NCBI GenBank assembly: GCA_038062375.1
Contig: JBBTXG010000005.1
Coordinates: 51,273-115,272, forward strand
Source: Patescibacteria group bacterium
GTDB lineage: Bacteria > Patescibacteriota > Minisyncoccia > Minisyncoccales > UBA10102
Direction of reading: 5' to 3'
Length of the DNA stretch: 64,000 nt
Part shown: positions 1 to 64,000 of the stretch, piece after piece
Position numbering within the stretch: position 1 is the stretch's first letter
Layout of the letters: every line of letters begins with the position of its first letter
The notes under the pieces: generated by a model
The model's input: the letters and a program-made list of their open reading frames with translations, nothing else
Databases searched by the model: none
Told to the model about the DNA's origin: nothing
Translations under genes and position numbers: made by a program

Positions 1-225
1 GTAGAGCACTGTTTCGTTTTTGATTGGGAGATAGACGCCCACATGAATTGCTTCTGGGAGGTAGCGATAGCGTTCCATGAGCTCGACAACCAGGTGGGCT
101 TTCAACAGTTCTTTTTCATCTGGGAATCCAAGAAAGTCATCCCCATATGCGACCTTCGAACATTCTCGTACGAAGAAGGTTTTGCCCCGAGTGATTTGAA
201 AAATAATTTGGGTTGGTGTGTTCAT
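1..225 (-). CDS. hypothetical protein, N-terminal fragment (CDS continues past the left edge)
   Basis: ATG at 225 on the minus strand, with 75 codons open to position 1 (MNTPTQIIFQITRGK...EKELLKAHLVVELMERYRYLPEAIHVG). Weak resemblance to HsdR_N-type N-terminal domains. Absent from the ORF track because it is truncated. Confidence 0.4.
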   Translation of the reverse strand, partial: MNTPTQIIFQITRGKTFFVRECSKVAYGDDFLGFPDEKELLKAHLVVELMERYRYLPEAIHVGVYLPIKNETVLY

Positions 226-264
226 ATTATTTGTATATTCGTGCCTAATTCGTAATTTGTAGGA

Positions 265-993
265 TTATAAAAGTCCTTTTTCTTTAAAGCTCAAGAATCC
301 TATTTGGCTTATGATGACATGATCAATGAGTTCGATCCCCAAAATTTTTCCTGCTTGAGCTAAGCGTTTTGTAATTTCAAGATCATCCTCTGAAGGATCC
401 GTGTCATCAGATGGATGATTGTGCGCGACAATAATATGGGCTGCATGTCGGCGTATGGCAATATCGAACGTTTCCCGCGGATGCACAAGACTTGCGTTGA
501 GCGTGCCTATGGAAATCGTGTCAATGCCAAGCAATTTGTTGCGCGTGTCAAACGATAATACAAGAAAGTGCTCTTTTGCGTATCCACGGATCTTGGGACG
601 GACAAGCTCATACAAGGAACGAGGTGAGATAATGACTTTGCGCTTTTGTATTTTCTTCCCTCGCAGTGACTCTTGCGCTTGCCCCTGGCGCTTCACCACT
701 TCCATGCAGGCTTTCATCTGCGATGCTTTCGCAAGACCAATACCTTTAATGCTTTGGAGATCTTCGAGTGACGCCTGCATGATTCCTTCGAGTGAACCAA
801 AATGGGAAAGCAGTTTCTGTGCCGTCATCATTACCGGCTCCCCTGCCGTACCTCTTCCCAAGATAAGTGCAAGAAGTTCTTGGGCCGAGAGCGCTTCTGG
901 CCCGAATTTCTGTAGTCGTTCTCTCGGACGTTCTGACTGCGGAAGATCGCGAATAGTGAAAGATTGCTTTTCGATTGAATTATTGGGAGACAT
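265..993 (-). CDS. radC: RadC-family JAB/MPN domain protein
   Basis: 242 aa. HhH-like N-terminal region (SAQELLALILGRGTAG...LEDLQSIKGIGLAKA) and C-terminal HNHPSDDTDPSEDD JAMM-like motif. Confidence 0.9.
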   Translation of the reverse strand: MSPNNSIEKQSFTIRDLPQSERPRERLQKFGPEALSAQELLALILGRGTAGEPVMMTAQKLLSHFGSLEGIMQASLEDLQSIKGIGLAKASQMKACMEVVKRQGQAQESLRGKKIQKRKVIISPRSLYELVRPKIRGYAKEHFLVLSFDTRNKLLGIDTISIGTLNASLVHPRETFDIAIRRHAAHIIVAHNHPSDDTDPSEDDLEITKRLAQAGKILGIELIDHVIISQIGFLSFKEKGLL

Positions 994-1234
994 CTGGACG
1001 ATGACCTTTCTTAATAATAAGTATTACCACTTTTTCGTGCTCGATTCGATACACAATTCGAGATGGCCATACGCTACATGACCACTCCTCCCCTCTCTTT
1101 CCGTATAATTTCGTTCCTCGATAAGGATTTTCTTGGAGCCCTGCAAGTGCCGCTACAATCCGGTCGCGGTATACCCCATCAATCGTATCGAGTTTTTTTT
1201 GAACTTTTTTGGGAATGACGACGCGGTACCTCAT
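980..1234 (-). CDS. type II toxin, RelE/ParE family
   Basis: Internal ATG of ORF 980..1564. 84 aa, MRYRVVIPKKVQKKL...RIVYRIEHEKVVILIIKKGHR. Lies directly downstream of a Phd/YefM antitoxin. Confidence 0.75.
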   Translation of the reverse strand: MRYRVVIPKKVQKKLDTIDGVYRDRIVAALAGLQENPYRGTKLYGKRGEEWSCSVWPSRIVYRIEHEKVVILIIKKGHRPDVSQ

Positions 1235-1538
1235 ATTTTTGCTTTCCCTTATCAGCAAGCACATAGCCCTGTCGCGCAAGTATTTCTTGGAGCGCGACAT
1301 ACTCCCCTCTCTCATATTGTGTTTGTGCCTCTGCGATATCCTTTTCCAGATTCGGAAATTCCTGAATAACCTTGATTGTTTCAAGGAGTGACTCGAATTC
1401 TTCAATAGAAAGAATAACAGCTTTTGGTTTGCCGTTTTCTGTAAGAATATAATAGGTATCTGGCTGCTGCACTTCGTCGGCAATCTCGAAGATGCGTTTG
1501 CGCGCTTCTGAAATTGGAACGGTTCGTCGAACATCCAT
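1179..1538 (-). CDS. type II antitoxin, Phd/YefM family
   Basis: 119 aa. N-terminus RTVPISEARKRIFEIADEV...YYILTENGKPKAVILSIEEFESLLET matches the Phd/YefM signature. Confidence 0.8.
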   Translation of the reverse strand: MDVRRTVPISEARKRIFEIADEVQQPDTYYILTENGKPKAVILSIEEFESLLETIKVIQEFPNLEKDIAEAQTQYERGEYVALQEILARQGYVLADKGKQKYEVPRRHSQKSSKKTRYD

Positions 1539-1573
1539 ATTATGTACATATTAATGTACAACAAGCAACCTTG

Positions 1574-2158
1574 TCAACCCCGTCCCATGGAAGCCGCTTG
1601 GAGAGGAAAACTTTGAATGATGCCGTATTCTGAACCGGAGCTCTTGAGGTGACTCTCCATCACTTCGATGGAACGGACGGAAAGATTGAGGGTGATTTCT
1701 TCGTTGATGGCGGGGCGCTCTTCAATATTCATGTGACGGAATTTCCATTGGAGGAGCCGGCCGAGCGTGAGATGAACAGAAAATGGCCGGTTTTCGGGAT
1801 GGAAGTGAAGCTGCCCGGATTTCGCAAGCGAATCCTCCACATCTTTTTGGAGTTCCATAAGTTCCGGAGATTCTTTGCCTATCACCCATACCATTCGCGG
1901 AACTTGTTTGGGAGGTCCGTAGATGATCTTCGTGAATTCCATGGAAAAAGCTTGGTGCCGCTCCCCCACTTCTCCCATGAGCTCACCTATATGCGCTACT
2001 TCTTTGTCGGATGTATTGCCCAGAAACGCAAGCGTAAGGTGAAGATTTTTTTCTTCAGTCCATCTGACAGGGAGTTCAGGTAATTTTTTCTGCCAGTTAA
2101 GGAGTTCTTCCTTTATCTCTTTGGGCAAGTTAATTGCAATAAAAACGCGATGGAGCAT
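1574..2158 (-). CDS. thpR: RNA 2',3'-cyclic phosphodiesterase / 2'-5' RNA ligase (2H phosphoesterase)
   Basis: 194 aa with two HxTx motifs (HLTLAFLG and HLTLGRL). Confidence 0.85.
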   Translation of the reverse strand: MLHRVFIAINLPKEIKEELLNWQKKLPELPVRWTEEKNLHLTLAFLGNTSDKEVAHIGELMGEVGERHQAFSMEFTKIIYGPPKQVPRMVWVIGKESPELMELQKDVEDSLAKSGQLHFHPENRPFSVHLTLGRLLQWKFRHMNIEERPAINEEITLNLSVRSIEVMESHLKSSGSEYGIIQSFPLQAASMGRG

Positions 2159-2196
2159 AATTGAATTTTACTATACAGAAGGTTACAATTGAAGTG

Positions 2197-2652
2197 ATGA
2201 AACTCAAAAAGAAACAAAGAGCAAAGAAAAAAGAGTATGAAGAAACTGCCATTCAGCAGGTGGTGAATCATTATTTCTTCACGAAAGGGCTTTCGACCGA
2301 ACAAATTAAAAGGGACGCAAAGAAAAAGAAAATTATCTACTCTCGCTATGTGCGACCCGCCCGAGATCTTATCGCACTAGCAGGGTCGGTTGCTAAAGCG
2401 GAAAAGGCAATCACGAAAGTTGCTCAATGGGCGAGTTCGCGCGGATTGGATTATTCGATTGAGACCGTGTTTAAGAAATGGTTAGAATTAGATCGGTTAA
2501 AACCCAAGGAAATAGTGAAGAAACCGTTTTATGACGGGAATCCCATGGTTTGGTCTGAAGCGAAGAAAAACTGGTATGTAGTAACAGTAGACGGCGAGTG
2601 GCTCGAGTTTGCAGGAAAAGAATCAGAAGTCGAATGGAGAATCGTGAAATAA
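2197..2652 (+). CDS. hypothetical protein (Lys-rich N-terminus)
   Basis: First ATG inside ORF 2161..2652, which opens with TTG. No family recognised. Confidence 0.5.
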   Translation: MKLKKKQRAKKKEYEETAIQQVVNHYFFTKGLSTEQIKRDAKKKKIIYSRYVRPARDLIALAGSVAKAEKAITKVAQWASSRGLDYSIETVFKKWLELDRLKPKEIVKKPFYDGNPMVWSEAKKNWYVVTVDGEWLEFAGKESEVEWRIVK

Positions 2653-2681
2653 AAAGTGGATGAATAAACCCGCGTTCTTTA

Positions 2682-3638
2682 ATGACTCGTATCATCTTCT
2701 TTGGAACCTCGGAATTCGGCGCGATTATTTTAGAAAAACTTATACACGCTAAGATAAGGCCTCTTCTGGTTGTGACTGTTCCCGATAAACCAGTTGGCAG
2801 AAAACAACTACTAACGCCTCCTCCCGTGAAATCACATATCATGAAGCACAAATGGAATATCCCAATTCTGCAACCAGAGAACCTTTCAACAATCAGCAAT
2901 CAACTATCGGCAATCAGCCCCGATCTCATGGTGCTCGCGGCGTACGGGCAAGTTATTCCAAAAGAAATTCTGAAGATTCCTCGCTACGACGCTTTGAATG
3001 TTCATCCTTCCTTATTGCCAAAATACCGCGGCCCCTCCCCTATTCAGACGGCAATCTTAAACGGCGACGAAGAAACTGGGGTTACCATCATGCTCATGGA
3101 TGAACAGATCGATCATGGACCGATTGTTGCAAGTGAAAAATTTAAAATGAAAAATCAAAAGTTTACTTACCCAGAACTCCATGATACATTAGCGAAATTG
3201 GGAGGCGAGCTGCTTATAAAAACTATTCCAAAATGGGTTAAAGGAGAGATCATGCCGCAGCCGCAGAATCATGCAAAAGCAACCTCTACCAAACGGATCG
3301 CCAAACAACATGGACATATTGACTGGTCAAAGCCCGCGTTGTATATAGAAAGACAGACTCGAGCGTTGAATCCGTGGCCAGGAACCTATAGCTTTCTGAA
3401 AGTTGAAACTCAAGACTTGAATCCTCAAATTCTAAAGATTTTAAGGGCTCGTGTCCTGGAGGGCACCTATGAAAAAGCGCCCGGAAAGACATTCCTCACA
3501 ACGAGTGGGAAGCTTGCGGTACAAACACAAAAAGATGCGCTCCTCGTTGAAGAATTGCAGCTCCAGGGAGGAAAGCCGATGCCTGCACGAGAATTCCTTC
3601 TTGGCCATAAAGATTTTGTCGGCACTATCCTTGCGTAA
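2682..3638 (+). CDS. fmt: methionyl-tRNA formyltransferase
   Basis: 318 aa. IIFFGTSEFG N-terminus and NVHPSLLPKYRGPSPIQTAILNGDEETGVTIM core. Confidence 0.95.
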   Translation: MTRIIFFGTSEFGAIILEKLIHAKIRPLLVVTVPDKPVGRKQLLTPPPVKSHIMKHKWNIPILQPENLSTISNQLSAISPDLMVLAAYGQVIPKEILKIPRYDALNVHPSLLPKYRGPSPIQTAILNGDEETGVTIMLMDEQIDHGPIVASEKFKMKNQKFTYPELHDTLAKLGGELLIKTIPKWVKGEIMPQPQNHAKATSTKRIAKQHGHIDWSKPALYIERQTRALNPWPGTYSFLKVETQDLNPQILKILRARVLEGTYEKAPGKTFLTTSGKLAVQTQKDALLVEELQLQGGKPMPAREFLLGHKDFVGTILA

Positions 3639-3677
3639 CCTCCTCACGTTCCAACCACATAAATCTGTCAACAATCT

Positions 3678-4250
3678 ATGCTTTCCTACTTTGATCTCCG
3701 TAAAGGCATACAATTTATTTATGAGGACCAACCTTACGAGGTTTTAGATTTCAAACAAATGGGGAAATCCCAAGATGTGGTTGTTGCCCAGACAAAGATC
3801 CGCAATCTCATTGACGGACGCGTCTTGCAAAAGAACTTCCATCAAAAAGAGACTTTTCAGGAGGCGGATGTTTCAAAGTTTCAAACAAAGTTCATTTACA
3901 GTAATCGAGGGAAATATGTGTTCTGCGAAAAGGATAATCCATCCAAGCGCTTTGAACTCACCGCAGAACAGATTGGACAAGGAACCCAGTTCTTAAAGCC
4001 AAATGAGATGGTAGAGGGATTACTCTTTCAAGATAAGATTATCAATATCTCGCTTCCTATCAAGGTGCAACTTGCCGTGAAAGATGCTCCCCCAGGACTC
4101 AAAGGAGATAGCGCGAAAGGAGGCACCAAAATCGTAAGGCTTCAAACCGGCGCTGCGGTAAATGTTCCTCTGTTCATCGAGACCGGAGATATTATTGAGA
4201 TAAACACCGAGACCGGAGAATATGTGCGACGAATATTGGATGGCGCATAA
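3678..4250 (+). CDS. efp: elongation factor P
   Basis: 190 aa. DLRKGIQFIYEDQPYEVLDFKQMGKSQDVVVAQTKIRNL, typical EF-P. Confidence 0.95.
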   Translation: MLSYFDLRKGIQFIYEDQPYEVLDFKQMGKSQDVVVAQTKIRNLIDGRVLQKNFHQKETFQEADVSKFQTKFIYSNRGKYVFCEKDNPSKRFELTAEQIGQGTQFLKPNEMVEGLLFQDKIINISLPIKVQLAVKDAPPGLKGDSAKGGTKIVRLQTGAAVNVPLFIETGDIIEINTETGEYVRRILDGA

Positions 4251-4272
4251 TGCTACGCGAACAATCAAGAAA

Positions 4273-4300
4273 AGTTGTCGTCAGAGGTTTGACGACAACT
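4273..4300. terminator. perfect 11-bp stem hairpin between convergent efp and a small minus-strand ORF
   Basis: AGTTGTCGTCA-gaggtt-TGACGACAACT. No strong T-tract on either side. Confidence 0.45.
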
Positions 4301-4341
4301 CAAGACCTAACCCTTACCTCTTCCACGAATTTCTAATGCTT

Positions 4342-4566
4342 TCAAGCAGTACTATTCCCTTCCTCCGAGAAAGACATAGGGAAAAATCGGGAGTGGTATT
4401 TTGTCCGAACTCGCCCCCGTAGATGGGGATCTTTGTTGATAGCTTGAACGGTTACAAAAATCTGATGGAAAGGTCCTATGCCGCGGCAAAAGGGACACTC
4501 TTGCTCATCGCAATCGAATAGAAGACCACAACACTGATTCCATCGGTCTCCATTTGCATCGACCAT
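4342..4566 (-). CDS. small Cys-rich hypothetical protein (74 aa)
   Basis: Internal ATG of ORF 4342..4695, preceded by AAGGAGGgaggaagagATG. Candidate promoter TTGTCT-16-TATACT at 4618..4645. Hairpin 4273..4300 lies downstream. Sequence includes CCGLLFDCDEQECPFC. Confidence 0.45.
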   Translation of the reverse strand: MVDANGDRWNQCCGLLFDCDEQECPFCRGIGPFHQIFVTVQAINKDPHLRGRVRTKYHSRFFPMSFSEEGNSTA

Positions 4567-4617
4567 CTCTTCCTCCCTCCTTCCTAAGTCTCCGTACTTC
4601 TCGTACGACCTACTTTC

Positions 4618-4645
4618 AGTATAGACTGTTCTGCAAGAAAGACAA
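4618..4645 (-). promoter_or_regulatory. candidate sigma70 promoter for the small Cys-rich ORF
   Basis: Minus strand TTGTCT-16 nt-TATACT. Sits back-to-back with the plus-strand promoter at 4646..4674. Confidence 0.35.
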
Positions 4646-4674
4646 TTTACAGAAGCTCGCACTTCAGCTATACT
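4646..4674 (+). promoter_or_regulatory. candidate sigma70 promoter giving a leaderless CBS-HPF mRNA
   Basis: TTTACA-17 nt-TATACT, then 5 nt, then the ATG at 4680. No SD sequence. Confidence 0.45.
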
Positions 4675-4679
4675 GGAGT

Positions 4680-5828
4680 ATGGACCAAACTTCATTCGAT
4701 ATCGACATTCGTTCCATTCTCATACCGGCAACAAAGGTATTGCGCGCAAGCCCGGAAGACACTCTCGATCATGCCCTTGCGAAAACTCAAAGCAGTCACG
4801 ATGCAGTGTTTGTCTTTAACGAGGAGGACAAGTTCCTCGGCTTCGTCTCTCCTTCGTATGCATTCTTTCGAAAACGATATCCCTATACCACAAAGATTAA
4901 GTCGTGCCTGGTCAATCCTCCCCATATCACGGATAGTACTTCGATTTTCCAGATCGCAGAGTTTATGGTGGCCACGGGAATTTATACCCTTCCCGTATTC
5001 CAAGGAGAAAGAATTTCAGGCCTCATTACTGCAAAGAGTATCTTGAGGGTTCTCGAACAAAACCAAAGCTTCTTTTCGCAAGTTGCTCGAGTGCTCAAAC
5101 CAGAAAATCCGGTTACAACTCCTTCCACTTCTTCTGCCCAAACAATCTACACGCTCATGCGTGAAAAGAAAATATCTCGGGTTGTGTTAGTGGGGACAAG
5201 CGGAAGAGTCGACGGAATCGTATCTCGACGAGATCTCCAGTTTCTTCTGGCTAAACCCGGTCCACGCCAAAGAATAAAAACAGGCGGCAAGGGATTTTCG
5301 AGAAGTTATGTGTTTGGCATAGAGAAAGAATCCCGCCTGAATGTGCCTGTAGCGCCCTTTGCCCAACGAAATGTACTCCTTGAAGATATGAGTACGGGCA
5401 AAGAGAATATCCTTGAGCGGCTTATCAATTCAGAAAAAAACAGCATCGTTATTGTAGATAAAGATAATAGACCAACAGGAATCATTTCGATTCGCGTACT
5501 CCTTCAAGCACTTGTCTTCCTCAAACCAGAGTTGCAAATTCCGGTGATTATAAAGAACGCCGGGCATCTGCGACATCTGGAGGTACAATGGGTGAAAGAA
5601 CTTGCATATAAACTTGGAATAAAACTCTCCAAACGCTCTCCCATCGAACGCATCGAAATCGCAATCAAAGAATCAAAAGATCCGGTAGGAAGGCCCGATG
5701 AATTCGAACTTGCCTTTCACATTCTCTTTTTCTCGGGCAATACGCTCATCGCATCAGGGAAAGACCGAGATTTCAAAAAAGCAGTAAGGAAAACAATCCA
5801 ACGAATAAAACGACAACAGCCCTCCTAA
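4680..5828 (+). CDS. CBS-domain (two Bateman modules) protein with a C-terminal HPF/RaiA-like domain
   Basis: Internal ATG (MDQTSFD...) of ORF 4554..5828. Four CBS-like segments. The C-terminal ~95 aa (IPVIIKNAGHLRHLEVQWVKELAYKLG...ASGKDRDFKKAVRKTIQRIKRQ) follow the beta-alpha pattern of ribosome hibernation factors. Confidence 0.7.
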   Translation: MDQTSFDIDIRSILIPATKVLRASPEDTLDHALAKTQSSHDAVFVFNEEDKFLGFVSPSYAFFRKRYPYTTKIKSCLVNPPHITDSTSIFQIAEFMVATGIYTLPVFQGERISGLITAKSILRVLEQNQSFFSQVARVLKPENPVTTPSTSSAQTIYTLMREKKISRVVLVGTSGRVDGIVSRRDLQFLLAKPGPRQRIKTGGKGFSRSYVFGIEKESRLNVPVAPFAQRNVLLEDMSTGKENILERLINSEKNSIVIVDKDNRPTGIISIRVLLQALVFLKPELQIPVIIKNAGHLRHLEVQWVKELAYKLGIKLSKRSPIERIEIAIKESKDPVGRPDEFELAFHILFFSGNTLIASGKDRDFKKAVRKTIQRIKRQQPS

Positions 5829-5874
5829 CGGATCGCATCGCTCTCTTGGGTGCAAGCAGATCGATACTCTTTCT

Positions 5875-7272
5875 TTAGACAGAGTGATTCGTGGATCCTA
5901 CAAATCGAAAATCTTTGATTTTCATCGCAGGGACTACTACCCCGCCAGGAAAGGAAATGTTTAGAGGGTCGAACACGAGTCTCGAAGGAGACATTGCCTC
6001 TATGCGCTTGAAGGCTTCTGGAATACTTTCTTGAAAACGCACATTCTCAACCGGCCCTATCACTTTTCCGTTTTCGATCAAAAATACCCCGTGCGAGACT
6101 ACGCCAGTCATGGTTGCGGTTTGATAATGCTTCATTCCCGGATAATGGAGTTTCGTTACCCAGAGAGTCGGCCGAATTGCATTGGCAAGCATCTCTTCCA
6201 TAGAAGTATTACCTCCTTCGATTACCAAATTAAAAGGGACTGCTCCTTGAGATCTGAAAGATGGCGAAAGCGCGTTTCCGGTTGGGATATGATTGTACTT
6301 TTTTGCAAGCGTATTGTCGTATACTGCATTTCTTGCAACTCCCTTTTCAATAAGGTAAAGAGTCTTTCTCGGTCTTCCTTCAAAATCAAATGGAATTCCC
6401 ATTCCTTGGGTTCTCGGATCGAAAGGATCGTCTTTGATGCTCACGTTCGAGCCCGTTATGAGATTTCCTATGTTGCCCGAAATAAAACTTTCTCCTTTTT
6501 CGACAAACAGCCCATTGAATCCAAAGATGCCCATCCACTCAAATAAAGGAGCAAAAAAGTAAGGCTCGCCGATGAGATCAATCTTGAGTTCTTCTCCCTC
6601 TCTCATTTGAGCGAAAAGATCAATTTTTGCTTTCCCTCGAGCCAAATCGCATTTGTAGACAAGTTCGCGAAGGATGCGGTCCGTATCAAGTGAATCGAGC
6701 GATATGCCGCCAGAACTTGCATAGGCTGAAACAGAAGGATTATATCGATCGAATGCAAACAACCCCGCACAAGCGAGAGTAAAACGCATTGTTTGGGAAA
6801 CGCCAAGAGAATTTTCATAGGTCATCCGGCCTCTTGCCTGTGCGATTTTTCCAGAGAGGAAAAGACCGTGCTTTTCCAATACCTGAATAACTCGTTTTAT
6901 GGTTATCATGCGACCTTCTCCATCAAGTTCTGTAGTCTTCTCATTAAATAGTTCATTTCTCGGAGAAACAGAAGGAAAAGTATCTGTAGGAAGAATAATC
7001 TCTTGCTCTGGCAGAAGATCCATTTGAGCTACCATTTTTCCGATGAGCTCTTCCCCAAGGAAAGGGTTGTCGAACCGGACTGCTTTCCTTCGGTTTTTTC
7101 GCACAAGCGCAAGATCAATTCCCCACTGTTCTCCTGCGGGCGGCTGATCCACCTGTCCTTGTTTAATTCGCTTGAGGGAAATTTCGGTTTTGGTCGCCAC
7201 GACCTCGCAGAATTCAACCCCATACCTTTTTGCTATCGTAAGGATATCTTGTGCTACTTTTGTTGTATCCAT
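5875..7272 (-). CDS. pmbA: TldD/PmbA-family metalloprotease, PmbA(TldE)-like
   Basis: 465 aa. Family-typical length and C-terminal beta-rich region. Paired with a tldD-like gene. Confidence 0.8.
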   Translation of the reverse strand: MDTTKVAQDILTIAKRYGVEFCEVVATKTEISLKRIKQGQVDQPPAGEQWGIDLALVRKNRRKAVRFDNPFLGEELIGKMVAQMDLLPEQEIILPTDTFPSVSPRNELFNEKTTELDGEGRMITIKRVIQVLEKHGLFLSGKIAQARGRMTYENSLGVSQTMRFTLACAGLFAFDRYNPSVSAYASSGGISLDSLDTDRILRELVYKCDLARGKAKIDLFAQMREGEELKIDLIGEPYFFAPLFEWMGIFGFNGLFVEKGESFISGNIGNLITGSNVSIKDDPFDPRTQGMGIPFDFEGRPRKTLYLIEKGVARNAVYDNTLAKKYNHIPTGNALSPSFRSQGAVPFNLVIEGGNTSMEEMLANAIRPTLWVTKLHYPGMKHYQTATMTGVVSHGVFLIENGKVIGPVENVRFQESIPEAFKRIEAMSPSRLVFDPLNISFPGGVVVPAMKIKDFRFVGSTNHSV

Positions 7273-7295
7273 GTTTTGGTTGTCTCCATTGGCTT

Positions 7296-8801
7296 TTATC
7301 CAACTGCTCCTACCCGGATATTGCTAAAATATGCCGGCGACGCTCCATGTCCCGTGTGCACGACCTGCAGAGGATCTGCTTTCCCGCAGGATCCCACCCC
7401 TTGCAATTGAAAACTTTTCTCATCGCATACGATTTGGCAATTCCGCCAAAAGTTGAGGTTGTCTCCATAATACTTCGCGTTTTTTCTGATCTCCCATTTT
7501 CCATTCACCTTCTCGAATGCAATTTCTGTACCAAACGTAAAGTGCCGCCGTACGTCATCAATACTCCAGCTTTTATTCGTTCCAAATAGTATGGTTCCAT
7601 TGGGAACAGAGTCTTTCAGATCTTCAAAGTCTGTCTCTCCGGGTTCTACAATTATATTCGTCATACGGATTACCGGCCAATCTCCATAGCTTTCAGTTCG
7701 CACCGCTCCGCTCGGCTGTTTGAAATATTCCCGGCCGATTTTTTGATTCAAAAGCGGTACCGTTTCTCTTGAGGTGAGAAGTCCTACCCAAACTCCATTC
7801 GTTACGAGCGGCATTCGTTGGGCGGGCGTTCCTTCGTCGTCATAGCCAAATGTCCCTACGCCGCCTTCCAAAGTGCTATCAGCCCTGATGTTTACTTTCT
7901 CTGATCCGAATCGAAATTTCCCTATCTCCGAAAGAAGAGGAGTCAAAAAACTTCCTCCAGCTAACGTCCATTCGCTCCCCAATGTTCGATCTGCCTCAAA
8001 TCCATGAACTGTCTCATGGCTATGAAGATTGAGCATTGACTGCAGAAGAATGATACCACGATTCCCCGAAGGAGCACGCGGCGCTTCCAAAAGCTGTTCC
8101 GCTTCTTTTGCGATCTTTGCAGCATTCTCCACAAGTTCGAGTTTTTTAATGTATTCGTATCCTCCTTGCATATAATAGAAATGAGAATCTGGCCATGAGC
8201 GCCGCTGGATATCTCCACCTTGTTGCGCTATCGCATGTGCCTGCAAAGAGGCTCCGCATTCAATAATTGTTTGATCAGTCCGTACTCCTTCACTGCAAGC
8301 AAAAAGTTTGCGCGTTTTAAGGATTGCTATCTCCCCAATTCGCCAAAATACTTTCTTTGAAGTCTGAACTATTGCTTCATCGGCTGAAGTTAAGAGCTTT
8401 AATTTCTCATCGAGAGAAACTGCAAAAGGATCGATTTCTATTCGTGTTTGGTATATTCCGACTTTTTCTTTCTCCCAGAGTTCCGCCCGAGGAACAAGGA
8501 AAACCTTCTCTTTTTGAAAAGAAGAGTTGATGCTTGCACTATGAATTGCCCGTCTTACTACGGTTTCGATGTTTTCTTTTTTGAGAATGGGACTTCCATA
8601 AAACCCCCAACTTCCATTCATAAGTAAGCGCACCCCAAATCCAGCGCTCCTGGAAGAATTCAAAGCGGTAATCTGTCCATTTTCAAGTTTTATCTCCTCT
8701 GATTCTTGCTCGGGGCACAGCCTGCAATCCGCATATTCTGCGCCAAGCCTTTTTGCCTGCCAAAGTACTTCTTGTACGAATTGTTGATATTCTGATTCCA
8801 T
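7296..8801 (-). CDS. tldD: TldD-family metalloprotease
   Basis: 501 aa. GFGVRLLMNGSWGFYGS and HETVHGFEADR metal-site-like motif. Confidence 0.85.
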   Translation of the reverse strand: MESEYQQFVQEVLWQAKRLGAEYADCRLCPEQESEEIKLENGQITALNSSRSAGFGVRLLMNGSWGFYGSPILKKENIETVVRRAIHSASINSSFQKEKVFLVPRAELWEKEKVGIYQTRIEIDPFAVSLDEKLKLLTSADEAIVQTSKKVFWRIGEIAILKTRKLFACSEGVRTDQTIIECGASLQAHAIAQQGGDIQRRSWPDSHFYYMQGGYEYIKKLELVENAAKIAKEAEQLLEAPRAPSGNRGIILLQSMLNLHSHETVHGFEADRTLGSEWTLAGGSFLTPLLSEIGKFRFGSEKVNIRADSTLEGGVGTFGYDDEGTPAQRMPLVTNGVWVGLLTSRETVPLLNQKIGREYFKQPSGAVRTESYGDWPVIRMTNIIVEPGETDFEDLKDSVPNGTILFGTNKSWSIDDVRRHFTFGTEIAFEKVNGKWEIRKNAKYYGDNLNFWRNCQIVCDEKSFQLQGVGSCGKADPLQVVHTGHGASPAYFSNIRVGAVG

Positions 8802-8806
8802 ATGAA

Positions 8807-9286
8807 TTATTGCTCCAGAGAAACAAGATGGAAATGGAGATATCCTATCGTTTGATATCTTGGTCCATTGGTGACGATCTTATATTTTTTGAGATTTTTT
8901 TCTTTGATAAGGGAAGACATAACCGCGTAAGCGTCGAGAAGATACTCGCCATCTTCATCTGATATCTCGCCCGCATTTGGAATATCTTTCTTGGGGATAA
9001 TCACAAAATGAACATCTGCTCTGGGAAAGGGGTGGCGTATCGCTATCGTTTTTTCGGTTTCTTTCACCACAAAGGGAATCAAGTTGGAAAATCTTTGGAT
9101 ACCCACGGATGCTGCCAATCCAGTTAGCTCTTGGGGCTCCAGACATGTATTTTTACACTCGTGAAACGCCAAGAAGGAACGCGTTCTTGTATCAGAAAAA
9201 AGGTATCCACCGAGCAAAATACCCACGAAGAAAATCGCGAGAAACAGGAAAATCGTTTTTGTTTTCAGAGAGAATATGGTTGCCAT
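8807..9286 (-). CDS. membrane-anchored HIT (histidine triad) family protein
   Basis: ATG MATIFSLK... inside ORF 8807..9355, which opens with TTG. N-terminal TM helix, then C-terminal GYLHFHLVS histidine triad. Confidence 0.7.
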   Translation of the reverse strand: MATIFSLKTKTIFLFLAIFFVGILLGGYLFSDTRTRSFLAFHECKNTCLEPQELTGLAASVGIQRFSNLIPFVVKETEKTIAIRHPFPRADVHFVIIPKKDIPNAGEISDEDGEYLLDAYAVMSSLIKEKNLKKYKIVTNGPRYQTIGYLHFHLVSLEQ

Positions 9287-9348
9287 TGTAAGATATTGGA
9301 CTACTGTTGATTGTAACAGATATCTCGTTGCCGTGGAATTTTGCATGG

Positions 9349-9378
9349 AATACAAAGGAGGCGCCTTTGCGCGCCTCC
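9349..9378 (-). terminator. intrinsic terminator
   Basis: Minus strand GGAGGCGC-gcaaag-GCGCCTCC followed by TTTGTATT. Confidence 0.7.
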
Positions 9379-9536
9379 CCCCTCACGTAGGGTCTACTTG
9401 GGTTTATTTCCGTCCATTCGATATGCCAGCTTCGTTCATGCTTTTAGGATTTCCGTGGTCCTCCTCAAAGATTACGAAGCCAGATTGTTAGAAAGGCTAT
9501 ATGTGCAAAGGCGACGAACCCTTGCGTAGCCTTTCT
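9349..9536 (-). ncRNA. unclassified structured RNA or 5' leader of the HIT gene (~188 nt)
   Basis: Bounded by a perfect-consensus promoter and an intrinsic terminator. Nested helices GAAAGGCUA/UAGCCUUUC and GCAAGGG/CCUUUGC. A 10-bp helix CUGGCUUCGU/ACGAAGCUGG has G-U pairs that work only on the minus strand. No ORF. Confidence 0.5.
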
Positions 9537-9542
9537 ATTCCT

Positions 9543-9571
9543 ATTATATCCCCTCCCATCGTACTTGTCAA
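9543..9571 (-). promoter_or_regulatory. consensus sigma70 promoter
   Basis: Minus strand TTGACA-17 nt-TATAAT, an exact consensus. Confidence 0.65.
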
Positions 9572-9686
9572 GCGCCACGCACAACCCTTGACGAGTTTTC
9601 TCCATCAAAGTTCAGGAAGGAAGTAGCTACTACGAAATTATGCATATGCATAAAATTGCAGTACCAGGAAGCGGTTCGTGGATTTT

Positions 9687-9852
9687 GATGGGGGGAGTTC
9701 CACAAAATTATTTCTCTCTTCGCTGGATTACATCAACGAGCTGCTCGAGAGCATTTCGATGGGGAGTTAGACCAAGTGGAACCAAATTTTTCTTTGCTCT
9801 TCTGATATACATTTGCGCGAGCGCAAGCGCTCTTTCTTTCGCATGTATTTTC
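9687..9852. repeat. left copy of the direct repeat (duplicated 3' end of the polyprenyl synthase gene)
   Basis: 9700..9840 matches 13278..13418 with 3 mismatches in 141 nt. Weaker similarity continues on both flanks. Confidence 0.9.
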
Positions 9853-9857
9853 CCCAT
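9708..9857 (-). pseudogene. orphaned 3' remnant of the polyprenyl synthase gene
   Basis: Minus strand reads ...AKERALALAQMYIRRAKKNLVPLGLTPHRNALEQLVDVIQRREK*. This is nearly identical to the C-terminus of CDS 13286..14296, and no upstream gene body is attached. Confidence 0.85.
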
Positions 9858-9900
9858 CGGTCTCTTTCTTGTTTTCTTGATTGCGTTGCCATGTTCCTCC

Positions 9901-10115
9901 TTACTTTATTTCTAGAACCCATTTGCGCTTCATCACGTAGTTCCATCCATCGTCTGGAGAGAATACCGTACGAAGGCTTCCTACCTCGTCAAAGGCAAGA
10001 AAGACATTTTTATTGGTATCGTAGAAACCGAAGCGATCAAGTTCCGTTGATCCCTCTAAATGTATCCAATGAGTCTGACAGCCCCACCCTCGGTCTTCAT
10101 GATCTGGAGAGCGCC
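9901..10115 (-). pseudogene. decayed orphan toxin C-terminal cassette
   Basis: 10059..10115 is 53/57 identical to 10894..10950 inside the toxin gene and encodes ALQIMKTEGGAVRLIGYI followed by TAG. A shifted frame then reads ...LDRFGFYDTNKNVFLAFDEVGSLRTVFSPDDGWNYVMKRKWVLEIK*, which parallels the resident toxin tail. There is no start codon. Confidence 0.65.
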
Positions 10116-10135
10116 TTGTGGGCTAGGCTTGTACA

Positions 10136-10176
10136 GAAGAAAACAAAACAAAAGGGCCAGCGCGTTTGCACTGGCC
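10136..10176 (-). terminator. intrinsic terminator of the toxin-immunity operon
   Basis: Minus strand GGCCAG-tgcaaacgcg-CTGGCC followed by CTTTTGTTTTGTTTTCTTC. Confidence 0.6.
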
Positions 10177-10205
10177 TTAAGGATTAGCTGGATATTATAT
10201 CAACG

Positions 10206-10529
10206 CTACTCCTTTTGGTAGTCTTTCAGTTGTACTCCGATTGTACGGAGCTGTTCTTCGAGGTTCCAATTTTCGGGTTTCAAATCGAACTTATCCAATT
10301 TAATTCCCTTTTGAACCCATTCATCTGCATGCCATGGAGTTCCTTCCTGGAGCCATCTACGACGATTTATTTCTGCGCTTTCTGGTGTACAATCCTGATA
10401 CCCAGACTCTGCACCACAGCAAGGACAAATCTCGTACTCAGGATATCCTGATTCATCGTAGAATGCGTCTGAATTGCGATACCCACAGACACGGCAGATA
10501 TACTTTTTTTTATTGTTCACATTCTCCAT
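10206..10529 (-). CDS. Cys-rich CPCC-type zinc-ribbon protein, candidate immunity protein
   Basis: 107 aa, starting 4 nt after the toxin stop codon. CRVCGY...EICPCCGAESGYQD arrangement (CxxC + CPCC). Confidence 0.6.
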   Translation of the reverse strand: MENVNNKKKYICRVCGYRNSDAFYDESGYPEYEICPCCGAESGYQDCTPESAEINRRRWLQEGTPWHADEWVQKGIKLDKFDLKPENWNLEEQLRTIGVQLKDYQKE

Positions 10530-10533
10530 ACTC

Positions 10534-12969
10534 CTATTGCCCTAAGAAGTAGTCGTAGTTCGTGGGATAGCCATGGATGGCAGGATCTGGCTTGTAGAAT
10601 GTTTTAATTCTTCCATCTGCTGCTTTTATTCCGAAGTGTTCCGTTACGGTGTCAAACCGAATGATATCTCCATTGGCACGCGTTTTGGTCAGAAGCGTAC
10701 CACCAGCAGAACGGTTCATGAACATCTTTCCAAGCCATTCATATTCAACCTCGCTTTGAACTCCCAACCTTGCTCCATGGTCTTTGAAATGCTGACTCAA
10801 CCGTATAGGATCAAAGCCCTTGTGGTGTATGTACTGTAACACCTCCTCGCCATGTTTGTCTACTATTGTGAGTATCTTCGTGCCGTACTTGGCAATGTAT
10901 CCAACGAGTCTGACTGCCCCGCCCTCGGTCTTCATGATCTGGAGAGCACCTGCCGCGGCCTTGATGACCCGAGGCGCACTCTTGAGGGTTCGGATCGAGA
11001 TTCCACCTATGCCGCCAGTGCAACTGGTTTCCAAGCAGCCCCAGATTGCTTCAAGGAATTCCTGTCTGAAGCGCTCTTCCTCGGTAAGACACTCATTCGG
11101 GCCGCAGGGTCGTATCTCTCCTCCTGCGAAGCGTGGCTGGAGAGCTCGGGCAAGGCGGATGTTGGCTGTGAGTGAGTTGAGCTTGGTTCTGGTGCTTGAG
11201 CCCACAAAGCCAGTTCCTTGGGTGAGACCAAGAGGAGTCAGGATTTCCATGGTATACTTCTCTTGGAATCGGATAACGGCATTTTCGGTCAAGGGGCCAA
11301 AGTAGTCGGTCTCCTGTCCTGGAGAGCCTGGTCCTTCGATTGCTACTGCGGTATCCAAGTAGGTATTGAGAACGATCTGGAGGCACCGCACATCCTCTCC
11401 GCCCATTTCTCGCTTGAGATCAGTGTGGAATACGCAGTCTTCCGCAAGTGCGTAGTTGGACCATTGCGTCTTTGCGACAAGAGCTTGTTGATCTATTGGC
11501 TTGGGAGAACGGATAGGGTTGAGCCCCAGCGCTTTTGCTTCTTCTTGGCTAAGGTTTGTTTCTCTGCCTGCTGGTCCGAGTTCCGGATGAGAACTTAAGC
11601 CTCCTTTGTGCAGAGCTTCTTGAATGGCAATGAGAGTTCCGTCTCGAAGGGGAGATTGTGCAGAACCAAGATCTGCGATGTTGAATCTTGCTATACTTTC
11701 TTCCGAAACTCCAAAGATCTTTGCCAGCTCTGATCGGTAAACGGCAAACCCGCTTTTGTTGAGCAGCCAGTTCGTGTAGCTTGAAATGGATTGATTGTTG
11801 ATTTGGCCTGTCCCATCGGTGTGTCCGAGAAATACCGTACCTCCTGGATTGACTTCTACTCCACCTCCGATGATGCCAAAGCTCCTGGCGAGACTCGAGG
11901 TTTCCGCCCGTGCGTCGGAAAAGGCGATACCTTCATTGAATTTCTTGTGTACCACTCCGTTCACGAAGATTTCGCTTCCAGCTCCGCCGCTCGCATACTC
12001 ATAGCGGAGAATCACCACGTGGGTTGCTTTGCGGACAATGTAGTCGAACTGCCTTCCGAGACGGATAAACGTTTTTGCATTGGGTCCGCTATCAGATTCC
12101 GAGAATATCGCGCAATCCGCAGGAATGTCAAACTCGAACTTCTTGGCTGGAATACCGCCGTACGCTGGATTGTAATGAACGATGCGCTCGGGCTTCCCAG
12201 GCCTACATCCCTGTTTTGCAGCTTCGAGAGCCTGCTGTTCCTCTATTGCTTTCTGGATTTCTTCAACCAGTACCCAGATTTCGTTGATCTGCCGTTGAAT
12301 CTCTTGCTCAACAGGTATGGGCGTAGCAGTTGGTGTCGGAGCAGGCGTAGGAGTAGGAGTCAGAGGCACTGGTGTTGAGGTTGGAGTCTGTTGGTCTGCT
12401 GCTCCATACACCATAACCTCTACCCATGGGTTTCCTGGTTCGTCTATCCCAGCATCAGAGTTGCCATTGCTCCATACTCTGATATATCGATGGGATTGGC
12501 TAGGAGAGAGGATGATCTCCTTTCCTTCCAAGAAAGACTCAAGTTCGAGAGCTTGAACTATGGATGTCCAGGTCACGTTGTCTGAAGAACCCTCTACCTG
12601 TACTTGATGTAAGATCCTTTTCTTCCCTTGTTGGTACAAAGGATAGAGAACTATCTTGCAAGCAAGGTATGCCTTTCCTAGATCAATGGTAAATGATTGT
12701 TTGCCTGTTCCTACAAGGGTGTACTCTCCGGAGTCTTTGGGGATGAGTCCATTGGTGAGAATGGAGATCTCATTCGCTTCAATCTTTGCCTGTGTGGAGA
12801 CTGGTGCGTCTTTTGCGATGTTGGGTGTGGCTCCATCTCCGCATTGTTCTCCCTGCGCTGTTCCTTGAGAGAGCACAAGGGAAATGGCAAGGAGGCTCGC
12901 AAGGATGAGTATGCTTCCCAAGAGGATACAAGGTTTGCCTGCTTGAATGATCCTGCTGATCAAATACAT
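10534..12969 (-). CDS. Sec-exported multidomain polymorphic-toxin-like protein (discoidin-like + PT linker + PG_binding_1-like + variable C-terminal module)
   Basis: ATG at 12969 preceded by AAAGGAGtgcacaaa; the track ORF opens 9 nt upstream at a GTG. N-terminal hydrophobic signal or anchor. F5/8-type-C-like segment (SFTIDLGKAYL...VEGSSDNVTWTSIV...HRYIRVW...VEVMVYG). Linker TPTSTPVPLTPTPTPAPTPTATP. PG-binding-like GEDVRCLQIVLN...YFGPLTENAVIRFQEKY. Junction AAGALQIMKTEGGAVRLVGYI, then a ~110-aa tail. Confidence 0.75.
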   Translation of the reverse strand: MYLISRIIQAGKPCILLGSILILASLLAISLVLSQGTAQGEQCGDGATPNIAKDAPVSTQAKIEANEISILTNGLIPKDSGEYTLVGTGKQSFTIDLGKAYLACKIVLYPLYQQGKKRILHQVQVEGSSDNVTWTSIVQALELESFLEGKEIILSPSQSHRYIRVWSNGNSDAGIDEPGNPWVEVMVYGAADQQTPTSTPVPLTPTPTPAPTPTATPIPVEQEIQRQINEIWVLVEEIQKAIEEQQALEAAKQGCRPGKPERIVHYNPAYGGIPAKKFEFDIPADCAIFSESDSGPNAKTFIRLGRQFDYIVRKATHVVILRYEYASGGAGSEIFVNGVVHKKFNEGIAFSDARAETSSLARSFGIIGGGVEVNPGGTVFLGHTDGTGQINNQSISSYTNWLLNKSGFAVYRSELAKIFGVSEESIARFNIADLGSAQSPLRDGTLIAIQEALHKGGLSSHPELGPAGRETNLSQEEAKALGLNPIRSPKPIDQQALVAKTQWSNYALAEDCVFHTDLKREMGGEDVRCLQIVLNTYLDTAVAIEGPGSPGQETDYFGPLTENAVIRFQEKYTMEILTPLGLTQGTGFVGSSTRTKLNSLTANIRLARALQPRFAGGEIRPCGPNECLTEEERFRQEFLEAIWGCLETSCTGGIGGISIRTLKSAPRVIKAAAGALQIMKTEGGAVRLVGYIAKYGTKILTIVDKHGEEVLQYIHHKGFDPIRLSQHFKDHGARLGVQSEVEYEWLGKMFMNRSAGGTLLTKTRANGDIIRFDTVTEHFGIKAADGRIKTFYKPDPAIHGYPTNYDYFLGQ

Positions 12970-13267
12970 TTTGTGCACTCCTTTTTCTGGTTTTCTGTAT
13001 GTTGTCTTGCTTGTCTGTATATTCCTGTTTGCCTACTTCCCTCTTGATTCTCTATTCTCTATTCTTTTAATCCCTTCGCGCTTCTTTCCTCCTTATTCGA
13101 GATTCAATGAACTTTCCAATAAACCTTCCTTTGTCAGAGAGTTCTGAAATACTTGAGACTTCGATTCTCCATCAATCCTCCTTTCAACTCTGTCAGGTTT
13201 TACTGCCATTAATACTAACTTCACCCTAGAATAGGGCAAGACTTTTATCAAGATACACCAACGCCAC

Positions 13268-13430
13268 GATGGAGTTTCCACAAAATTACTTCTCTCTTCG
13301 CTGGATTACATCGGCGAGCTGCTCGAGAGCATTTCGATGGGGAGTTAGACCAAGTGGAACCAAATTTTTCTTTGCTCTTCTGATATACATTTGCGCGAGC
13401 GCAAGCGCTCTTTCTTTCCCATGAGTTTTC
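13268..13430. repeat. right copy of the direct repeat (functional 3' end of the polyprenyl synthase gene)
   Basis: See the left copy. Offset between copies is 3578 nt. Confidence 0.9.
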
Positions 13431-14296
13431 TGTATATATGAGCTGACCCTTTTTACATCTGAATTTGTTATAACCCTCTTGGTCAAAATTCTTCTCACCT
13501 CCGTCCGTTTTTCAAAAGGTAATTCTTGGAGCGCAAAAAATATCAGAATGTTTCCGAGTTTCCGTTCGCGAATATCTTGTCCTAATGGCTTTCCAAACTC
13601 TTGAGTGCCATAGATATCTAAGATGTCGTCGGTAATCTGAAATGCAATCCCTACATTTCTGCCGTATTGCTTTAACGCCAAAATTTTTCGCCTTGGCGCT
13701 TTTGGCATCAAAGCTCCAATCTCACAGGAAGATTCAAACAAAAACGCGGTTTTCTTTTCTGCCATACCCAGATAGTCTTGCAGGGTTATTTTTCCAAAAC
13801 GATGAGTTGTTGCATATGGCTCATCAACTCTCCCGCTTTGTTCAAAAAGAATATCCAAAATTTCTCCCTCTACAATTTTCTTGATGGTCCTGGCAAAGAT
13901 TCTCGCAATGAGCTGCGGCTTGGAAGTTCTCGCTGCAGCTTCCAATAAAGAGGCTCCGTAATCCATTCCCACGCATTCTGCAAACGATCTTCCAAACTTT
14001 CGCCATGTGGTAAGCTTTCCCCTTCGCTTGTCGCTATGGTCAATGATGTCATCAATGATCAAACTATACGTATGGAGAATCTCCAAGCCCGCGGCGGCCT
14101 CCAGTACATCTTGAACTTTTCCTCCACACGCAAAACAACAAAGTATTGCCAGGCAAGGCCGCAGGCGCTTTCCTCCTGTCTCAATCTGATAGAAGAGAAG
14201 TTTCCTTGTTTTGTTCTCTGCTCCGAGCGCGAGGAGTTTCTTTATTACGGGATCAACTTTTCTTGCAATATGTTGAAAGTTCGCATCGAGATCCAT
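13286..14296 (-). CDS. polyprenyl (geranylgeranyl/farnesyl-type) diphosphate synthase
   Basis: ATG MDLDANFQ... lies 7 nt after the uppS stop; the longer track ORF overlaps uppS. Two Asp-rich motifs, IIDDIIDHSDKRRG and FQITDDILD. Confidence 0.9.
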   Translation of the reverse strand: MDLDANFQHIARKVDPVIKKLLALGAENKTRKLLFYQIETGGKRLRPCLAILCCFACGGKVQDVLEAAAGLEILHTYSLIIDDIIDHSDKRRGKLTTWRKFGRSFAECVGMDYGASLLEAAARTSKPQLIARIFARTIKKIVEGEILDILFEQSGRVDEPYATTHRFGKITLQDYLGMAEKKTAFLFESSCEIGALMPKAPRRKILALKQYGRNVGIAFQITDDILDIYGTQEFGKPLGQDIRERKLGNILIFFALQELPFEKRTEVRRILTKRVITNSDVKRVSSYIQKTHGKERALALAQMYIRRAKKNLVPLGLTPHRNALEQLADVIQRREK

Positions 14297-14303
14297 AAAA
14301 AAG

Positions 14304-15014
14304 CTATTTCCCAAATCTTCGGTGTCTGGCGGCATATACCTCCAGCGCATCGTCGAGATCCTGTTTGGTAAAATCAGGCCAATATTTCGAACAGAAGTAG
14401 AGTTCCGCGTATGCTGCCTGCCACAGTACAAAATTAGAAAATCGTTTTTCTCCCCCTGCGCGGATGACCAGATCCGGGTCTGGAAGGCCAACAGTTGAGA
14501 GATACTGACTGAAAACTTCCTCGGTGACTTGTTCGGGAGAGATTCCAGCTTTGATAATTTTTTGAACAGCCTGCACAATATCCCACCTTCCGCCGTAGCT
14601 TACGGCAAGGTTCAAAAAAAGATTTGTATTCTTTTCCGTTCTCTCTTCTACTTGATGAATTACTTTCTGAAGAGATTCCGGCAGCCGTTCTCTTTGACCG
14701 ACTACTCGAATTTTCACGCCGAGGCCGTGGAGTTCAGACTCTCTCTTCACAAAACCTTCTTGAAGACCTTTTTCGAGCAGCGCCATAAGATATGACACCT
14801 CTTCTTGAGGCCTCTTCCAATTTTCCGTGGAAAATCCAAAAGCGGTAACTATTTTGATTCCTCGTTCCCTACACCACTCGCAAAATTGAATCATCTTTGT
14901 ATGCCCTGCCTTATGCCCTTGGAAAGTATCAATTCCTTTTTCTTTTGCCCATCTCCGGTTTCCATCTGGGAATAATACGATGTGGTTTGGAATAAAAGAC
15001 GATAATTCAGTCAT
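14304..15014 (-). CDS. uppS: undecaprenyl (isoprenyl) diphosphate synthase
   Basis: 236 aa. HIVLFPDGNRRWAKEKG and RAGGEKRFSNFVLWQAAYAELYF. Confidence 0.95.
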   Translation of the reverse strand: MTELSSFIPNHIVLFPDGNRRWAKEKGIDTFQGHKAGHTKMIQFCEWCRERGIKIVTAFGFSTENWKRPQEEVSYLMALLEKGLQEGFVKRESELHGLGVKIRVVGQRERLPESLQKVIHQVEERTEKNTNLFLNLAVSYGGRWDIVQAVQKIIKAGISPEQVTEEVFSQYLSTVGLPDPDLVIRAGGEKRFSNFVLWQAAYAELYFCSKYWPDFTKQDLDDALEVYAARHRRFGK

Positions 15015-15139
15015 AGTTCTCGATTCCTATTTGGATTGGTTCTTTGAATTGTTCTCGCGCAGTAAGGTAACCTACAGCGAAAGAAAGCAAAGAAATCAAC
15101 AAAACGCCAATTGCAAGCATTATATCAGATTGATGACGC

Positions 15140-15168
15140 TTTACAAATTCGATAAGTTTTGCTAGCAT
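15140..15168 (+). promoter_or_regulatory. candidate sigma70 promoter giving a leaderless rpmA mRNA
   Basis: TTTACA-17 nt-TAGCAT, then 6 nt, then the ATG at 15175. No SD sequence. Confidence 0.4.
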
Positions 15169-15174
15169 CAAAGT

Positions 15175-15480
15175 ATGGCTACCAGTAAATCAGGAGGCTC
15201 CACGAGTCTAGGGAGAGACTCCCAACCAAAATATCTTGGACTAAAGCTTTCCCCCGGCCAAACTGCGAAAGTAGGTCAGATTTTAATTCGGCAAAGAGGA
15301 ACAAGGTTCGTACCGGGGAAAAATGTCGCTATGGGAGGAGATAATACGCTCTATGCGCTCAAAGAAGGAGTTGTCCGCATCACCAAAAGAAGAAAAACGG
15401 GATTTAATCGCGTCCAAAGAACCATAGGACTTATCCATATACTTGACGAAAACAAAATCTCTATTTCAAGCAAGCCGTAA
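15175..15480 (+). CDS. rpmA: 50S ribosomal protein L27
   Basis: MATSKSGGSTSLGRDSQPKYLGLK...IRQRGTRFVPGKNVAMGGDNTLYA. Confidence 0.95.
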   Translation: MATSKSGGSTSLGRDSQPKYLGLKLSPGQTAKVGQILIRQRGTRFVPGKNVAMGGDNTLYALKEGVVRITKRRKTGFNRVQRTIGLIHILDENKISISSKP

Positions 15481-17077
15481 TGAATTCTCCGAACAAGGGG
15501 TGAGGATGCAAAGGCCTCGATTTGAATTCCGGATGAAACTGCGTTCCAAGGAAAAAAGGATGGTCTTTCAACTCAATGATCTCGACTAAGTCTCGCTCGG
15601 GATTTATTCCAGACATTACCATCCCTTTATTCTCGAGCAATTCCCGGTATTGATTGTTGAGTTCGTAGCGGTGTCGGTGACGTTCTGAAATATCTTGGAC
15701 CCCATATGCGCGCAAGGCAATCGTCTCTTTCTGGAGCTTACATGGATATGCTCCAAGGCGCATGGTGGCGCCATATCTTTTTTCTTTCAAAAGGAGTTTT
15801 TGCTCTGCCATTACATCAATCACGGGGTGTTTGGCGTCTTGCTCAAATTCGCTTGATGTCGCGTCTTGAAGACCGCATATATTTCTCGCAAATTCAATCA
15901 CCGCCAGCTGCATTCCAAAGCAAAGCCCAAAGTACGGAATCTTTTGTTCTCTGCAGAACTGAATCGCTCTGATCTTTCCTTCTACCCCTCGCGTGCCAAA
16001 ACCACCTGGCACAATAATGCCCTCAAAGCTTTTCAATTCTTGGAGCGCTGCTGGATCTTTCTCATACTTTTCTGCCGAAAGCCATACATTCTGGGCGTCT
16101 CGTTTGTTTGCCCAACTCGCATGCTTGATGGCTTCGATCACCGAGATATACGAATCCATCAGTGTGAACTCTCCAGTCTCGAAGTATTTCCCTACAATAC
16201 CAATACGCACTTTCGCTTTGGGAGCTTTGATCACTTCCACGAGTTTTCCCCACTCTTTCAAATCGAGCGAGCGATGGGTTTCATTGAATTTTTCTAATAT
16301 CCTCGCTCCAAGATTTTCGTTTTCAAAATTGACTGGAACCTCGTAAATAGATTCCACGTCAGGCGCAGAAATAACATCCTCGACATGCACATTGCAAGAT
16401 TGCGAGATTTTTTCTTTGCGGGGTTTATCCACTGGAACTTCTGCTCTCGCAATGATAACGTCTGGCTGAATGCCCGTGGCGTTCAAGGCACGCACCGCGT
16501 TTTGAGTCGGCTTTGTCTTCATTTCTCCGATCGAACGAGGAACCGGGAGATAAGAAACCAAAATGAAGAGAACCGATTGAGGCAGCGACAATCGAAGCAT
16601 CCTTGCTGCTTCGAGAAACAGCATATTCTGATATTCTCCCACTGTTCCTCCAATCTCTACAAGTACAAAATCTGCTTTTTCAGAATCGGCGAGTGCTTGA
16701 ATTCGAGAAATGACTTCCAAGGGAATATGAGGAACTACTTCCACGCATTTTCCATCGTATTCTAAATTTCTTTCGCGAGTAATCACTGCCTGGTATACTC
16801 TTCCGGTGGTCAGATAATTGAGTGTGGTGAAATTTCGATCGAGGAACCTTTCATAGTTTCCAATATCTTGATCGCATTCGGTGCCGTCATCAGTTACAAA
16901 AACTTCCCCGTGCTCGAGAGGATTCATCGTGCCTGCATCCACATTAATGTAGGGGTCGATTTTGAGAACAGTAACATGGAAACCCTTACTCTGAAGGATC
17001 TTTGCAAGGGAAGCTGTTGCGATCCCCTTCCCTACTCCAGACATGACTCCACCTGCAACAAAAATGTACCTTACCAT
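15461..17077 (-). CDS. pyrG: CTP synthase
   Basis: 538 aa. YIFVAGGVMSGVGKGIATASL N-terminus and GLCFGMQLAVIEFARN glutaminase site. Confidence 0.97.
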   Translation of the reverse strand: MVRYIFVAGGVMSGVGKGIATASLAKILQSKGFHVTVLKIDPYINVDAGTMNPLEHGEVFVTDDGTECDQDIGNYERFLDRNFTTLNYLTTGRVYQAVITRERNLEYDGKCVEVVPHIPLEVISRIQALADSEKADFVLVEIGGTVGEYQNMLFLEAARMLRLSLPQSVLFILVSYLPVPRSIGEMKTKPTQNAVRALNATGIQPDVIIARAEVPVDKPRKEKISQSCNVHVEDVISAPDVESIYEVPVNFENENLGARILEKFNETHRSLDLKEWGKLVEVIKAPKAKVRIGIVGKYFETGEFTLMDSYISVIEAIKHASWANKRDAQNVWLSAEKYEKDPAALQELKSFEGIIVPGGFGTRGVEGKIRAIQFCREQKIPYFGLCFGMQLAVIEFARNICGLQDATSSEFEQDAKHPVIDVMAEQKLLLKEKRYGATMRLGAYPCKLQKETIALRAYGVQDISERHRHRYELNNQYRELLENKGMVMSGINPERDLVEIIELKDHPFFLGTQFHPEFKSRPLHPHPLFGEFITACLK

Positions 17078-17523
17078 TATGTTTCTCCCGTCACGATTAC
17101 TCGTATTTCAACTTCGAGATTATGGTCCAAATTTATTTTGACAGGAAATTCTCCAACTTCTCGAATGGGCTGTTCAAGGGAGATATTATTCTTTTTCAGT
17201 TCAAAACCCATCTCTTTCAATCGCTCTGCAATTTTCTGCGATGTAATAGACTCAAAGAGCTGTCCCTCCTCTCCAATTTTTACAACAATAGACACCTCCA
17301 ACTCATCGAGGTTTGAAGCTAATGCCTGAACTTCTTTTAACCCTTCCTCTGCTTTTTGGGCCGCAATCTCACTTTGTGTTTCCAACCACTTGAGTGCTTC
17401 CGGACTTGCTTTTTTCACGAGTCCTCGAGGAATCAAAAAATTCCTGGCATATCCATCCGCCACTTCTTTCACCTCAAACTTTTTTCCGAGATTTTCCACC
17501 TCTCCAAGAAGAATAACCTTCAT
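17077..17523 (-). CDS. rplI: 50S ribosomal protein L9
   Basis: [35 protein letters not shown]. Confidence 0.95.
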
Positions 17524-17535
17524 ATGCTTAGTATT

Positions 17536-18750
17536 TCATAGATTTCTCAATACTTCAAGTGCTTTTTCCATCTGCGGATCCCGATTGTTGGAAAAATCTT
17601 CTTCGGTAATTTCCACTTCCTGATCAACGGTAAGTCCTTTTCCCGTAATAAGAATGCCCTTGGGCGTCAGCCAGTTTGCCACCGTCACCTTAATGGAAGA
17701 ATCATCTTTGAGCTTTTCTAACTCCTGAACAGAACCCTTGCCAAATGAATTCTTTCCCATGAGGAGAACCCCGTGGTGATCTCGAAGAGCACCCGCGAGA
17801 ATTTCCGAAGCAGAAGCAGAACCCTCATTGATCAACACCACCATTGTGTATTCACCAAAGCGGGCATTTCCCCTCGCCTTATATTCTTTTCGCGTTTGGT
17901 CAGTTCCAAAATCTTCAATAACCACCACTTCTCCATTCTTTATAAACCAGCCTGCAATATCAACCGCAATCTCGAGAAATCCGCCTGGATTATTCCGAAG
18001 GTCGAGGATAAGTTTTCTTGCGTTCGTCAAAAGGATCTCTCCAGCTACCTTTTGAAATTCTCGATTTGCTTTTTCTGAAAAATGGAAGAGTTTGAGATAC
18101 GCGATATTCCCCTCTTTGAGTTCCCAACGGAGAGCAGGAATCTTAATAACATCTCTTTCAATAACAAACTTTTGCGCCTTTGTCCAATCGTCTCGCAAAA
18201 TCTCGAGTTCAACCGTAGTTCCTTTGGGCCCTCGGATAAGAGAAACTGCTTCGTCAAGAGTCATGTCATTGGTAAAAGTATCTCCAATTTTCACCATATG
18301 ATCACCAGATCTAATTCCTGCTTTTTGAGCGGGGGTACCTTCTAAAGGAGCAATAACCTTGAGCTTTTTCTCTCGGATTCCAATCTCCATTCCAATTCCC
18401 TCAAAGGAACCCGATACATCCTCAAGAAATCGCTTGGTGTCTTGAGGATTTAAAAAGGCAGTATAAGGATCACCTAGACTCTCTACCATGCCCTTGATAG
18501 CTCCCTGCACCATTGCCTGATAATTAAGTTTTGCGGCGTCAACATATTTTTCCTGGATAACTCTCCACGCGTCCCAAAACAACGAAAAATCTACGTATTC
18601 TGGCTTTCCTGCCTCGAGATTCGTTACCCCTTCAATGGGAGGCGCGTATCCTTGAATCTTCCCAAATTCAAAACCAACAGCAAAAATAGCAATGATGCCC
18701 GCAGAAAGAAGAATCAGCAAGAACAATGTCTTTCCTCCTTTTGCATTCAT
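17536..18750 (-). CDS. ctpA: carboxy-terminal processing (S41) peptidase
   Basis: 404 aa. N-terminal TM helix, a PDZ segment, and VLINEGSASASEILAGAL...GKNSFGKGSVQ. Confidence 0.9.
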   Translation of the reverse strand: MNAKGGKTLFLLILLSAGIIAIFAVGFEFGKIQGYAPPIEGVTNLEAGKPEYVDFSLFWDAWRVIQEKYVDAAKLNYQAMVQGAIKGMVESLGDPYTAFLNPQDTKRFLEDVSGSFEGIGMEIGIREKKLKVIAPLEGTPAQKAGIRSGDHMVKIGDTFTNDMTLDEAVSLIRGPKGTTVELEILRDDWTKAQKFVIERDVIKIPALRWELKEGNIAYLKLFHFSEKANREFQKVAGEILLTNARKLILDLRNNPGGFLEIAVDIAGWFIKNGEVVVIEDFGTDQTRKEYKARGNARFGEYTMVVLINEGSASASEILAGALRDHHGVLLMGKNSFGKGSVQELEKLKDDSSIKVTVANWLTPKGILITGKGLTVDQEVEITEEDFSNNRDPQMEKALEVLRNL

Positions 18751-18922
18751 TAAAAAGTACTATAGCATAACAAAATAAAAGAGAAAAGACTTTCTCCCGA
18801 AGAACTTTCTTGGAGGAATAAAAAATACCAGCGAGGAAAAGAATTATATCTTTTTCTCTCGCTGGCTTCTTTGAAAAGTACCCCACCCTCTCCACTCTCT
18901 ACGTAATCTGCATCACTTCCCG

Positions 18923-18947
18923 TTGTGCGAGGCTTAGCCTAGCACAA
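18923..18947. repeat. palindromic terminator-like repeat, copy 1
   Basis: TTGTGCGAGGCTTAGCCTAGCACAA, immediately after the dinB stop codon. Related copies at 27305..27326 and 32622..32650. Confidence 0.6.
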
Positions 18948-18948
18948 T

Positions 18949-20016
18949 TCATTGTAAGCTCACTCGGATACCAATTAATCGAATAGGATTGGGATTTTCT
19001 GCAATAAACCGTAGGAAGAGTTTCATTGCCTCACGCCTCAATAAGGCAGGGGCTCTGAAAGCAGGAACAAGCGTTTTTGATTTGGTGTGAGTCTCAAAAC
19101 CACTAAAGCGGCACTTCACGATAATAGTAGAAAAGCAGTAGTGGTACTCTTGAGTTTCCATGAGGAGTTCTCCAAAGAGCTTATTGAATGTTTCTATGAG
19201 AACTTGAGGGTCTCTCGTATCATGCTCAAATGTATATTCTTTGCCGACTGATTTTATTTCTTTCTCTAAAATCACGGGATCCTCATCTATTCCTCTTGCT
19301 TTCTCGTAGATCTGGACGCCTCGAACACCAAACAACTTCTCGAGTCTTTCTTTTGAAACTTCTTTGAGATCTTGAACAGTTGCAATATGATAAGACTTGA
19401 GTATCTCGGCTGTCTTTGATCCTATTCCTGGAATTTCTTCAATGTCTAGAGGCTCCAGAAATTGTTCAATCCCTTCTGGTTTTACCACGAGGCAGCCATT
19501 TGGTTTTGCTTTTTCGCAAGCAATCTTTGCAATTATCTTATTTGGTCCAACCCCGCACGTACCCGTCAGCCTCTCTTGCGTAAAAATTTCTTGTCGAAGT
19601 AATCGTGCGAGCCTTTCTGCTTCTTTCCAGCGCTCCGTTTCATCACCACTTTCTACGATCACAGGAAGCTTGGTAACGTCCATGTACGCTTCATCGAGAG
19701 AAACTTGTTCGGTGACGGGAAAACGCACTCGAATGATCTGCATAATGCGCTCTGAAACCTCACCATAAAGCTTACTCTGCACGGGCAAAAATATCGCATG
19801 AGGACACAACTGATATGCCTTTGAGATTGGCATTGCAGAATGAATGCCATATTTCCTTGCTTGGTAGTTTGCAGTTGAAACTACTCCCCTCCCCTTTCCA
19901 CCTTTGGGATCAGCACCAACCACAACCGGCTTCCCCTTAAACTGCGGATTTTCCCGTTCCTCCACCTGCGCAAAGAAACAATCCATGTCGATATGCAAAA
20001 TGATTCGATCCTCCAT
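18949..20016 (-). CDS. dinB: DNA polymerase IV
   Basis: ATG MEDRIILHIDMDCFFAQVEERENPQFKGKPVVVG; the track ORF opens 36 nt upstream at a TTG. Confidence 0.93.
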   Translation of the reverse strand: MEDRIILHIDMDCFFAQVEERENPQFKGKPVVVGADPKGGKGRGVVSTANYQARKYGIHSAMPISKAYQLCPHAIFLPVQSKLYGEVSERIMQIIRVRFPVTEQVSLDEAYMDVTKLPVIVESGDETERWKEAERLARLLRQEIFTQERLTGTCGVGPNKIIAKIACEKAKPNGCLVVKPEGIEQFLEPLDIEEIPGIGSKTAEILKSYHIATVQDLKEVSKERLEKLFGVRGVQIYEKARGIDEDPVILEKEIKSVGKEYTFEHDTRDPQVLIETFNKLFGELLMETQEYHYCFSTIIVKCRFSGFETHTKSKTLVPAFRAPALLRREAMKLFLRFIAENPNPIRLIGIRVSLQ

Positions 20017-20074
20017 ACACAAACAACAGGAGCACCCGGTAAGGTGCTCCAAATTCTAATGTAAAAAAGAAGTT

Positions 20075-20347
20075 CTACCGGAGGGCATCCCTCAAACCCT
20101 TTCCCGCCTTGAATCGTGGCACTGTTCTTGCAGGAATTTGTACGGTTTCGCCTGTTCGAGGATTTCTTCCTTGACGAGCAGCTCTCCTGGAAGATCCAAA
20201 TGTGCCAAATCCGGTGAGGGTTACAGAGTCTCCACTTTTTAAGGAATTGGTAATGGAATTAAGCATTGTCTCAAGCGCATCGCTCGCTGCTTTCTTTGAA
20301 ATATTGGCCTTCGTCGCCATCGCCTCAATAAGTTGTTCTTTATTCAT
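20075..20347 (-). CDS. hup: HU-family DNA-binding protein
   Basis: 90 aa. MNKEQLIEAMA...GFGTFGSSRRAARQGRNPRTGETVQIPARTVPRFKAGK. Confidence 0.95.
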   Translation of the reverse strand: MNKEQLIEAMATKANISKKAASDALETMLNSITNSLKSGDSVTLTGFGTFGSSRRAARQGRNPRTGETVQIPARTVPRFKAGKGLRDALR

Positions 20348-20396
20348 GAGAATACCTCTGATTTATGAAATACGACCTTTCCCTGCAAAGAAAGAT

Positions 20397-22133
20397 TTAC
20401 CACGCAGTAACTTTTATGAGATCAACATTCGCATCTTCTTCAGCTCCAGACATTTTCCCACGGAATCGAAGCCGAAGGTTTGGTATGCTGTTTAACTCAA
20501 TACTTTTATTGTGCCATTTATTTTCTTGGTCCACATTTCCGCGCAAACGTCCTTTTTCGTTCCAAGTCGCTCCTCCATTTGTTGAAACATCGAAGGCAAT
20601 ATACTCTCCTTTATCAAGACTGCTCTCAATATACCACGAAAAAGTGATCTTCGCATTTGTTTTTCCCTGCAAATCAATCGGAGAAGAGATGAGTGCGGCA
20701 TTTGAGGCATATCCATCGACTTGCGCAGAATAGATTCCATCTACTGCCCGCTGCGTTGATTGAAACCAATCATTCTGTGCATCTTGGGTCCAATTCCCTA
20801 AACCGCCTTCAAAACTATCCATCCATACAACAGTTTCAGGCGGCGGGGGCGGACCAGGAGTCCACGCCAAAGCAGCTTGTGCATTCACGAGACCGTATCC
20901 ATAGATATCATCCCTGCCAGAAGCTCCCAGGTCTTCTGCGCTTTGTTCAAGAGCTTGACGGACTTGAGTTGGAGTTGTGGCATTGCCTTTGGAAATCACC
21001 ATTGCTGCCACTCCTGCCACATGAGGAGTTGCCATAGATGTTCCTTGGAAGAACCAATATCCAAGATCTGCTCTGTTTTTGGTATTGGGATTAAAAGTAT
21101 TCTGCAAAACTCCATCTGCGTATCCATCGCCATTCTGGTCAACATTGAGATCTCCTCCAGGGCCCATGATATCAAGATTTGTCCCGTAGTTTGAATAGAA
21201 AGCGCGCGTCTCGTCATAGCGAGTTGCTCCTACTGCAACTGCGTAGCTATCGTATGCCGCGGGATAAGAAATAGTATTTGTTCCATCATTTCCCGCCGCG
21301 GCGACAATGGTAACTCCTTTGCCATAGGCATACGCCAAAGCCTCCTCTAAATAGCTCGCAGGAGAAGGGCCACCAAGAGAAAGGTTTATAACCTTCGCTC
21401 CATTATCGGCAGCAAATCTGATTCCGTCTGCGACATTGGCGTATGTGCCGCTCCCATTTTTATCAAGTACTTTCACGGGCATAATGCAAGAACTAAATGC
21501 AACCCCTGCGACGCCTTTCCCATTATTTGTGCTTTGAGCAACAGTGCCTGCAACATGGGTTCCATGGGAGTTATCATCGTTCGCATGTGTATCATTTTCT
21601 ACAAAGTCATATCCTCCCACAAAACACGTATTTGCCAAATCCGGAGCCAAGTAATACTTTTGCAATCCATTTTGATAGTCTTCATAAGCCACACCCGTAT
21701 CAACAACCGCGACCACTACTCCTGTACCGCTCGATACATCCCACGCGGGCTCGGTATGAATGCCTCCATATACTCCATTGGAAAAATGCCATTGAAGACT
21801 ATAGTACGTATCATCTGGCACCAAGGAGGCTTTCGCAATATAATTCGGTTCCGCATATTCCACATCCGGACGGCTTCGATATTGCAAAAGTGTTGCTTGC
21901 ACATCTTGGAATCGGGGAATGCTCACTTTTTGAAACCAATTTTCTCCTTTGAACTTTACAATCATTTCGCCTTGCACATATCCATTTCCTCCATGAGTAC
22001 CATATCCATCGAGAAATTGATTTGCTTCATGTACTTCTCCCAATCCAAAAGCAGATCCAACCCCACTCGAAAACAGAAGACCAACACTCAAGATTACAAT
22101 ACGCAACATAGAGAATATACTATTTCTTCTCAT
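20397..22133 (-). CDS. secreted subtilisin-like (S8) serine protease with a C-terminal beta-sandwich-like domain
   Basis: Signal peptide. Catalytic D (VVDTGV), H (HGTHVAGT) and S (GTSMATPHVAG). PGPPPPP linker, then a ~150-aa extra domain. Confidence 0.9.
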   Translation of the reverse strand: MRRNSIFSMLRIVILSVGLLFSSGVGSAFGLGEVHEANQFLDGYGTHGGNGYVQGEMIVKFKGENWFQKVSIPRFQDVQATLLQYRSRPDVEYAEPNYIAKASLVPDDTYYSLQWHFSNGVYGGIHTEPAWDVSSGTGVVVAVVDTGVAYEDYQNGLQKYYLAPDLANTCFVGGYDFVENDTHANDDNSHGTHVAGTVAQSTNNGKGVAGVAFSSCIMPVKVLDKNGSGTYANVADGIRFAADNGAKVINLSLGGPSPASYLEEALAYAYGKGVTIVAAAGNDGTNTISYPAAYDSYAVAVGATRYDETRAFYSNYGTNLDIMGPGGDLNVDQNGDGYADGVLQNTFNPNTKNRADLGYWFFQGTSMATPHVAGVAAMVISKGNATTPTQVRQALEQSAEDLGASGRDDIYGYGLVNAQAALAWTPGPPPPPETVVWMDSFEGGLGNWTQDAQNDWFQSTQRAVDGIYSAQVDGYASNAALISSPIDLQGKTNAKITFSWYIESSLDKGEYIAFDVSTNGGATWNEKGRLRGNVDQENKWHNKSIELNSIPNLRLRFRGKMSGAEEDANVDLIKVTAW

Positions 22134-22231
22134 ACTTTTTTATGATATTACTTATATCCTTATCCTAGACTACCAAACACCAGCAGAGGAAGTCAAGAGG
22201 CAGAGCCGTAACTGCTCCATGGGGTTATCTG

Positions 22232-22365
22232 CTCGGAATATAATCTGAAGGACTACCCGCAGCGAATTTGCATGGTTCCCGAGGACTGTCGAGGGAAAAT
22301 TCGCGAGGAACTAAGCTTGCGCCTCGCTGGAGGCGCAGAGCGCGTCCTTCAGATTATATTCCGAG
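22232..22365. repeat. 134-nt element closed by a perfect 22-bp inverted repeat (candidate structured RNA or MITE-like element)
   Basis: CTCGGAATATAATCTGAAGGAC at 22232..22253 has its exact reverse complement at 22344..22365. The interior forms two further hairpins (CGAATTT/AAATTCG and GCGCCTC/GAGGCGC). Confidence 0.55.
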
Positions 22366-22381
22366 AGCAATTACTCGTAAA

Positions 22382-24799
22382 CTATCCTTCCTCGTTTTTT
22401 TCTTCCTTTTGCTGTGGTCTTACCACATTAATGCCGCTCGAAGCGATGTTTGATTCTACTTCGTACCCTCCATTCCATGTCCCTCCCATTCCCTTCACCT
22501 GTGCTCTGTTGATGTAGATGCCGGCCTTGGCATCTTTGCTGAACACCGTTGTATATTCTACGATAATTTCTTCGTGGGGAAAAATTTGGTCAAGCTCCCA
22601 TTTCTTTTGGTGCACCACTTCTCCTTTCTCGTTTTCTAAAGCATCGCTAAGTACGGCGTGATAAGCCGGCCAGTCGCTCTCGTTCATGATAACCACCCTA
22701 TAGTCAACAGTGCCTCCGGGAGGAATAAGGTGATAAGAAGTACGACTCTTTACAATGTGCAAATCAGGCTTTGGAGTAAAAGGACGAAACACACAGTCGA
22801 CACATGCGGAGCGCGACTCGAGATTCGAGGGAGGTAGAGGAGGCATTTCTCGAAAAACTGCAAAGCTTACGGTTTCAAAATTATCTTCGTTATTCTCATC
22901 GGTTTCAAAACTCTCCACAGCCACCTTGCTTGTAACTTGAGTAGAGCCATAGGGAATATCCTGATTCACGTTTGCTGCGAAAGAAATTTCTTTTGACCCT
23001 CCTGCCAGAATAGTTCCAAGATCCCAAGATATTTCATCTCCCTGAACGCTTGCCCCATCTTCTATTGAAGCTAAGGTGAGATAACTGTTCTCAAATGTAC
23101 CTTTGAGATTCACCTTCGTTGCATCAGCGTCTCCATTGTTGACTACCGTAAGATGATACATAACTTTCTCCCCAGGTCCGATGGGATCTCGAGGAACTTC
23201 AACGCGTTCTCCAACCCAAAGATCAGGCCTTCCAAAAGCAACATTCCCCTTCCAATCTCCGAGAATATTGATAAGAGCAAGTATCCAGTTCCTGCCGATC
23301 ACATTGGTGTTCACCACATTCACAAGATTTGCAACCGCATATGCATTTCCAGTTTCAATGATTCCTTCCCCATCGTTTTCAATCTTATTTTTTCCAGTGA
23401 GCGCAAATACCTGTATGTTATTCTTGAGGGAAGCATCATTCGCGTTTTCGATATTTCTCTCAAAACCTGACTGCGACTGGTCAACACACATTTGTTTTTG
23501 GAGATCAAGAGACGGATCGCTATAAAGGATGAGGCCATCTGAAGTTTCTTGCCACACAATGCCAGGGGGCAGACTAAACATATTTCCGGCCCAATCGCCT
23601 GCGATTCGAAAAAGAGCAAAAAAGGAGCTTCCGCCGAAAAGATTGGTATTTACCTGATTTACTGTATTCGCTGCGGCAAACGAGGAACCGGTGCGCACCG
23701 CACTTGTTCCTTGGGCGCTCAATGCTTCGTTGGCTCCAGTCTGTGCACGGACCTCTATGGTGTTTTCTACCTGGGCTTGGTTGTGGTTCTCAATTATGGT
23801 TTGCGAGGAATTATCTGTCGTCTGGCAAGCCTCGGGCAACCCTTCTTGCGTTCCATTTCGATCTCCGGGCGAAGAAAAGAATTGAGAGAAAAATGACGCC
23901 GCAGGGAACACCATATCACCTTGCAACGAACCAAAATTATTTGCAACAAAGAAGAGATAGTTGGAATCGACAATATTGGTATTTACGATATTTACCATAT
24001 TCGCAGCTCCATATGCTGCGCCCGTCTGGATAGAACCGCCTCCGTTGCTATTGGAAACTGCGTTCATTCCTGTAATGGATCGCACGATCATGGTGTTTGT
24101 GACGGCAGCGCTGCTTTGAGATTGCGCATCAAGATCAATCGTATCGCACCCTGCCAAAGGACACTTGGCTCCCTCCAGCCAATTCCCTTGGCTAAAAAGA
24201 TCAAGATTCCTCAAATCAATATCTCCGAGCAATCCTCGAAAATTGGAAAACAACAAAAACAATCCATTGGAATCGAGTATATTGGCATTGACCACATTCA
24301 CGACCGTAGCACTTGCTTGTGCTTGACCCGATTGAATTGCTGCATCTTCCCCATCTTCCGTAACCGTGTTTCCACCGGTTTGAGATTCTACTTCGGTCGT
24401 ATTGACTACCTTCGCCTCATTTTCCCCTTCAAGCTGAACTTCAGAATGCTCATTCGCTTCTGCTTGAGCATCACTCGTATCTCCACTCACTTGTTCTTGA
24501 ATGGCAGGGTCAGGAGAACGAGAACTGCCATCTTCTTGATCTTGAGGCTGTTCCGTAGAAATTTCCTGTTGTGAATCTTCTGTCGGTGAAGATGGAGTAG
24601 ATACTTGCTCTTGCTCTGAAGATTCCTCTGTGCTTTCTTGCGCGGTCTCTGTTTCTTGCGCGCTTGAAAAATTCAGTTCAAAAACAGAAACGGCTCCATA
24701 GAAAAAAAAGATCAATCCAAATCCAATCCCAAACAGAATTTTGGAGAATTTTGCCGGAAGATAATTGAAGAAAAATATGTTAAAAAATGGTGAGCCCAT
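22382..24799 (-). CDS. large membrane-anchored surface protein: acidic linker + 4 novel repeats + 2 DUF11-like domains
   Basis: Start taken at MGSPFFNIFFF... (an ATG at 24886 is also possible). There are four copies of V..[TQ]TG.N...(I/V).TG.A.A.AN.VN.VNTN. The C-terminal region has DUF11-like segments (GEKVMYHLTVVNNGDADATKVNL; GGTVDYRVVIMNESDWPA). Confidence 0.8.
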   Translation of the reverse strand: MGSPFFNIFFFNYLPAKFSKILFGIGFGLIFFFYGAVSVFELNFSSAQETETAQESTEESSEQEQVSTPSSPTEDSQQEISTEQPQDQEDGSSRSPDPAIQEQVSGDTSDAQAEANEHSEVQLEGENEAKVVNTTEVESQTGGNTVTEDGEDAAIQSGQAQASATVVNVVNANILDSNGLFLLFSNFRGLLGDIDLRNLDLFSQGNWLEGAKCPLAGCDTIDLDAQSQSSAAVTNTMIVRSITGMNAVSNSNGGGSIQTGAAYGAANMVNIVNTNIVDSNYLFFVANNFGSLQGDMVFPAASFFSQFFSSPGDRNGTQEGLPEACQTTDNSSQTIIENHNQAQVENTIEVRAQTGANEALSAQGTSAVRTGSSFAAANTVNQVNTNLFGGSSFFALFRIAGDWAGNMFSLPPGIVWQETSDGLILYSDPSLDLQKQMCVDQSQSGFERNIENANDASLKNNIQVFALTGKNKIENDGEGIIETGNAYAVANLVNVVNTNVIGRNWILALINILGDWKGNVAFGRPDLWVGERVEVPRDPIGPGEKVMYHLTVVNNGDADATKVNLKGTFENSYLTLASIEDGASVQGDEISWDLGTILAGGSKEISFAANVNQDIPYGSTQVTSKVAVESFETDENNEDNFETVSFAVFREMPPLPPSNLESRSACVDCVFRPFTPKPDLHIVKSRTSYHLIPPGGTVDYRVVIMNESDWPAYHAVLSDALENEKGEVVHQKKWELDQIFPHEEIIVEYTTVFSKDAKAGIYINRAQVKGMGGTWNGGYEVESNIASSGINVVRPQQKEEKNEEG

Positions 24800-25262
24800 G
24801 GAAAGGTTTCCTGAAAAGAGAAGAAAGAAAAAAGAACACTCTTTGCCGCCATGACCGATTCTCGCCTTTCTCGATGTTTGGAACATTCTCGGCTTGTAAA
24901 GCAGATGCTTTACTTCCTCTTGGTGGATCGGCTTTGAGATACGCTTTCGTCTGCACTTTTATCTTTTTTTCCTTATCCTCATAGAAAGACTCTTTCTTTA
25001 ATTCTGCTGGTTTCTTTTCTTGAGAAACAACTCTTTCATCAATTTGTTCAACAATCCTTCCCTCAACTTTCGTCTCAACGCGAATATGTCCTGAAGAATC
25101 GTGTGTGCGCACCTCTTCTCTTTTTGCCACATTCCCACCGCTCAAAGCAGAAACTGAAACGTCATTCGTTATCGAAACTGATTTTGCGGCCACAGCGAGC
25201 GGACTCCAATATCCAACTCCCACTCCAAGAGATATGAGGACTATGTAAAATTCTTTGTTCAT
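24780..25262 (-). CDS. secreted hypothetical protein carrying a partial copy of the cluster repeat
   Basis: ATG MNKEFYIVLISLGVGVGYWSPLAVAA signal peptide. SITNDVSVSALSGGNVAK resembles the first half of the repeat unit. The 3' end overlaps the next gene by 20 nt. Confidence 0.55.
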   Translation of the reverse strand: MNKEFYIVLISLGVGVGYWSPLAVAAKSVSITNDVSVSALSGGNVAKREEVRTHDSSGHIRVETKVEGRIVEQIDERVVSQEKKPAELKKESFYEDKEKKIKVQTKAYLKADPPRGSKASALQAENVPNIEKGENRSWRQRVFFFLSSLFRKPFHGLTIF

Positions 25263-25369
25263 TGGTTCTCCCTCGGGCAAGAGTTTGACCTCTGCTCTGT
25301 ACGAACAATCAAACTCTCGCTCGAAGGAGAAAGCAGTTTCTTTACTACTGCTTTCGCCCTTCGCTCCGA

Positions 25370-26020
25370 TTAGTGCAAAATACGAGTAATGTTGGTATTC
25401 ACCACATTCGTTATGCTTGCACCAGCTAACGCATTGCCCGTATGGACTACACCGCCAATGCTTCCATTCCCGCCAGAGCCGCCATTTCCGCTGTGATTTT
25501 CATCTCCAGACGCGATCACGTCACCAGCATCGCCGCCAGATCCGCCTGATCCGCCAGAAGAGCTGTTACCGCTACTTAATGCGGCAACACCCACTCCATT
25601 ACCTACCAAAGCGCCATTTCCATTCGCAACCAAAATGAAATCTTCATCATCGTCATCATCATCACACGCACAATCATCAACAAGGGTATCATTCGTATTC
25701 ACCAGATTCGTGACGCTTGCGACAGCAGTTGCGTTGCCCGTGTGGACGAGACCGCCCATGCCGCCATCTCCACCAGAACCGCCGTTTCCGCCTACGTTCT
25801 CGTCGTCGGAAAACAATATAGTTCCGCCTTCACCTCCAGAACCGCCCTCTCCGCCGTCTGCGCTGTTGAGGCCGGTATCTGCAACCACTACAACCTCGTT
25901 GAGAACATACGCACTATTGCTGTTGCTGACGACCACTGTATCAGCCAACGCAGGCATCGCATACAGGCCTAACGATAATGCGGGCAGCATACTTATCGTG
26001 AGAGAAATTTTCGATATCAT
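25370..26020 (-). CDS. secreted Gly/Asp-rich two-module repeat protein (twin A)
   Basis: 216 aa. Signal peptide ...AMPALA/D. Two modules end in HTGNA.A.AS.TN.VNTN, joined by DDCACDDDDDDED. C-terminus NTNITRILH. Confidence 0.8.
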   Translation of the reverse strand: MISKISLTISMLPALSLGLYAMPALADTVVVSNSNSAYVLNEVVVVADTGLNSADGGEGGSGGEGGTILFSDDENVGGNGGSGGDGGMGGLVHTGNATAVASVTNLVNTNDTLVDDCACDDDDDDEDFILVANGNGALVGNGVGVAALSSGNSSSGGSGGSGGDAGDVIASGDENHSGNGGSGGNGSIGGVVHTGNALAGASITNVVNTNITRILH

Positions 26021-26084
26021 GTTTTTTGTTTGAGAACTGTCAATTTTTTTATTCGACCTTTCTCCATGAAATACACTAAGTTGT

Positions 26085-26744
26085 TTAGTGCAAAATGCGT
26101 GTAACGTTTGTGTTCACCACGTTTGCAATGCTTGCGCCAGCAGTGGCATAACCAGTTGTTACTCCTCCACCCCAACCACCATTTCCGCCAGTCGATCCTC
26201 CATTTCCGCCCGTGTTGTCATCGTCAGAATCCACCACACTTCCGCCATCTCCGCCAGAACCGCCTGAACCGCCACCCGATCCATTCGCTCCCGTGTCGCC
26301 AGCCACAAGTACTCCATTACCTACGGATCCGCTGTTGCCATTCAGAACAAGAATCTCATCCCAAGCATCGTGGTGATGATTGTCATCGCAAGCGCAGTCG
26401 TCAATCTCGGTTTCATTGGTATTTACAACGTTCAGAACCCCTGCTCCTGCCGAGGCATTACCCGTAAGAATGTGGCCACCAAGTCCTCCATTCCCGCCAG
26501 AACCTCCATTTCCGCCCGTGTTGTCATCGTCAGAATCCACCACACTTCCGCCACTTCCTCCAGAGCCACCTGACCCCCCGTCTGCGCTATTGCCACCCGT
26601 GGACGCAACCACAAAAACACCGTTTCCTACCTCTGCCCAGTTCTCATTTATTACCGTAATATCATCTGCCAAAACGGGAAGGGCGTATGTTCCTGTCGCA
26701 ATCGCTGGCAACAAAGATGCGCTCAATAAAATCTTCTTGATCAT
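26085..26744 (-). CDS. secreted Gly/Asp-rich two-module repeat protein (twin B)
   Basis: 219 aa. Same architecture as twin A, with linker DDCACDDNHHHD and C-terminus NTNVTRILH. Confidence 0.8.
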   Translation of the reverse strand: MIKKILLSASLLPAIATGTYALPVLADDITVINENWAEVGNGVFVVASTGGNSADGGSGGSGGSGGSVVDSDDDNTGGNGGSGGNGGLGGHILTGNASAGAGVLNVVNTNETEIDDCACDDNHHHDAWDEILVLNGNSGSVGNGVLVAGDTGANGSGGGSGGSGGDGGSVVDSDDDNTGGNGGSTGGNGGWGGGVTTGYATAGASIANVVNTNVTRILH

Positions 26745-26849
26745 AGGAATTTTATTCTTCTGTGCTTATAAACCCCATAAGGGGTAACGACCTTTTGCTG
26801 CCTGAACTTTTCTTTGGTTTTTCTGGAACTTTTGCTTCAGAAAAAACCA

Positions 26850-26900
26850 ATAAAAAATCCAAGCAAAAAACTACTTTACCCGTAATTTTTTGCTTGGATT
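26850..26900 (-). terminator. strong intrinsic terminator-like hairpin in the leader of the Gly-rich genes
   Basis: Perfect 15-bp stem AATCCAAGCAAAAAA/TTTTTTGCTTGGATT (26856..26870 and 26886..26900), followed on the minus strand by a U-run. Confidence 0.6.
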
Positions 26901-26920
26901 CCAAATGAATAAAACCTTAC

Positions 26921-26953
26921 AACAAAAAAGGTAACGTCCATTGCACATTACCT
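26921..26953 (-). terminator. terminator-like hairpin in the same leader
   Basis: Minus strand AGGUAAU-gugcaauggac-GUUACCU followed by UUUUUUGUUG. Confidence 0.45.
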
Positions 26954-27010
26954 CTTCTATGTTTTCCCCGACTAGAGAGATTTGAGCTAAAAAAATAAAA
27001 AGATTATGAT

Positions 27011-27038
27011 ATTGTAACAAGACGAACAAGCGTGTCAA
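27011..27038 (-). promoter_or_regulatory. near-consensus sigma70 promoter facing the Gly-rich gene pair
   Basis: Minus strand TTGACA-16 nt-TACAAT, about 260 nt upstream of the 26744 start codon. Confidence 0.55.
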
Positions 27039-27077
27039 GAAACAAGTTTATCCACAGAGGGCATGAGCAAACAAAAA

Positions 27078-27148
27078 GTCCGCATATGGGCGCTGAATCA
27101 GGGAAAACGGCCCTTTGCAGGGCATGATCCAGCGCCCGTTATACGGAC
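27078..27148. other. long imperfect hairpin flanked by A/T runs (bidirectional terminator-like or structured RNA)
   Basis: GTCCGCATATGGGCGCTG...CAGCGCCCGTTATACGGAC with an inner GCCCT-ttgc-AGGGC hairpin. A T-run follows on both strands. Confidence 0.4.
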
Positions 27149-27179
27149 TTTTATCAAACATATATGTCCTATCATGGTG

Positions 27180-27208
27180 ATAAAAACTTGTCCATAGGGT
27201 AGGACAAG
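27180..27208 (-). terminator. intrinsic terminator downstream of the SH3-domain gene
   Basis: Minus strand CTTGTCC-taccctat-GGACAAG followed by TTTTTAT. Confidence 0.55.
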
Positions 27209-27304
27209 TCAAACAAAAAACATGGCGCTTTCACCTGCGCAATGTTTAGGAGCAATTTTTATAAGACGAGATTATCGGATTCTTGAAGATTCTGCTGTAT
27301 ACGA

Positions 27305-27326
27305 TTGAGGCTTAGCCTCGCACAAC
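27305..27326. repeat. palindromic terminator-like repeat, copy 2 (left arm shortened)
   Basis: TTGAGGCTTAGCCTCGCACAAC, abutting the stop codon at 27328. Confidence 0.5.
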
Positions 27327-27327
27327 C

Positions 27328-27789
27328 TTACATACCTCGGAAAAGATCTTTGCTTCGATCAATCTTTTGGACGTATTGACCAAAAACCCATCCCTGTTTT
27401 CCATCGGGGAAAAGAATATGAAACCAGCCATCTTTCTCCTCGGTATATTCATATACCTCTCCAGGACGCACTCGGTCAATGCGCGCGCTGGTGAGTGAGG
27501 GCGCTTCCCTCACGTTCAAATAGCCCACGGACGTATCAAGAATTTGCAATTTCACGGCTGGAGATATCTCCTTTGGAGATTCACGAGATGAATTCGGCTG
27601 TGCAGAAATCAGTTCTTCTGACGCTTGATAGGTTGGTTGATTCTCAACCACCGTCGTATCCTTCATGGAAAGTAGTACAAAAATACCCGTCCCGATGAAA
27701 ACAAGGACAAACAAAAAAATCAGCATATTTTTTTGTTTGCCAGACTGCATTCCTTTTTGATATAGTGAGGCTATCGTTTGCTCTTCCAT
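27328..27789 (-). CDS. membrane-anchored bacterial SH3-domain protein
   Basis: 153 aa. TM helix, then YLNVREAPSLTSARIDRVRPGEVYEYTEEKDGWFHILFPDGKQGWVFGQYV. Confidence 0.75.
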   Translation of the reverse strand: MEEQTIASLYQKGMQSGKQKNMLIFLFVLVFIGTGIFVLLSMKDTTVVENQPTYQASEELISAQPNSSRESPKEISPAVKLQILDTSVGYLNVREAPSLTSARIDRVRPGEVYEYTEEKDGWFHILFPDGKQGWVFGQYVQKIDRSKDLFRGM

Positions 27790-27840
27790 GTTTCGCGACT
27801 ATTATACCATGTATCCTCAAAAAATAGAACGACTCCATGT

Positions 27841-28143
27841 ATGAAGTTCATCATACCACTTTCGGGAAACACGATTTTCACAATCATGCGAAAGTGCGGC
27901 TATGCGCCAGAGTCTCCAGACCTCAAAACTACGGAGCTCCGATTTCATCGCTTGATTGGCGGACGCCGCTATCCAAAATTTCATCTCTATTGTAAAATTT
28001 CCCCTGAACACAAAACCGTTCTTCTTAATCTGCATTTGGACCAAAAGCAACCAAGTTACAAAGGAACGCACGCTCATAGCGGAGAATACGAAGGACCCTT
28101 GCTCGAGGCAGAGGTCGCCCGCATTCAGCACGCACTCCTTTGA
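27841..28143 (+). CDS. hypothetical protein
   Basis: ATG MKFIIPLSG... inside ORF 27778..28143. No family recognised. Confidence 0.45.
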   Translation: MKFIIPLSGNTIFTIMRKCGYAPESPDLKTTELRFHRLIGGRRYPKFHLYCKISPEHKTVLLNLHLDQKQPSYKGTHAHSGEYEGPLLEAEVARIQHALL

Positions 28144-28437
28144 ACCCTCCAAGAAGAGCTGGGGACTTCAAAGTGGCTATCTCGTTCTTTTACCAAACGG
28201 TTGAGAAGGTGTTGAAAAATCTTTGAGGTTTCCATATCCATGAGTATGCTTGGAACCAAAAAACATCTTCCAAGAGATGTCCTTTGGCGCCCTCCTTCCT
28301 TAGCCATAAGAATTCCGACATGAATCTACGTGAGGCCCGCAGGTATCTGCCACGGCAGATACATCATTTCCGGTCCTCTAAAAGAAAGTATGCAGAATCT
28401 TATGAGAGAGAAGGTCGGGCAATTTCATTATACCACA

Positions 28438-29043
28438 CTACTCAAGAATCCCGTCAAGATTGACGTCGTAGAGAATTTTTTCCTGCACAATTTTATACGA
28501 GATGATCTCTTCTTTGGAAAACCAATGGGGAATTTCCATCTCTGCCTCCTGCAGGGACCCGGAAGCATGGATAAGATTTCGCACTGCTCTTGCATCCGTA
28601 TCTGCCATTTGAAAAGAGTCGAGCACGTAATCGCCTCGAATGGTACCCATATCAGAACTTAAGGGCTCTGTGGTCCCAGTGATTTTCCGCACAATCTGCA
28701 CCACATGAGCTCCCTCCCATACCATTGCGATCACCGGCCCCGCGGTGAGGTATTTCTTGAGACCTTCGAGAACCCTATCTCCAACTGCAATGGGGTCTTG
28801 CGAAAACGGTTCTAGTCCCTTCTTTCGATAACTTTCAATTGCCTTCTCCCCTGCTTTTCTTTTCCATTCGGGATCTAGGGTATAATGCTGTTCTACCATT
28901 TCTATGCTTGGGACAAGCATTTTTATCCCAACGAGTTTCAAGCCGACTTTCTCGTATCGCCTTATAATTTCTCCCATCAAGGACCTCTGAATTCCATCCG
29001 GCTTAATAAGCACCAACGTGCGTTCTTTTTTCAGATGCGCCAT
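28438..29043 (-). CDS. ndk: nucleoside diphosphate kinase (long form)
   Basis: ERTLVLIKPDGIQRSLMGEIIRRYEKVGLKLVGIKM and NLIHASGS active-site His region. Confidence 0.9.
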   Translation of the reverse strand: MAHLKKERTLVLIKPDGIQRSLMGEIIRRYEKVGLKLVGIKMLVPSIEMVEQHYTLDPEWKRKAGEKAIESYRKKGLEPFSQDPIAVGDRVLEGLKKYLTAGPVIAMVWEGAHVVQIVRKITGTTEPLSSDMGTIRGDYVLDSFQMADTDARAVRNLIHASGSLQEAEMEIPHWFSKEEIISYKIVQEKILYDVNLDGILE

Positions 29044-29051
29044 AGAATTTG

Positions 29052-29936
29052 TTATTTATTGGCAGTTTGTATCTTCAAAGACTTTCCATCGCTTTTTACT
29101 ACTATATCTCCATTGAGATCCGTGCGCAAGATGGGAATTCCCAACGCACGGAATCTCGCTAACACCTCTTCTGTCGGGTGGCCATAGCGATTTTGTTTTC
29201 CTACCTGAATTACTGCGAGTTCGGGACTTGTCGCCAACAGAAATGCTTCGGTATTCGATGTCTTACTTCCGTGATGAGCAACCTTGAGAACATCCACATC
29301 GATATCAATTCCTTTTCCAATGAGCCTTGCCTCAATTTTCTTTGAAATATCTCCTGGAAACAAGAAAGAAGCCTCGTGAAATACCAATTTTGTAACCACG
29401 GAGGTATCGTTCACGGCGCCAAGCGCTCCAACCACATCATCCTCTCCTGGGTATACCACCTCAATGAATGCAGAGGAAGGATCTTTGAGCCATTTGATTC
29501 TCCGAGAAGTTTGCGCGCTCATCACTTCTGCGCCTTCTTGCTGTTCTTCTTGAAGCGCCCTTTTCCATGCCGCAAAGATTTTTGTATCTTTTTCAACCCC
29601 AGTCCACAAAATATGTTCGACCCTGTACTGCCTCAATACCTCCACGAGGCCAGTAATATGATCACTATCGGGGTGAGTAAGGATAACCAAATCAATGGAC
29701 TTGTCCCAAAACGGCATTGCTTTCCCGAGCTTCTCTGTCACCACATTATTCGGCCCTCCATCAATAAGTATTTGATTACCTTGGGGAGTTTCGATAAAAA
29801 TGCTGTCCCCTTGTCCCACGTCGAAGAAAAACACGGTGAGAAATTCGGGCTTTTCGACTTGCTGCCATGCAACAATACTCCCGATCACCAAAAAGGTGAT
29901 TACTGCCACTATCACATCTCTTTTCTGAATCTTCAT
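29052..29936 (-). CDS. ComEC/Rec2-related metallo-beta-lactamase-fold protein (MBL domain only)
   Basis: N-terminal TM helix. FFFDVGQGDSIFIE, LTHPDSDHITG and VAHHGSKTS motifs. Confidence 0.8.
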   Translation of the reverse strand: MKIQKRDVIVAVITFLVIGSIVAWQQVEKPEFLTVFFFDVGQGDSIFIETPQGNQILIDGGPNNVVTEKLGKAMPFWDKSIDLVILTHPDSDHITGLVEVLRQYRVEHILWTGVEKDTKIFAAWKRALQEEQQEGAEVMSAQTSRRIKWLKDPSSAFIEVVYPGEDDVVGALGAVNDTSVVTKLVFHEASFLFPGDISKKIEARLIGKGIDIDVDVLKVAHHGSKTSNTEAFLLATSPELAVIQVGKQNRYGHPTEEVLARFRALGIPILRTDLNGDIVVKSDGKSLKIQTANK

Positions 29937-29943
29937 GTACTTG

Positions 29944-30015
29944 AGCCAGCGGAGGGATTTGAACCCACGACCTCTGCTTTACGAAAGCATTGCTCTACCA
30001 CTGAGCTACGCTGGC
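29944..30015 (-). tRNA. tRNA-Thr (CGT)
   Basis: Manual cloverleaf: acceptor GCCAGCG/CGCTGGC, D arm GCTC-AGTGGTA-GAGC, anticodon loop TTCGTAA, T loop TTCAAAT (one U-U mismatch in the T stem). Confidence 0.85.
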
Positions 30016-30152
30016 AAATTGCGTTGGCACTCAGGCAAACATGCTGCACTAGGGACAATCCCCCCTCGCGCTGTTCCGTCGCAAAAAATCAAAAGTTAAT
30101 CCTGGAGCGGGCCGCCCTCTGGGCGAGCCTCGCTCAAATCTTGCAGAGATTG

Positions 30153-30223
30153 AGCGGGTGAGGGGAATCGAACCCCCGCCTCGACCTTGGGAAGGTCATG
30201 TACTACCATTGTACTACACCCGC
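30153..30223 (-). tRNA. tRNA-Gly (CCC)
   Basis: Acceptor GCGGGTG/CACCCGC, anticodon loop TTCCCAA, T arm GGGGG-TTCGATT-CCCCT. Confidence 0.85.
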
Positions 30224-30251
30224 GCTTTTATGTATTTTCAATTTTACTCCC

Positions 30252-30644
30252 TCACCAATTCAATGGATTCCACCATGTTCGTTTTTTCTCGCTTGACGGC
30301 GCCTCTTCTTTTACCTCTTTCTCTGGCGGCACAATGGTCACGACTTCTTCTTCTGGTTTTCTGTATAATCCGCGTTCGCGAAGAATCTTCTCCTGGTATT
30401 CTTCGGTCTGCGTCTGAAGAATCTTTACCTGGAGTTCTTCTTTTCTCGTAGATAATTCCTGCGCTTTTCCTTGAAGCTGCGATAACTCGGCAGAGAGCGC
30501 AGTCCTTCTCATGCCGATTTTGATGTTTTGAAAAATGAAAAAGCCCAATATGCCCCCAAAAACAAGGAAAAATACAACAGAAATGGCAACATGTTCAAAG
30601 ATGCTCGAGCGCTTTTTGCCAAATCGTGCATTTTTTGGTATCAT
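30252..30644 (-). CDS. septum formation initiator (FtsB/DivIC-like)
   Basis: 130 aa. One TM helix followed by a coiled coil (LSAELSQLQGKAQELSTRKEELQVKILQ). Confidence 0.6.
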   Translation of the reverse strand: MIPKNARFGKKRSSIFEHVAISVVFFLVFGGILGFFIFQNIKIGMRRTALSAELSQLQGKAQELSTRKEELQVKILQTQTEEYQEKILRERGLYRKPEEEVVTIVPPEKEVKEEAPSSEKKRTWWNPLNW

Positions 30645-30763
30645 CGTGATATGAAGTCAAAACAAATTATCCGAATCACCTGGATTTTCCTTGTCGGGCT
30701 CATTGCACTAAGTATGGTAGGATACCTTTTGGTACCCTTATTATAGCATACGGGGCTTTCCTT

Positions 30764-32578
30764 TCAACTTCGAAATACGTCAAGAAAGACCTTCGAAGGA
30801 ATATGGATTCTCCCTCTCTCTGCTAACTCCTTTTTGCCCTTCTTTTGCCTTTCTAAAAGTTTTCGCTTTCTCGTTACATCTCCCCCGTATAACGGGGCTG
30901 TTACATCGCGCCGTCTTGCCTTGATAGTTTCTCTCGCGATTACCTTCCCTTCTATGACTGCCTGAATAGGTACGGCAAAAAGCTGGGGCGGCAACAGCTT
31001 TTTTAACTTCTCTGTCAATGCCTTGCCTTGCGAATATGCTTTCTCCTCTGGAACAATCTGGGAGAACGCTTCTTCCTTCTGTCCTGCCACGAGGATCTCC
31101 AATTTCACAAGTTTTGCTTTCCGCCAGTCTGTAATCTGATAATCCATAGATGCCATCCCTTGGGTGGCGCTTTTCAGTTTGTCGTAAAAATCAACAACGA
31201 TTTCTCGCAAGGGAGTTTCGTAGATAAGGAGAAGTGTGTGTTCCGAGAGATTGTTGGTTTCCAGCTGCTGGCCCTCGAGCGTTTCTAAGAGTTTAAATGT
31301 TTGAGGGAAATAGCTCACCGGAGTTACGATCTCCAACCACACCCAGGGTTCTTTTATCTCTTGAACCTGATGAGGAGAAAACCATTCGGAAGCTGTTTTG
31401 ATTGAATACTCTTTTCCTTTTGTATCAACGATCTTAAACTCTACCGAGGGTCGAGATATCACTAACGGCACTTGAAATTCTCTTTGGATGCGCTCTGAAA
31501 TAATTTCAGAATGCAAGACTCCAAGGAATCCGCAACGAAATCCGCGGCCTAAAGCCTCATGCGATTCTGGCTCATACACAAACGCAGGATCAGTAAGCCT
31601 CAATTTGGCGAGAGCGTCTTTGAGAATATCGAAATCCCCTGGATCTTGAGGATAAAAACTCACAAATACCACAGGTTTTGGAGGCGCGTAACCCAAAAGC
31701 GCGGGCACCTCAATTGAAGTTCGAAGAGTAATGGTATCTCCAATGCGCACCATACCAGGATCTTTCAAGCCCGTTGCCACATATCCAATTTCTCCGGCAT
31801 AAAGCTCTTTGCCTGGGGTTTCTTTGGGAGCGAAATACCCCACTTCTTTCGCGACTGCCTCTGCTCTTGACGCCTTGAGAAAAAGCGAATCGTTTGTCTG
31901 CATCCTTCCTTCCATCACGCGAATATACGCCACCACTCCCTTAAAAATATCAAATCGGGAACCAAAAATGAGAACTCTCAAAGGAGCCTCCCTGTCGCCC
32001 CTTGGAGAAGGGACCTTCTCAATGACTGCCTCAAGAAGCTCTGGGACATGATAGCCCGTTTTCCCAGAAATCAAAAAAATCTCGTTTTCCGGAATCTTCA
32101 AAAGATCCTGAATGGACTTGGAAACCTCCTCGATCCTTGCAGTGGGAAGATCGACCTTATTGATTACAGGAATGATGAAAAGTCCTTGCTTTTTTGCCAC
32201 GGTGAAATGAGCTAATGTTTGGGCCTGAATTCCCTTGGTTGCGTCAACGAGTAAAATCGCACCCTCTACGGCAGCCATCGACCGAGAAACTTCATACGAA
32301 AAATCCACGTGCCCGGGAGTGTCGATCAGATTCAGAATGTATTCCGACGTTCGCCGTTGGACGTTCGTCGGCAACTCATAGTGCATTCTCACTGGCTGCA
32401 TTTTGATGGTAATACCCTTCTCTCGCTCTAACTCCATCTGATCTAAAAATTGCTCTTTCATGTCTCGCTTTGCTACGGCTCCTGTCAACTCCAAAAATCG
32501 ATCAGCCAATGTTGACTTCCCATGATCGATGTGCGCGATAATACAAAAATTTCGAATATGCTCTTGCATACCTCTCAT
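30764..32578 (-). CDS. lepA: elongation factor 4
   Basis: IRNFCIIAHIDHGKSTLADR G-domain. The start is ambiguous: ATG at 32578 or 32569, and the track ORF opens at a TTG at 32587. Confidence 0.95.
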   Translation of the reverse strand: MRGMQEHIRNFCIIAHIDHGKSTLADRFLELTGAVAKRDMKEQFLDQMELEREKGITIKMQPVRMHYELPTNVQRRTSEYILNLIDTPGHVDFSYEVSRSMAAVEGAILLVDATKGIQAQTLAHFTVAKKQGLFIIPVINKVDLPTARIEEVSKSIQDLLKIPENEIFLISGKTGYHVPELLEAVIEKVPSPRGDREAPLRVLIFGSRFDIFKGVVAYIRVMEGRMQTNDSLFLKASRAEAVAKEVGYFAPKETPGKELYAGEIGYVATGLKDPGMVRIGDTITLRTSIEVPALLGYAPPKPVVFVSFYPQDPGDFDILKDALAKLRLTDPAFVYEPESHEALGRGFRCGFLGVLHSEIISERIQREFQVPLVISRPSVEFKIVDTKGKEYSIKTASEWFSPHQVQEIKEPWVWLEIVTPVSYFPQTFKLLETLEGQQLETNNLSEHTLLLIYETPLREIVVDFYDKLKSATQGMASMDYQITDWRKAKLVKLEILVAGQKEEAFSQIVPEEKAYSQGKALTEKLKKLLPPQLFAVPIQAVIEGKVIARETIKARRRDVTAPLYGGDVTRKRKLLERQKKGKKELAERGRIHIPSKVFLDVFRS

Positions 32579-32621
32579 CTTAATCAATCGAGCTCCAAAA
32601 GAAAAGAAAAGTTGGGTAAGG

Positions 32622-32650
32622 CCTTGTGCTAGGCTTAGCCTCGCACAGGG
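32622..32650. repeat. palindromic terminator-like repeat, copy 3
   Basis: CCTTGTGCTAGGCTTAGCCTCGCACAGGG, downstream of the stop codon at 32738. Confidence 0.55.
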
Positions 32651-32737
32651 TTAGTCTCGCCAGACTCATTATTTGAAAAATAAGAAGGTCCCGGGTGGTG
32701 TTTCCCACTGGGACCTGAATTTTTTGTAATCTCCTAC

Positions 32738-33166
32738 TCATTCCTCCGGCAGCAAAGGCGGACCTCGATCAGGCTCAATGACAACTGTAGACGTAGACAC
32801 ATCTTTCTTCTTATTCTGGGTAAAATAGATCGTGTCCCCGCCTTTCACTGGAATCCGCATCGCTCTCTTCGTTCCATCAAACGATATGACGAGTTCTACC
32901 TCGCCCTTGCCCTCAGCTGCATCCACAAGTGCTGTCTCGGCTTTCGAGTTAATAGGACGACCAAGGAACATTGTAACCAAGTCTGTAAGAACTTCCTGTT
33001 TTACAGCTTTCTCCTTAAGAGCTTCAACTTCCTCCTCGAGCCTTAACACCTCTAAAGCTCGAGCTTCAGCACTACTCGAAGCGTCCTTCCATGAAACCCC
33101 AAAATAAATCATGCCTCCCACGCCTATTACGAACGCAAGAGTAAACGCTACTGGGAGAAATCTCAT
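32738..33166 (-). CDS. membrane-anchored hypothetical protein
   Basis: 142 aa. N-terminal TM helix and a short coiled coil. No family recognised. Confidence 0.5.
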   Translation of the reverse strand: MRFLPVAFTLAFVIGVGGMIYFGVSWKDASSSAEARALEVLRLEEEVEALKEKAVKQEVLTDLVTMFLGRPINSKAETALVDAAEGKGEVELVISFDGTKRAMRIPVKGGDTIYFTQNKKKDVSTSTVVIEPDRGPPLLPEE

Positions 33167-33205
33167 TTTGAACCTCCTCCTCTTTTCTTTGCCTACACAC
33201 CACGG

Positions 33206-33273
33206 CTAGTGCCGTTATAAGTTACATTTCCATCTGTAAACGCAAGTGGAAAATTAACTTATAACGGCACTAG
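33206..33273 (-). terminator. long hairpin overlapping the rpsP stop codon
   Basis: Perfect 19-bp arms CTAGTGCCGTTATAAGTTA / TAACTTATAACGGCACTAG with a 30-nt loop. Confidence 0.45.
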
Positions 33274-33593
33274 GCAGATTGTACTTGCTGCTGAGAACTT
33301 TGCTGCGGAGTTGATTCTTTCGCTTGCGGTATCTTATGTTTTGGAATTTTCACTCCTTCGATAATCTTGGCCGAAACAAGCATGTTATGCACCGTGGCTG
33401 TGGGCTTCACTCCAACTCCGAGCCAATATCTTATTCGCTCTTCCTTTAGATTTCGTTGCTTAGTCAGAGGGTCATAAAAACCCACCTCCTCCACGAAACG
33501 GCCCTTGTGGGCCCCTTTTCGTTTATCAATTATTACAATCTTAAACGATGGCTGATTTCTTCTCCCTATTCGAAACAAACGTATGGTAAGCAT
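33270..33593 (-). CDS. rpsP: 30S ribosomal protein S16
   Basis: MLTIRLFRIGRRNQPSFKIVIIDKR...VGFYDPLTK. Confidence 0.95.
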   Translation of the reverse strand: MLTIRLFRIGRRNQPSFKIVIIDKRKGAHKGRFVEEVGFYDPLTKQRNLKEERIRYWLGVGVKPTATVHNMLVSAKIIEGVKIPKHKIPQAKESTPQQSSQQQVQSA

Positions 33594-33615
33594 ATGCCTT
33601 CTTGGATCTTGTTTG

Positions 33616-34362
33616 TTATTTCCATCTCTTTACCTCAAGCGCTCGTCGAGCGGCTTCCTGTTCTCCTTCTTGCTTGGAAGAACCATCTCCTTGAGCAATC
33701 AGCTCTTTCTCCAGAAACACTCCGATGCGAAAGTGCTTTGCATGATCAGGACCCCATTCTTTGAGTGCCGCGTAACTCGGAGTAATGCCGACTTTCTCTT
33801 GAGCGATTTCCTGAAATCTCGATTTTGCATCTTGAAAGAGTTTTTCCTTCAATATCTGCGGAAGTTCCTTCAGTATGTATGTTGTAATAAACTTTCTGGT
33901 ATTTTTCAAGCCCTGATCAAGATAGAGGGCGCCAAGAAAAGCTTCCATGGTATTTGCCAAAATATATTCTCTTGCCTTTCCACTTTCTTTCGCTTCTCCT
34001 CGAGAAAGCAACAAAAAATCATTAAATCCCAAGTCTCGCGCAAGAACAGACAGCATCTTCGCGTTCACCAAGGCTGCTCTCCAACTCGTTAATTCTCCTT
34101 CGGGCTCTTCTGGATATGCATCATACAGATATTCGGTCACTACAAGTTCCAGAACTGCGTCTCCGAGAAACTCCAACCTTTCATTATGCGAAACACGGAA
34201 ATCCGGATTTTCGTTCATATAGGAACGATGAACAAATGCCTGAATCAACAAATCACTATGTTTGAATTCGACACCTACATGCTTCTCGAGCTCCGAAAAA
34301 TCTTTTCCTACGGGGGTGACAGAACCTTCCTCTCTATTTTTCATTATCATTGTTCTTTTCAT
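33616..34362 (-). CDS. rnc: ribonuclease III
   Basis: [21 protein letters not shown] signature plus a C-terminal dsRBD. Confidence 0.95.
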
Positions 34363-34786
34363 TTTCTAGTTCACGGTACACAGTACCCAGTACTCCATTG
34401 ACAAATCGTCCGGAAGATTCCCCGCTAAAGTTCTTTGCCAATTCAATCGCCTCATTGATTGCGACTTTGGGAGGAACCTCCACTTTATTTCCGTAGATTA
34501 ACTCATAAAGGCCGAGGCGCAGCACATTTCGGTCAACAATCGTGATTTGCTCTAAGGGCCATTCAGGGGCCGCCTTCTCAATAATCTTGTCTAAATGCAA
34601 AAGGTGCTCCACCACTCCGTCTGCAAGGCGTTTTGTAAATTCCTTGTTTGCATCGGCCAATCCTGGACCGAATTCTTTCAGATTTCGTTGGAGAATTCCC
34701 TCCAGAACTCCCTCCGGCTTTCTCCAAAAATCCCACTCATAGAGGGATTGCATTGCGATTGATCTTGCAAGGTGCCGTGAAGCCAT
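34334..34786 (-). CDS. nusB: transcription antitermination factor NusB
   Basis: 150 aa. [18 protein letters not shown]...[13 protein letters not shown]. Confidence 0.9.
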
Positions 34787-34843
34787 AATAAAAGTAAATG
34801 TGGCCGAGTTTGGCCCAGGTCTGCAACCTTGGCCAATGTATCC

Positions 34844-35131
34844 TTATCGTTTTGACAATTCTTCCATGTTCAACTCTTTCTGCTTTGTTCTTTGCTCCTT
34901 TTCCTGAACTGCCAGTTCTTTCTCTTTTCGTTTTTTCTCGCGCTTATCAAGCTTTGCCAGCACATTGGTCACCTCCCTTCCTTGATAGTATCCGCAATTC
35001 CTGCACATGATGTGCGGCAAAACCTCCTTGCCGCATTTCGGGCAAACTCTGAATTTGGGCTCCTTGAGATAAATATGCATTCTTCGCTGTCCCTGCCTTG
35101 GTTTTGGCCTATGCCACTTGGGAACTGCCAT
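34844..35131 (-). CDS. rpmF: 50S ribosomal protein L32 with a Lys/Glu-rich C-terminal extension
   Basis: MAVPKWHRPKPRQGQRRMH...CPKCGKEVLPHIMCRNCGYY. Confidence 0.93.
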   Translation of the reverse strand: MAVPKWHRPKPRQGQRRMHIYLKEPKFRVCPKCGKEVLPHIMCRNCGYYQGREVTNVLAKLDKREKKRKEKELAVQEKEQRTKQKELNMEELSKR

Positions 35132-35177
35132 AAGATAGGTATACCAAAAACAAAGAAAATCTGCAAGGGCAAAGACT

Positions 35178-35395
35178 GTAAGTGCTCGCTGACTTTCTCT
35201 GGCGAGGCAGGAACCTCTGAAGGGAGCCCTTCACAGCCAAGCGCGAGCACCAAGTATTGTATAGCAGAGAACAGAGGTAAAGCTTGGCGAGAATGAGCAG
35301 CGGCCGACGCCATGCTTTCCTTTCCCCCGAAGGCCGACTGCGTGCTCCCTGAAGAGGTTTCTGACGAGCAAATCCGTGTTCAGGGGAGCAGTTAC
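35178..35395 (-). ncRNA. GC-rich structured spacer between rnhB and rpmF (candidate RNA; class and strand uncertain)
   Basis: No credible ORF. Visibly more GC-rich than its surroundings. Closing helix GTAAGTGCTC/GAGCAGTTAC (9 of 10 bp), inner helices GTGCTCGC/GCGAGCAC and GCCAAGC/GCTTGGC, and a CUUCGGGGG hairpin. Confidence 0.3.
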
Positions 35396-35422
35396 CAAAG
35401 ACTTAAACCTACATACAAAATA

Positions 35423-36082
35423 CTACATACCAGATACTATTCCCATGGAAGAAACGGGCTGAAAGCTCTTCCGGTGGATTTCACAAGGTCCATATCTTTC
35501 AAGCATCGCCACATGCAGCTTTGTCCCGTAGCCCTTGTGCCTGTCGAATCCATATTCGGGGTATTCGCGATGATATTTCCGCATGATTCGATCGCGTGTT
35601 ACCTTCGCAATAATTGACGAAGCCATGCAGGAAAAGATTTTCGTATCTGCCTTTATCACTGCTTTCTGCGCAAGTGCCAAGTCAAGAAGGAAATTCCCAT
35701 CGAGAATCAAAAAGTCTGGTTTGAGATTTTTTTTCTGGAGCTTTCGCCCCAAACTCGCTACCGCTCTATTCATTGCAAGTTTTGTGGCTTCAAATATGTT
35801 GATGGTATCTATGACGTGTTCTGAAACCTTGCCTATCCCCCATTGAATTTCCGGGTGATTCGTCAAAATCTCATACAGCTCGTCTCGCATTTGGGGCGTC
35901 AACTTCTTTGAATCGAAATCGCCCTGCGCACGGAATTTTGGATATTGCGATATGAAAACTGCGCCAGCTACCACTGGGCCTGCCAAAGGCCCTCTTCCGG
36001 CCTCATCAAGTCCCACAACAACTTTATAACCCTGCTTCCACAACTCTCGTTCATAGCTCAATAAGCGATCTTGCATAGCCAT
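35423..36082 (-). CDS. rnhB: ribonuclease HII
   Basis: VVGLDEAGRGPLAGPVVAGAV and LILDGN motifs. Confidence 0.93.
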   Translation of the reverse strand: MAMQDRLLSYERELWKQGYKVVVGLDEAGRGPLAGPVVAGAVFISQYPKFRAQGDFDSKKLTPQMRDELYEILTNHPEIQWGIGKVSEHVIDTINIFEATKLAMNRAVASLGRKLQKKNLKPDFLILDGNFLLDLALAQKAVIKADTKIFSCMASSIIAKVTRDRIMRKYHREYPEYGFDRHKGYGTKLHVAMLERYGPCEIHRKSFQPVSSMGIVSGM

Positions 36083-36138
36083 ATTTTAAGCAGACAACCC
36101 TCCTTCTCATAAACCTCAAAATCATATACAATTTGGTA

Positions 36139-39100
36139 ATGCCGAAGTTTACCCATTTACACGTGCATTCCCACTACTCCCTCTTGGATGGTTTGCCGAA
36201 AATAGACCAGCTTGTAGATCGCGTACAAGAGTTGGGAATGGATTCGGTTGCGCTCACCGATCACGGGAACATCTACGGAGCTATTGAGTTCTACAAAAAA
36301 GCAAAGGCAAAAGGGATTAAACCCATCGTAGGCTGCGAGATTTATCTTGCTTTTGAGAGCATGCACCAAGAACGTCCGAATATCGATGATACCATTTACC
36401 ATCTGGTCGTGCTTGTCAAAAACGAAGAAGGATATCGAAACTTGGTAAAAATTCTCACCAAAGCGCACTTGGAAGGTTTCTATTACAAGCCGAGGGTAGA
36501 TGAAGAATTTCTGGCAACGCACGCAAAAGGACTTATCGCGCTATCGGCGTGTCTCGCTGGAAAAGTCCCTTCTTTGATTATGGCAAAGAACATCGAGGGT
36601 GCAAAGAAGACTGCGCTCACATACCAAGAGATTTTCGGCTCGGAAAATTTCTATCTCGAACTTCAGCATCACCCCCATATCAAAGAACAAGAAACGGTAA
36701 ATCAAAGTCTGCGGGCAATTGCCAAGGAAACGGGAATTCCTTTAGTGGCTACGGCAGACTCTCACTACTTAAGTCCTGAAGATGCGCAAGCCCAAGATAT
36801 CCTAATGCTCATCAACACCAACTCCAAGCCAGACGATCCTGAACGTCTCACCATGAAATCAGATGATTTTTCGCTCAAATCAACAGCGCAAATGGCTGAA
36901 ATCTTTGCAGAAAATCCAGAAGCTATCGAAAACACACAACGGGTAGCCCAGGCATGCAACCTCGAATTGCAATTGGGTAAAAATCTTTTGCCGCGATTCC
37001 CCTTGCCAGAAGGCAAAACCGCAGATGAATACCTTGAAGAGTTGTGCTTGAAGGGCTTGGAAGAAAAACCCCAATATGCAAACTCCCTGGAAGCGCAAGA
37101 ACGCCTCGAATACGAACTTGGGATAATCAAACAGACTGGCTTTGGCCCTTATTTCCTCATTGTGCAAGATTTTGTGAATTGGGCAAAAGATCACCACATC
37201 GTGGTGGGCCCCGGACGCGGTTCTGCCGCAGGGTCTATTGTCTCTTATCTCTTAAAAATTACCAATGTAGATCCCCTTACCTATGATCTTCTCTTTGAAC
37301 GATTTTTGAATCCCGAACGTATCTCCCTGCCTGATATTGATCTCGATTTTACCGATACGCGCCGAGATGAAGTAATCGAATATGTGGCAGACAAATACGG
37401 CAGAGACAAAGTTGCGCAAATCATCACGTTTGGAACCATGGCTTCCAGAGCAGTGATTCGCGATGTGGGCAGGGCGCTTAGCTACGAATATAGTTACTGC
37501 GACCGAATGGCAAAAATGATCCCTTTTGGATATTCGCTCCAAAAAACTCTCACTCAAGTTACAGAATTTCGGGAGTTGTACGAGAGCGACGAAAACGCCA
37601 AGCGCTTAATTGACCTGGCAAAAAAACTCGAAGGCGTAGCGCGGCACGCTTCCACCCATGCCTGCGGCGTGGTGATTTCCGCAGAACCGCTCGAGAACCT
37701 CGTACCCCTGCAGCATCCCACCCAGAACGACACTGCGATCGTTACCCAATACGAAATGCATAGCATTGAAGATATAGGACTTTTAAAAATGGATTTTCTT
37801 GGATTGAAAAACCTCACCATCATTGAAGATACCTTAAAACGAATCTATGCAATCACCAAACAAAACATTGATATTGATATGATCCCCCGGGACGATCGGA
37901 GGGTGTATGCACTTCTCCAAGAAGGAAACACCACTGGTATTTTTCAGCTCGAATCTGGCGGAATGCGCAGGTACTTAAAGGAATTAAGGCCAACTGAATT
38001 CGAGGATATCGTCGCAATGGTAGCGCTCTATCGCCCGGGCCCCATGGAACTCATCCCTGAATATATCGCGCGCAAACACGGAAAGAAACGCATCGAATAC
38101 CTCCATCCCAAACTAGAACCAATCCTCAAAACCACCCAAGGAATTTGCATCTACCAAGAGCAGTTAATGCAAATTGCGCGCGACCTCGCCGGATTTACGT
38201 TGGGCGAAGCAGACGTGCTGCGCAAGGCAGTCGGAAAGAAAATCGAATCTCTGTTGCTCGAACAAAAACAAAAAATCGTTGAAGGAATGAAGAATAATGA
38301 TATTGAAGAGAAGATCGCCAAACAGTTGTGGGAATGGGTGTTGCCCTTCGCGCATTATGGGTTCAATCGGAGTCATTCGGCCTGTTACGCCACGATCGCC
38401 TACCAAACCGCTTGGTTAAAAGCCCATTATCCAACGGAATTCATGGCAGCGCTTCTTACTTCCGAACGCAACGATGTGGAACGGATCGCCTTTCTCATTG
38501 ATGAAACACGAAAGATGAGAATTGAAGTGCTCCCTCCTGATATCAATGAGAGCTTTAGTTTCTTTAGCGTAGTTCCAAGGAAAAATCAGATTCGATTCGG
38601 ACTCTTGGCGATCAAGAACGTCGGGGAAGGAATTGTTGCCACGATTATTCAAGAAAGAAAAGAAAGGGGAGCCTATCAATCGATGCAAGATTTTATTTCT
38701 CGAATTGCGAGCAAAGATTTGAACAAGAAATCAATGGAAAGCTTGATCAAGGGTGGGGTATTTGACCGATTTGGGGAACGAAATCAGTTCTTAACCAATA
38801 TGGATCGCCTCCTCACAATCGCGAGAGAAAATCAAAGAGTGCGCCAAAACGGTCAAAAAGGGCTTTTTGATCTCCTCGGAACTCAACAAAGTTCACCCTC
38901 CATCATCTTTAACCCTGCGCCTCCTGCAAAAGAACAAGAAATGCTTATCTGGGAGAAAGAACTCCTCGGCTTATATGTGAGTTCTCATCCCTTGAAAGGA
39001 ATAAAGAATATTTTAGAGAGTAGGGCGTACGCCATTCGGAATCTTGAGGAACTCGTCATGAACAGGGAACAAGCGACCTCTAAATTTCACTTTACGAAAC

Positions 39101-39357
39101 AACGTGAACGTGTACGCATCGGAGGAATCATTTCCTCCATCAAAAAAATTATTACCAAAACTGGCAAGCCAATGCTCTTCATCGGGTTAGAGGACCTCAC
39201 CGATAGAATTGAAGTGGTAGTCTTCCCTTCTGTCTTGGGAGAAAACCCTACTGCTTTTCAAGAAAATAAAATCGTATTCGTCACGGGGCGGCTTGATAGC
39301 CGCAACGGAGAGCGAAAATTTATCGCAGAAGAAGTAGAAGAGATTACAGAGTTATGA
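36139..39357 (+). CDS. dnaE: DNA polymerase III alpha subunit
   Basis: ATG MPKFTHLHVHSHYSLLDG (PHP domain); the track ORF opens 6 nt upstream at a TTG. About 1070 aa. Confidence 0.97.
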   Translation: MPKFTHLHVHSHYSLLDGLPKIDQLVDRVQELGMDSVALTDHGNIYGAIEFYKKAKAKGIKPIVGCEIYLAFESMHQERPNIDDTIYHLVVLVKNEEGYRNLVKILTKAHLEGFYYKPRVDEEFLATHAKGLIALSACLAGKVPSLIMAKNIEGAKKTALTYQEIFGSENFYLELQHHPHIKEQETVNQSLRAIAKETGIPLVATADSHYLSPEDAQAQDILMLINTNSKPDDPERLTMKSDDFSLKSTAQMAEIFAENPEAIENTQRVAQACNLELQLGKNLLPRFPLPEGKTADEYLEELCLKGLEEKPQYANSLEAQERLEYELGIIKQTGFGPYFLIVQDFVNWAKDHHIVVGPGRGSAAGSIVSYLLKITNVDPLTYDLLFERFLNPERISLPDIDLDFTDTRRDEVIEYVADKYGRDKVAQIITFGTMASRAVIRDVGRALSYEYSYCDRMAKMIPFGYSLQKTLTQVTEFRELYESDENAKRLIDLAKKLEGVARHASTHACGVVISAEPLENLVPLQHPTQNDTAIVTQYEMHSIEDIGLLKMDFLGLKNLTIIEDTLKRIYAITKQNIDIDMIPRDDRRVYALLQEGNTTGIFQLESGGMRRYLKELRPTEFEDIVAMVALYRPGPMELIPEYIARKHGKKRIEYLHPKLEPILKTTQGICIYQEQLMQIARDLAGFTLGEADVLRKAVGKKIESLLLEQKQKIVEGMKNNDIEEKIAKQLWEWVLPFAHYGFNRSHSACYATIAYQTAWLKAHYPTEFMAALLTSERNDVERIAFLIDETRKMRIEVLPPDINESFSFFSVVPRKNQIRFGLLAIKNVGEGIVATIIQERKERGAYQSMQDFISRIASKDLNKKSMESLIKGGVFDRFGERNQFLTNMDRLLTIARENQRVRQNGQKGLFDLLGTQQSSPSIIFNPAPPAKEQEMLIWEKELLGLYVSSHPLKGIKNILESRAYAIRNLEELVMNREQATSKFHFTKQRERVRIGGIISSIKKIITKTGKPMLFIGLEDLTDRIEVVVFPSVLGENPTAFQENKIVFVTGRLDSRNGERKFIAEEVEEITEL

Positions 39358-39383
39358 TATACAGTAAGATAATCTGAAGAACC

Positions 39384-41225
39384 ATGAAAATACCAAAAAA
39401 TATGTCCACTGACACCGAATCCCCCCCGATCGAATATACTCGTCATTCCTTTGCCCATCTCTTGGCTGCGGCGGTGAAAAAGTTTTATCCGAAAGCGCAG
39501 TTGGCTATAGGACCGGTTATTGAAAACGGGTTTTATTATGACTTTGGAAACATAAAAATTACCGAAGAGGACCTGCCGAAAATCGAGGCGGAAATGCGAA
39601 AAATCGCTTCCCAAAACCTAACCTTTATCAAAAAATTATGGCCGGCAAGTAAGGCTTCTATGCATTTTAAAAAAGAAGGAGAACCATTCAAGGTTGAACT
39701 CATAGAAGATCTCGGCAGAGAGAAGGGAAAGAAAAGAGATAGCAAGCAATCGGCAATGGGCAAACCATTGAAGGTTGGCATGGTCTCCACTGGAGACATT
39801 TTTTTGGATCTTTGCCGCGGTGGTCACGTAAAAAATACGCGCGAACTTCCATCGGACGCTTTCAAACTTACCAGAGTGGCAGGAGCTTACTGGCGAGGAG
39901 ATGAGAAAAACCCCATGCTTACCCGTATTTACGGAGTTGCTTTTCAGACAAAAAAAGAACTTGATCAATATCTCTGCCAGCAGGAAGAAGCAAAGAAGAG
40001 AGATCACCGAATGTTGGGAGAAAAATTAAAACTTTTTACGTTTGCCCCCCAAGTAGGCCCCGGCCTGCCCCTTTGGCTTCCCAATGGCACCATTGTAAGA
40101 GAGGAAATCGAAAGGTATGCAAAAAAGATAGAACAAGAATGGGGATACGAACGGGTGATCACTCCCCACATTGCGAAAGAAGAACTTTATAAAATCTCCG
40201 GCCATCTTCCCTACTATGCAGACAGTATGTTTCCTGCCATGAAATTAGATGACGGAAACTACTATCTGAAAGCGATGAATTGCCCCCATACCCACATGAT
40301 TTACAAATCGAGTCCTCACAGCTACCGTGAACTTCCGATTCGTTACGCAGAGTTTGGGACCGTATATCGCTATGAACGATCAGGCACCTTGGCTGGACTT
40401 TTGAGGGTACGTGGTTTTACTCAAAATGATGCACATATCTATTGTCGAGAAGATCAAGCAGAGGACGAATTTCTCCAAGTTATGAAATTGCACGAGTTTT
40501 GGTATCGCGAGGTATTTGGGATCAAAGATTTTTATATGCGCCTTTCTTTGCCCTCCGAAGATAAGAAAAAATATGCGGATGCTCCCGAGGCATGGAGAAA
40601 ATCGCTGCGCATCTTGAAAAGGGCAATCAAGCGCTCCGAACTTCCTGTTGTAGAAGTCCAAGACGAGGCAGCATTTTATGGTCCTAAAATAGACTTTCAA
40701 ATCAGAAGCGTTATAGGACGAGAAGAATCGGCTTCCACGAATCAGCTTGATTTTTTGGCTACCCAGCGATTTGACCTTACCTATCGAGATACGGATGGAA
40801 AAGAAAGGCCAATATATGTTATTCATCGAGCGCCGCTCGGATCGCACGAACGATTTATTGCCTTTTTAATTGAGCATTATGCGGGTGCCTTTCCCCTGTG
40901 GTTAGCTCCCGAACAAATTTGGATAGTACCGCTATCTGAACGATTTCTTTCTTTTGCTCAAACCATCCGGAACGAAATGCTCAACCATAACGGAGAGCTT
41001 CGCATAAAAATAAAAGATGAGACAGAGACTCTTGGAAAGAAGATCCGGGAAGGAGAACTCCAGAAAATTCCCTACCTTCTGATTGCCGGGGAACGAGAAA
41101 AAAGGGATAATACGGTAAGCGTGAGGATGAGACGAAAAGGGGACTTGGGCAGCATGAAACTGGAACAATTTCTCCAAAAGGTAACGCAAGAACTGAATCC
41201 TCTCAACTCGGAACATTCCATCTGA
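39384..41225 (+). CDS. thrS: threonyl-tRNA synthetase (no N-terminal TGS domain)
   Basis: Starts in the editing domain (HSFAHLLAAAV...GPVIENGFYYDF). Class II core follows (FRDE-type YRYERSGTLAGLLRVRGFTQNDAHI). Confidence 0.95.
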   Translation: MKIPKNMSTDTESPPIEYTRHSFAHLLAAAVKKFYPKAQLAIGPVIENGFYYDFGNIKITEEDLPKIEAEMRKIASQNLTFIKKLWPASKASMHFKKEGEPFKVELIEDLGREKGKKRDSKQSAMGKPLKVGMVSTGDIFLDLCRGGHVKNTRELPSDAFKLTRVAGAYWRGDEKNPMLTRIYGVAFQTKKELDQYLCQQEEAKKRDHRMLGEKLKLFTFAPQVGPGLPLWLPNGTIVREEIERYAKKIEQEWGYERVITPHIAKEELYKISGHLPYYADSMFPAMKLDDGNYYLKAMNCPHTHMIYKSSPHSYRELPIRYAEFGTVYRYERSGTLAGLLRVRGFTQNDAHIYCREDQAEDEFLQVMKLHEFWYREVFGIKDFYMRLSLPSEDKKKYADAPEAWRKSLRILKRAIKRSELPVVEVQDEAAFYGPKIDFQIRSVIGREESASTNQLDFLATQRFDLTYRDTDGKERPIYVIHRAPLGSHERFIAFLIEHYAGAFPLWLAPEQIWIVPLSERFLSFAQTIRNEMLNHNGELRIKIKDETETLGKKIREGELQKIPYLLIAGEREKRDNTVSVRMRRKGDLGSMKLEQFLQKVTQELNPLNSEHSI

Positions 41226-41248
41226 TTTTAACATCTAACCATCTCTTT

Positions 41249-42859
41249 ATGGAACTCTCACCAAAAGTTCACACATTAATCAAGGAATATCAATTGTGGG
41301 AAAAGGAGAAAATGCATGAAAGAGACGAGGGAAACGCAATCTCGGTGGATGAGGTTGCAGCCACCGTCGCGTCGTTTTATGAAAAGATTCGAGGCATTGT
41401 GGATTGGCGCGAAGAACACCTCCTGCGCAAAACCGCCATTGAGCGAATTCTGAAGCGCCGAATTATCACAAACAAACGCAGTGAAGAATTCGCGGAGGGT
41501 TTTCTCCAAGAATTAGTGCGAGGAGGTCATTTTCCAAACAACAGTCTCCCTCTCAAAAAAATAGATGAGATTCAACGAATCGTTGAGAAATACGTATTTA
41601 TCAGCGAACACGGCCGTTCTACGCAATCAGTCTCTCTCGGAAAAATCGAAGACTGGCTCTGGTCAATTGCAACGTGTGAGATCGAAGAAGCGCTCTCGCT
41701 TCCTCGAAGAGAAAAAGCTCTCATTGAATTTATGTATGAAGAGCTTCAAACCCGTATTCAGATAGAGGACAAAAAGGGGCCTCGTGGGGTGCCGATTTCC
41801 AATGACGAGCGATCTCTTCAGGTCTATATTGCCGTCCAGAGAACACTCTTCAAACTAGATAGCGCTACTATTACCTATCACATCATCGAGAAATTCTATG
41901 CCGATTGGTCAAACCCATCGCAAGAAACTCTCTTGAACGTTTCTCAAGACCTCGCACGCCTCTATGAAAAGATTCGATATGCGCTTTCCCATCCGTATGC
42001 GGAAAAATTTTACCAGGTAGCGGAAAAATACGACACCCCCTATCTCATCTTGGGAGATATCATCGCAGAGAATCCCGAAACATTTTTGCAATTAACCGAT
42101 AACTTCTCTGAATTTGAAGAAACAATAAAAAGTATCTACGAGCAAAGACTTTTAAGACTCAAGGGAAGGATTCGAAGAGCTGCATTCTATAGCACCCTCT
42201 CTGTATTCCTCACCAAGATCTTACTTGCATTGTCCATTGAAATCCCGGTAGATCAATATCTCGCACACGGCTTGAATTACACTGCTCTCGGGACCAGCGT
42301 AGCGATTCCACCTCTCCTCATGCTCTTTCTTGTGATAAGCGTACAAACCTCGTCTCAACAGAATGTCAATCGAGTAGTCACCGAAGTAATACGACTAACC
42401 TTTCTAACCCAAGAACAGAAGGAACCATACAAAATTCGTGCTCTTGGAAAACCAAGAAGTTCTTCTGTGATGGCAATCGTATATGGAATGTACTTTTCGA
42501 GTTTCCTCCTCACATTCGGCGGAATTGCCTTCATCCTCTACAGCCTCGAATTCAGCACGCTCTCTATCCTTATCCTTGTCACATTCCTCTCGCTTGTATC
42601 ATTTGCAGGCACCAGAATACGCAAACGAGCGCGCGAACTCATGATGGAGGTGGAAAAAGAAGGGCTATTCTTTGGAATCTTTGATTTTTTTGCGCTCCCC
42701 ATGATCCAATTCGGAAAATGGCTTTCCAATCAACTCGTGAGGTACAACCTTATCGTGCTGCTCCTCAATTTTCTTATTGAAATCCCGCTCCAAGTGTTTG
42801 TGGAATTCCTCGAGCAATGGAGAATGTTTCTGAAAGAGAAGAAGGAAGAAATACATTAA
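41249..42859 (+). CDS. hypothetical integral membrane protein
   Basis: 536 aa. Soluble N-terminal ~300 aa followed by several TM helices. No family recognised. Confidence 0.6.
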   Translation: MELSPKVHTLIKEYQLWEKEKMHERDEGNAISVDEVAATVASFYEKIRGIVDWREEHLLRKTAIERILKRRIITNKRSEEFAEGFLQELVRGGHFPNNSLPLKKIDEIQRIVEKYVFISEHGRSTQSVSLGKIEDWLWSIATCEIEEALSLPRREKALIEFMYEELQTRIQIEDKKGPRGVPISNDERSLQVYIAVQRTLFKLDSATITYHIIEKFYADWSNPSQETLLNVSQDLARLYEKIRYALSHPYAEKFYQVAEKYDTPYLILGDIIAENPETFLQLTDNFSEFEETIKSIYEQRLLRLKGRIRRAAFYSTLSVFLTKILLALSIEIPVDQYLAHGLNYTALGTSVAIPPLLMLFLVISVQTSSQQNVNRVVTEVIRLTFLTQEQKEPYKIRALGKPRSSSVMAIVYGMYFSSFLLTFGGIAFILYSLEFSTLSILILVTFLSLVSFAGTRIRKRARELMMEVEKEGLFFGIFDFFALPMIQFGKWLSNQLVRYNLIVLLLNFLIEIPLQVFVEFLEQWRMFLKEKKEEIH

Positions 42860-42873
42860 AGAAACTGTATGGT

Positions 42874-43758
42874 ATGTATCCACTTATTGTCATCGTGGGG
42901 CCTACAGCGTCAGGGAAAAGCAGCCTCGCGGTAAGGCTTGCGAGGGAATCCAATGGGGAAATCATCTCTGCTGATTCAAGACAGGTGTATCAAGGGATGG
43001 ATGTTGGGTCAGGAAAGATACCGAAACAACAGAGGATGGGTATCCCCCATCATCTGTTGGATGTTGCTTCTCCAAAACGGAGATTTACGGTTGCTCAATA
43101 TCAAAAACTCGCATTGCAGATAATCCGCCAAGTCCACAAGAGAGGAAAATTGCCTTTGCTTGTTGGCGGCAGTCCGTTTTATGTCTATTCGGTGGTAGAC
43201 GGAATTCAAATCCCTGAAGTCAAACCAAATCTCAAGTTACGAGCCAGACTCGAAAGGTTGAGGAGTGACGAGCTTTACCGAAAACTTCAACAACTCGATC
43301 CTCAAAGAGCAAAAACAATTGAACAAAAAAATCCAAGGCGACTCATCCGAGCTTTAGAAATCGTGCTTGGAACTAAAAAACCGGTTCCCTCTTTGCGAAA
43401 AAATCCACTCCCCTACCCTGCTTTGCTGCTTGGTATTTATAAATCCAACGAGGAACTCAAAAAGTTAATCGCAAAAAGATTGGAACTTCGTCTTCACAAA
43501 GGAATGATAGCCGAAGTAAAAAAATTGAAAGAGTCGGGCCTCTCGTGGAAGCGGCTTGAAGAATTCGGGTTAGAGTATCGTTTTGTCGCGCAATATCTCC
43601 AAAGGAAAATTTCGCGGCAAGAAATGCTAAACTCTATTCAGAGAGAAACTGAACATTTTGCTCGCCGCCAAATGGCCTGGTTCAAAAAAGACCAACGAAT
43701 CTGCTGGATCAAAAACGATGATGAAGCACGTATACTTGTAAAAAAATTTCTCAAATAA
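42874..43758 (+). CDS. miaA: tRNA dimethylallyltransferase
   Basis: ATG MYPLIVIVGPTASGKSSLAV (P-loop), located after the upstream stop codon at 42859. Confidence 0.93.
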   Translation: MYPLIVIVGPTASGKSSLAVRLARESNGEIISADSRQVYQGMDVGSGKIPKQQRMGIPHHLLDVASPKRRFTVAQYQKLALQIIRQVHKRGKLPLLVGGSPFYVYSVVDGIQIPEVKPNLKLRARLERLRSDELYRKLQQLDPQRAKTIEQKNPRRLIRALEIVLGTKKPVPSLRKNPLPYPALLLGIYKSNEELKKLIAKRLELRLHKGMIAEVKKLKESGLSWKRLEEFGLEYRFVAQYLQRKISRQEMLNSIQRETEHFARRQMAWFKKDQRICWIKNDDEARILVKKFLK

Positions 43759-43775
43759 AAAAGGGGAACCGAACA

Positions 43776-44153
43776 TCACATAGATTCTTTCCCCTTTATC
43801 TCTTCACCTGAAATCATAACTTTGTAATACTCAAGAAAGGCATCTACCGACTTCTCCCCAAGAGGAGTTATTTCGTAGGTGTAAAAAGGATCTGTACTTT
43901 GCTTTTTCGGATAGGGCGTCCGGACAATCAAGCCCTTTTGTTGCAAGACTAGGGTTGTCCTTGATATGGACTGGTTCGTGATCTCCAGTCTAACAAATTG
44001 AACTACCTTTTTCTTAAGTTCAGCAAATATTATCCCTCCTTTTTGCTCCCTTAAGACAATCAAAATTGCCAAATACAGGGGTTCCCCTTGGAGCAACTTG
44101 CTCTGAATGGACATAATCCAGAGTACCTGTTCAAGACCCTTCATATCCTTCAT
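43776..44153 (-). CDS. winged-helix transcriptional regulator (PadR-like)
   Basis: 125 aa. LYLAILIVLREQKGGIIFAEL...ISRTTLVLQQKGLIV...YEITPLGEK. Confidence 0.5.
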   Translation of the reverse strand: MKDMKGLEQVLWIMSIQSKLLQGEPLYLAILIVLREQKGGIIFAELKKKVVQFVRLEITNQSISRTTLVLQQKGLIVRTPYPKKQSTDPFYTYEITPLGEKSVDAFLEYYKVMISGEEIKGKESM

Positions 44154-44254
44154 CGCTATTGCCTCCTCTAACTTTCTGCCTTCTATTAAACTACATTTTA
44201 CACTCTTTGCAAATTCTTTTCCGCAGCCGATTTTTTTATTAAGTCGTAATTATT

Positions 44255-44308
44255 AAAAAAACGAGGGAGAGAGGCGATGGCGCATTCGCGCTGCCGCCTT
44301 TCTCCCCC
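44255..44308 (-). terminator. intrinsic terminator
   Basis: Minus strand GGGGGAGAAAGGCGGCAGCGCGAATGCGCCATCGCCTCTCTCCCTCG followed by TTTTTTT. Confidence 0.75.
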
Positions 44309-44437
44309 TTTACCAGTGTCACTCCTTCATGGTGGCAGTCACCAATCCGGAGGTTTGGAACGGAGGGAAGTGAACCCACCCTTCGTCCCAATTCAGGGAT
44401 GGAATTTCGATGTTGTGGAGCGAGTGTCCCGCCCCAC
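44255..44437 (-). ncRNA. unclassified small RNA (~180 nt) with its own promoter and terminator
   Basis: Promoter TTGACA-17-TAGTAT lies upstream. GC-rich body with hairpins GGGACGAAGGG...CCCUCCGUUCC and GGUG-acugc-CACC, then a long terminator hairpin. The only ORF (71 aa) has no SD and an implausible sequence. Confidence 0.55.
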
Positions 44438-44444
44438 AAACAAT

Positions 44445-44473
44445 ATACTATCATATTCTTTTTATTTTGTCAA
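44445..44473 (-). promoter_or_regulatory. near-consensus sigma70 promoter overlapping the last codons of gatB
   Basis: Minus strand TTGACA-17 nt-TAGTAT. Confidence 0.6.
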
Positions 44474-45916
44474 GATTGAGGTGAGGAGCATGCGGGAGGT
44501 TTCGGGATTGGCCTTTCCGCGGCTGCGAGCCATCATTTGACCGACTAAAAACTGAAGGGCGTTTTGTCTGCCTTTTTTGTAGTCCTCTACTGCTTTGGGG
44601 TTTTGAGCAATCACCTCGCGAGCGATGCGGCCGAGCTCGTCTTCATCTATCACTTGGGCAAGATTCTTTTCTTCAATGATGTGAGAGGGATCACTTCCTT
44701 TGCCAAACATTTCTTTGAGAACAGTTTTTGCAACAGGGCTTGAAATCCTCTGCTCGTGGAGTAAAATAATGAGTTCTGCGAAGTTCTCTGGAGTAATAAG
44801 AAAATCTTCGCCTTCCACCGAAGCTCCTCGCAAAAGACCCAGAAGATCAGAAATGATGTAGTTTGCAGAGAGCCTGGTAAGTTTCTGGAGTCGCTCGGGA
44901 GAAAGACTGGGGCCAAGCTCGCTTATCACCTTCTCAAAATACTCCCCCAGATCTTTGTTTTGCACAAAAACCTCGATCTCTTTTTCGGAAAGATTGTACT
45001 CTTCCCGAAAGCGCTTTCTTTTTGGTCGAGGTAATTCGGGAATTTCAGCTCTCATTTCTTCAATCGATTCTTTAGAAAAATGGAGCGGCGGAATGTCTGG
45101 CTCGGGAAAATAGCGATATTCATGAGCAGATTCTTTTTCTCGTTGAGAAAAGGTCTCTCCCTTATTGTCATTCCATCCACGTGTTTCCTGTACTACTTTC
45201 TCTCCTGATTCCAACGCTTTTGTTTGCCGTTTGATTTCAAACTCGATTGCTCGTTCCACTGATCGAAAAGAGTTTAGGTTTTTCACTTCAACTTTTGTGC
45301 CTAGTTGTTCTTGTCCCTCTGGTTTCACCGATATATTTGCTTCCACGCGCATTTGCCCTTTTTCCATATCGGCATCTGACGCTCTGACATAACGCAGTAG
45401 AAGCTGAAGCTCTCTCGCAAACGCGCTCGCCTCTTTTGCAGAGGTGATGTCCGGTTCCGTTACTAACTCCATCAAAGGTATCCCCGCCCGATTAAAGTCC
45501 ACAAGCGAATAGTCCACACCTGGCGGATGAATGAGTTTGCCTGTATCTTCTTCCAGATGCACCCTCGTTATTCGAATGTCTCTTTCTCCAATCTTCAGTT
45601 TTCCCCCTTCGCATAAGGGCATATCATATTGGCTTATCTGATATCCTTTGGGAAGGTCGGGGTAAAAATAGTTTTTGCGGTCGAACTTTGATTTTTCAGG
45701 AATAGTGCAATCCAAAGCAAGCCCAACCTTAATTACCTTATGAATCGCCTCTTTGTTTGCGACAGGGAGTGTCCCCGGATGCCCCATACAAATGGGACAA
45801 ATGTTGACATTGGGATGCTTTTCTAAAGGATCGTTCACGCAAGAGCAAAACATCTTACTCTTCGTTTTGAGCTCCGCGTGGATCTCTAAACCTATGGTTG
45901 GGATATAATTTGCCAT
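44462..45916 (-). CDS. gatB: Asp/Glu-tRNA amidotransferase subunit B
   Basis: 484 aa. IGLEIHAELKTKSKMFCSC...NICPICMGHPGTLP. Confidence 0.96.
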   Translation of the reverse strand: MANYIPTIGLEIHAELKTKSKMFCSCVNDPLEKHPNVNICPICMGHPGTLPVANKEAIHKVIKVGLALDCTIPEKSKFDRKNYFYPDLPKGYQISQYDMPLCEGGKLKIGERDIRITRVHLEEDTGKLIHPPGVDYSLVDFNRAGIPLMELVTEPDITSAKEASAFARELQLLLRYVRASDADMEKGQMRVEANISVKPEGQEQLGTKVEVKNLNSFRSVERAIEFEIKRQTKALESGEKVVQETRGWNDNKGETFSQREKESAHEYRYFPEPDIPPLHFSKESIEEMRAEIPELPRPKRKRFREEYNLSEKEIEVFVQNKDLGEYFEKVISELGPSLSPERLQKLTRLSANYIISDLLGLLRGASVEGEDFLITPENFAELIILLHEQRISSPVAKTVLKEMFGKGSDPSHIIEEKNLAQVIDEDELGRIAREVIAQNPKAVEDYKKGRQNALQFLVGQMMARSRGKANPETSRMLLTSILTK

Positions 45917-46500
45917 ATTGTTTTTGCGACCTCTTCGATAGGTTGTTGACCGTCTATTACGTGTATATGTTGGAATTTTTTAGGAAGCGTTTCATACGCT
46001 TGCCAGATCTTTTCCATCTTTTGCTCCTCTTCGAAAAGCGTAAAGGGCTTTCCTCGCTTTCTAATGCGTTGAACGCATACCGCAGGCTTCACTCCAAGCA
46101 AAAACGTGACATCGGGAAGCAGGAAATCATTTTGGAGGACAATGAGGTCTTGAGGGCGAGCGCCTGCCACGCTCCCAAAAGCAAGGCTCGAAAATACATA
46201 ACGGTCGCACACCACCCATACTCCTTTTTGGAGCGCCGGGACAATGGTTTTTTCAAGATGCTCCTTGCGGTCTTGAGCGAAAAGGCGCTGCAGTTCAAGG
46301 GAATCGAGAACTTCTTTCTTGTCTAACACATTCCGAATGTGTTTTCCAGCTTCAGATTCGAGAGTCGGCTCTTTGGTAATGACGACTTCCCTTCCTGCTT
46401 TTTGAAGCGCGGCCGCGAGTATGCTTGCCTGCGTGGTCTGGCCCGAACCATCCAACCCCTCCAGCACAATAAATTTTCCTGGATACGGATTTTTTTGCAT
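45892..46500 (-). CDS. tmk: thymidylate kinase
   Basis: ATG MQKNPYPGKFIVLEGLDGSGQTTQ (P-loop). Its start overlaps the upstream stop codon as TAATG. Confidence 0.9.
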   Translation of the reverse strand: MQKNPYPGKFIVLEGLDGSGQTTQASILAAALQKAGREVVITKEPTLESEAGKHIRNVLDKKEVLDSLELQRLFAQDRKEHLEKTIVPALQKGVWVVCDRYVFSSLAFGSVAGARPQDLIVLQNDFLLPDVTFLLGVKPAVCVQRIRKRGKPFTLFEEEQKMEKIWQAYETLPKKFQHIHVIDGQQPIEEVAKTIWQIISQP

Positions 46501-47039
46501 TATACTTGGGTTTCTTTTTGGTTGGTGGTAACGCGGCCGCCTTGCCATTGGCCGCGATAAAGATTGCTCTCGCCCTTCACCTCAAAAAACATGATGTGCA
46601 CGACGCGAGCTCCCATTTCCAAGCGAAAGTTGGTATCGCGGAAGTTATACACGCCCATATTCAATCCTCCTTGGTATCCCGGAGGCACTTGCCCGCCGAA
46701 AACATACACGCCAGAACGAAAAAGCGTGGAACGCGGAGTCATGAGTGCCAGCAGATTCTCTGGCATATTCACGTCTTCCACGGTCTTGAGCAGATAATAG
46801 GTTTGCGGCTGAAGCTGAACCTCTACGGTTTTGTTCTCATCGTACTTTGCCAGGAGTTTCATGTCAGGGGTTTGCCGTTCGCTCACGCCAAGAAACCCTT
46901 GGCCTGAAATTTCATATAACTCCCCTATTCTCAAATCAAATCCTGCGCCTTCGGGATTTTCCAGCTCTCGTTGAGAGAGATTCGTTACGAGATTCTTTTC
47001 TCGCACCAATTGATGAAGTTCTTTTATACCGAGAACCAT
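46500..47039 (-). CDS. dCTP deaminase/dUTPase-superfamily protein (second paralogue)
   Basis: 179 aa. GAGFDLRIGELYE and GGQVPPGYQGGLNMGVYNF...VVHIMFFEV resemble Dcd/Dut beta-barrel motifs. Confidence 0.6.
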   Translation of the reverse strand: MVLGIKELHQLVREKNLVTNLSQRELENPEGAGFDLRIGELYEISGQGFLGVSERQTPDMKLLAKYDENKTVEVQLQPQTYYLLKTVEDVNMPENLLALMTPRSTLFRSGVYVFGGQVPPGYQGGLNMGVYNFRDTNFRLEMGARVVHIMFFEVKGESNLYRGQWQGGRVTTNQKETQV

Positions 47040-47040
47040 G

Positions 47041-47538
47041 CTAAGAATTTATTACTTTGTATTCCAATAAAACCGCATGTTCTCCCAACTTTTCCATCGA
47101 TACAAGCTGAAGTTTCGCATCAAGCTCTTTATTGAACAATGTCATGCCCTTGCCAAACAAGACTGGCTCTATGGTGAGATACAGGGTATCCACCACCCCT
47201 GCTTGCATAAACATGGTGTAAATGGTGGCGCCTCCGCAAATCGCAACCTCATGATAGCCACGCGTCTCGAGATCTTGTAAAAGTTCTCTAGGTTCTTTCT
47301 GCGTAACCTCCACTCCTTCGTATGTCTTATCCCTAGAGTATACGATATTGAGTCTTTCTGGCAATGGTTTTCCAATGGTTTCATAGGTATTCTGCCCAAA
47401 TACTACGACTCCTGCCTGTTTAGTCCTCTGGCTAAAAAACAACTTATCTGCCTTGCTCGTCCATTCCATGGGAGTATGTGCAGCATTCTTTGCGATAAAC
47501 CCGTCTGCTGTAAGGGCCGCTATGATGAAAATTTTCAT
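47041..47538 (-). CDS. folA: dihydrofolate reductase
   Basis: 165 aa. [16 protein letters not shown]...[25 protein letters not shown]. Confidence 0.75.
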
Positions 47539-47540
47539 TG

Positions 47541-47549
47541 TGGTATAGT
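47541..47549 (+). promoter_or_regulatory. extended -10 promoter giving a leaderless thyA mRNA
   Basis: TGgTATAGT, then 6 nt, then the ATG at 47556. No SD sequence. Confidence 0.4.
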
Positions 47550-47555
47550 ATCATA

Positions 47556-48524
47556 ATGCATCCCGAATACCAATATCTTAATCTCCTTCAGGATATCCTT
47601 GAAAACGGCGCTATCAAGCACGAATATAACACCGGCATTGAAGAAAAAAGCGTGTTTGGACGTCAGATTCGTTTTGACTTATCGCAAGGCTTCCCCTTAC
47701 TAACAACCAAAAAAGTTTTTACACGCGGCATTATAGTAGAACTGCTCTGGTTTTTGCAGGGGAATTCAAATATAAAGTATTTGGTTGATAACAATGTTCA
47801 TATCTGGGATGAATGGGCGTTCCGCATTTTTACCGATGCAAAAAACGGTAAATGGTACGGAAAAGAGCGACCATTAACAGAAGAAGAAAAATCAATACAG
47901 GACCAAGCTGTCTTTATTCAAAAGATAAAAGAAGATGATGCGTTTGCAAAAGAATGGGGTGATATTTTAACGGTGTATGGGCGCATGTGGCGAAAGTGGC
48001 CGGGCAAAGACCACACCATTGACCAAATTGCCTGGGTCATTGAAAAATTGAAAAAATCCCCGGACAGGAGGCATGCAGTGGTCTCTGCATGGAACCCCGA
48101 CTTTATTTATGAAATGGCAAGCAAAGAGCATGCAAGGCCGGTACCCCCTTTCTGCCACACCATGTTTCACTTCAACGTTCTTGATGGTAGGCTTTCGTGC
48201 TTACTCTATCAACGTTCTGCCGACATGTTCTTGGGCGTACCTTTCAACATCGCGAGCTACGCCCTCCTGACTTCGATGGTTGCCCAGGTCACCGGATATC
48301 CTCCGGGAGAATTCATCCATGTCTTCGGAGATACCCATATTTACAGCAATCATTATGAACAAGTGAAAGAACAGTTGAAACGAGAGCCGCGGCCATTTCC
48401 AAAACTGGTGCTCAATCCTGCAATACAAAACATCGACGCATTCACGTTCGACGATATCAACATCGAAGGGTACAATCCACATCCTCCCATTAAAGGAGAG
48501 GTTACCGTTGTAGGAGGATTTTAA
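47556..48524 (+). CDS. thyA: thymidylate synthase (ThyA, long form with insert)
   Basis: [18 protein letters not shown]...FGRQIRFDL...[12 protein letters not shown] (catalytic Cys)...DTHIYSNH. Confidence 0.95.
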
Positions 48525-49096
48525 CGGAGTTCTTGGTTTATCTTGCTTGCTTGAGGTTTTTCTTGACCGGCGTATTTTCTCTTTTCGCTTTTACTGTAGG
48601 ATTCTTGAGCAGGGCTTGAGAGCGTCTCAAAAGTGAGCGCGCAAATCCTCATTCCGGTGTAGAGCACCACGGGCATAATTCCCAAGTTCCCCAGCTCCAT
48701 CACTGCTTTTCCCGACCAACCAGGGTCAAATCGTGCTGCAGTGGAGTGCACCACAACTCCTAACCGCCCCAACGAGCTTCTTCCGTCAAGACGCGCCATG
48801 AGATCAAGGGGAAGAATAAAACTCTCTTTCGTGACCGCGAGAGCGAAGTCTTTTGGTTGTAAAATAAAAGGACTGTTTTCTTCTCCCGTAGTAATTTCTT
48901 CCATAATGTCCTCCATATTGACTGACCGCTTGAGATCGAGGTATGGATACTGCGACGGCTTGAATACCTTAAACACATTCCCGAGATGAAGATCAAGAGA
49001 ACAAGGACCGAGCTGTTCCTCAAGATTTGGACTCGGGAAGACCTGGATTTTTCCTTCTGTAATGTGCGAGATGATGTCTCGATCTGAAAGAATCAT
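48521..49096 (-). CDS. dcd: dCTP deaminase
   Basis: [15 protein letters not shown]... and [25 protein letters not shown]. Confidence 0.88.
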
Positions 49097-49106
49097 AAAT
49101 GGAAAG

Positions 49107-49529
49107 TTATTCCACGGTAATGCCCAAACTTTTTGCTGTCCCCTCAATTGTTTTCATGGCTTTTTCGATGTCCCCGGTATTTAGATCTTCGATCTTTTTT
49201 TCTGCGATCTCTTTCAGTTGAGCCCTCGTGATTGCTCCCACCCTCTTTTCGTTTGGAGTTCCCGATCCCTTTTCGATGCCAGCAGCTTTCTTGAGCAGTT
49301 CCGATGCTGGCGGCTCATGAAGTTTGAACGCATACGTTCGGTCCTCGTACACCGTAATATCTACGGGGATCTTAAACCCTCGTTTTTCCTTCGTTGCTTC
49401 GTTAAACTTTTGACAGAACTCTCCGATATTTACTCCGTGCTGCGCCAGAGCCGGCCCTACGGGAGGAGCAGGCGTTGCCTCTCCTGCCTTAATATGTAAT
49501 TTTATGAGTGTCTTGATCTTCTTTGCCAT
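49107..49529 (-). CDS. rplK: 50S ribosomal protein L11
   Basis: [35 protein letters not shown]. Confidence 0.96.
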
Positions 49530-49531
49530 GG

Positions 49532-50077
49532 TTATACTTTCTTTATTTGCAAGGAATCTAACTCTACGGGCGTGTCGCGGCCAAACATATTCACAAGCAC
49601 TTTCACCTTGCCTCGAGCTTCATCGACTTCTGATACCTTTCCATCAAAATCCTTGAATGGGCCATCGATAATCTTTACTGAATCTCCTGGTTCTGCTTCA
49701 ATCTGGTACTGGGGAACTTCCATGCCCATTCGCTTCTGAAGACTCTCAATTTCTTCTCGAGATATCGCCACTGGAATGGTCCCCGATCCTACGAATCCAG
49801 TAACGTTAGGAGTATTCCTTACCACGTACCACGAATCATCCGTTACAATCATTTCCACCAGCACATACCCAGGATAAATTTTCTCTTCTATGATCTTTCG
49901 TTTGCCATTCTTAATTTTAATCTTTTTTTCTTTCGGTACAATAACCTGAAAAATCTTGTCTCCCACATCCAAAGACTCAATCCTCTGCCGAAGATTCCTT
50001 GCAACCGCATCTTCGTATCCTGAATAGGTATGAATGACATACCAACTCCGCTCTTGTACTGATTGCTGTTTTGCCAT
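49532..50077 (-). CDS. nusG: transcription termination/antitermination factor NusG
   Basis: [14 protein letters not shown]... NGN domain and C-terminal KOW domain ([18 protein letters not shown]). Confidence 0.95.
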
Positions 50078-50094
50078 GGATACGCTTTGATTTT

Positions 50095-50307
50095 TTATGT
50101 TGCTATAAATTTCTCTAGCAATAACTGAAAAATAAAGTCAAAGATGCTCAAGAAAATTGCTACTGCAACAGAAAAAACAACGACAATGAGAGTATCCTTG
50201 ATCGTTTGCTCTTTTGTGGGCCAGTTTACCTTCTTTGTTTCGAGTCTCACCTCTTTTAAAAAGCTCAATAATCTTGAAAAGAGATTGATTGGATTTATAA
50301 CTTTCAT
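50095..50307 (-). CDS. secE: preprotein translocase subunit SecE
   Basis: ATG MKVINPINLFSRLLSFLKEVRLETKKVNWPTKEQT plus one TM helix. secE-nusG-rplK gene order. Confidence 0.85.
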   Translation of the reverse strand: MKVINPINLFSRLLSFLKEVRLETKKVNWPTKEQTIKDTLIVVVFSVAVAIFLSIFDFIFQLLLEKFIAT

Positions 50308-50400
50308 AAGTTCCTCAGAGCTTAAAAAGGCCTCTCGGGCCACTCTGCATATCCCACTATAGAATTTTGCGAAAAATAAGTCAACCCTGCTTGGGAAATC

Positions 50401-52434
50401 CTAAATGTCAAGGTTCTTGACGGATTTGGCGTAGGTTTGGATGAATTTCTTGCGCGGCAACACCTCGTCGCCCATGAGAATGTCAAAGGTTCGATCTGCC
50501 TCTTTAACATTTTGAATCGTAACTTGCAAAAGAATTCTGTTTTGAGGATTCATCGTGGTCTCCCAGAGCTGATCGGGATTCATTTCTCCCAATCCTTTGT
50601 ATCGCTGGATATTTAATCCAGAAATTTTCTGCTCCTTTTCTTCTTGCATCTCCTCTCCTTCTTCCTCGGGTGCATGTTTCTTTGCCGACTCTTTTTTTGT
50701 TGGCTGTTGTTTTTGCTTCTTGACCTCCTGGAGAATTTGATTTTTTTCTCCTTCGTTATACGCATACCGTACTTCTTTTCCTATTTGCATTCGGTATAAG
50801 GGCGGCTGGGCAATATAGAGGTAACCTCCTTCGATCAGCGGTTTGAAGTATCGATAAAAAAGGGTAAGAACGAGGGTACGAATGTGGTTCCCGTCCGAAT
50901 CAGCATCGGCCATTATAATAATTCGATGATATCTCAATTTTCCCATATCAAAATCTTCTGCGATAGCAGTTCCCAGGGCAATCACGAGCGAACGGATTTC
51001 TTTGGAGGCAAGAATTTTGTCGAGTCGAGCCCTTTCGACGTTTAAGATTTTTCCGCGTAAAGGCAAAATCGCTTGGAACCTCCGATCGCGACCCATCTTA
51101 CTCGATCCACCGGCACTCTCCCCTTCGACGATGTAAAGCTCTGATTCTGCGGGATCTCGAGAGTTGCAATCCGCAAGCTTTCCAGGGAGAGCCAATCCTT
51201 CTAAAATGCCTTTTCGCAAAACTGTCTGGCGTGCCGCTTTCGCTGCTTTTCTTGCCTTTGATGCCAAAAAACATTTTTCGATAATTGCTCTTGCATCTTG
51301 AGGATTTCGTTCCAGAAAATCGGTTAATGCTTCTGACACGACCGCCTCTACTGCTGATTTTGCTTCTGGATTTCCCAACTTCGCTTTCGTCTGTCCTTCA
51401 AACTGCGGATCTCGCAGTTTCACGGAAACCACCGCGGTCAATCCTTCGCGTACATCATCGCCGGTCAAGGAATCCTCATCGCCCTTCAGAAAATTATTTT
51501 TCTTAGCGTATTCATTCAGCATGCGAGTTAACGCGGAGCGAAAACCAGTAATGTGAGTGCCTCCTTGGGCGTTGTGGATATTGTTCGCAAATCCTTCCTC
51601 ATAGATCTCAAATTCCTCGGTATATCTCATTGCGACTTCTACAAGAATTCCATCTCTTTCTCCTTTCGCGTAAAAAATATTCTCGTGCTTGGCAGGAGAG
51701 CCATGCGTAAGATACTTCACATACGAAGCAACTCCACCTTCAAAATAGAATCCATAGGCATGCTTCTCTTTTTCTCTTGCATCAACAAACATGATATGCA
51801 CCCCCGAGGTAAGATATGCTTGCTGGCGTAAATGCTGAAGAATTATCTTTTCCTCGAACGCAATTTCCTTGAAAACTTCGGGGTCAGGTTCAAACACCAC
51901 GGTAGTTCCCGTGCCCCTGCAAGAACCAACTCTCTTTACTTGAGATTTCGGTTTGCCTCTCATATATTCTTGCTGATATTTCGCGCCATCCCTGCACACC
52001 TCTACTCGTAAGTATCGAGACAAAGCGTTTACCACCGAAACTCCTACTCCATGAAGTCCGCCTGAAACCTTGTACGCTCCGCTTCCAAATTTTGCACCCG
52101 CGTGCAGCATCGTCATGACGGTCTCCAATGTTGATTTTTTTGTCTGGGGGTGTTTTTCTACGGGGATTCCCCGGCCATCATCGACAACTTTCACTTGATT
52201 ATTTGGCAACAACGAAATTTCGATATTCTTTGCATACCCTATCATCGCCTCGTCTATCGAGTTATCAAGAACCTCCCAAACAAGATGATGTAATCCGTCA
52301 GGACCCGTAGAGCCAATATACATGCCAGGGCGCTTGCGCACCGGTTCTAACCCTTCCAGCACCTGGATATCTTTTGCGCCATAATCTGAAGATAGGGTTT
52401 GTTTTTTTCTTTGGGGCATAATGTTATGCAACAT
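50401..52434 (-). CDS. gyrB: DNA gyrase subunit B
   Basis: ATG at 52434 preceded by AGGAGctcgt. YGAKDIQVLEGLEPVRKRPGMYIG...QRYKGLGEM. Confidence 0.96.
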   Translation of the reverse strand: MLHNIMPQRKKQTLSSDYGAKDIQVLEGLEPVRKRPGMYIGSTGPDGLHHLVWEVLDNSIDEAMIGYAKNIEISLLPNNQVKVVDDGRGIPVEKHPQTKKSTLETVMTMLHAGAKFGSGAYKVSGGLHGVGVSVVNALSRYLRVEVCRDGAKYQQEYMRGKPKSQVKRVGSCRGTGTTVVFEPDPEVFKEIAFEEKIILQHLRQQAYLTSGVHIMFVDAREKEKHAYGFYFEGGVASYVKYLTHGSPAKHENIFYAKGERDGILVEVAMRYTEEFEIYEEGFANNIHNAQGGTHITGFRSALTRMLNEYAKKNNFLKGDEDSLTGDDVREGLTAVVSVKLRDPQFEGQTKAKLGNPEAKSAVEAVVSEALTDFLERNPQDARAIIEKCFLASKARKAAKAARQTVLRKGILEGLALPGKLADCNSRDPAESELYIVEGESAGGSSKMGRDRRFQAILPLRGKILNVERARLDKILASKEIRSLVIALGTAIAEDFDMGKLRYHRIIIMADADSDGNHIRTLVLTLFYRYFKPLIEGGYLYIAQPPLYRMQIGKEVRYAYNEGEKNQILQEVKKQKQQPTKKESAKKHAPEEEGEEMQEEKEQKISGLNIQRYKGLGEMNPDQLWETTMNPQNRILLQVTIQNVKEADRTFDILMGDEVLPRKKFIQTYAKSVKNLDI

Positions 52435-52442
52435 ACGAGCTC

Positions 52443-54515
52443 CTATGTACGGACTTCCCACTCGACGTTTTCTTCGATCGCCTGAATTATTTTATCGTGC
52501 AATGCATCAACCTCTTTTAATGTGAGTGTTCGATCTTCTGCCTGATATACAATATGAAATGCGAGGTTTTTCTTTCCTTCTGGAATCCCCTCTCCTTCAT
52601 ACATATCAAATAAGTCGGTGTCTTTTACCAAAGATCCTCCCGCAATCTCCACGACGTTCAAAACTTCGGCAATTCGCGTGTGCGTCGGAACCAACAAGGC
52701 AATATCTCTCCTCACCGGAGGAAATTTCAAGGGAGATTCGTACTCCTTTCCTTCCAATGCGAGCCCAACGAGCTTTGCAAGATCAATGTGAAAAGCCGCA
52801 ACCCGCCGGAAAATCTTGAGACCAGAAAGGATGGAAGGGGAAATCTCCCCGAGAAAGCCGATTTCTTCATCTCCTGATTTGATTTCCGCCGTTTTCCCTT
52901 TATGCCATAAAACATTCCTGCTCTCTTCTGGGGTAGGCAGATATTCATCATACCACACATCTCCAATCCCTAATCGTTCAAAGAGAAAATCGATAATCCC
53001 TTTAAGTTCATAAAACTCTCTGTTGGCATCCTTCTCTCTTCTTTCACCGCCAACGATCACTCCGCCTACCATGTAGTTTTCGTATATTTCCTTGAATGAT
53101 CGCTGGAACACTTTTCCAATCTCAAACATCCGCATCTCCTCGAATCTCCGTGCATTTGTCTGAACGTTCTTCAAAAGATTCTCTACCAAAGAATCTCGAA
53201 GATACTTGAATTCTTCGCTCACCGGATTTGCCAACTCCACGAGTTTCTTTTTTTCTTTCTCGGAGTATTGAAATCCAAGAAGGTCGTGCTCACCCATAAA
53301 GGAATAATTATACACCTCCGTCATTCCCGCTTCTTTTAACGTATCCTGCAGCATCTCTCGCCAGAAAAGCTCTGCATTGCGTTCTGGCAGAGTAAGAGCT
53401 GCTGTTGGAAGCGTGTCTGGAATTTTTTCATATCCATAGATCCTGCCGATTTCCTCGATAAGGTCTTGGGAAGTTTCCAAATCCATCCTACGGGTGGCAA
53501 TCTCTACTTCCATCGTATTCCTCGTGTTTGAAAAGTCTCGAATGGTGCACCCAAGCGCGGCAAACATCCTTCGTATTTCTTTCAAAGAGATCGAAACACC
53601 CAACAACGATTCTGCCTCCTTTACGTCAAACACGATGCGTTTGGCGAAAATCTTCCTCGGATAGATATCAATAAACTGCACCACCCTTCCTTGTACCCCA
53701 AGCTCTTCAAACAACGCAAGAGCTCGCTGCAATGCTTCTTTGGCGAGATTTGGATCAATGCCATGGCTATAGATATCAGCTGCTTGGCTGGTATATCCTA
53801 ACTGTTTTTTTGCTTTATAGATTGCTTGGGCTTCAAAATTTGCGGCTTGAAGCACAATGTTTTTCGTCGCAGAGGAAATCGCGCTTGCCTTCCCTCCTTT
53901 CATGCCTGCCAAATCGATCAACCCCTCGGAGTCCTCGATCACGAGTACTCCTTGGGGCAATGCAAGTATTTGATCGTCTAGCGTCTCAATCTTTTCTTCC
54001 TCCTTTGATACTCGTATCTCCATCTCATGGTCTTTGATTGTATCATAATCAAATGCGTGCAAGGGTTGCCCAAGTTCGAGCATCACATAGTTCGTAACAT
54101 CTACCACATTATTGATGGAATTCACCCCAAGAGCTCCGAGTCTTTTCTTCATCCAATCAGGAGATTTTCCTATGCGGACGTTTTCAATGAGAAACGCGGC
54201 GTAGCGAGGCACCAACCGCGCATTTTCAATGGAGATCTTCAGAGGAGTCAATGTCTCTTTTTGTAATTTGATTGCTTGCATTTTCAACGGGGTTAATCTC
54301 ATGGGCGTGATTGCCGCGATTTCTCTGGCAATCCCAACATGACTCAAGCAGTCAGCTCGATTGGGCAATACTGCAATATCAAAAACCCAATCATTTTTTA
54401 CTTTTCTAACACCCTCCACCTCAAAGGCGTGCATCGTCAAAAGTTCTGCCAATCTATCTGGTTTGGGTAATCTCTCTTTGAAAAATTGTTGGAGCCAGTT
54501 GTAGGAAAATAACAT
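52443..54515 (-). CDS. pheT: phenylalanyl-tRNA synthetase beta subunit
   Basis: 690 aa. MLFSYNWLQQF start, B3/4 and B5 regions, C-terminal FDX-ACB-like end. Confidence 0.93.
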   Translation of the reverse strand: MLFSYNWLQQFFKERLPKPDRLAELLTMHAFEVEGVRKVKNDWVFDIAVLPNRADCLSHVGIAREIAAITPMRLTPLKMQAIKLQKETLTPLKISIENARLVPRYAAFLIENVRIGKSPDWMKKRLGALGVNSINNVVDVTNYVMLELGQPLHAFDYDTIKDHEMEIRVSKEEEKIETLDDQILALPQGVLVIEDSEGLIDLAGMKGGKASAISSATKNIVLQAANFEAQAIYKAKKQLGYTSQAADIYSHGIDPNLAKEALQRALALFEELGVQGRVVQFIDIYPRKIFAKRIVFDVKEAESLLGVSISLKEIRRMFAALGCTIRDFSNTRNTMEVEIATRRMDLETSQDLIEEIGRIYGYEKIPDTLPTAALTLPERNAELFWREMLQDTLKEAGMTEVYNYSFMGEHDLLGFQYSEKEKKKLVELANPVSEEFKYLRDSLVENLLKNVQTNARRFEEMRMFEIGKVFQRSFKEIYENYMVGGVIVGGERREKDANREFYELKGIIDFLFERLGIGDVWYDEYLPTPEESRNVLWHKGKTAEIKSGDEEIGFLGEISPSILSGLKIFRRVAAFHIDLAKLVGLALEGKEYESPLKFPPVRRDIALLVPTHTRIAEVLNVVEIAGGSLVKDTDLFDMYEGEGIPEGKKNLAFHIVYQAEDRTLTLKEVDALHDKIIQAIEENVEWEVRT

Positions 54516-54530
54516 ACGAGATGTACAGCT

Positions 54531-55580
54531 TTAGAACTGATGAAGAAACCGCAGATCTCCATTATAAAGAAGTCGAATATCGTTGATCTTATATTTCATC
54601 ATCGCCAAGCGGTCGAGTCCCATTCCAAATGCGAACCCCTGCCATTCTCCGGGAACATACCCCACTGCTCCAAACACATTTTGGTGCACCATTCCCGCTC
54701 CCATAATCTCAATCCATCCTGCATTCCCGCATCCCGAACAACCTTTCCCGCTGCAAAGCAAACAGGTCATATCAACCTCAAAGGAAGGTTCTGTAAACGG
54801 GAAATAGCTCGGCCGCAAACGAATCTTTACCAATGTTCCAAAAAACCTTCCAAAGAACTCTTGAATAATCGCCTTAAAGTTCCCCGCAGATACCGTTTTC
54901 CCCACCATCAGACCCTCCAGTTGATAAAAGTTAATCTCGTGTCGCGCGTCGGTTGCTTCATATCGAAAAATCCTGCCTGGCGCAATAATCCGCAAGGGCG
55001 GACTATGTTTTTCCATATATCGAATCTGCACCGGACTCGTATGGGTTCTCAATAACAATCTTTCTACTTTTCCGTCTTCTTTTGGAATTTTCTGGTTTCC
55101 TTTCAGCCAGAACGTATCCCACATATCCCTCGCGGGATGGTTCGGAGGAATATTCAAGGCATCGAAATTGTACCATTCCGATTCGATTTCTGGACCCTCT
55201 GCAACCTCAAATCCCATGGATTGAAAAATCTCTCGAGCGGTTCTCTGAACTTGAGTTAAAGGATGTAAATGCCCAACTGCTATTCTCTTGCCAGGAGCCG
55301 TCACATCAATCCATTCTTCTTTTCCTCCTCTCTCTGTTTCTGCTCTTTGGATTTCTCTTTTTCTTGCCTCGCATCTCTCCTCGAACCACGTTCGCAGCTC
55401 GTTTGCTTCCTGCCCGAGCCTTCGTCTCTCCTCCCCACTTCGCGTTCCAAGCGACCTTAAAATCGTTGTGAGCTCTCCTTTTCTTCCCAAGTATGTGCGA
55501 AAAATTACATCTATTTCTTTGCGGCTTGGAGCCGATTCAATCGCTTTTTTTGCTTTTTCCTTGAGTAAGTTAAGATCCAT
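54531..55580 (-). CDS. pheS: phenylalanyl-tRNA synthetase alpha subunit
   Basis: 349 aa. HPLTQV..., PARDMWDTFW and FRYEATDARHEINFYQLEG class II motifs. Confidence 0.96.
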   Translation of the reverse strand: MDLNLLKEKAKKAIESAPSRKEIDVIFRTYLGRKGELTTILRSLGTRSGEERRRLGQEANELRTWFEERCEARKREIQRAETERGGKEEWIDVTAPGKRIAVGHLHPLTQVQRTAREIFQSMGFEVAEGPEIESEWYNFDALNIPPNHPARDMWDTFWLKGNQKIPKEDGKVERLLLRTHTSPVQIRYMEKHSPPLRIIAPGRIFRYEATDARHEINFYQLEGLMVGKTVSAGNFKAIIQEFFGRFFGTLVKIRLRPSYFPFTEPSFEVDMTCLLCSGKGCSGCGNAGWIEIMGAGMVHQNVFGAVGYVPGEWQGFAFGMGLDRLAMMKYKINDIRLLYNGDLRFLHQF

Positions 55581-55689
55581 GATATTCCTTTATTCTATCT
55601 TACTTCCATCCCCAAATCAACCCGTGCATGCAAAAGAAATATGCGGTAGCGAAACCGCAGAAGTTTATGAGGTCCGATTCTTATAGCCC

Positions 55690-56412
55690 TTAGGCTAGTT
55701 GAGAGGTGAGTTTCAGAGCTACTCTTTTTATATTTTCTACCCCTTCTTCCTTGTAAAGAGCACTTCCCACAATAGCATGCCACCTATCGCCTGCTACTTT
55801 GCCCGTTGCGGAAATATCTCCCCCTTGAGATATAAACCCCGGAGCGTAGAGTGTGAAATTTCCTGCTCCAAGATTTTCTTGAAACATTTGCGAATAACGC
55901 TTAACTGACTCGGGCTTGTTTCCTGGTACCACGAAATCTCTTACTCCCGACTCCATCGCTATTCTGTATATCTGTTCTGGCGCTGAATGAGCGATAAAAC
56001 CTCCATCGCTCTCCAAGAATCCCTCTTGAGTCATCTCGCCCCCTACCAAGACGACGAGTCCTTCATCCTGTAGGTAAGAAATCCATTCTCTTTCTGTGAC
56101 CCTTCCGCCAAATGGAAAAAGAATCGCTGCATCAACCTTTGCCCGTCTTAATACCTGCGCAAAGTTTTTGCCAAAGGCCGGAATATCAGTACCTCCTTTC
56201 TGGTGATCATAGATTATGGGAAGATCTGTTACGCTCCTTATGGTATCTACTACCTTTCGGAGACCGAACTCAAGCCCAAGTTCAGCTCCAATCTTCAAAG
56301 CACCCACACCCGGAACTTCGCATGTGCCACGAACAAGTTCTTCTAACTTATCTAATGTAGATACATCGCATGAAGGAATGAGGCTTTTTTGCAGAGAAAT
56401 CAGAGTTTTCAT
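55690..56412 (-). CDS. pyrF: orotidine 5'-phosphate decarboxylase (short/archaeal-like type), native GC content
   Basis: 240 aa. By eye it aligns to short OMPDCs: LIPSCDV, LKIGAEL, IIYDHQKGGTDIP (D-x-K-x-x-D), LYAPGFISQGGD, AIVGSALY. Confidence 0.7.
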   Translation of the reverse strand: MKTLISLQKSLIPSCDVSTLDKLEELVRGTCEVPGVGALKIGAELGLEFGLRKVVDTIRSVTDLPIIYDHQKGGTDIPAFGKNFAQVLRRAKVDAAILFPFGGRVTEREWISYLQDEGLVVLVGGEMTQEGFLESDGGFIAHSAPEQIYRIAMESGVRDFVVPGNKPESVKRYSQMFQENLGAGNFTLYAPGFISQGGDISATGKVAGDRWHAIVGSALYKEEGVENIKRVALKLTSQLA

Positions 56413-56419
56413 TGTTCAG

Positions 56420-56494
56420 CGGGCCCGAAGGGACTTGAACCCTCGATCTTCTCCGTGACAGGGAGACGACCACTCCAGACTGGTCCGCGGGCCC
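56420..56494 (-). tRNA. tRNA-Asp (GTC)
   Basis: Acceptor GGGCCCG/CGGGCCC, anticodon loop CTGTCAC, T arm GAGGG-TTCAAGT-CCCTT. Confidence 0.85.
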
Positions 56495-56573
56495 ATCCAA
56501 TACACTGTACCTTTATGTATTTATTATACAACTCCGCTCGAACGCATTTATGGTGAGCGAAGTCGAATCCACT

Positions 56574-57311
56574 TTACCAAAAATTCAGGCAGTTGAGAAG
56601 TGGCACGTCACATTTCTCCACGTAGCCGCCCTGCGCGCCGATGCCAGGAATGAGAATCGGCATGTCGCCGACGAGTCCGCGAACTTTGTGGAGTTCATCG
56701 GGATACGTTGCGCCGACGACGAGCGCGCAGTTGCCGTTCTTGTTCCACTCACTTGCCACGCGGCGCGCGACGAAGCGATAGAGCGGCTCACCGTTCACGG
56801 ACAAGTCCTGAAACTCGCCCGCGCCTGGATTGGAAGTGCGGCAGAGTACGATGACGCCTTTCTCCGCTCGCGCGAGGAACGGTTGAAGCGCTTCGGCTCC
56901 GAGATACGGGTGAACCGTGATTGCGTCCGCTCGCAGGAAGTCGAACGCCGCATCCACGTAACCCGTATTGGTGTTGCCGATGTCGGCGCGCTTGGCGTCG
57001 AGAATCACCGGAACATCCGGCGCAATGGCGTGAATGTCCGCGATGGTGCGTTGCAGAGCCACGATGCCTTCCGCGCCGTGCGCCTCGTAAAACGCGGCGT
57101 TCGGCTTGTAGGCGCACACGAGGTCCTTCGTCGCTTCCACGATTGCGCGATTGAACGCGACGATGGTGTTGCCTTCGTGAACCGCACACTCATTGCCGCC
57201 TACGCGCGCGGACTCGGGAATTTTGCCGAACTCGCTGTCGAGTCCGACGCAGACGAAGTTACCGCGAGACCATTGGGCCTCCAGCATTTGCCTGAAGTTT
57301 CGATCATTCAT
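56574..57311 (-). CDS. pyrF: orotidine 5'-phosphate decarboxylase, type 2 (GC-rich, likely horizontally acquired)
   Basis: 245 aa. VCVGLDSE, AYKPNAAFYEAHG, ILDAKRADIGNT, TVHPYLG, LCRTSNPGAGEFQDL, PGIGAQGG. SD GGAGGAcagcgaaATG. A GC-rich sequence that produces long shadow ORFs on the opposite strand. Confidence 0.88.
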   Translation of the reverse strand: MNDRNFRQMLEAQWSRGNFVCVGLDSEFGKIPESARVGGNECAVHEGNTIVAFNRAIVEATKDLVCAYKPNAAFYEAHGAEGIVALQRTIADIHAIAPDVPVILDAKRADIGNTNTGYVDAAFDFLRADAITVHPYLGAEALQPFLARAEKGVIVLCRTSNPGAGEFQDLSVNGEPLYRFVARRVASEWNKNGNCALVVGATYPDELHKVRGLVGDMPILIPGIGAQGGYVEKCDVPLLNCLNFW

Positions 57312-57420
57312 TTCGCTGTCCTCCTATCCTTTTCGGTTGGGAATGTACGATTTAAGCCCAACAATCGAGCTTAATACCAAAATCACATTAGCTCAAATGT
57401 CAAGAATAATCAAGCCAAAA

Positions 57421-57447
57421 CGAAAAAAGAAACTCGCAGAGTTTCTT
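57421..57447 (-). terminator. intrinsic terminator downstream of the tRNA pair
   Basis: Minus strand AAGAAACTC-tgc-GAGTTTCTT followed by TTTTTCGTTTT. Confidence 0.55.
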
Positions 57448-57533
57448 TCAAATTTCTTATCAGTTTTTCTTTTTGATGTCGGCGCTCCGCGCGTCCACGG
57501 AAAAAATTGGCGTTGTTGCGAAAAGTCAGATTC

Positions 57534-57609
57534 TGGTGCCGACGGCAGGATTCGAACCTGCGGCCTTGGCCTTATGAAGGCCCTGCTCTAACCACTGAGC
57601 TACGCCGGC
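57534..57609 (-). tRNA. tRNA-Met (CAT), elongator-like (Ile2/lysidine not excluded); CCA encoded
   Basis: Acceptor GCCGGCG/CGTCGGC with a G1-C72 pair, anticodon loop TTCATAA, T arm GCAGG-TTCGAAT-CCTGC, 3' ACCA. Confidence 0.85.
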
Positions 57610-57628
57610 TTTCTGAAGATTTAATATG

Positions 57629-57699
57629 ATGCGGGGGCCCGATTCGCACGGGCGCCTCAAGGTTATGGGCCTCGTATGGTACTACTCCACCACCCCGCA
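57629..57699 (-). tRNA. non-canonical CAT-anticodon tRNA or tRNA-like gene
   Basis: The cloverleaf folds: acceptor TGCGGGG/CCCCGCA, D stem GTGG/CCAT, anticodon stem CGAGG/CCTTG, T stem GCCCG/CGGGC. However, the anticodon loop is CCCATAA (C33) and the T loop is TGCGAAT (G55). Confidence 0.55.
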
Positions 57700-57752
57700 C
57701 GTCTTGCGGTCGCAAGAAATGCTTCCTTTCCATCTTATTCCTATCACGGAAC

Positions 57753-58274
57753 TTATATCAAATCAAGCGCTCGAAATGCAATTTCATAGCGTTCTAACAA
57801 TTTTTTTGCTTCAAGCAGGCTAAGCCTATAGGAAGGATCGTATACAATGTTGTTGCGAATTCGCTGCACTTCTTGAAGATCTGCAAGATTAGGAACCATC
57901 ATCGGGCTCAAATTACCCAGACGGTCATCTAACGTTTCCCCCCGGATATTCAATTTCTTCAACGCATCATCAAGAAGCGTATTTGCCTCCATGACGGCAA
58001 GCTTGTATTGGGTTTCGTTCCCTGTTTCCACGCGCCTGACGATCTCTCTCCATCTTTTTTTTCCAATCTTTCGGAATCCATACGGCCGAAACGAAACAAA
58101 CTCTCCGATATCTACAAAAAAGCTAAAATGGCGCCAGCTTGTTCCGAACATTCCAAAGATAATCATCGCGGCAAAGAGCACACCCACAAGAATGAAAGGG
58201 ATTTTAACGAAAATCAATTTGTCTTGGATTGCAGGAGAGTTGATTTGAGAAACAAGTTGAAGAATGGTGTCCAT
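57753..58274 (-). CDS. hypothetical membrane protein
   Basis: 173 aa. One TM helix near the N-terminus. No family recognised. Confidence 0.55.
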   Translation of the reverse strand: MDTILQLVSQINSPAIQDKLIFVKIPFILVGVLFAAMIIFGMFGTSWRHFSFFVDIGEFVSFRPYGFRKIGKKRWREIVRRVETGNETQYKLAVMEANTLLDDALKKLNIRGETLDDRLGNLSPMMVPNLADLQEVQRIRNNIVYDPSYRLSLLEAKKLLERYEIAFRALDLI

Positions 58275-58277
58275 ACC

Positions 58278-59717
58278 TTATGAAATCTTCTCAAACATCT
58301 TTCCTACTTGAAAAAGGAGGTGTTCAGAAAATGCAGGGGCGATCAGTTGCAGGCCTACCGGAAGATTCTGCACATTTCCTGCCGGTATCGAAAGCCCAGG
58401 AATTCCTGCCAAGTTCACTGGCACGGTATACATATCAACCAAATACATTGATAAAGGATTTTCAATCTTTTCCCCGATCTTAAATGGAAGAACTGGGCTT
58501 ACCGGCCCTACAATCACATCCACTTTCTGGAATGCTTGCTCGAAGTCTTGCTTGAGAAGTGTTCGAATCTTTTGCGCCTTTGTGTAATAGGCGTCATAAT
58601 ATCCGGCAGACAATGCGTAGGCACCAAACACAATTCGCCGTTTTACTTCAGGGCCAAACCCTTCTCCTCTCCTCTCAAGATAGATATCAAGCAAACTGAC
58701 ATTTGGCATTTGATGCTTCGTGCCTGCTGTTCCATATCTCATACCATCATATCGTGCGAGATTCGCAGATGCTTCAGAGCTATTAATAATATAATACACC
58801 GCTAATGCGTAAGGCGCATGGGGAAGAGTTATTTCCTCCACTTTTGCGCCCGCGGCCTCAAATTTCGCGATGGCATTCTTTATCACTTGTTCTACTTGGG
58901 GCATCAATCCTTCCTTAAAGTATTCCCGGGGAACACCAATGCGTAAATCTTGCGGGTCACAGTTTCTCGATTGAAGGTTGGAGGGAAAATCGACCGATGT
59001 TGAGTCAAACGGATCTCTCCCCTTCAAAGCATTAAATAAAATCTCGCAATCTTCTACTGTTTTTGCAAGGGGACCGATTTGATCTAATGAAGATGCCAAT
59101 GCAATGAGGCCATATCTTGAAACTGCGCCATACGTGGGTTTTAATCCCACAATCCCGCAAAAGGAAGCGGGAAGCCGAATGGAACCCCCCGTGTCTCCTC
59201 CGAGCGCAACAACAACCTCATCTGCCGCAACACTCGCTGCCGAACCCCCGGAACTTCCTCCTGCCACCCTGCTCAAATCATGAGGATTTCTGGTGGGCCC
59301 GAATGCGGAATTTTCCGTCGAAGAACCCATACTAAACTCATCGGTATTGGTCTTGCCCATCAGAAGTACTCCCTGTTCGCGGAGCCTTTGAACCACTGTT
59401 GCGTTATAGGGAGCCACATAATCTTCGAGCATATGAGACCCCGCGGTGCATCTCGCTCCTTTTACCAATATCGAATCTTTGATCGCACAGGGAATTCCAG
59501 CCAACAAAGGGAGCGACTGCCCTTCTTTCACTTTCTTGTCGATTTCTTTTGCCTGCTGGAAAGCAAGTTCGGGCATAATGGTTATAAACGCATGGAGATC
59601 TTTTTCACGTTCTTGGATATGGCTAAGAAAAAGTTGCGCGAGTTCCAGCGCAGAAATTTCTCTTTGCTCAAGTTTTTCATGAATCTGTTTGATTGAGACT
59701 CCAAATAAAGAATCCAT
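58278..59717 (-). CDS. gatA: Glu-tRNA(Gln) amidotransferase subunit A
   Basis: 479 aa amidase signature: GGSSGGSAASVAADEVVVALGGDTGGSIRLPASFCG. Confidence 0.96.
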   Translation of the reverse strand: MDSLFGVSIKQIHEKLEQREISALELAQLFLSHIQEREKDLHAFITIMPELAFQQAKEIDKKVKEGQSLPLLAGIPCAIKDSILVKGARCTAGSHMLEDYVAPYNATVVQRLREQGVLLMGKTNTDEFSMGSSTENSAFGPTRNPHDLSRVAGGSSGGSAASVAADEVVVALGGDTGGSIRLPASFCGIVGLKPTYGAVSRYGLIALASSLDQIGPLAKTVEDCEILFNALKGRDPFDSTSVDFPSNLQSRNCDPQDLRIGVPREYFKEGLMPQVEQVIKNAIAKFEAAGAKVEEITLPHAPYALAVYYIINSSEASANLARYDGMRYGTAGTKHQMPNVSLLDIYLERRGEGFGPEVKRRIVFGAYALSAGYYDAYYTKAQKIRTLLKQDFEQAFQKVDVIVGPVSPVLPFKIGEKIENPLSMYLVDMYTVPVNLAGIPGLSIPAGNVQNLPVGLQLIAPAFSEHLLFQVGKMFEKIS

Positions 59718-59718
59718 G

Positions 59719-60006
59719 TTAGAATACCGACTTTACTTTGAGAAATCCATCTTTCTGTTCAGGAGCCATTCCAAGAAGTTTCTGCACAACTTCTGGGTCT
59801 GCTTTTCTTGGTTCATCTTCCCGAAGCACATTTTTCACTTCGATCGAATGGGTCAAAGGTTCTACGCTTAAAACATCCACTTCTTGCAAGATCGTAAAAT
59901 AGTCTAAAACTTGGGAAAGTTCTTTCTGAAATTTCTCAACTTGCTCTCGGCTTAATTGAATCCTCGCAAGCTTTGCAATGTGTTGGACCTCTTCCTTTGT
60001 AATCAT
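59719..60006 (-). CDS. gatC: Asp/Glu-tRNA amidotransferase subunit C
   Basis: ATG MITKEEVQHIAKLARIQLSREQVEKFQKELSQVLDYF, immediately upstream of gatA. Confidence 0.9.
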   Translation of the reverse strand: MITKEEVQHIAKLARIQLSREQVEKFQKELSQVLDYFTILQEVDVLSVEPLTHSIEVKNVLREDEPRKADPEVVQKLLGMAPEQKDGFLKVKSVF

Positions 60007-60047
60007 GGTATGTGCCACTATACCATACATTTTCCCATGTGAAAACT

Positions 60048-60073
60048 GAAAGCCCCCCACGTGGGGGGCTTTC
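60048..60073 (-). terminator. perfect 26-nt palindrome terminator
   Basis: GAAAGCCCCCCACGTGGGGGGCTTTC, followed on the minus strand by AGTTTTC. Lies downstream of the small zinc-ribbon gene. Confidence 0.65.
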
Positions 60074-60093
60074 ACCGCTCTCTTAAGGTGTAC

Positions 60094-60261
60094 TTACTTG
60101 GCTTCCATAGACAGAATCCTAAACATGCCTGTCCCGCATACCGGACACGATCCCTTCATAGCAGGTCTTGTGCCTCCCCCTTTTTTCTTTATTTCAGTCT
60201 TCTCTTCGTTTCTCATCTCCCTTTTTGTCTTGCATTTGACGCAATAAGCTTCTGTTGCCAT
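60094..60261 (-). CDS. small zinc-ribbon protein (DUF5679-like)
   Basis: ATG MATEAYCVKCKTKREMRNEE...GSCPVCGTGMFRIL (CxxC...CxxC). 55 aa. Confidence 0.55.
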   Translation of the reverse strand: MATEAYCVKCKTKREMRNEEKTEIKKKGGGTRPAMKGSCPVCGTGMFRILSMEAK

Positions 60262-60397
60262 AGAGAAAAAGTTAATAAAATATCCCGTGACCTTTAGAAA
60301 CTGTATCCTCCGTAGGATTTGAGTTATCTTGGTATAGCTTAAAAGAACCAAAAGGAATAGTCAATCTTATCACGTTTCCTCTAAAAATCAAGGGGAT

Positions 60398-61210
60398 TTA
60401 TACAAACGCAGAAAGAATGGTGAAAAACGCGAATAGGAGCACAAAGTAGCCAAAGTTGAACTTTCGAGCGAGCGTAAGCAAAACGTGGATTGCCAGCAAA
60501 CCAAAAAAGAAAGAGAAGAGAACTCCCCACAGAGCTGTTGGGGTGAACGCAAGAGCGGTATTATGGAACAGAATGTTTGCGCCCAACACCGCCGGAAGGC
60601 TCATGAGAAAACTCAAACGCAAAGCTGTCTCATCGTCGAATTTTCGCAGCAAGAGCGCGGAAACCGTCAAACCAGATCGAGAGAGACCCGGCAACGCCGA
60701 AAATCCCTGGAGCACGCCCAACAACACTCCGTCTCCATCGTTCAGATCCTTTGCGCTCTTTACCTTTACCCCTCCTTTTTTTGCTTTGATTTGAACAAAC
60801 GCGGTTCCAAGAAGCAAAATGCCTATCCCGAATGTAAGAATTTCTGTAATGTTCAACGATTGGGCATCGACCGCTCGAATAAATCCCTCAAGCACAAAAA
60901 ATCCGATAATGCCAGTCAGAAGCGTTGACACAAAAAGAAACCGAAAAATCTTCTTTGTCTCCGGATTTGCTTTGTGGAAAGCAAACAGCGCTTTCGCTAA
61001 CAAAAGCACATCCTTCCTCAAATAAAGGAGTGCAGCCGCAAACGTCCCCAGGTGCAAGAAAAAGGCAAACTCAATCATCGCTCGCGCGCTTTCTCCTTGC
61101 GAGAAAAAGTTGGTCTTCACCAATACCAAAATTCCTTCCGAACTTATCGGCAGCCATTCGGTTACTCCCTGGATAATTCCCAAAACGATTCCTTCGAACA
61201 TACCTTCCAA
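60398..61210 (-). CDS. uppP: undecaprenyl-diphosphate phosphatase
   Basis: 270 aa polytopic membrane protein. GIIQGVTEWLPISSEGILVL and PGLSRSGLTVSALL motifs. Confidence 0.93.
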   Translation of the reverse strand: MEGMFEGIVLGIIQGVTEWLPISSEGILVLVKTNFFSQGESARAMIEFAFFLHLGTFAAALLYLRKDVLLLAKALFAFHKANPETKKIFRFLFVSTLLTGIIGFFVLEGFIRAVDAQSLNITEILTFGIGILLLGTAFVQIKAKKGGVKVKSAKDLNDGDGVLLGVLQGFSALPGLSRSGLTVSALLLRKFDDETALRLSFLMSLPAVLGANILFHNTALAFTPTALWGVLFSFFFGLLAIHVLLTLARKFNFGYFVLLFAFFTILSAFV

Positions 61211-61337
61211 CTCATTCTACTCCAAAAGCTCTTGGAGCACTTTTATACGTCTCTCGCCTTGAATTCTTTTATGAAGAGTGTTATAAAGAATATAGGTCGA
61301 TGCCAGCTTGATAAAAATAATCATGTATGCCACAAAT

Positions 61338-61517
61338 ATGAAACAAATAGCGTGCCGCGATTTAGGAATGGATTGTAATTTTGTCGTCACCGGAGAGACC
61401 ATCGAAGAAATCATGCAAAAAGGAATGGAACACGGGAAAGAAGTGCATGCAATGACTGATGAGGACTTTACCCCTGAAATGGCAGAAAAGATGAAAGCCG
61501 TAGTGAAAGACGTATAA
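61338..61517 (+). CDS. DUF1059-family small metal-binding protein
   Basis: MKQIACRDLGMDCNFVVTGETIEEIMQKGMEHGKEVH. 59 aa. Confidence 0.7.
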   Translation: MKQIACRDLGMDCNFVVTGETIEEIMQKGMEHGKEVHAMTDEDFTPEMAEKMKAVVKDV

Positions 61518-61528
61518 GAATCTCTCCG

Positions 61529-61566
61529 AAAGCCAACCCTTCTTAACTGGGTTGGCTTTATTTTTG
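61529..61566 (+). terminator. intrinsic terminator between convergent genes
   Basis: AAAGCCAACCC-ttcttaact-GGGTTGGCTTT followed by ATTTTTG. Confidence 0.7.
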
Positions 61567-61569
61567 CGT

Positions 61570-62553
61570 TCATACTTTCCAAATCCTCTCCCGGCGCCCT
61601 TCCACTTCTTTCTTTTGAATTTCTACTTTGTATCTTTCGAAATTCCACTTCTCAAAAAATTCTTTTGCCGCATTTACTCCGCTTTGGTACAATGCCTCTT
61701 TTCTTTCTTTGGTAATCTCAAACTCTGTTGTTTGGATTCCCAGCGTGGGAATGGGAATAGTCCGCATGAAATTTGCATCTTTAATGTACCTTGCGTCGTG
61801 CGCCTCCATCATTGTTGAAAAGAGAGCAGCGAAAAGGGTTACGGGACCCCTTATCGCGTGAGGTCGAGCTTCAGGTTCTACAAGTTTATATCCCAATGTA
61901 GGCCAGGGAGAACCATACTCGTCATCATCATAAATCCATACCGGGAAATTGCTTAAAATACCTCCATCTACGATGTAATGCGGTGTTCCTTTCCTGTCCT
62001 TCAGCACAACTGGTCTGTAGAAAAAAGGAAGGCTCATGCTCATGCGCACTGCACGAGCGACATTAAGCTCGTCGGGATCCCAGCCATAGTCTGCGATATC
62101 TTCTGGCAATATTACTAAGTTGCCCTTTGTAATATCAGATACAATGACGGAAAGCTTGTAGCGATACCGAAGATCTCCCTGATGCTCCGGGATCACCAGG
62201 TCAGAAAATGTATGGATGTTCTTTGCTTCCAGAAGCTTTCGTATCCATTGCTCGAAAAAATCTCCTTCATAAATTCCTTTCGTTAAGAACAAACTCACGA
62301 GGGACCCCACCATGGGAATATAATCCTCTGGTCCCTTATCTTTGAACTTGAGATAATCAAGCCCGTCGAGAATTTCTTTCATTTCCTTTGCCTTGTACCC
62401 TGCGGCGACAAACGCGGCAACAATTGCTCCGGCCGAAGTTCCTGCGACATGTACAAATTCGTACCCGAGTTCTTCTCCAACTGCAATTGCTCCCACCAAA
62501 CCCGTCCCCTTCACTCCCCCGCCCTCAAACACGCCATTGAGTTTTTTCTTCAT
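61570..62553 (-). CDS. patatin-like phospholipase
   Basis: GVFEGGGVKGTGLVGA (oxyanion), GTSAG (GxSxG) and a DGG motif. Confidence 0.9.
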   Translation of the reverse strand: MKKKLNGVFEGGGVKGTGLVGAIAVGEELGYEFVHVAGTSAGAIVAAFVAAGYKAKEMKEILDGLDYLKFKDKGPEDYIPMVGSLVSLFLTKGIYEGDFFEQWIRKLLEAKNIHTFSDLVIPEHQGDLRYRYKLSVIVSDITKGNLVILPEDIADYGWDPDELNVARAVRMSMSLPFFYRPVVLKDRKGTPHYIVDGGILSNFPVWIYDDDEYGSPWPTLGYKLVEPEARPHAIRGPVTLFAALFSTMMEAHDARYIKDANFMRTIPIPTLGIQTTEFEITKERKEALYQSGVNAAKEFFEKWNFERYKVEIQKKEVEGRRERIWKV

Positions 62554-63275
62554 TCGATATCTTTGAGCCGATCTTGATTTTCAAAGACTGCGTCTGCAAA
62601 TTCCCAAAAACCTTCATTTCCCTTCTGCTCTGCTATACATTCTGAAGCCTCGGCGGCAGGCGTTGCTTGCGGGTGAATCTGATCAAGCGGAAAATGCTTG
62701 TACACCCATCTCACCTTATCTCCGTATTCTTGGAGGGCCTGCTGAACCGTAGGATGAAATCTTGCGCAAAATGGGCATTGAAAATCTGAAAATTCTACAA
62801 GAGTAACAGGAGCATTGAAACTTCCTCGAATGTGATCATTCTCGGTAACCGTCACTCCCGCGGGAAGGCCACCATTTTTCTTCTGTAACGCAGACTCGAT
62901 CAACGCTTTGAGCTGTTCATAAGGAATCGCTCCCTGCAGAGGAGTACTATTCACAAAACCTCCGGGCGTTCCTCCAATTCCTAATTCTAAACCTTCCTTC
63001 TGATCTTTTTCTACTCTCTCTTTGTACTTTCGCTCCGCGACACAGGCATTGAACTGATCAAGATTAAGTCCCATGCGCTTGGCAGTTTCCTCGTAGAAAT
63101 TCTTCCCCTGCTGACCAGTCTGAATCCCTGACTGCTTTAACGAAACTCCCTTCCCCTTGATCCCTCCATTCGCGTATAAAATAGTTCCCGCAATAATCAC
63201 TGCTCCTATAAGAATCGCGGCTGGAATATAAAGTTTTGATGGATTCGTTTGAGATTGGGGTTTATTTTCTTCCAT
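62550..63275 (-). CDS. membrane-anchored DsbA/thioredoxin-fold thiol:disulfide oxidoreductase
   Basis: 241 aa. TM helix, then FSDFQCPFCARFHP (CPFC active site). Confidence 0.8.
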   Translation of the reverse strand: MEENKPQSQTNPSKLYIPAAILIGAVIIAGTILYANGGIKGKGVSLKQSGIQTGQQGKNFYEETAKRMGLNLDQFNACVAERKYKERVEKDQKEGLELGIGGTPGGFVNSTPLQGAIPYEQLKALIESALQKKNGGLPAGVTVTENDHIRGSFNAPVTLVEFSDFQCPFCARFHPTVQQALQEYGDKVRWVYKHFPLDQIHPQATPAAEASECIAEQKGNEGFWEFADAVFENQDRLKDIE

Positions 63276-63340
63276 AAAGATACATACAAGTGAGTTATTA
63301 GTTATGCTTTATATATTGTAAAACTCGTTCCCCATTTCAG

Positions 63341-64000
63341 TCAAGGGACAGCTTGATGGTATTCATATGCGGAGGTTGCAGCAACCGCGCCCATCGCAGC
63401 AGCCGTGATATCTTGCTTAAAACTCCCAAAATGCGTTGTAGCATCGCCCGCGGCAAAGATACCCGGAATCTTTGTCTTCATGGCATTATCCACCTTCATA
63501 TATCCCTTCTCGTCGAGTTCGAGTCCGAGTTGCTCAGCAAATGTTTTATCAGGGTCAAACCCAATTTCGATAAAAAGCCCATCAAGCACGAGTTCATCTG
63601 GTTCATGAGAAGGACTCGAAAGAATGATCTTCTCGAGCTTCTTTACACCAACCAACTCCTTTACTTCGTGTTCTAAAAGTACCTCCACTTTATCGCCCAA
63701 TCCTTGCATATACTCATAGTTAATCGGCTCTGCGTGGACTTCTTTCCCTCTTACAATAAGATAAATCTTTTTTGCGTACTCGGCCAAAAAATTTACTCCT
63801 TTTACTGAAGAATCCCCTCCTCCTACCATTGCCACTACTCTCCCTGTAAAGAGCGGCCCGTCGCATGTCCAGCAATAGTGCACTCCCCTTCCAGTCAACT
63901 CTTTTTCTTTCGGAAGGCCCAGGTGCCTCCGCCGAGATCCAATCGCTAAAATAACAGTTTTTGCTTGAAAACTCTCATCCTTGGTTGACACGATAAAACA
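63341..64000 (-). CDS. trxB: thioredoxin reductase, C-terminal ~220 aa (N-terminus lies beyond the right edge)
   Basis: The frame stays open to position 64000. GVHYCWTCDGPLF redox site, VAMVGGGDS NADPH-binding fold, GIFAAGD. Confidence 0.88.
   Translation of the reverse strand, partial: CFIVSTKDESFQAKTVILAIGSRRRHLGLPKEKELTGRGVHYCWTCDGPLFTGRVVAMVGGGDSSVKGVNFLAEYAKKIYLIVRGKEVHAEPINYEYMQGLGDKVEVLLEHEVKELVGVKKLEKIILSSPSHEPDELVLDGLFIEIGFDPDKTFAEQLGLELDEKGYMKVDNAMKTKIPGIFAAGDATTHFGSFKQDITAAAMGAVAATSAYEYHQAVP

Follow-up and report, generated by a model that had tools for sequence, protein, structure and literature searches.

A toxin/immunity islet between two copies of a polyprenyl diphosphate synthase gene end looks like a scar of recombination

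CIMEs are integrase-less derivatives of 3'-end-targeting integrative elements, found for example at fda in Streptococcus thermophilus. Such integrative elements have short, exact att repeats and two defined ends. The locus analyzed here, from an uncultured groundwater bacterium, resembles CIMEs in that its cargo lies between direct repeats at a housekeeping gene's 3' end, with the gene end restored and no integrase inside. In contrast to CIMEs, however, its repeat is 148 nt long and carries allelic differences, one of its ends is a truncated gene, and neither a cognate integrase nor a partner element was found in the 64-kb window (the whole stretch of DNA analyzed, 64,000 nucleotides).

With regard to its content, the locus shares with polymorphic toxin loci such as CdiA-CT/CdiI and Rhs-CT/RhsI a large secreted protein whose C-terminal toxin domain can be exchanged, a co-varying immunity gene directly downstream, and a conserved junction that opens the variable module and is repeated in a downstream stub. 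It differs from them in that RHS and haemagglutinin repeats are absent from the toxin, as is any T5SS, T6SS or T7SS context; for delivery, the protein has a signal peptide, an F5/8 type C domain and PG_binding_1, in a probable Patescibacteria genome. An orphan rhs in Salmonella has been shown to support recombination (PMC3967940), and by analogy the junction copy in the downstream stub could do so as well. Unlike the orphan modules of polymorphic toxin loci, however, this stub is a 66-nt piece fused to remnants of other genes and not a complete toxin-domain/immunity pair.

A third comparison concerns homology-facilitated illegitimate recombination (HFIR) during natural transformation, which is documented with microhomologies of 3-10 bp in naturally transformable bacteria (Acinetobacter baylyi, Streptococcus pneumoniae, Pseudomonas stutzeri), according to PMC6382021, which cites de Vries & Wackernagel 2002, Prudhomme 2002, and Meier & Wackernagel 2003. 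The likeness lies in the combination of a homologous anchor on one side with a microhomology join of this length on the other, and in foreign DNA being trapped beside a housekeeping gene with no element-encoded recombinase. HFIR is known from laboratory selections, whereas here we infer it from a natural scar. On sequence grounds, the repeat described below looks like a scar of recombination and not like the ends of a self-mobile element.

The islet is a 3.4 kb toxin/immunity locus situated between two copies of the 3' end of ids. The flanking genes and the repeat copies are as follows:

13286..14296, minus strand: ids, intact gene for a polyprenyl (geranylgeranyl-type) diphosphate synthase, 336 aa (Pfam PF00348, E=7e-55)
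13276..13430, minus strand: right repeat copy, with the last 47 ids codons, the stop and 10 nt; the functional 3' end
12979..13275, minus strand: non-coding right end of the islet, upstream of the toxin gene, 297 nt (from reading of the sequence)
9698..9852, minus strand: left repeat copy, the stranded ids 3' end; ids-derived part 9698-9845, microhomology zone 9846-9852
9543..9571, minus strand: consensus sigma-70 promoter for the HIT gene, native flank (TTGACA-17-TATAAT, 12/12 matches)
8807..9286, minus strand: HIT-family hydrolase gene (Pfam HIT/DcpS_C), the flank beyond the islet

A repeat search of the window returned a direct repeat of 155 nt (9698-9852 and 13276-13430) with 96% identity and a spacing of 3578. 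The six mismatches are located at 9711, 9735, 9736, 9841, 9846, and 9847, leaving an exact core of 104 nt (9737-9840). The search thus reproduced the three differences in 141 positions (9700-9840) and the offset of 3578 given in the first-pass annotation. Only one other long near-identical direct repeat is present in the window, namely the 58-nt toxin stub repeat described below. A scan of 8800-14400 against Rfam gave no match at the family gathering score and one weak match, in the HIT gene.

The ids protein is 52-61% identical to its relatives over the full-length alignment, and its C-terminus aligns with them to the last residue, in agreement with the earlier reading of the right copy as the working gene end. 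The left copy, which translates as KIHAKERALALAQMYIRRAKKNLVPLGLTPHRNALEQLVDVIQRREK followed by a stop, is separated from this end by the islet and is indeed a stranded duplicate. In the collections searched, the closest ids relative has 61% identity and none is nearer; its genome has the order ctpB-L9-pyrG-L27-uppS-ids in common with the window, and this synteny is broken directly after ids. The 90% cluster of ids contains only four sequences, all with the right-copy C-terminus.

The two copies were also compared between assemblies. The right copy has the left-copy state at 13419 in L005 and L013, and at 13361 in L013 only, while the left copy region 9690-9783 occurs as two population alleles with differences, its distal half being hypervariable. 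Between the left copy of the L004 type and the right copy, four synonymous and two non-synonymous changes were counted when the junction codon was excluded; a binomial estimate for at least 4/6 synonymous changes under neutrality is ∼0.05, from six sites only. Ala293, which is near-invariant among relatives, is kept in the left copy. The two ids copies thus appear to differ as two functional alleles would, on the basis of these six sites.

The arrangement is present in at least four independent assemblies, and its layout is identical in the read assemblies L004, L005/L010, and L013. The exact HIT protein was found on 14 contigs; in this look-up, L005 and six more contigs, including a 221-kb NCBI contig, are listed with the same neighboring genes. 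In addition, the Logan k=31 unitigs L011 and L012, built from raw reads, cross both islet/repeat junctions and end at 13345 and 9811, as the shared core predicts. The recurrence of the layout across assemblies and the unitigs crossing both junctions argue that the repeat is real, and an assembly artefact is unlikely.

The islet itself contains the following features:

10534..12978, minus strand: secreted toxin of modular build, 814 aa when read from GTG (811 aa from the called ATG at 12969)
10206..10529, minus strand: candidate immunity protein, 107 aa, CxxC...CPCC zinc ribbon, starting 4 nt past the toxin stop
10155..10176, minus strand: intrinsic terminator closing the toxin-immunity operon (9-bp stem with 7 G-C pairs, then a T-run)
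10059..10124, minus strand: orphan stub of 66 nt, a copy of the pre-toxin junction ending in GALQIMKTEGGAVRLIGYI and a terminal stop
9904..10062, minus strand: small ORF remnant without its first ∼18 codons (61% identity over 44 aa to L020:3886-4077)
9846..9892, minus strand: truncated gene, first ∼15 codons MATQSRKQERDRWGK, with its own ATG at 9892, cut at the junction

The toxin, whose ATG at 12969 is preceded by a Shine-Dalgarno sequence AAAGGAG, consists from N to C of a hydrophobic signal/anchor, an F5/8 type C domain, a Pro/Thr-rich linker, PG_binding_1, a pre-toxin region, and a toxin domain of ∼90 aa (aa ∼723-814). Pfam recognizes only F5_F8_type_C and PG_binding_1. The C-terminal domain belongs to a family of 1164 members at E<=0.001, in every one of which it is C-terminal; the proteins bearing it range from 90 to 1937 aa and include RHS-repeat proteins. 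By sequence, the domain matches PDB 8ey4_A with E=2e-6 and 28% identity. An AlphaFold2 model of aa ∼700-814 (pLDDT 87.5) gave the same entry as the best Foldseek match, with an rmsd of 1.8 Å and a TM score of 0.85 on the target, followed by the colicin D tRNase domains 5znm, 1tfo, and 1v74 at 15-16% identity. The predicted fold resembles that of the BECR-fold tRNases colicin D and CdiA-CT of E. coli O32:H37 (PDB 8EY4), and the C-terminal domain, with this colicin-D/CdiA-CT-like fold, is probably a tRNase. In contrast to colicin D, the immunity protein here is a zinc ribbon, and no ImmD match was obtained in these searches.

Pfam gave only a weak CPCC match for the candidate immunity protein. 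A homologue of it (54-64% identity, zinc ribbons of 96-107 aa) is located directly 3' of the toxin gene in 4/4 related loci (L017-L020), and the toxin-domain/immunity module from ∼10870 to ∼10216 has ∼70% DNA identity with these relatives. We conclude that the cargo is a Sec-type modular polymorphic toxin with a co-varying, predicted immunity gene. The toxin protein is recorded on six contigs only and is alone in its 90% cluster. Compared in composition with its neighbors, the toxin gene stands out with a G+C of 0.50 versus 0.42-0.46, and its GC3 reaches 0.63 in codons 500-700.

Downstream of the immunity gene, the orphan stub matches 10894-10951 over 58 nt with 93% identity (tblastn, 82% over 22 aa), a stretch that sits just upstream of the module common to the relatives, which starts near 10870; the module that follows the stub has decayed. 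The small ORF remnant, which made up the tail of the orphan toxin fragment as annotated earlier, resembles the toxin domain only weakly in profile comparison; its counterpart L020:3886-4077 is a free-standing ORF of 63 aa downstream of a related toxin-immunity pair. The truncated gene, whose Shine-Dalgarno sequence GGAGG directly follows the preceding stop, corresponds in position and spacing to L020:4087-4479, so that L020 has the matching pair of a 63-aa ORF, a short gap, and a next gene; the DNA identity, TGGGGAAAA(T/G)AC, reaches the junction at ∼9845. Of the contents assigned earlier, the toxin and immunity pair stands, while the orphan toxin fragment turns out to be composite, a pre-toxin stub of 66 nt joined to what is left of two more genes. 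Read from its sequence, the islet is a polymorphic-toxin locus with decayed remains of further accessory genes.

The inner edge of the left repeat is informative. The truncated ORF beginning at 9892 ends exactly where the left ids sequence begins, at an interrupted microhomology GAAAAnnC (GAAAA of 5 nt, 2 nt, and a common C; 9845-9852 versus ids codons 290-292). The mismatches at 9846 and 9847 give an Ile codon where Thr291 is at least 90% conserved in the aligned sequences, and because Ile replaces this nearly invariant residue, 9846/9847 are not ids sequence. The ids-derived duplicate is ∼148 nt (9698-9845), since 9846-9852 belongs to the truncated neighbor gene. Of the fading of similarity reported earlier for the repeat edges, the inner part (9846-9852) falls away: it is the end of the truncated gene, which shares GAAAA by chance. 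Because a gene is cut at a microhomology where the left ids copy starts, the inner boundary of the islet is an illegitimate junction and not the terminus of an element.

The first-pass annotation had seen no mobility ORF inside or beside the islet. This extends to the 64-kb window, where none of the sizeable ORFs tested has a Pfam integrase, transposase, or resolvase domain. Likewise, no secretion-system genes were found among the ORFs of the window, and no DNA-uptake or RecA genes were seen within it. The viral scan gave no viral relative, and exact-protein look-ups, the toxin search, and the viral scan yielded no empty site, excision product, or second islet insertion. The islet genes were met only beside ids and HIT, or on unitigs ending in the repeats, and in look-ups of the ids variants, the HIT protein, and the immunity protein the islet was on every contig long enough, counting contigs listed by their neighbors; an islet-free ids-HIT allele was thus absent from the database contigs looked up. 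Related toxin cassettes are located after ksgA (L020) or beside PKD/amidohydrolase genes (L019). These contexts are unrelated and show no flanking duplications, so the duplication does not belong to the cassette as such.

The explanation we favor, with about an even chance of being right, is that the islet was fixed between ids and HIT by one HFIR-like event, homologous on one side and illegitimate, mediated by microhomology, on the other. The donor DNA would have been taken up from a related strain. In one direction, (a), donor ids with the toxin array would pair with recipient ids, and the far end of the donor DNA, inside the accessory gene, would join recipient ids at codon ∼292 via GAAAAnnC, leaving the recipient's own last 47 ids codons stranded. 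In the other, (b), a longer resident array would be trimmed by DNA of an array-free (ids-HIT) strain, the HIT side pairing by homology and donor ids codon ∼292 being joined illegitimately into the accessory gene. Both directions would yield the identical product. The 148-nt repeat would be the overlap of donor and recipient ids alleles and not an att site, and no dedicated recombinase would be needed. Loss of the islet through RecA acting on the two repeat copies would be expected. Natural competence, with homologous recombination as the means of integrating DNA, is described for cultivated Patescibacteria (PMC10633639); for this locus, the transformation route, a need for RecA, and the direction that the event took are what we infer.

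Several points count against this HFIR-like origin. Neither a donor-type nor an empty-site allele was recovered in the look-ups, the microhomology is a short one with an interruption, and the argument from synonymous bias is drawn from six sites. Published HFIR events have mostly been replacements or deletions of recipient DNA rather than overlap duplications; the 148-nt overlap duplication would arise here because, unlike in known HFIR, the illegitimate join falls within the homologous gene.

Site-specific integration is unlikely but deserves weight: a decayed or cis-mobilizable (CIME-like) element would have brought an attP that included a substitute 3' end for ids, and the integrase of the element would have been lost by deletion or would act in trans from elsewhere in the genome. 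Direct repeats bracketing the cargo, the working gene end on the element side, and the elevated G+C of the toxin gene are in line with such an element, and the inspected portion of the genome is 64 kb only. However, no recombinase lies within this window, and a repeat of 148 nt with scattered differences is unusually long and inexact for an att site, typical att cores being far shorter than 148 nt. The "classic" att-like footprint described earlier is not supported, given a left end inside a broken gene with microhomology only, the lack of a second insertion, empty site, excision product, or viral relative in our searches, and related cassettes without such repeats. Of the three origins offered at the time, capture by homologous recombination fits best, and a decayed island and mobilization in trans retain a small share of probability. 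The same picture would be left by an attP that was itself born of such a junction and later served an integrase encoded elsewhere in the genome.

Distinctly unlikely is a Campbell-type integration, in which a fragment that starts at ids codon ∼292 and reaches into the accessory gene became a circle through an illegitimate end-join and then integrated by a single RecA crossover in the resident ids 3' end. The topology seen here would follow exactly: 9845/9846 would be the illegitimate join and the homologous segment the duplication, and a homology of 104-148 nt is probably enough for RecA, which counts for the model. On the other hand, it takes two steps (circularization and crossover) where the one-sided event takes one, and no sign of a circular form was found; the present data would look the same under the favored explanation.

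We consider it very improbable that the islet arose in situ, by tandem duplication of ids-toxin-array via the microhomology between ids codon ∼292 and accessory codon ∼15, with deletion of the second array to ∼10-20 nt past the ids stop. The same microhomology junction would result, but the second deletion would need an endpoint that all but coincides with the close of the ids transcription unit, and the copies should start identical with the stranded one decaying neutrally, yet the differences are mostly synonymous and Ala293 is kept.

Least probable of these rivals, and very unlikely, is that the chromosome reads ids-HIT and that the islet with one repeat copy, on a separate circle or in another strain, was mis-threaded in the assembly graph: all k=31 junction k-mers are common to both topologies, ENA scaffolds with 100-N gaps flanked by 55-nt overlaps suggest a final SPAdes k of 55, below the 104-nt core, and the variants common to both copies in some assemblies could be phasing errors, but the integrated path recurs in the three read assemblies and the HIT look-up contigs, and the edge variants are consistent with their flanks.

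A more far-reaching and very doubtful reading goes beyond the HFIR-like event. The ids end may be a portable homology arm, such that integrase-free toxin/immunity cassettes of ultrasmall (CPR) bacteria would move between strains by natural transformation, carrying the 3' end of a conserved housekeeping gene, and insert and pop out via host RecA. If this were true, the variants common to both copies would be traces of this traffic, as would the hypervariability of the left copy in its distal half, and the duplicated ids end would be no accident but a working device, with which insertion keeps the gene intact.

A self-comparison of positions 8000-16000 recovers, as the first-pass annotation had expected of a self dot-plot, a single strong direct repeat in which 9698-9852 matches 13276-13430 (155 nt, 96% identity, offset 3578). 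This repeat of the ids end and a 58-nt repeat within the islet are the only long near-identical repeats in the window. Base-by-base comparison places the mismatches at 9711, 9735, 9736, 9841, 9846 and 9847, with an exact core of 104 nt (9737-9840), and confirms the earlier count of three differences in 141 positions over 9700-9840. The right copy, which spans the final 47 codons of the coding sequence 13286-14296 (-), its stop and a further 10 nt, is the working 3' end of ids, a bona fide polyprenyl synthase gene (PF00348, E=7e-55) whose product aligns with its relatives through the last residue, the best-named of these belonging to Wildermuthbacteria and Paceibacterota, which points to a Patescibacteria/CPR bacterium. 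The left copy is indeed stranded: it encodes KIHAKERALALAQMYIRRAKKNLVPLGLTPHRNALEQLVDVIQRREK followed by a stop, with nothing upstream that completes the reading frame. At the outer boundary, the similarity stops 10 nt past the stop codon, with a few extra matches if small indels are permitted; from there the right copy leads into the region upstream of the toxin and the left copy into the HIT promoter region. The initial observation was correct and carefully described. The palindromes within the repeat (GAGCGCTTGCGCTC and TTGCGCTCGCGCAA) were considered as a recombinase core and dropped: they code for ids residues ALALA, and this reading has no other support.

The islet and its left flank carry the following features:

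13275 downward, 297 nt, (-): non-coding upstream region; a Shine-Dalgarno sequence precedes the toxin ATG (12969)
10534-12978, (-): toxin of 811-814 aa (811 from the ATG at 12969), with a hydrophobic N-terminus, F5/8 type C, a Pro/Thr linker, PG_binding_1 (Pfam) and a C-terminal domain
Starting 4 nt past the toxin stop, (-): candidate immunity protein of 107 aa, with CxxC...CPCC
10176-10155, (-): strong terminator
10124-10059, (-): repeat of the pre-toxin junction, reading …GALQIMKTEGGAVRLIGYI, 93% DNA identity, ending in a stop
10062-9904, (-), in a frame differing from that of the junction stub: small-ORF remnant, 61% identical over 44 aa to positions 3886-4077 of the related locus L020
ATG at 9892, (-): truncated ORF at the left end of the islet, with GGAGG directly after the stop of the small-ORF remnant, reading MATQSRKQERDRWGK…
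9571-9543: HIT promoter, perfect TTGACA-17-TATAAT

A search with the full-length toxin returned the query alone, its Pro/Thr-rich linker having probably swamped the word index, and the C-terminal 215 aa were instead searched exhaustively. This yielded 1164 proteins at E<=0.001, two of them RHS-repeat proteins, and the match always spans the last ~90 residues, in proteins of 90-1937 aa. The C-terminal domain matches PDB 8ey4_A in sequence (E=2e-6), described as 'Contact-dependent growth inhibition toxin-immunity protein complex from E. coli O32:H37', and its AlphaFold2 model (pLDDT 87.5) superposes on this structure with an rmsd of 1.8 Å (TM 0.85 on target), followed by the colicin D tRNase domains 5znm, 1tfo and 1v74. 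Given these matches, the toxin is most likely a BECR-fold RNase, with tRNase as its probable, predicted activity. The domain groups with both CdiA-CT (8EY4) and colicin D. The islet toxin differs from CdiA/Rhs proteins in having neither FHA nor RHS repeats, and no associated secretion system is present among the window ORFs.

In each of the four related loci fetched, the toxin is followed by a homologue of the 107-aa protein (54-64% identity), and the only DNA common to these loci and the window is the toxin-domain/immunity module (~70% identity, window ~10870-10216). In this the candidate behaves like the cognate immunity gene of a modular toxin system. The composition check proposed earlier gave a divided answer, with G+C raised in the middle part of the toxin and a host-like composition in the toxin domain and the immunity gene; compositional foreignness of the islet is modest only. 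No Rfam match was found within the islet.

The homologue search on the orphan tail gave no matches, and its L020 homologue came from a local tblastn against the fetched loci. Downstream of ksgA, L020 (3086-4479) holds three unannotated genes of 265, 63 and 130 aa beyond its toxin-immunity pair. The second of these, 3886-4077, is a free-standing ORF two genes downstream of the pair, relative to which the small-ORF remnant lacks the first ~18 codons. The debris at the islet end thus consists of remnants of the 63-aa and 130-aa gene types of L020. What had been described as an orphan toxin fragment is one only in the junction stub at 10124-10059; the remainder belongs to these two accessory genes. 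The small ORF bears a weak resemblance to the toxin domain (hhalign probability 28%). Neither Pfam nor PADLOC was informative on the immunity protein or on the accessory genes of L020; the 265-, 63- and 130-aa products have no Pfam match, and no PDB sequence matches the 63-aa protein.

The comparison with L020 also locates the inner boundary. There, the gene after the 63-aa ORF begins 9 nt downstream, reading MPIPNLEGTKDCWGKDQ…, and its window counterpart begins 8 nt downstream of the small-ORF remnant and reads …RDRWGKY. The DNA common to both, TGGGGAAAA(T/G)AC, reaches window position ~9845, and from CATGCG onward the window sequence is that of ids. The states at 9846/9847 would give Ile in place of Thr291, a nearly invariant residue (in at least 90% of the aligned sequences); these two positions therefore belong to the truncated gene, which leaves 9698-9845 (148 nt) as the duplicate derived from ids. 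The apparent fading noted at this edge (9846-9852) is not ids sequence: here the truncated gene and ids codons 290-292 share an interrupted microhomology, GAAAAnnC. Judged from these alignments, the left end of the islet is an illegitimate junction within a gene and not the terminus of a mobile element. Once it is recognized as such, the puzzle of the missing recombinase dissolves.

The simplest account is a single event with homology on one side and an illegitimate join on the other. Donor DNA with ids and a toxin array could have paired with the recipient ids, its heterologous end being joined by microhomology to recipient codon ~292, so that the recipient's last 47 codons were left behind. 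Alternatively, DNA of an array-free strain could have paired on the HIT side and its ids end been joined into the accessory gene, which would have trimmed a longer resident array. Both directions would yield the same observed structure. This account follows homology-facilitated illegitimate recombination (HFIR), which is documented for transformable bacteria, with joins of 3-10 bp (PMC6382021). Since cultivated Patescibacteria are naturally competent (PMC10633639), the same logic is plausible, by analogy, for the islet. In a variant of this account, a circularized fragment would have been inserted through a single RecA crossover, which fits the present data equally well. The 104-148-nt direct repeat should occasionally allow RecA-mediated loss of the islet with an intact ids restored. 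That the ids handle serves as a reusable, integrase-free mobility device seems unlikely.

Integrase-mediated integration, with the islet as a remnant resembling a cis-mobilizable, integrase-less element (CIME) or mobilized in trans, is possible. The duplication resembles that of 3'-end-targeting islands (attL/attR) but fails two of their defining features, and the att-like footprint originally proposed is not supported at an inner end that is an illegitimate junction inside a truncated gene. That gene at the 'att' boundary would need explaining, the repeat is long and inexact, and neither a recombinase in the 64-kb window nor a second insertion was found. In agreement with the first-pass annotation, no sizeable ORF of the window has an integrase, resolvase or transposase domain; apart from a ParE/Phd pair, what the window encodes is housekeeping genes. 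This Phd/YefM antitoxin and ParE toxin pair lies at 981-1539 (mapped from the L005 gene table), beside radC and a LigT-like 2'-5' RNA ligase gene.

The toxin is recorded on six contigs only, its 90% cluster in a 15-billion-protein collection has no other member, and no relative was found on viral contigs. The contexts read are the islet between ids and HIT or a unitig ending in the repeats. Related cassettes follow ksgA in L020 and neighbour PKD and amidohydrolase genes in L019, and no flanking duplications were found around them. In L019, 59-nt direct repeats (11073-11131 and 12524-12582, 81% identity) surround an amidohydrolase gene immediately downstream of another toxin-immunity family member.

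The proposed search for an empty site found none. Look-ups of HIT, ids and the immunity protein gave only islet-bearing contigs or unitigs stopping at or near the repeats, and among relatives, whose contigs reach at most 50% identity, no species-level empty site was found. No protein of the window is recorded with a JGI source. All four members of the ids 90% cluster have the right-copy C-terminus; an allele free of the islet is therefore absent from the assemblies. Beyond these, the closest ids is 61% identical and keeps the ctpB-L9-pyrG-L27-uppS-ids synteny; downstream of it lie CYTH, UbiA and mraZ, and neither the HIT gene nor the toxin.

An assembly artefact, in which a chromosome plus a circle was misjoined as an integrated islet, is unlikely, as all assemblies thread the islet consistently. 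The record names place the window in groundwater metagenomes of Hainich well H51. The same layout was read in three of them (L004, L005/L010 and L013), and a HIT-protein look-up gave L005 and six further contigs with the same neighbouring genes, including a 221-kb NCBI contig. Logan contigs built at k=31, coming from three runs in the case of L011 and from another project in that of L012, extend out of the islet into both copies of the repeat and end at 13345 and 9811, where the 104-nt shared core must break the de Bruijn path. Both islet/repeat junctions are thus present in the raw reads, contrary to the artefact envisaged earlier, in which no reads would span them. In the ENA records, L004 5404-5503, L005 132-231 and L010 1374-1473 are 100-N scaffold gaps whose flanks overlap by 55 nt. 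We take these overlaps to indicate SPAdes, 55 being its last k; the 104-nt core must then have been resolved by read pairs.

Junction codon aside, the window copies differ at codons 293 (GGG/GCG), 328 (GCC/GTT) and 336 (AAG/AAA). A second allele of the left copy is present in L004, L005 and L013. Relative to the right copy it is changed at 293 and 328 (ACC, the third state of this codon) and has synonymous changes at 312, 332, 333 and 336. Four of its six changes are synonymous (neutral binomial estimate ~0.05, on small numbers). Ala293, near-invariant in relatives, is kept by the stranded copy, and the window's working copy has Gly. Small as the numbers are, this would be the expected pattern for two functional alleles from different lineages and not for duplication in situ followed by decay.

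Seven of the 14-18 differences between assemblies over 19 kb lie in 9690-9783, and none in the 3.4-kb islet interior. This distal half of the stranded copy occurs as two alleles ~7% apart (7 differences in 94 nt), and the surrounding 19 kb differ by <0.1%. Left-copy states are found in some right copies, at 13419 in L005 and L013 and at 13361 in L013, reflecting either exchange between copies or with incoming alleles, or an assembler phasing error. Three Logan contigs from three runs (L006, L007 and L009) all stop at 9647, where the repeat structure predicts ~9767; 9647/9648 falls within a perfect 16-nt palindrome, TTATGCATATGCATAA, at 9638-9653. The common end implies another variant in the population, or a branch, at 9648. 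A plain SNP would suffice, since another Logan contig (L008) ends at a known SNP at 9423; a structural variant, for instance a haplotype without the islet, is possible. In pyrG, 16756-16798 shows four differences in 43 nt between the window and L004, resembling a short recombination import.

Elsewhere in the window, 22382-26744 holds a run of surface-type protein genes (DUF11/CLIPPER, 834 aa, then paralogues of 166-219 aa) built of diverged ~300-nt repeat units with a 50-nt core present eight times at 60-72% identity. A 536-aa ORF without Pfam or PADLOC match lies between thrS and miaA (41249-42859, +).

The islet is a polymorphic toxin islet combined with a probable scar of recombination with one-sided homology, both of known kinds, and a clean natural example in a probable CPR genome. 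Its cargo is alike in function to other polymorphic toxin-immunity loci and includes an orphan-type junction stub; in Salmonella, orphan rhs modules recombine with the main gene (PMC3967940). It does not open a new class of system. A recombinase-free island may have the appearance of an integrated one, its cargo bracketed by repeats and the gene end restored; one illegitimate junction beside a homologous stretch suffices, and such repeats should not be taken for att sites by default. This type of scar is known mainly from laboratory transformation, and mechanisms of gene flow are poorly documented in this lineage, probably groundwater Patescibacteria. Polymorphic toxins gain a colicin-D-like predicted RNase with a Sec / F5-8C / peptidoglycan-binding delivery part, an architecture that bears on competition among epibiotic ultrasmall bacteria.

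Follow-up and report, generated by a model that had tools for sequence, protein, structure and literature searches.

What is the stretch at 9890-10116, which lies behind the terminator of a predicted toxin-immunity operon and yet carries a near-identical copy of a short segment of the toxin gene itself? The initial annotation had described it as a silent orphan toxin tip that shares a recombination junction with the resident gene. Our analysis of the window, i.e., the whole 64-kb stretch of DNA under study, leads us to regard 9890-10116 as the decayed orphan module of a polymorphic toxin locus, left behind by tip exchange at the junction, and we put the probability of this reading at about 70%. 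The toxin gene, the immunity gene, and the orphan (9901-10116) lie on one strand, the minus strand, with the orphan downstream of the full-length pair, and the neighbours of the locus are polyprenyl synthase and HIT genes. The features on which the argument draws are as follows:

13286-14296, minus strand: polyprenyl synthase gene, with a 297-nt spacer before the toxin ORF
13276-13430, minus strand: native 3' end of the synthase, the left copy of a 155-nt direct repeat identified by repeat comparison
10534-12969, minus strand: resident gene, predicted polymorphic toxin (811 aa; 814 aa if read from GTG 12978)
10894-10951, minus strand: junction copy in the resident gene, encoding residues ~674-692, GALQIMKTEGGAVRLVGYI
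10537-10812 (approximate), minus strand: resident toxin domain, the last ~90 aa, with a predicted colicin-D-like (BECR) RNase fold
10206-10529, minus strand: gene of a 107-aa zinc-ribbon protein, likely the cognate immunity gene given its conserved pairing with the toxin
10141-10176, minus strand: intrinsic terminator of the toxin-immunity operon, a 9-pair stem with 7 GC pairs, then CTTTTGTTTT
10059-10116, minus strand: orphan junction copy, encoding GALQIMKTEGGAVRLIGYI, with TAG at 10058-10056 directly after it
9901-10059, minus strand: orphan tip remnant, 52 codons and TAA, in a frame shifted relative to the junction
9890-9902, minus strand: SD AAGGAGG (9902-9896) and ATG (9892-9890), start peptide MATQSRKQERDRW
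9698-9852, minus strand: displaced copy of the synthase 3' end and right boundary of the cassette (155 nt, 96% identity with 13276-13430)

The window stems from the groundwater of a Hainich aquifer well, from an uncultured bacterium that was recovered in the 0.1-µm filter fraction and may belong to the CPR.

From N- to C-terminus, the resident protein is made up of a signal or anchor segment, an F5/8 type C domain, a PT-rich linker, a PG_binding_1 domain, a pre-toxin region, and the toxin domain. The F5_F8_type_C and PG_binding_1 domains were detected with Pfam, the hydrophobic signal or anchor was read from the sequence, and gene calls in public assemblies give an identical 811-aa product. 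A PDB sequence search with the resident tip retrieved 8ey4, an entry annotated as a PT-VENN domain protein, at E 3.6e-6, and a HMMER search of 1.84 billion representatives yielded 1229 proteins with the tip domain at E<=1e-3. The domain is C-terminal in nearly all of these 1229 proteins, while their bodies are otherwise unrelated and include Rhs-type and PAAR-like (G-rich N-terminal) ones; a separate word-based search added a PT-HINT-domain protein (P0156). Such an occurrence at the C-terminus of unrelated proteins is the signature of a polymorphic-toxin tip, and the resident gene reads as that of a Sec-type secreted polymorphic toxin. Neither Pfam nor NCBIfam gave a match for the resident or the orphan tip, and a word-index search returned only the protein itself when run with the full 814-aa toxin and six matches, all distant, when run with the 158-aa C-terminus.

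We also modeled the resident tip with AlphaFold2 on a 28-sequence alignment (pLDDT 85, core >95). Foldseek matched this model to chain 8ey4_A, from a contact-dependent growth inhibition toxin-immunity complex of E. coli O32:H37, with a TM of 0.83, and to the colicin D tRNase entries 5znm, 1tfo, and 1v74 with a probability of 1.00. In the tip alignment (A2), H36 is conserved at >=90%, H108 is invariant, and R73 and T99 are nearly invariant, a pattern that fits the two-histidine layout described for colicin-like BECR RNases (bioRxiv 10.64898/2026.08.28.747851). On the basis of sequence and model, the last ~90 aa of the resident protein make up a colicin-D-like RNase domain, whose nearest solved match is the E. 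coli CDI toxin 8EY4; RNase activity is predicted from this resemblance. We separately considered IAKYGTKIL and IVDKHGEEVL as a tandem recombination scar and dropped this candidate, as the multiple alignment pairs AKYGT with the AxHPGD segment.

The gene behind the toxin encodes a zinc-ribbon protein (CxxC...CxCC), for which Pfam, NCBIfam, and the PDB gave only weak rubredoxin-like zinc-ribbon matches. An immunity-like gene (94-107 aa, 55-65% identical) begins 7-15 nt after the toxin stop in the homologous loci L005-L010, L016, and L017, and the toxin-to-immunity spacing is 4-15 nt across about seven or eight homologous pairs. Members of this immunity family share the invariant pattern CxxCG...CxCCG.ESGY...NRR.W.Q.G...LKP.NW.L. 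Because the pairing is conserved behind every close toxin homologue that could be placed on a contig, the 107-aa zinc-ribbon protein is likely the cognate immunity protein.

The orphan is tied to the resident gene by a direct repeat of 58 nt (10059-10116 vs 10894-10951), identical at 54/58 positions (93%), which extends the 53/57 repeat of the initial annotation (10059-10115 / 10894-10950). When searched as a degenerate 58-mer with <=3 mismatches, it was found at only these two sites in the 64-kb window, and none of 100 shuffled sequences gave any match. Outside the repeat-protein gene at 23-27 kb, the window contains one other dispersed repeat of >=40 nt, which belongs to the same locus. On the minus strand, both copies translate to GALQIMKTEGGAVRL(I/V)GYI, the junction peptide already recognized in the annotation; in the resident protein it occupies residues 675-692 and is followed by 119 residues. 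The longest perfect block is 26 nt, and sequence similarity breaks off sharply at either edge of the 58 nt, which immediately precede the variable toxin module. Of the four positions at which the copies differ, three are synonymous third-position changes and one is the V/I exchange, which fits two diverged functional alleles rather than decay after a duplication, the synonymous bias being counted over 4 sites (P about 0.05). Among toxin relatives, this stretch is only ~30% identical, and the junction is lineage-specific DNA rather than a family-wide motif.

Past the junction, the orphan departs from the resident gene. Its junction peptide runs directly into the TAG at 10058-10056, as had been annotated, and a second frame, open from 10122 to 9904 (73 codons, stop at 9903-9901), reads ...LEGSTELDRFGFYDTNKNVFLAFDEVGSLRTVFSPDDGWNYVMKRKWVLEIK before the stop. 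Compared with a profile built from ~150 family members, the segment YDTNKNVFLAFDEVGSLRTVFSPDD of this frame corresponds to 25 residues at positions 53-77 of 91 (10.6 bits; E 3.5e-5 for a single pre-specified comparison, Z=1), which bears out the annotated alignment of a shifted frame with the resident tail. Only the C-terminal strands of the domain are present (~40% coverage): the N-terminal ~65-70 residues, with the HFxxHG motif and two helices, are absent, as is the H-G-Y-P-T-N segment, i.e., neither conserved histidine segment is found. The orphan ends in a short SPDDGWNY that resembles KPEKGIE of 8ey4 and KPWDGIDY of an orphan in locus L019 (KPWDGIDYF vs SPDDGWNYV), and it is unlike the resident ending KPDPAIHGYPTNYDYF. 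We interpret the orphan as a fragment of a divergent member of the resident's toxin family, out of frame with the junction. It also appears to be silent, as had been proposed: the terminator stem and T-run (10176-10155, minus strand) stand between the immunity gene and the orphan, and no SD-linked start was found for its junction frame. The notion of a displaced alternative tip survives in part, as tip sequence of the same family does stand behind the shared junction, but without HFxxHG and out of frame this is no tip that could be swapped in, and the orphan seems to be devoid of function.

An SD and ATG do follow the orphan, 8 nt past its stop and within the 4-15 nt spacing of the homologous toxin/immunity pairs, but 13 nt away from the position first assigned to them (9889-9877). 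The ORF that opens at ATG 9892 does run into the 155-nt repeat, although it comprises 41 codons, not 39, and ends at 9767; its 10-13 own codons are followed by the synthase 3' copy read in a foreign frame. Its first residues, MATQSRKQE, are loosely like the MTQTQDEQR / MTEQQEQN of the immunity family, a weak resemblance in low-complexity sequence, and the immunity HMM found no match in this ORF. For the earlier suggestion of a truncated orphan immunity gene, the 8-nt spacing and the cut after 10-13 codons speak in its favor, while the N-terminal likeness adds little; judged by this layout, the ATG at 9892 probably began the orphan's lost immunity gene.

If the orphan was left by tip exchange, the direction and order of events would be as follows. 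A tip and immunity module would have entered by recombination at the junction, so that the earlier tip and its immunity gene came to lie downstream with a junction copy of their own. An internal deletion, not a multiple of three and starting right after GYI, would have removed the front two thirds of the old tip and shifted its frame. The old immunity gene would have been cut by the event that duplicated the synthase 3' end, be it a block insertion with its anchor there or a local rearrangement. Junction exchange and deletion may have taken place in this genome or in a donor. Counting against this history, a single displacement leaves the start of the deletion at the very end of the junction unexplained, and at least two to three events have to be assumed.

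Each copy of the synthase duplication corresponds to the last 145 nt of the polyprenyl synthase gene plus 10 nt downstream (loose extent 166 nt, reaching 9863), and the differences between assemblies cluster in the 9698-9852 copy. What they enclose, 3578 bp from start to start, is exactly the toxin-immunity operon with its terminator plus the orphan. Since the repeat encloses the whole 3.6-kb cassette, orphan included, the cassette was probably moved or installed as one block, through recombination that had its anchor in the synthase gene. Two origins of the repeat were considered and rejected: a tandem duplication, as the sequences past the two copies differ at once, and an integrative mobile element, as the repeat-bounded segment carries no site-specific recombinase, its only contents being the toxin and immunity genes and the orphan.

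This arrangement gives weight to an alternative that differs from ours in history only, namely that the orphan arrived already decayed within the 3.6-kb cassette from a related donor, which then integrated beside the synthase through a single crossover or homology-facilitated illegitimate recombination at the synthase 3' end. The joint enclosure of toxin, immunity gene, and orphan in the 155-nt, 96% repeat is what it would lead one to expect, and the GC content of the toxin gene body (0.50-0.53, vs 0.41-0.46 in the flanks) points the same way, as do the different toxin bodies found in the same slot in loci L009 and L016. In both of these, the slot, which lies upstream of TldD, is taken by a toxin/immunity pair whose N-terminal body is of another kind (LysM, He_PIG); the L009 pair lies directly downstream of the synthase, the L016 contig starts inside the toxin gene, and neither locus has a repeat of the 155-nt type. 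Compared with each other, L009 and L016 are mosaic, with a body that is 90% identical, ~450 nt of pre-toxin sequence that cannot be aligned, and 83% identity from the IVDKHG motif (IVDKHGTEVLQYI) on. The shared slot and this mosaicism indicate that slot contents are exchanged by recombination, and the slot can be regarded as a conserved toxin locus. Against a pre-decayed arrival, a local rearrangement could also have yielded the 155-nt repeat, the cassette carries no recombinase, and no donor or empty-site genome was found: a synthase-based contig scan returned relatives of <=50% identity, without the cassette, searches for the exact synthase and immunity protein sequences returned the same arrangement only, and neither approach turned up a genome in which the site is empty or the orphan type is the resident. 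We hold a pre-decayed arrival to be possible, and tentatively keep it beside the preferred reading of a tip exchange.

It is conceivable, if rather doubtful, that the nested repeats (58 nt of toxin junction, 155 nt from the 3' end of a housekeeping gene), each enclosing an inserted block, record a recombinase-free movement of toxin modules in an ultra-small groundwater bacterium. Toxin/immunity DNA of a related strain, circularised or linear, would integrate by a single anchor, which would duplicate the anchor and push the previous occupant downstream. If this were true, the slot behind the polyprenyl synthase would be a conserved landing pad, as L009 and L016 have different toxins in it.

A more skeptical view would grant meaning to the 58 nt alone, as a stray gene-fragment duplication made when the cassette was inserted, and would put the tip-like frame and the SD and ATG behind it down to chance. 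Several results could be cited for it. In the window-wide comparison, the tip match has an E of only about 0.1 (0.08-0.12). Of the checks that had been proposed with the annotation, the pairwise alignment held up for nucleotides (54/58), but in the protein comparison BLASTP of the resident tip with the orphan tip gave nothing significant outside the junction, so that the claim of homology rests on the family profile. The orphan peptide found no match in the PDB or Pfam, and the search for a full-length allele carrying the orphan tail came back empty, with no word-sharing homologue of the 52-aa orphan tip in the word index. Yet the targeted E of the profile match is low, the orphan piece scores best of 1895 six-frame pieces of the window once the real toxin is set aside, and none of 5000 shuffles came up to its score, the highest being 7.0 bits; the match is convincing only because its place was specified beforehand. 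Moreover, it keeps the family spacing YD..N.F.....G..RT.F.PD, and in a phmmer search with the 52-aa peptide dozens of family members matched independently at this same motif. The succession of a 73-codon frame, a stop, 8 nt, and an SD-ATG is the layout of real toxin/immunity pairs, and the short tail P-DDG-WNY parallels the endings from L019 and 8ey4 given above. Chance thus appears an unlikely source of the orphan frame.

How does an orphan fragment compare with known systems? Polymorphic toxin genes of this kind swap their tip, together with the immunity gene, by recombination in conserved DNA just upstream of the tip, and the former tip then stays behind the operon with a short junction copy. 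Orphan cdiA-CT modules are generally read as a product or a substrate of such tip exchange; typically, their tip is complete and their immunity gene is intact and often expressed. In the displacement model for rhs-CT and mafB-CT, a new tip-immunity module enters by recombination at the end of the conserved core and displaces the old tip downstream, where it decays. An example of orphan cdiA-CT/cdiI modules downstream of cdiBAI loci was reportedly given by Poole et al. in 2011.

Like the cdi orphans, the orphan of the window lies downstream on the same strand, is promoter-less and start-less, has no delivery body or expression signals, and carries near-identical DNA upstream of the tip; unlike the typical ones, its tip and immunity gene are both truncated, and it offers neither a complete in-frame tip nor an intact cognate immunity gene. 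The displacement model for rhs-CT and mafB-CT orphans can be applied to it as well. The resident protein, however, differs from all three families. It has none of the VENN, FHA repeats, or CdiB of CdiA, and instead a Sec signal, a discoidin domain, and a peptidoglycan-binding domain; it also lacks the YD repeats and PxxxxDPxGL motif of Rhs and the MafB N-terminal domain. With no VENN, DPxGL, or YD motif in the resident protein and no such domain in Pfam, the locus is not one of CdiA, Rhs, or MafB, the systems whose domain swapping the initial annotation had cited for comparison. The likeness to 8EY4 (CdiA-CT/CdiI) and to colicin D (1V74, 1TFO, 5ZNM) is confined to the tip, in sequence and fold for the former and in fold for the latter, whereas delivery is neither by T5SS nor of the colicin kind, and the immunity protein is an unrelated zinc-ribbon protein without a solved relative. 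The locus is like those of orphan cdiA-CT, rhs-CT, and mafB-CT in function and history and is not a member of these protein families; for a polymorphic toxin locus, a decayed orphan is ordinary.

What an undecayed module of the same toxin/immunity family looks like can be seen in L019 (VSSQ01000087.1), which was found by a metagenome scan with the immunity alignment and comprises:

4082-5986: main toxin
5998-6258: immunity gene
6304-6696: ORF-less piece with junction and tip
6697-7017: second immunity gene
7092-7313: third, shorter immunity gene
7391-8389: another orphan

The ORF-less piece has the junction peptide N.KLGSLPGSGGTPSSPQF in common with the main gene, followed by a complete tip that covers HMM positions 5-75 and is 64% identical to the main tip of L019; a repeat of 177 nt (91%) links the last orphan to the L019 main gene. 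This array indicates that the same toxin/immunity family forms classical orphan arrays. L019 and the window agree in the order of toxin, zinc-ribbon immunity gene, junction with tip, and immunity gene, in a junction peptide shared between main gene and orphan, and in the short tail of the orphan tip, and they differ in that the orphan tip of L019 is complete and followed by an intact immunity gene, whereas that of the window is a fragment.

Intact orphans of this kind raise the question of whether the window orphan might be a usable silent cassette, i.e., a reserve tip that can be switched into the toxin by recombination at the junction, as in some cdiA and rhs orphans. Its position and strand would be right for this, and the junction with its 26-nt perfect block is shared. 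However, TAG stands directly past GYI, the tip frame is offset and holds ~40% of the domain without HFxxHG, and the orphan is accompanied by no immunity gene. Recombination between the 58-nt copies is predicted to delete the 835 bp that hold the resident tip, its immunity gene, and the terminator; the recombinant would end in ...GYI and a stop, without tip or immunity gene, which disqualifies the orphan as a switch cassette. Among public assemblies, contigs with a recombinant or variant arrangement were absent, and we consider this role highly improbable. Finally, an assembly artefact or a low-complexity coincidence can be dismissed with near certainty: the short-read contigs L003 and L004 do break at the 155-nt repeat, but the orphan is identical in 6 loci from independent assemblies of several samples and sources (Hainich groundwater; ENA, Logan), by which the arrangement is no artefact of assembly, and the sequence is not of low complexity, an objection foreseen in the annotation and answered by the 0/100 shuffles that match.

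Taken as the decayed product of a tip exchange, the orphan would extend the tip displacement of CdiA, Rhs, and MafB toxins to a toxin that is secreted by Sec and binds peptidoglycan. The value of the orphan itself would then lie in being a dated scar, from which the movement of such cassettes can be traced. The resident locus further brings to light a putative colicin-D-like RNase tip family (>1200 representative proteins, without a hit to a Pfam or NCBIfam model) that is paired with a conserved zinc-ribbon family, the likely immunity proteins, for which neither a solved nor a curated relative was found. The closest named relative of the resident toxin comes from a Parcubacteria-group MAG.

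The polyprenyl synthase gene has its 3' end duplicated as a 155-nt direct repeat, 96% identical between the two copies (166 nt at its loosest extent), which flanks the entire 3578-bp toxin/immunity/orphan cassette:

9698-9852, displaced copy of the synthase 3' end
13276-13430, copy at the 3' end of the native synthase gene

No recombinase was found inside the 3578-bp cassette. Taken together, the repeat and the recombinase-free interval that it encloses suggest that the cassette represents a block insertion or rearrangement anchored in a housekeeping gene. The body of the toxin gene (10700-12500) has a GC content of 0.50-0.53, compared to 0.41-0.46 in neighbouring housekeeping genes, a difference in base composition that is compatible with a foreign origin. 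A perfect 12/12 sigma-70 consensus (TTGACA, 17 nt, TATAAT) lies on the minus strand at 9543-9571, upstream of the HIT-family gene at 8807-9355.

Sister assemblies are 99.8% identical to the window over 6.5 kb, and 6 or 7 of the ~11 differences fall within the displaced synthase copy, in the stretch 9695-9783, with two of these giving it the native-copy state. Such clustering may stem from relaxed constraint or from gene conversion, or it may be cross-talk introduced by the assembler.

Two related strains, represented by contigs L009 (3595-6937) and L016 (43-2984), carry a toxin in the identical slot upstream of TldD, with the synthase visible only in L009; the L016 sequence starts within the toxin gene. 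Their toxins are 90% identical across the N-terminal bodies, ~450 nt within the pre-toxin region cannot be aligned, and identity returns at 83% from the IVDKHGTEVLQYI motif onward. A 12-aa insertion distinguishes the immunity proteins of the two strains, and it is also present in the immunity protein of the window.

This immunity protein (10206-10529) and its homologues share a zinc-ribbon pattern, CxxCG...CxCCG.ESGY...NRR.W...LKP.NW.L. For this family, searches of Pfam, NCBIfam, and PDB returned no relative. It extends from Parcubacteria-like contigs through to the metagenome contig VSSQ01000087.1 (L019), in which the window's toxin/immunity family forms a textbook orphan array at positions 4082-8389. 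There, the main toxin is followed by an immunity gene, a junction with a complete tip, another immunity gene, a truncated immunity gene, and a second orphan, whose tip is unrelated and which has a 177-nt repeat (91%) in common with the main gene. On a Chloroflexota MAG contig (L011; GCA_023489135.1), a serine recombinase with Resolvase/Recombinase domains is located at ~11858-12212, ~5.6 kb downstream of the toxin homologue P0007.

Elsewhere in the window, a minus-strand cluster of secreted proteins (22382-26744), adjoined by a subtilase gene (20397-22133), comprises an 834-aa DUF11-domain protein and two Gly-rich paralogues of ~217 aa with internal repeats of ~300 nt (GGSGG runs).

Follow-up and report, generated by a model that had tools for sequence, protein, structure and literature searches.

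A candidate Sec-exported toxin with a predicted colicin-D-like RNase tail and a zinc-ribbon partner in a groundwater CPR-type genome

The gene pair and the body of the larger protein

The means by which CPR bacteria of groundwater fight or exploit their neighbours are largely unknown, and we asked whether two adjacent genes in a stretch of 64,000 nucleotides of such a genome (the window) constitute one of them. We consider it likely that the locus is a two-gene polymorphic-toxin/immunity cassette, in which an exported, wall-held protein ends in an RNase tail and is paired with a zinc-ribbon immunity protein. The pair is a concrete, clonable candidate weapon, consisting of a predicted RNase domain of 110 residues and a predicted inhibitor of 107.

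Both ORFs lie on the minus strand, at the positions given in the original prediction. The larger (10534..12969), whose product is of the secreted polymorphic-toxin type according to ORF calling and Pfam, runs from an ATG at 12969 to a stop at 10534 and encodes 811 residues; an alternative GTG start three codons upstream of this ATG would give 814. Exactly 4 nt (GAGT) separate its TAG from the ATG of the smaller, a 107-codon candidate zinc-ribbon immunity gene (10529 to 10206, minus strand) encoding C12, C15, C35 and C38 together with W59, W66 and W88, and an AGGAG ahead of this second ORF overlaps the stop codon of the first. An intrinsic terminator follows the pair on the minus strand (located at 10176 to 10155 and mapped as a part at 10145..10176); 7 of the pairs in its 9-bp stem are G-C, and it has a T-run. 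The predicted ORFs, their 4-nt spacing, this terminator and the discoidin and PG_binding_1 domains described below were all confirmed. The neighbours of the pair are housekeeping genes, namely polyprenyl synthase and HIT; there is no rRNA within the window, and scans with Rfam, PADLOC and NCBIfam matched nothing relevant. The exact 811-residue protein (P0001) is present on nine contigs from Hainich groundwater, and both ORFs are intact and identical on all nine, which derive from several samples of 0.1 and 0.2 µm groundwater fractions.

The 811-residue protein opens with a Sec signal peptide or signal anchor (residues 1 to ~40; 12850..12969, minus strand, as are all segments that follow). Hydropathy analysis found one strongly hydrophobic segment only, residues 14-33, situated after basic residues, and its long core could be an uncleaved membrane anchor; judged by eye, AQG/EQ is a possible cleavage site. 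Signal-like N-terminal segments also occur in relatives P0006-P0011. An F5/8 type C (discoidin) carbohydrate-binding domain (residues ~89-170; 12460..12705) meets the Pfam cut-off narrowly (match at residues 90-170, 28.5 versus 28.2 bits, E 1.8e-6) and is 30% identical to that of a Wildermuthbacteria protein. It is followed by a Pro/Thr-rich linker visible in the sequence (residues ~192-219; 12313..12396), of a kind found in all close relatives, and by residues ~220-498 (11476..12312), which start in a coiled-coil-like manner, continue for ~250 residues without a family, and gave no Pfam, NCBIfam or PDB match.

The next segment is a PG_binding_1 peptidoglycan-binding module (residues 524-573; 11251..11400), above its Pfam cut-off (25.4 versus 23 bits) and widened to residues 499-601 by a PHROG endolysin match. 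The module is 56-66% identical across 80 metagenome surface-protein loci, none of which has the tail or a comparable C-terminal module; among CPR surface proteins it is a general-purpose wall anchor, located at either the N- or the C-terminus. Two CxxxxC pairs, C622/C627 and C645/C650, lie in the pre-toxin region (residues ~602-701; 10867..11166), which also holds a duplicate motif in degenerate form, AKYGTKILT, and is ~25-45 residues shorter than in relatives. Pfam found no Rhs, LXG, haemagglutinin or other secretion-system marker in the 811-residue protein, in agreement with the original prediction. The N-terminal signal or anchor would direct the protein into the general Sec pathway for export, the PG_binding_1 module would hold it at the cell surface or wall, and the discoidin domain may contact glycans.

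The C-terminal domain and its downstream partner

The predicted toxin module (residues 702-811; 10537..10866, minus strand) comprises a IVDKHGEEVLQYI lead-in and a colicin-D-like RNase domain. Its family contains 1,217 clusters at E<=1e-3 in an exhaustive HMMER search, and the best 150 of these, proteins of 90-1937 residues, are matched at their C-terminal end or no more than a few residues from it. PT-HINT is present in 11 of 150 full-length relatives and RHS repeats in 5, with DUF637, PT-VENN or Fil_haemagg, PAAR, WXG100_2 and LysM or PG_binding_1 among the other scaffolds; the tail also matched the C-terminus of a phage portal family. Such recurrence of a C-terminal domain on unrelated N-terminal scaffolds is one of the marks of polymorphic toxin systems, and, judged by sequence, the last ~110 residues are a genuine polymorphic-toxin domain, as had been proposed: relatives end PT-HINT, Rhs, CdiA, PAAR and WXG100-like proteins. 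A word-index search returned two matches with the tail alone and 420 with the family alignment as query. The family has no Pfam or NCBIfam model, and we found no publication on the activity of the tail/8EY4 family.

Hundreds of relatives are stand-alone proteins of ~100 residues without an export signal, each beside an immunity-type gene, and one such pair sits within a sarcosine-oxidase operon; the module can therefore exist outside secreted toxins. These pairs would suit an intracellular toxin-antitoxin or addiction module that stabilises the islet described below, with the adhesin fusion incidental and the large protein serving mainly in adhesion or wall association, as would the direct repeats flanking the islet, through which it could be lost by recombination. 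In the window, however, the domain is translated as the end of a protein that starts with an export signal and would therefore leave the cytoplasm, and elsewhere it ends proteins with delivery domains (CdiA-type, Rhs, PAAR, PT-HINT and WXG100-like). Stand-alone copies are, according to PMC3482391, spare cassettes typical of polymorphic-toxin loci, and no PADLOC defence model matched. An addiction module is thus quite improbable in our estimation, and we favour an exported toxin with a dedicated immunity protein.

AlphaFold modelled the tail as helices followed by a four-stranded sheet (pLDDT 89.8). Foldseek, the comparison that the original prediction had proposed for residues ~700-811, returned a toxin fold, with 8EY4_A as the top match (TM 0.83, 29% identity; entitled contact-dependent growth inhibition toxin-immunity complex, E. 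coli O32:H37), followed by the colicin D tRNase structures 5ZNM, 1TFO, 1TFK and 1V74 (probability 1.0, TM 0.55-0.64). The tail alone also matched 8EY4 chain A in a phmmer search (E 2.4e-6), and a tail-family profile built without the 8EY4 sequence matched it with E 1.6e-23. Engineered protein G variants and a TEV-site-bearing ADAMTS13 construct that appeared in the profile search were set aside as chance or tag matches. The catalytic class, initially thought unassignable by eye, can thus be named from the Foldseek result and the 8EY4 family: on the predicted model, the tail is a colicin-D-like BECR RNase fold of the same family as the 8EY4 CdiA toxin domain. Direct comparison of the tail with the colicin D sequence gave a non-significant E of ~0.4, and Pfam, Colicin_D included, had no match on the tail even at E<=10.

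In the family alignment, H727, H731 and Y743 are invariant or nearly so and R764, T776, T790 and H799 are nearly invariant; all seven, and the conserved K793, are kept in the window tail. These residues appear to fit the Tox-ColD pattern of [KH]K, Hxx[ED], [ST] and [TS]xxK (PMC3482391), with H731 and T790xxK793 present and their putative equivalence to colicin D residues drawn from layout. H727 and H731 are the likely catalytic histidines of what would be, over the last ~90 residues, a metal-independent RNase belonging to the colicin D branch of the BECR fold. At position 734 most of the family has Asp or Glu, whereas this protein and its closest relatives have Arg. An Arg where the putative Hxx[DE] motif calls for an acidic residue is what a decaying remnant with a catalytically dead toxin might display, along with the shortened pre-toxin region, its degenerate duplicate motif and the junction scar downstream. 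Yet the R/L substitution is common to five intact relatives and is therefore a group feature rather than a lesion; every invariant family residue is kept, neither ORF is broken on any of the nine contigs, and the immunity gene retains its AGGAG and terminator. A dead remnant is very improbable on this evidence, and we treat the tail as a candidate RNase.

The 107-residue protein carries CxxC at residues 12-15 and CPCC at residues 35-38, as predicted, and so has the zinc-ribbon-like CxxC…CPCC motif in common with Pfam PF14206 (Cys_rich_CPCC), but membership of that family did not hold (12.6 bits versus a cut-off of 24.5, E 0.12); PF14206 weakly matches 5 of the 39 immunity-family members (best E 1e-4). 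An immunity-type ORF, defined as CxxC…C[PDS]xCG in 80-137 residues with a start between 28 nt upstream and 21 nt downstream of the point where the tail match ends, lies directly downstream of the tail at 54 of 58 unrelated genome loci from many phyla, and at four further loci (L005, L006, L068 and L069). Because this adjacency is kept so widely, the 107-residue protein can be seen as the cognate immunity-type partner; BLASTP matched it to the product of one adjacent relative's ORF at 6e-16. The invariant positions of the immunity alignment are four Cys, one Gly and one Trp, and the family has an extra conserved C-terminal half, W…G..W…P..W..Q. The predicted immunity role is well supported at the level of sequence and genome context.

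The AlphaFold model of the 107-residue protein alone reached a pLDDT of 53.5, and the fold search from it was uninformative. PDB 8EY3 ('Cys_rich_CPCC domain-containing protein') was set aside as a candidate homologue: the 107-residue protein matched it only at E 6.6, and it was matched neither by the immunity-family profile nor by two other family members. Given these failed matches, we do not claim 8EY3 as the partner of 8EY4. The zinc-ribbon family profile had no convincing match among PDB chains.

Nested repeats and cassette exchange

The cassette is nested in a 3.4-kb islet between 155-nt direct repeats. The right copy (13276..13430, minus strand) coincides with the genuine 3' end of the gene for polyprenyl synthase (13286..14578; PF00348), comprising its last ~46 codons, the stop and 12 nt, and the left copy (9698..9852, minus strand) is an orphaned duplicate of that end. 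A second pair of direct repeats, of 58 nt, is 93% identical, with no matches in shuffled sequence: copy A (10894..10951, minus strand) lies inside the toxin gene and encodes GALQIMKTEGGAVRLVGYI, and copy B (10059..10116), the junction scar mapped at 10056..10116 on the minus strand, is directly followed by TAG. The 58-nt repeats bracket the toxin and immunity cassette and the 155-nt repeats the whole gene pair. The original prediction had taken GGAVRL(V/I)GYI for a family junction and copy B for an orphan tip, and neither reading survived. The GALQIMKTEGGAVRL(V/I)GYI 'junction' is the 58-nt repeat within the locus, with no conservation as a motif among homologues; the boundary shared with relatives is instead ~10 codons downstream, at IVDKHG. 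Copy B contains no tip, only 19 codons running into the stop. Every contig bearing the toxin gene or the HIT gene ends at the 155-nt repeat, which made the search for islet-free variants uninformative.

A locus search with a 7-sequence tail alignment found locus L010 in Candidatus Wildermuthbacteria, whose cassette shares ~70% nucleotide identity with that of the window over a stretch that begins at IVDKHG and closes with the last codons of the immunity gene. Its flanks are 31-40% identical to those of the window, its scaffold is a beta-propeller plus LysM, and its genomic context is another. Exchange is thereby evidenced from the cassette's side. From the scaffold's side, a full-length word-index search of 5.8 billion proteins returned only the 811-residue protein itself and domain-level matches, and no other protein with the same body; this negative is weak because the search missed P0006-P0009, relatives found by exhaustive HMMER. 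The search thus yielded no instance of this body joined to another tail, and C-terminal polymorphism in the classical sense is not demonstrated for this scaffold. The toxin module and the immunity gene would form an exchangeable unit, carried on a different scaffold in another groundwater CPR bacterium, and the nested repeats fit acquisition by single-crossover homologous recombination, offering a clean example of possible toxin-cassette capture.

A bolder reading is, in our judgement, clearly unlikely. Secretion systems of types V, VI and VII are expected to be missing from CPR bacteria, in which a scaffold particular to this group of relatives may show a colicin-D-like RNase at the surface; its parts would be a Sec signal, a binding domain that varies, a wall anchor of the PGB or LysM type and an LKLAKxVDKHG lead-in. 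The RNase would pass across the tight episymbiosis interface into the host or rival epibionts along a hitherto undescribed entry route. The cassettes may change scaffolds without a dedicated recombinase, excised as loops and reinserted through single crossovers between short direct repeats, a route considered because the nested 58-nt and 155-nt repeats suggest it.

A toxin aimed at the host bacterium of an episymbiotic CPR cell and not at rivals, for example by arresting translation at contact, is fairly unlikely in our view. The 0.1 and 0.2 µm sample fractions, the Wildermuthbacteria origin of the closest cassette and the potential of PGB or LysM modules and the discoidin domain to bind a foreign wall or glycan speak for such a target, but a cognate immunity gene is the mark of a toxin able to strike kin or self, and the PGB module more likely binds the producer's own wall, because it is a generic anchor of CPR surface proteins.

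Predicted action and comparison with known systems

In the polymorphic-toxin/immunity reading that we prefer, the toxin would, after release and entry, cleave tRNA or other RNA in a neighbouring cell. The 107-residue protein would come from the toxin's own transcript, as the 4-nt gap and the AGGAG across the stop suggest, and would bind and neutralise the toxin domain in the producer.

Chain A of 8EY4 ('PT-VENN domain-containing protein'), from CdiA of E. coli O32:H37, has a toxin domain of the same family as the window tail, but departs from it after 'FKPE' and lacks the DPxxHGxPTNxDYF end. That CdiA relies on type V (CdiB/CdiA) delivery, whereas the window protein has none of the features by which CdiA of contact-dependent inhibition is recognised: Pfam found no TPS domain, haemagglutinin repeats or VENN motif, and no cdiB gene is a neighbour. 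The tRNase of colicin D (1V74, 1TFK, 1TFO and 5ZNM) resembles the tail in fold and in the layout of conserved residues; its inhibitor in the structures is ImmD, whereas the partner in the window is a zinc ribbon. Colicin D enters cells via outer-membrane receptors of E. coli. Imm64 is listed for Tox-ColD (PMC3482391).

The ABP systems of Gram-positive bacteria (AbpT/AbpP/AbpI; PMC12582261) resemble the window pair in that their toxin carries a Sec signal peptide, for which the window protein has a putative signal or anchor, and ends in a BECR-type RNase with two paired histidines, and in that an immunity gene lies downstream. What defines an ABP cluster, however, is a BetaH domain at the N-terminus and a secreted serine protease that invariably accompanies it, whereas we saw no BetaH match in the window protein and no protease gene next to the pair, whose neighbours are those named above.

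Export by signal peptide only (Sec/T2SS) is a listed polymorphic-toxin class in Zhang et al. 2012 (PMC3482391), which names LysM, discoidin and PGB as adhesion domains of Sec-exported toxins and assigns adhesion-domain toxins to Firmicutes, Actinobacteria, Proteobacteria and Bacteroidetes. The original description of an undescribed system on an unusual scaffold must therefore be withdrawn: this architecture class and its adhesion domains have been described since 2012. The window protein resembles those toxins in its putative signal peptide or anchor, its carbohydrate- and peptidoglycan-binding domains, its C-terminal toxin domain and its downstream immunity gene; it differs in its source, groundwater CPR-type genomes, from which its nearest relatives derive as well, and in a pre-toxin lead-in peculiar to these proteins, LKLAKxVDKHGxEVLQYI. 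With ~1,200 clusters in many phyla and a solved structure, 8EY4, the tail family is widespread, and defining the toxin and immunity families would improve the annotation of many genomes. The locus is not a new system type.

Gene pair and the colicin-D-like tail

We confirmed by ORF reading that the gene pair lies where the original prediction placed it, with an 811-aa ORF (12969→10534, minus strand) followed by a 107-aa ORF (10529→10206, minus strand). The two are separated by 4 nt, with an AGGAG overlapping the toxin stop codon, and an intrinsic terminator follows (10176→10155, minus strand; a 9-bp stem with seven G-C pairs, then a T-run). Nine contigs, drawn from assemblies of Hainich groundwater (well H51, 0.1 and 0.2 µm fractions) and from Logan assemblies of sequencing runs, encode the exact 811-aa protein, and the full-length ones share the same neighbouring genes. 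Between the immunity gene's end and the HIT-family gene's start lie 920 nt in the window (10206-9286) and 919 nt in the ERZ1292643 contig (L151, 4082-5001), which implies a 1-nt indel in the intergenic region. The same region holds a perfect 12-of-12 sigma-70 consensus (TTGACA, 17 nt, TATAAT; 9543-9571, minus strand), positioned ~190-260 nt upstream of the HIT-family gene, with a G+C-rich hairpin between them (~9362-9385); the leader of the HIT-family gene matches no Rfam family.

The C-terminal tail of the 811-aa protein (residues ~702-811) belongs to no Pfam or NCBIfam family, and a scan of the window found no second copy of it or of the immunity gene. A PDB sequence search with the tail matched one chain, 8EY4_A (E 2.4e-6, residues 727-799), and a profile built solely from database relatives, with 8EY4 left out, recovered this chain at E 1.6e-23. 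Searched exhaustively with HMMER, a set of 1.84 billion representative proteins yielded 1,217 clusters at E ≤ 1e-3, with 300 passing E ≤ 1e-10; among the best 150 matches, the tail sits at, or a few residues from, the C-terminus of proteins of 90 to 1,937 residues. Pfam annotation of 150 full-length relatives gave PT-HINT (11) and RHS repeats (5), as well as DUF637, PT-VENN, Fil_haemagg (CdiA-type), PAAR, WXG100_2, LysM and PG_binding_1, and in PHROGs a phage portal family matches the tail via the portal C-terminus. Placement at the C-terminus of varied scaffolds is the defining behaviour of a polymorphic-toxin domain. Two further PDB matches to the profile of the tail-family alignment were rejected as artefacts: protein G B1 variants (6NL8, 8UG0; E ~5e-4), which are engineered and match via an HFKQHANDLGV stretch, and an ADAMTS13 construct, which matches via its ENLYFQS tag.

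An AlphaFold model of the tail, built on an alignment of 106 relatives (pLDDT 89.8), shows helices followed by a four-stranded antiparallel sheet. The structure search called for by the original prediction, run with Foldseek against the PDB, ranked 8EY4_A first (TM 0.83), an entry titled 'Contact-dependent growth inhibition toxin-immunity protein complex from E. coli O32:H37', followed by four entries of the colicin D tRNase domain (probability 1.0, TM 0.55-0.64). H727, H731 and Y743 are invariant or nearly so in the family, R764, T776, T790 and H799 are nearly invariant, and K793 is invariant among close relatives. Zhang et al. 2012 (PMC3482391) define the Tox-ColD signature as [KH]K, Hxx[ED], [ST], [TS]xxK. 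The family pattern HFxxHGx[DE]FG … T … TxxK fits it in our reading, with the caveat that the window protein and its nearest relatives have Arg at position 734. Family matches, fold search, conserved residues and motif together thus assign the tail to a predicted catalytic class, colicin-D-like, metal-independent RNase, which had earlier been judged beyond assignment by eye.

A zinc-ribbon partner and a shared cassette

We next considered the 107-aa product. We examined 58 genome loci encoding a relative of the tail, from Proteobacteria, Actinobacteria, Acidobacteria, Planctomycetes, Chloroflexi, Cyanobacteria, Bacteroidetes and CPR; in 54, the tail is adjoined by an 80-137-aa ORF with a CxxC…C[PDS]xCG pattern. 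The start of this partner falls in a range from 28 nt upstream to 21 nt downstream of the point where the tail match ends, most commonly 7 nt upstream, overlapping the end of the toxin gene. Among the remaining loci, Trinickia fusca (L067, 3263-3519) has the immunity-type gene frameshifted and split into two ORFs. L048 and L054 show no immunity-type gene downstream of the tail homologue. The same zinc-ribbon partner follows tail homologues in four further loci, and the window protein matches the partner from one of these four by BLASTP at 6e-16. In the alignment of 39 immunity-type sequences, the invariant positions comprise four Cys, one Gly and one Trp, and the C-terminal half keeps a W…G..W…P..W..Q pattern. 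Because the adjacency is nearly universal, identification of the 107-aa product as the putative immunity protein of the tail is well supported. At one locus (L006, 2354-3077), a stand-alone tail homologue and a zinc-ribbon partner lie within a sarcosine-oxidase gene cluster, the partner gene having been missed by the source annotation.

Assignment to a named family is less secure: the 107-aa protein falls short of Pfam Cys_rich_CPCC (12.6 bits; cut-off 24.5), to which only 5 of its 39 aligned relatives show weak matches. We claim no link to 8EY3, a 'Cys_rich_CPCC' chain whose PDB code is adjacent to 8EY4, because the immunity-family profile searched against the PDB does not detect it.

A Candidatus Wildermuthbacteria genome from another site (L010) carries the pair in a different genomic context. 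Its 1,023-aa protein joins a beta-propeller and LysM to the same lead-in and the same tail, the immunity gene again starts 4 nt after the toxin stop, and the gene-junction sequence CAATAGGAGTATGGA is identical in both genomes. Over the stretch that runs from IVDKHG (window ~10870) through the immunity gene, the two share ~70% DNA identity, whereas the flanks share 31-40%. As judged from this DNA comparison, the putative toxin-plus-immunity unit is thus a cassette common to different scaffolds.

Scaffold and nested direct repeats

Residues 14-33 form the sole strongly hydrophobic segment of the 811-aa protein. In Pfam, F5_F8_type_C matches residues 90-170 and PG_binding_1 matches 524-573, both just above the curated cut-off, and no other family is found in the protein, which bears out the reported absence of Rhs, LXG, haemagglutinin and secretion-system markers; residues ~220-498 match no Pfam or NCBIfam family. 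Its closest relatives (P0006-P0011) are 56-64% identical within the matched C-terminal stretch. Each opens with a signal-like N-terminus and variable N-terminal domains, continues through Pro/Thr linkers and a coiled-coil stretch to PG_binding_1 (LysM in one), and then has a ~100-aa pre-toxin region that ends LKLAKxVDKHGxEVLQYI before the tail. An insensitive search found no protein joining the body to another tail. A metagenome scan with the PG-binding module, which carries a GSPGxET insertion, recovered 80 surface proteins (L071-L150; 56-66% identity), none of which bears a toxin. Because the module recurs in CPR-type surface proteins, many of them large, where it either follows the signal peptide directly or forms the very C-terminus, it looks like a generic wall anchor rather than a toxin-specific device.

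The GGAVRL(V/I)GYI 'conserved junction' of the original prediction is kept in no relative and corresponds instead to a 58-nt direct repeat within the locus (10951→10894 and 10116→10059, minus strand; 93% identical). Its copies bracket 777 nt comprising AKYGTKILT, the cassette and the terminator, and the downstream copy reads directly into TAG; were the two copies to recombine, the cassette would be lost and the remaining scaffold protein would end in …GYI. AKYGTKILT (residues 693-701, window 10867-10893) stands directly before the real lead-in IVDKHGEEVLQYI, like the seam of an imprecise module swap, and with the following Ile it resembles the DKYGTEVLQYI lead-in that opens the toxin module in relatives.

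A second pair of direct repeats, 155 nt long and 96% identical (9698-9852 and 13276-13430), surrounds the whole 3.4-kb gene pair. Both copies correspond to the final ~46 codons of the polyprenyl synthase gene upstream: the right one is that gene's real 3' end and the left one a duplicate that has been orphaned, and the interval between the copies contains no integrase or transposase gene. The body is richer in G+C (50.5%) than the cassette (44.5%) or the window as a whole (45.2%). Nested insertions with duplicated target sequence at their flanks are what single-crossover integration of circular DNA would leave, which we infer, from this one genome, as a possible origin.

Mechanism and relation to known systems

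The most likely overall mechanism, and one we consider probable, is that the 811-aa protein would be exported via Sec and then associate with the wall, delivering its colicin-D-like RNase tail, which the zinc-ribbon 107-aa protein would neutralise in the producer. That the producer is an episymbiont is a guess, made plausible by the sample fraction and by the nearest cassette.

The tail family, its fold and the adjacency of the partner uphold the original reading of a toxin-immunity pair; the accompanying claim of an undescribed system does not stand. Zhang et al. (PMC3482391) treat export by a signal peptide alone (Sec/T2SS) as one class of polymorphic toxins and count LysM, discoidin and PGB among the adhesion domains of such toxins; the window protein resembles these in its discoidin and PGB-type domains. 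A brief mention in PMC6031116 concerns a Rhs-type toxin of Saccharibacteria that has a galactose-binding domain and an immunity gene beside it. In Gram-positive bacteria, the Sec-exported BECR RNase toxins called ABP systems have a BetaH domain and a partner protease as their defining features (PMC12582261), whereas no protease gene adjoins the window pair. Given these descriptions, the toxin-immunity pair is therefore of a known kind. What is modestly new is that the pair occurs in a groundwater genome of CPR type, that nested direct repeats surround its cassette, and that the toxin/immunity family, although widespread and represented by a deposited structure, lacks a Pfam or NCBIfam model.
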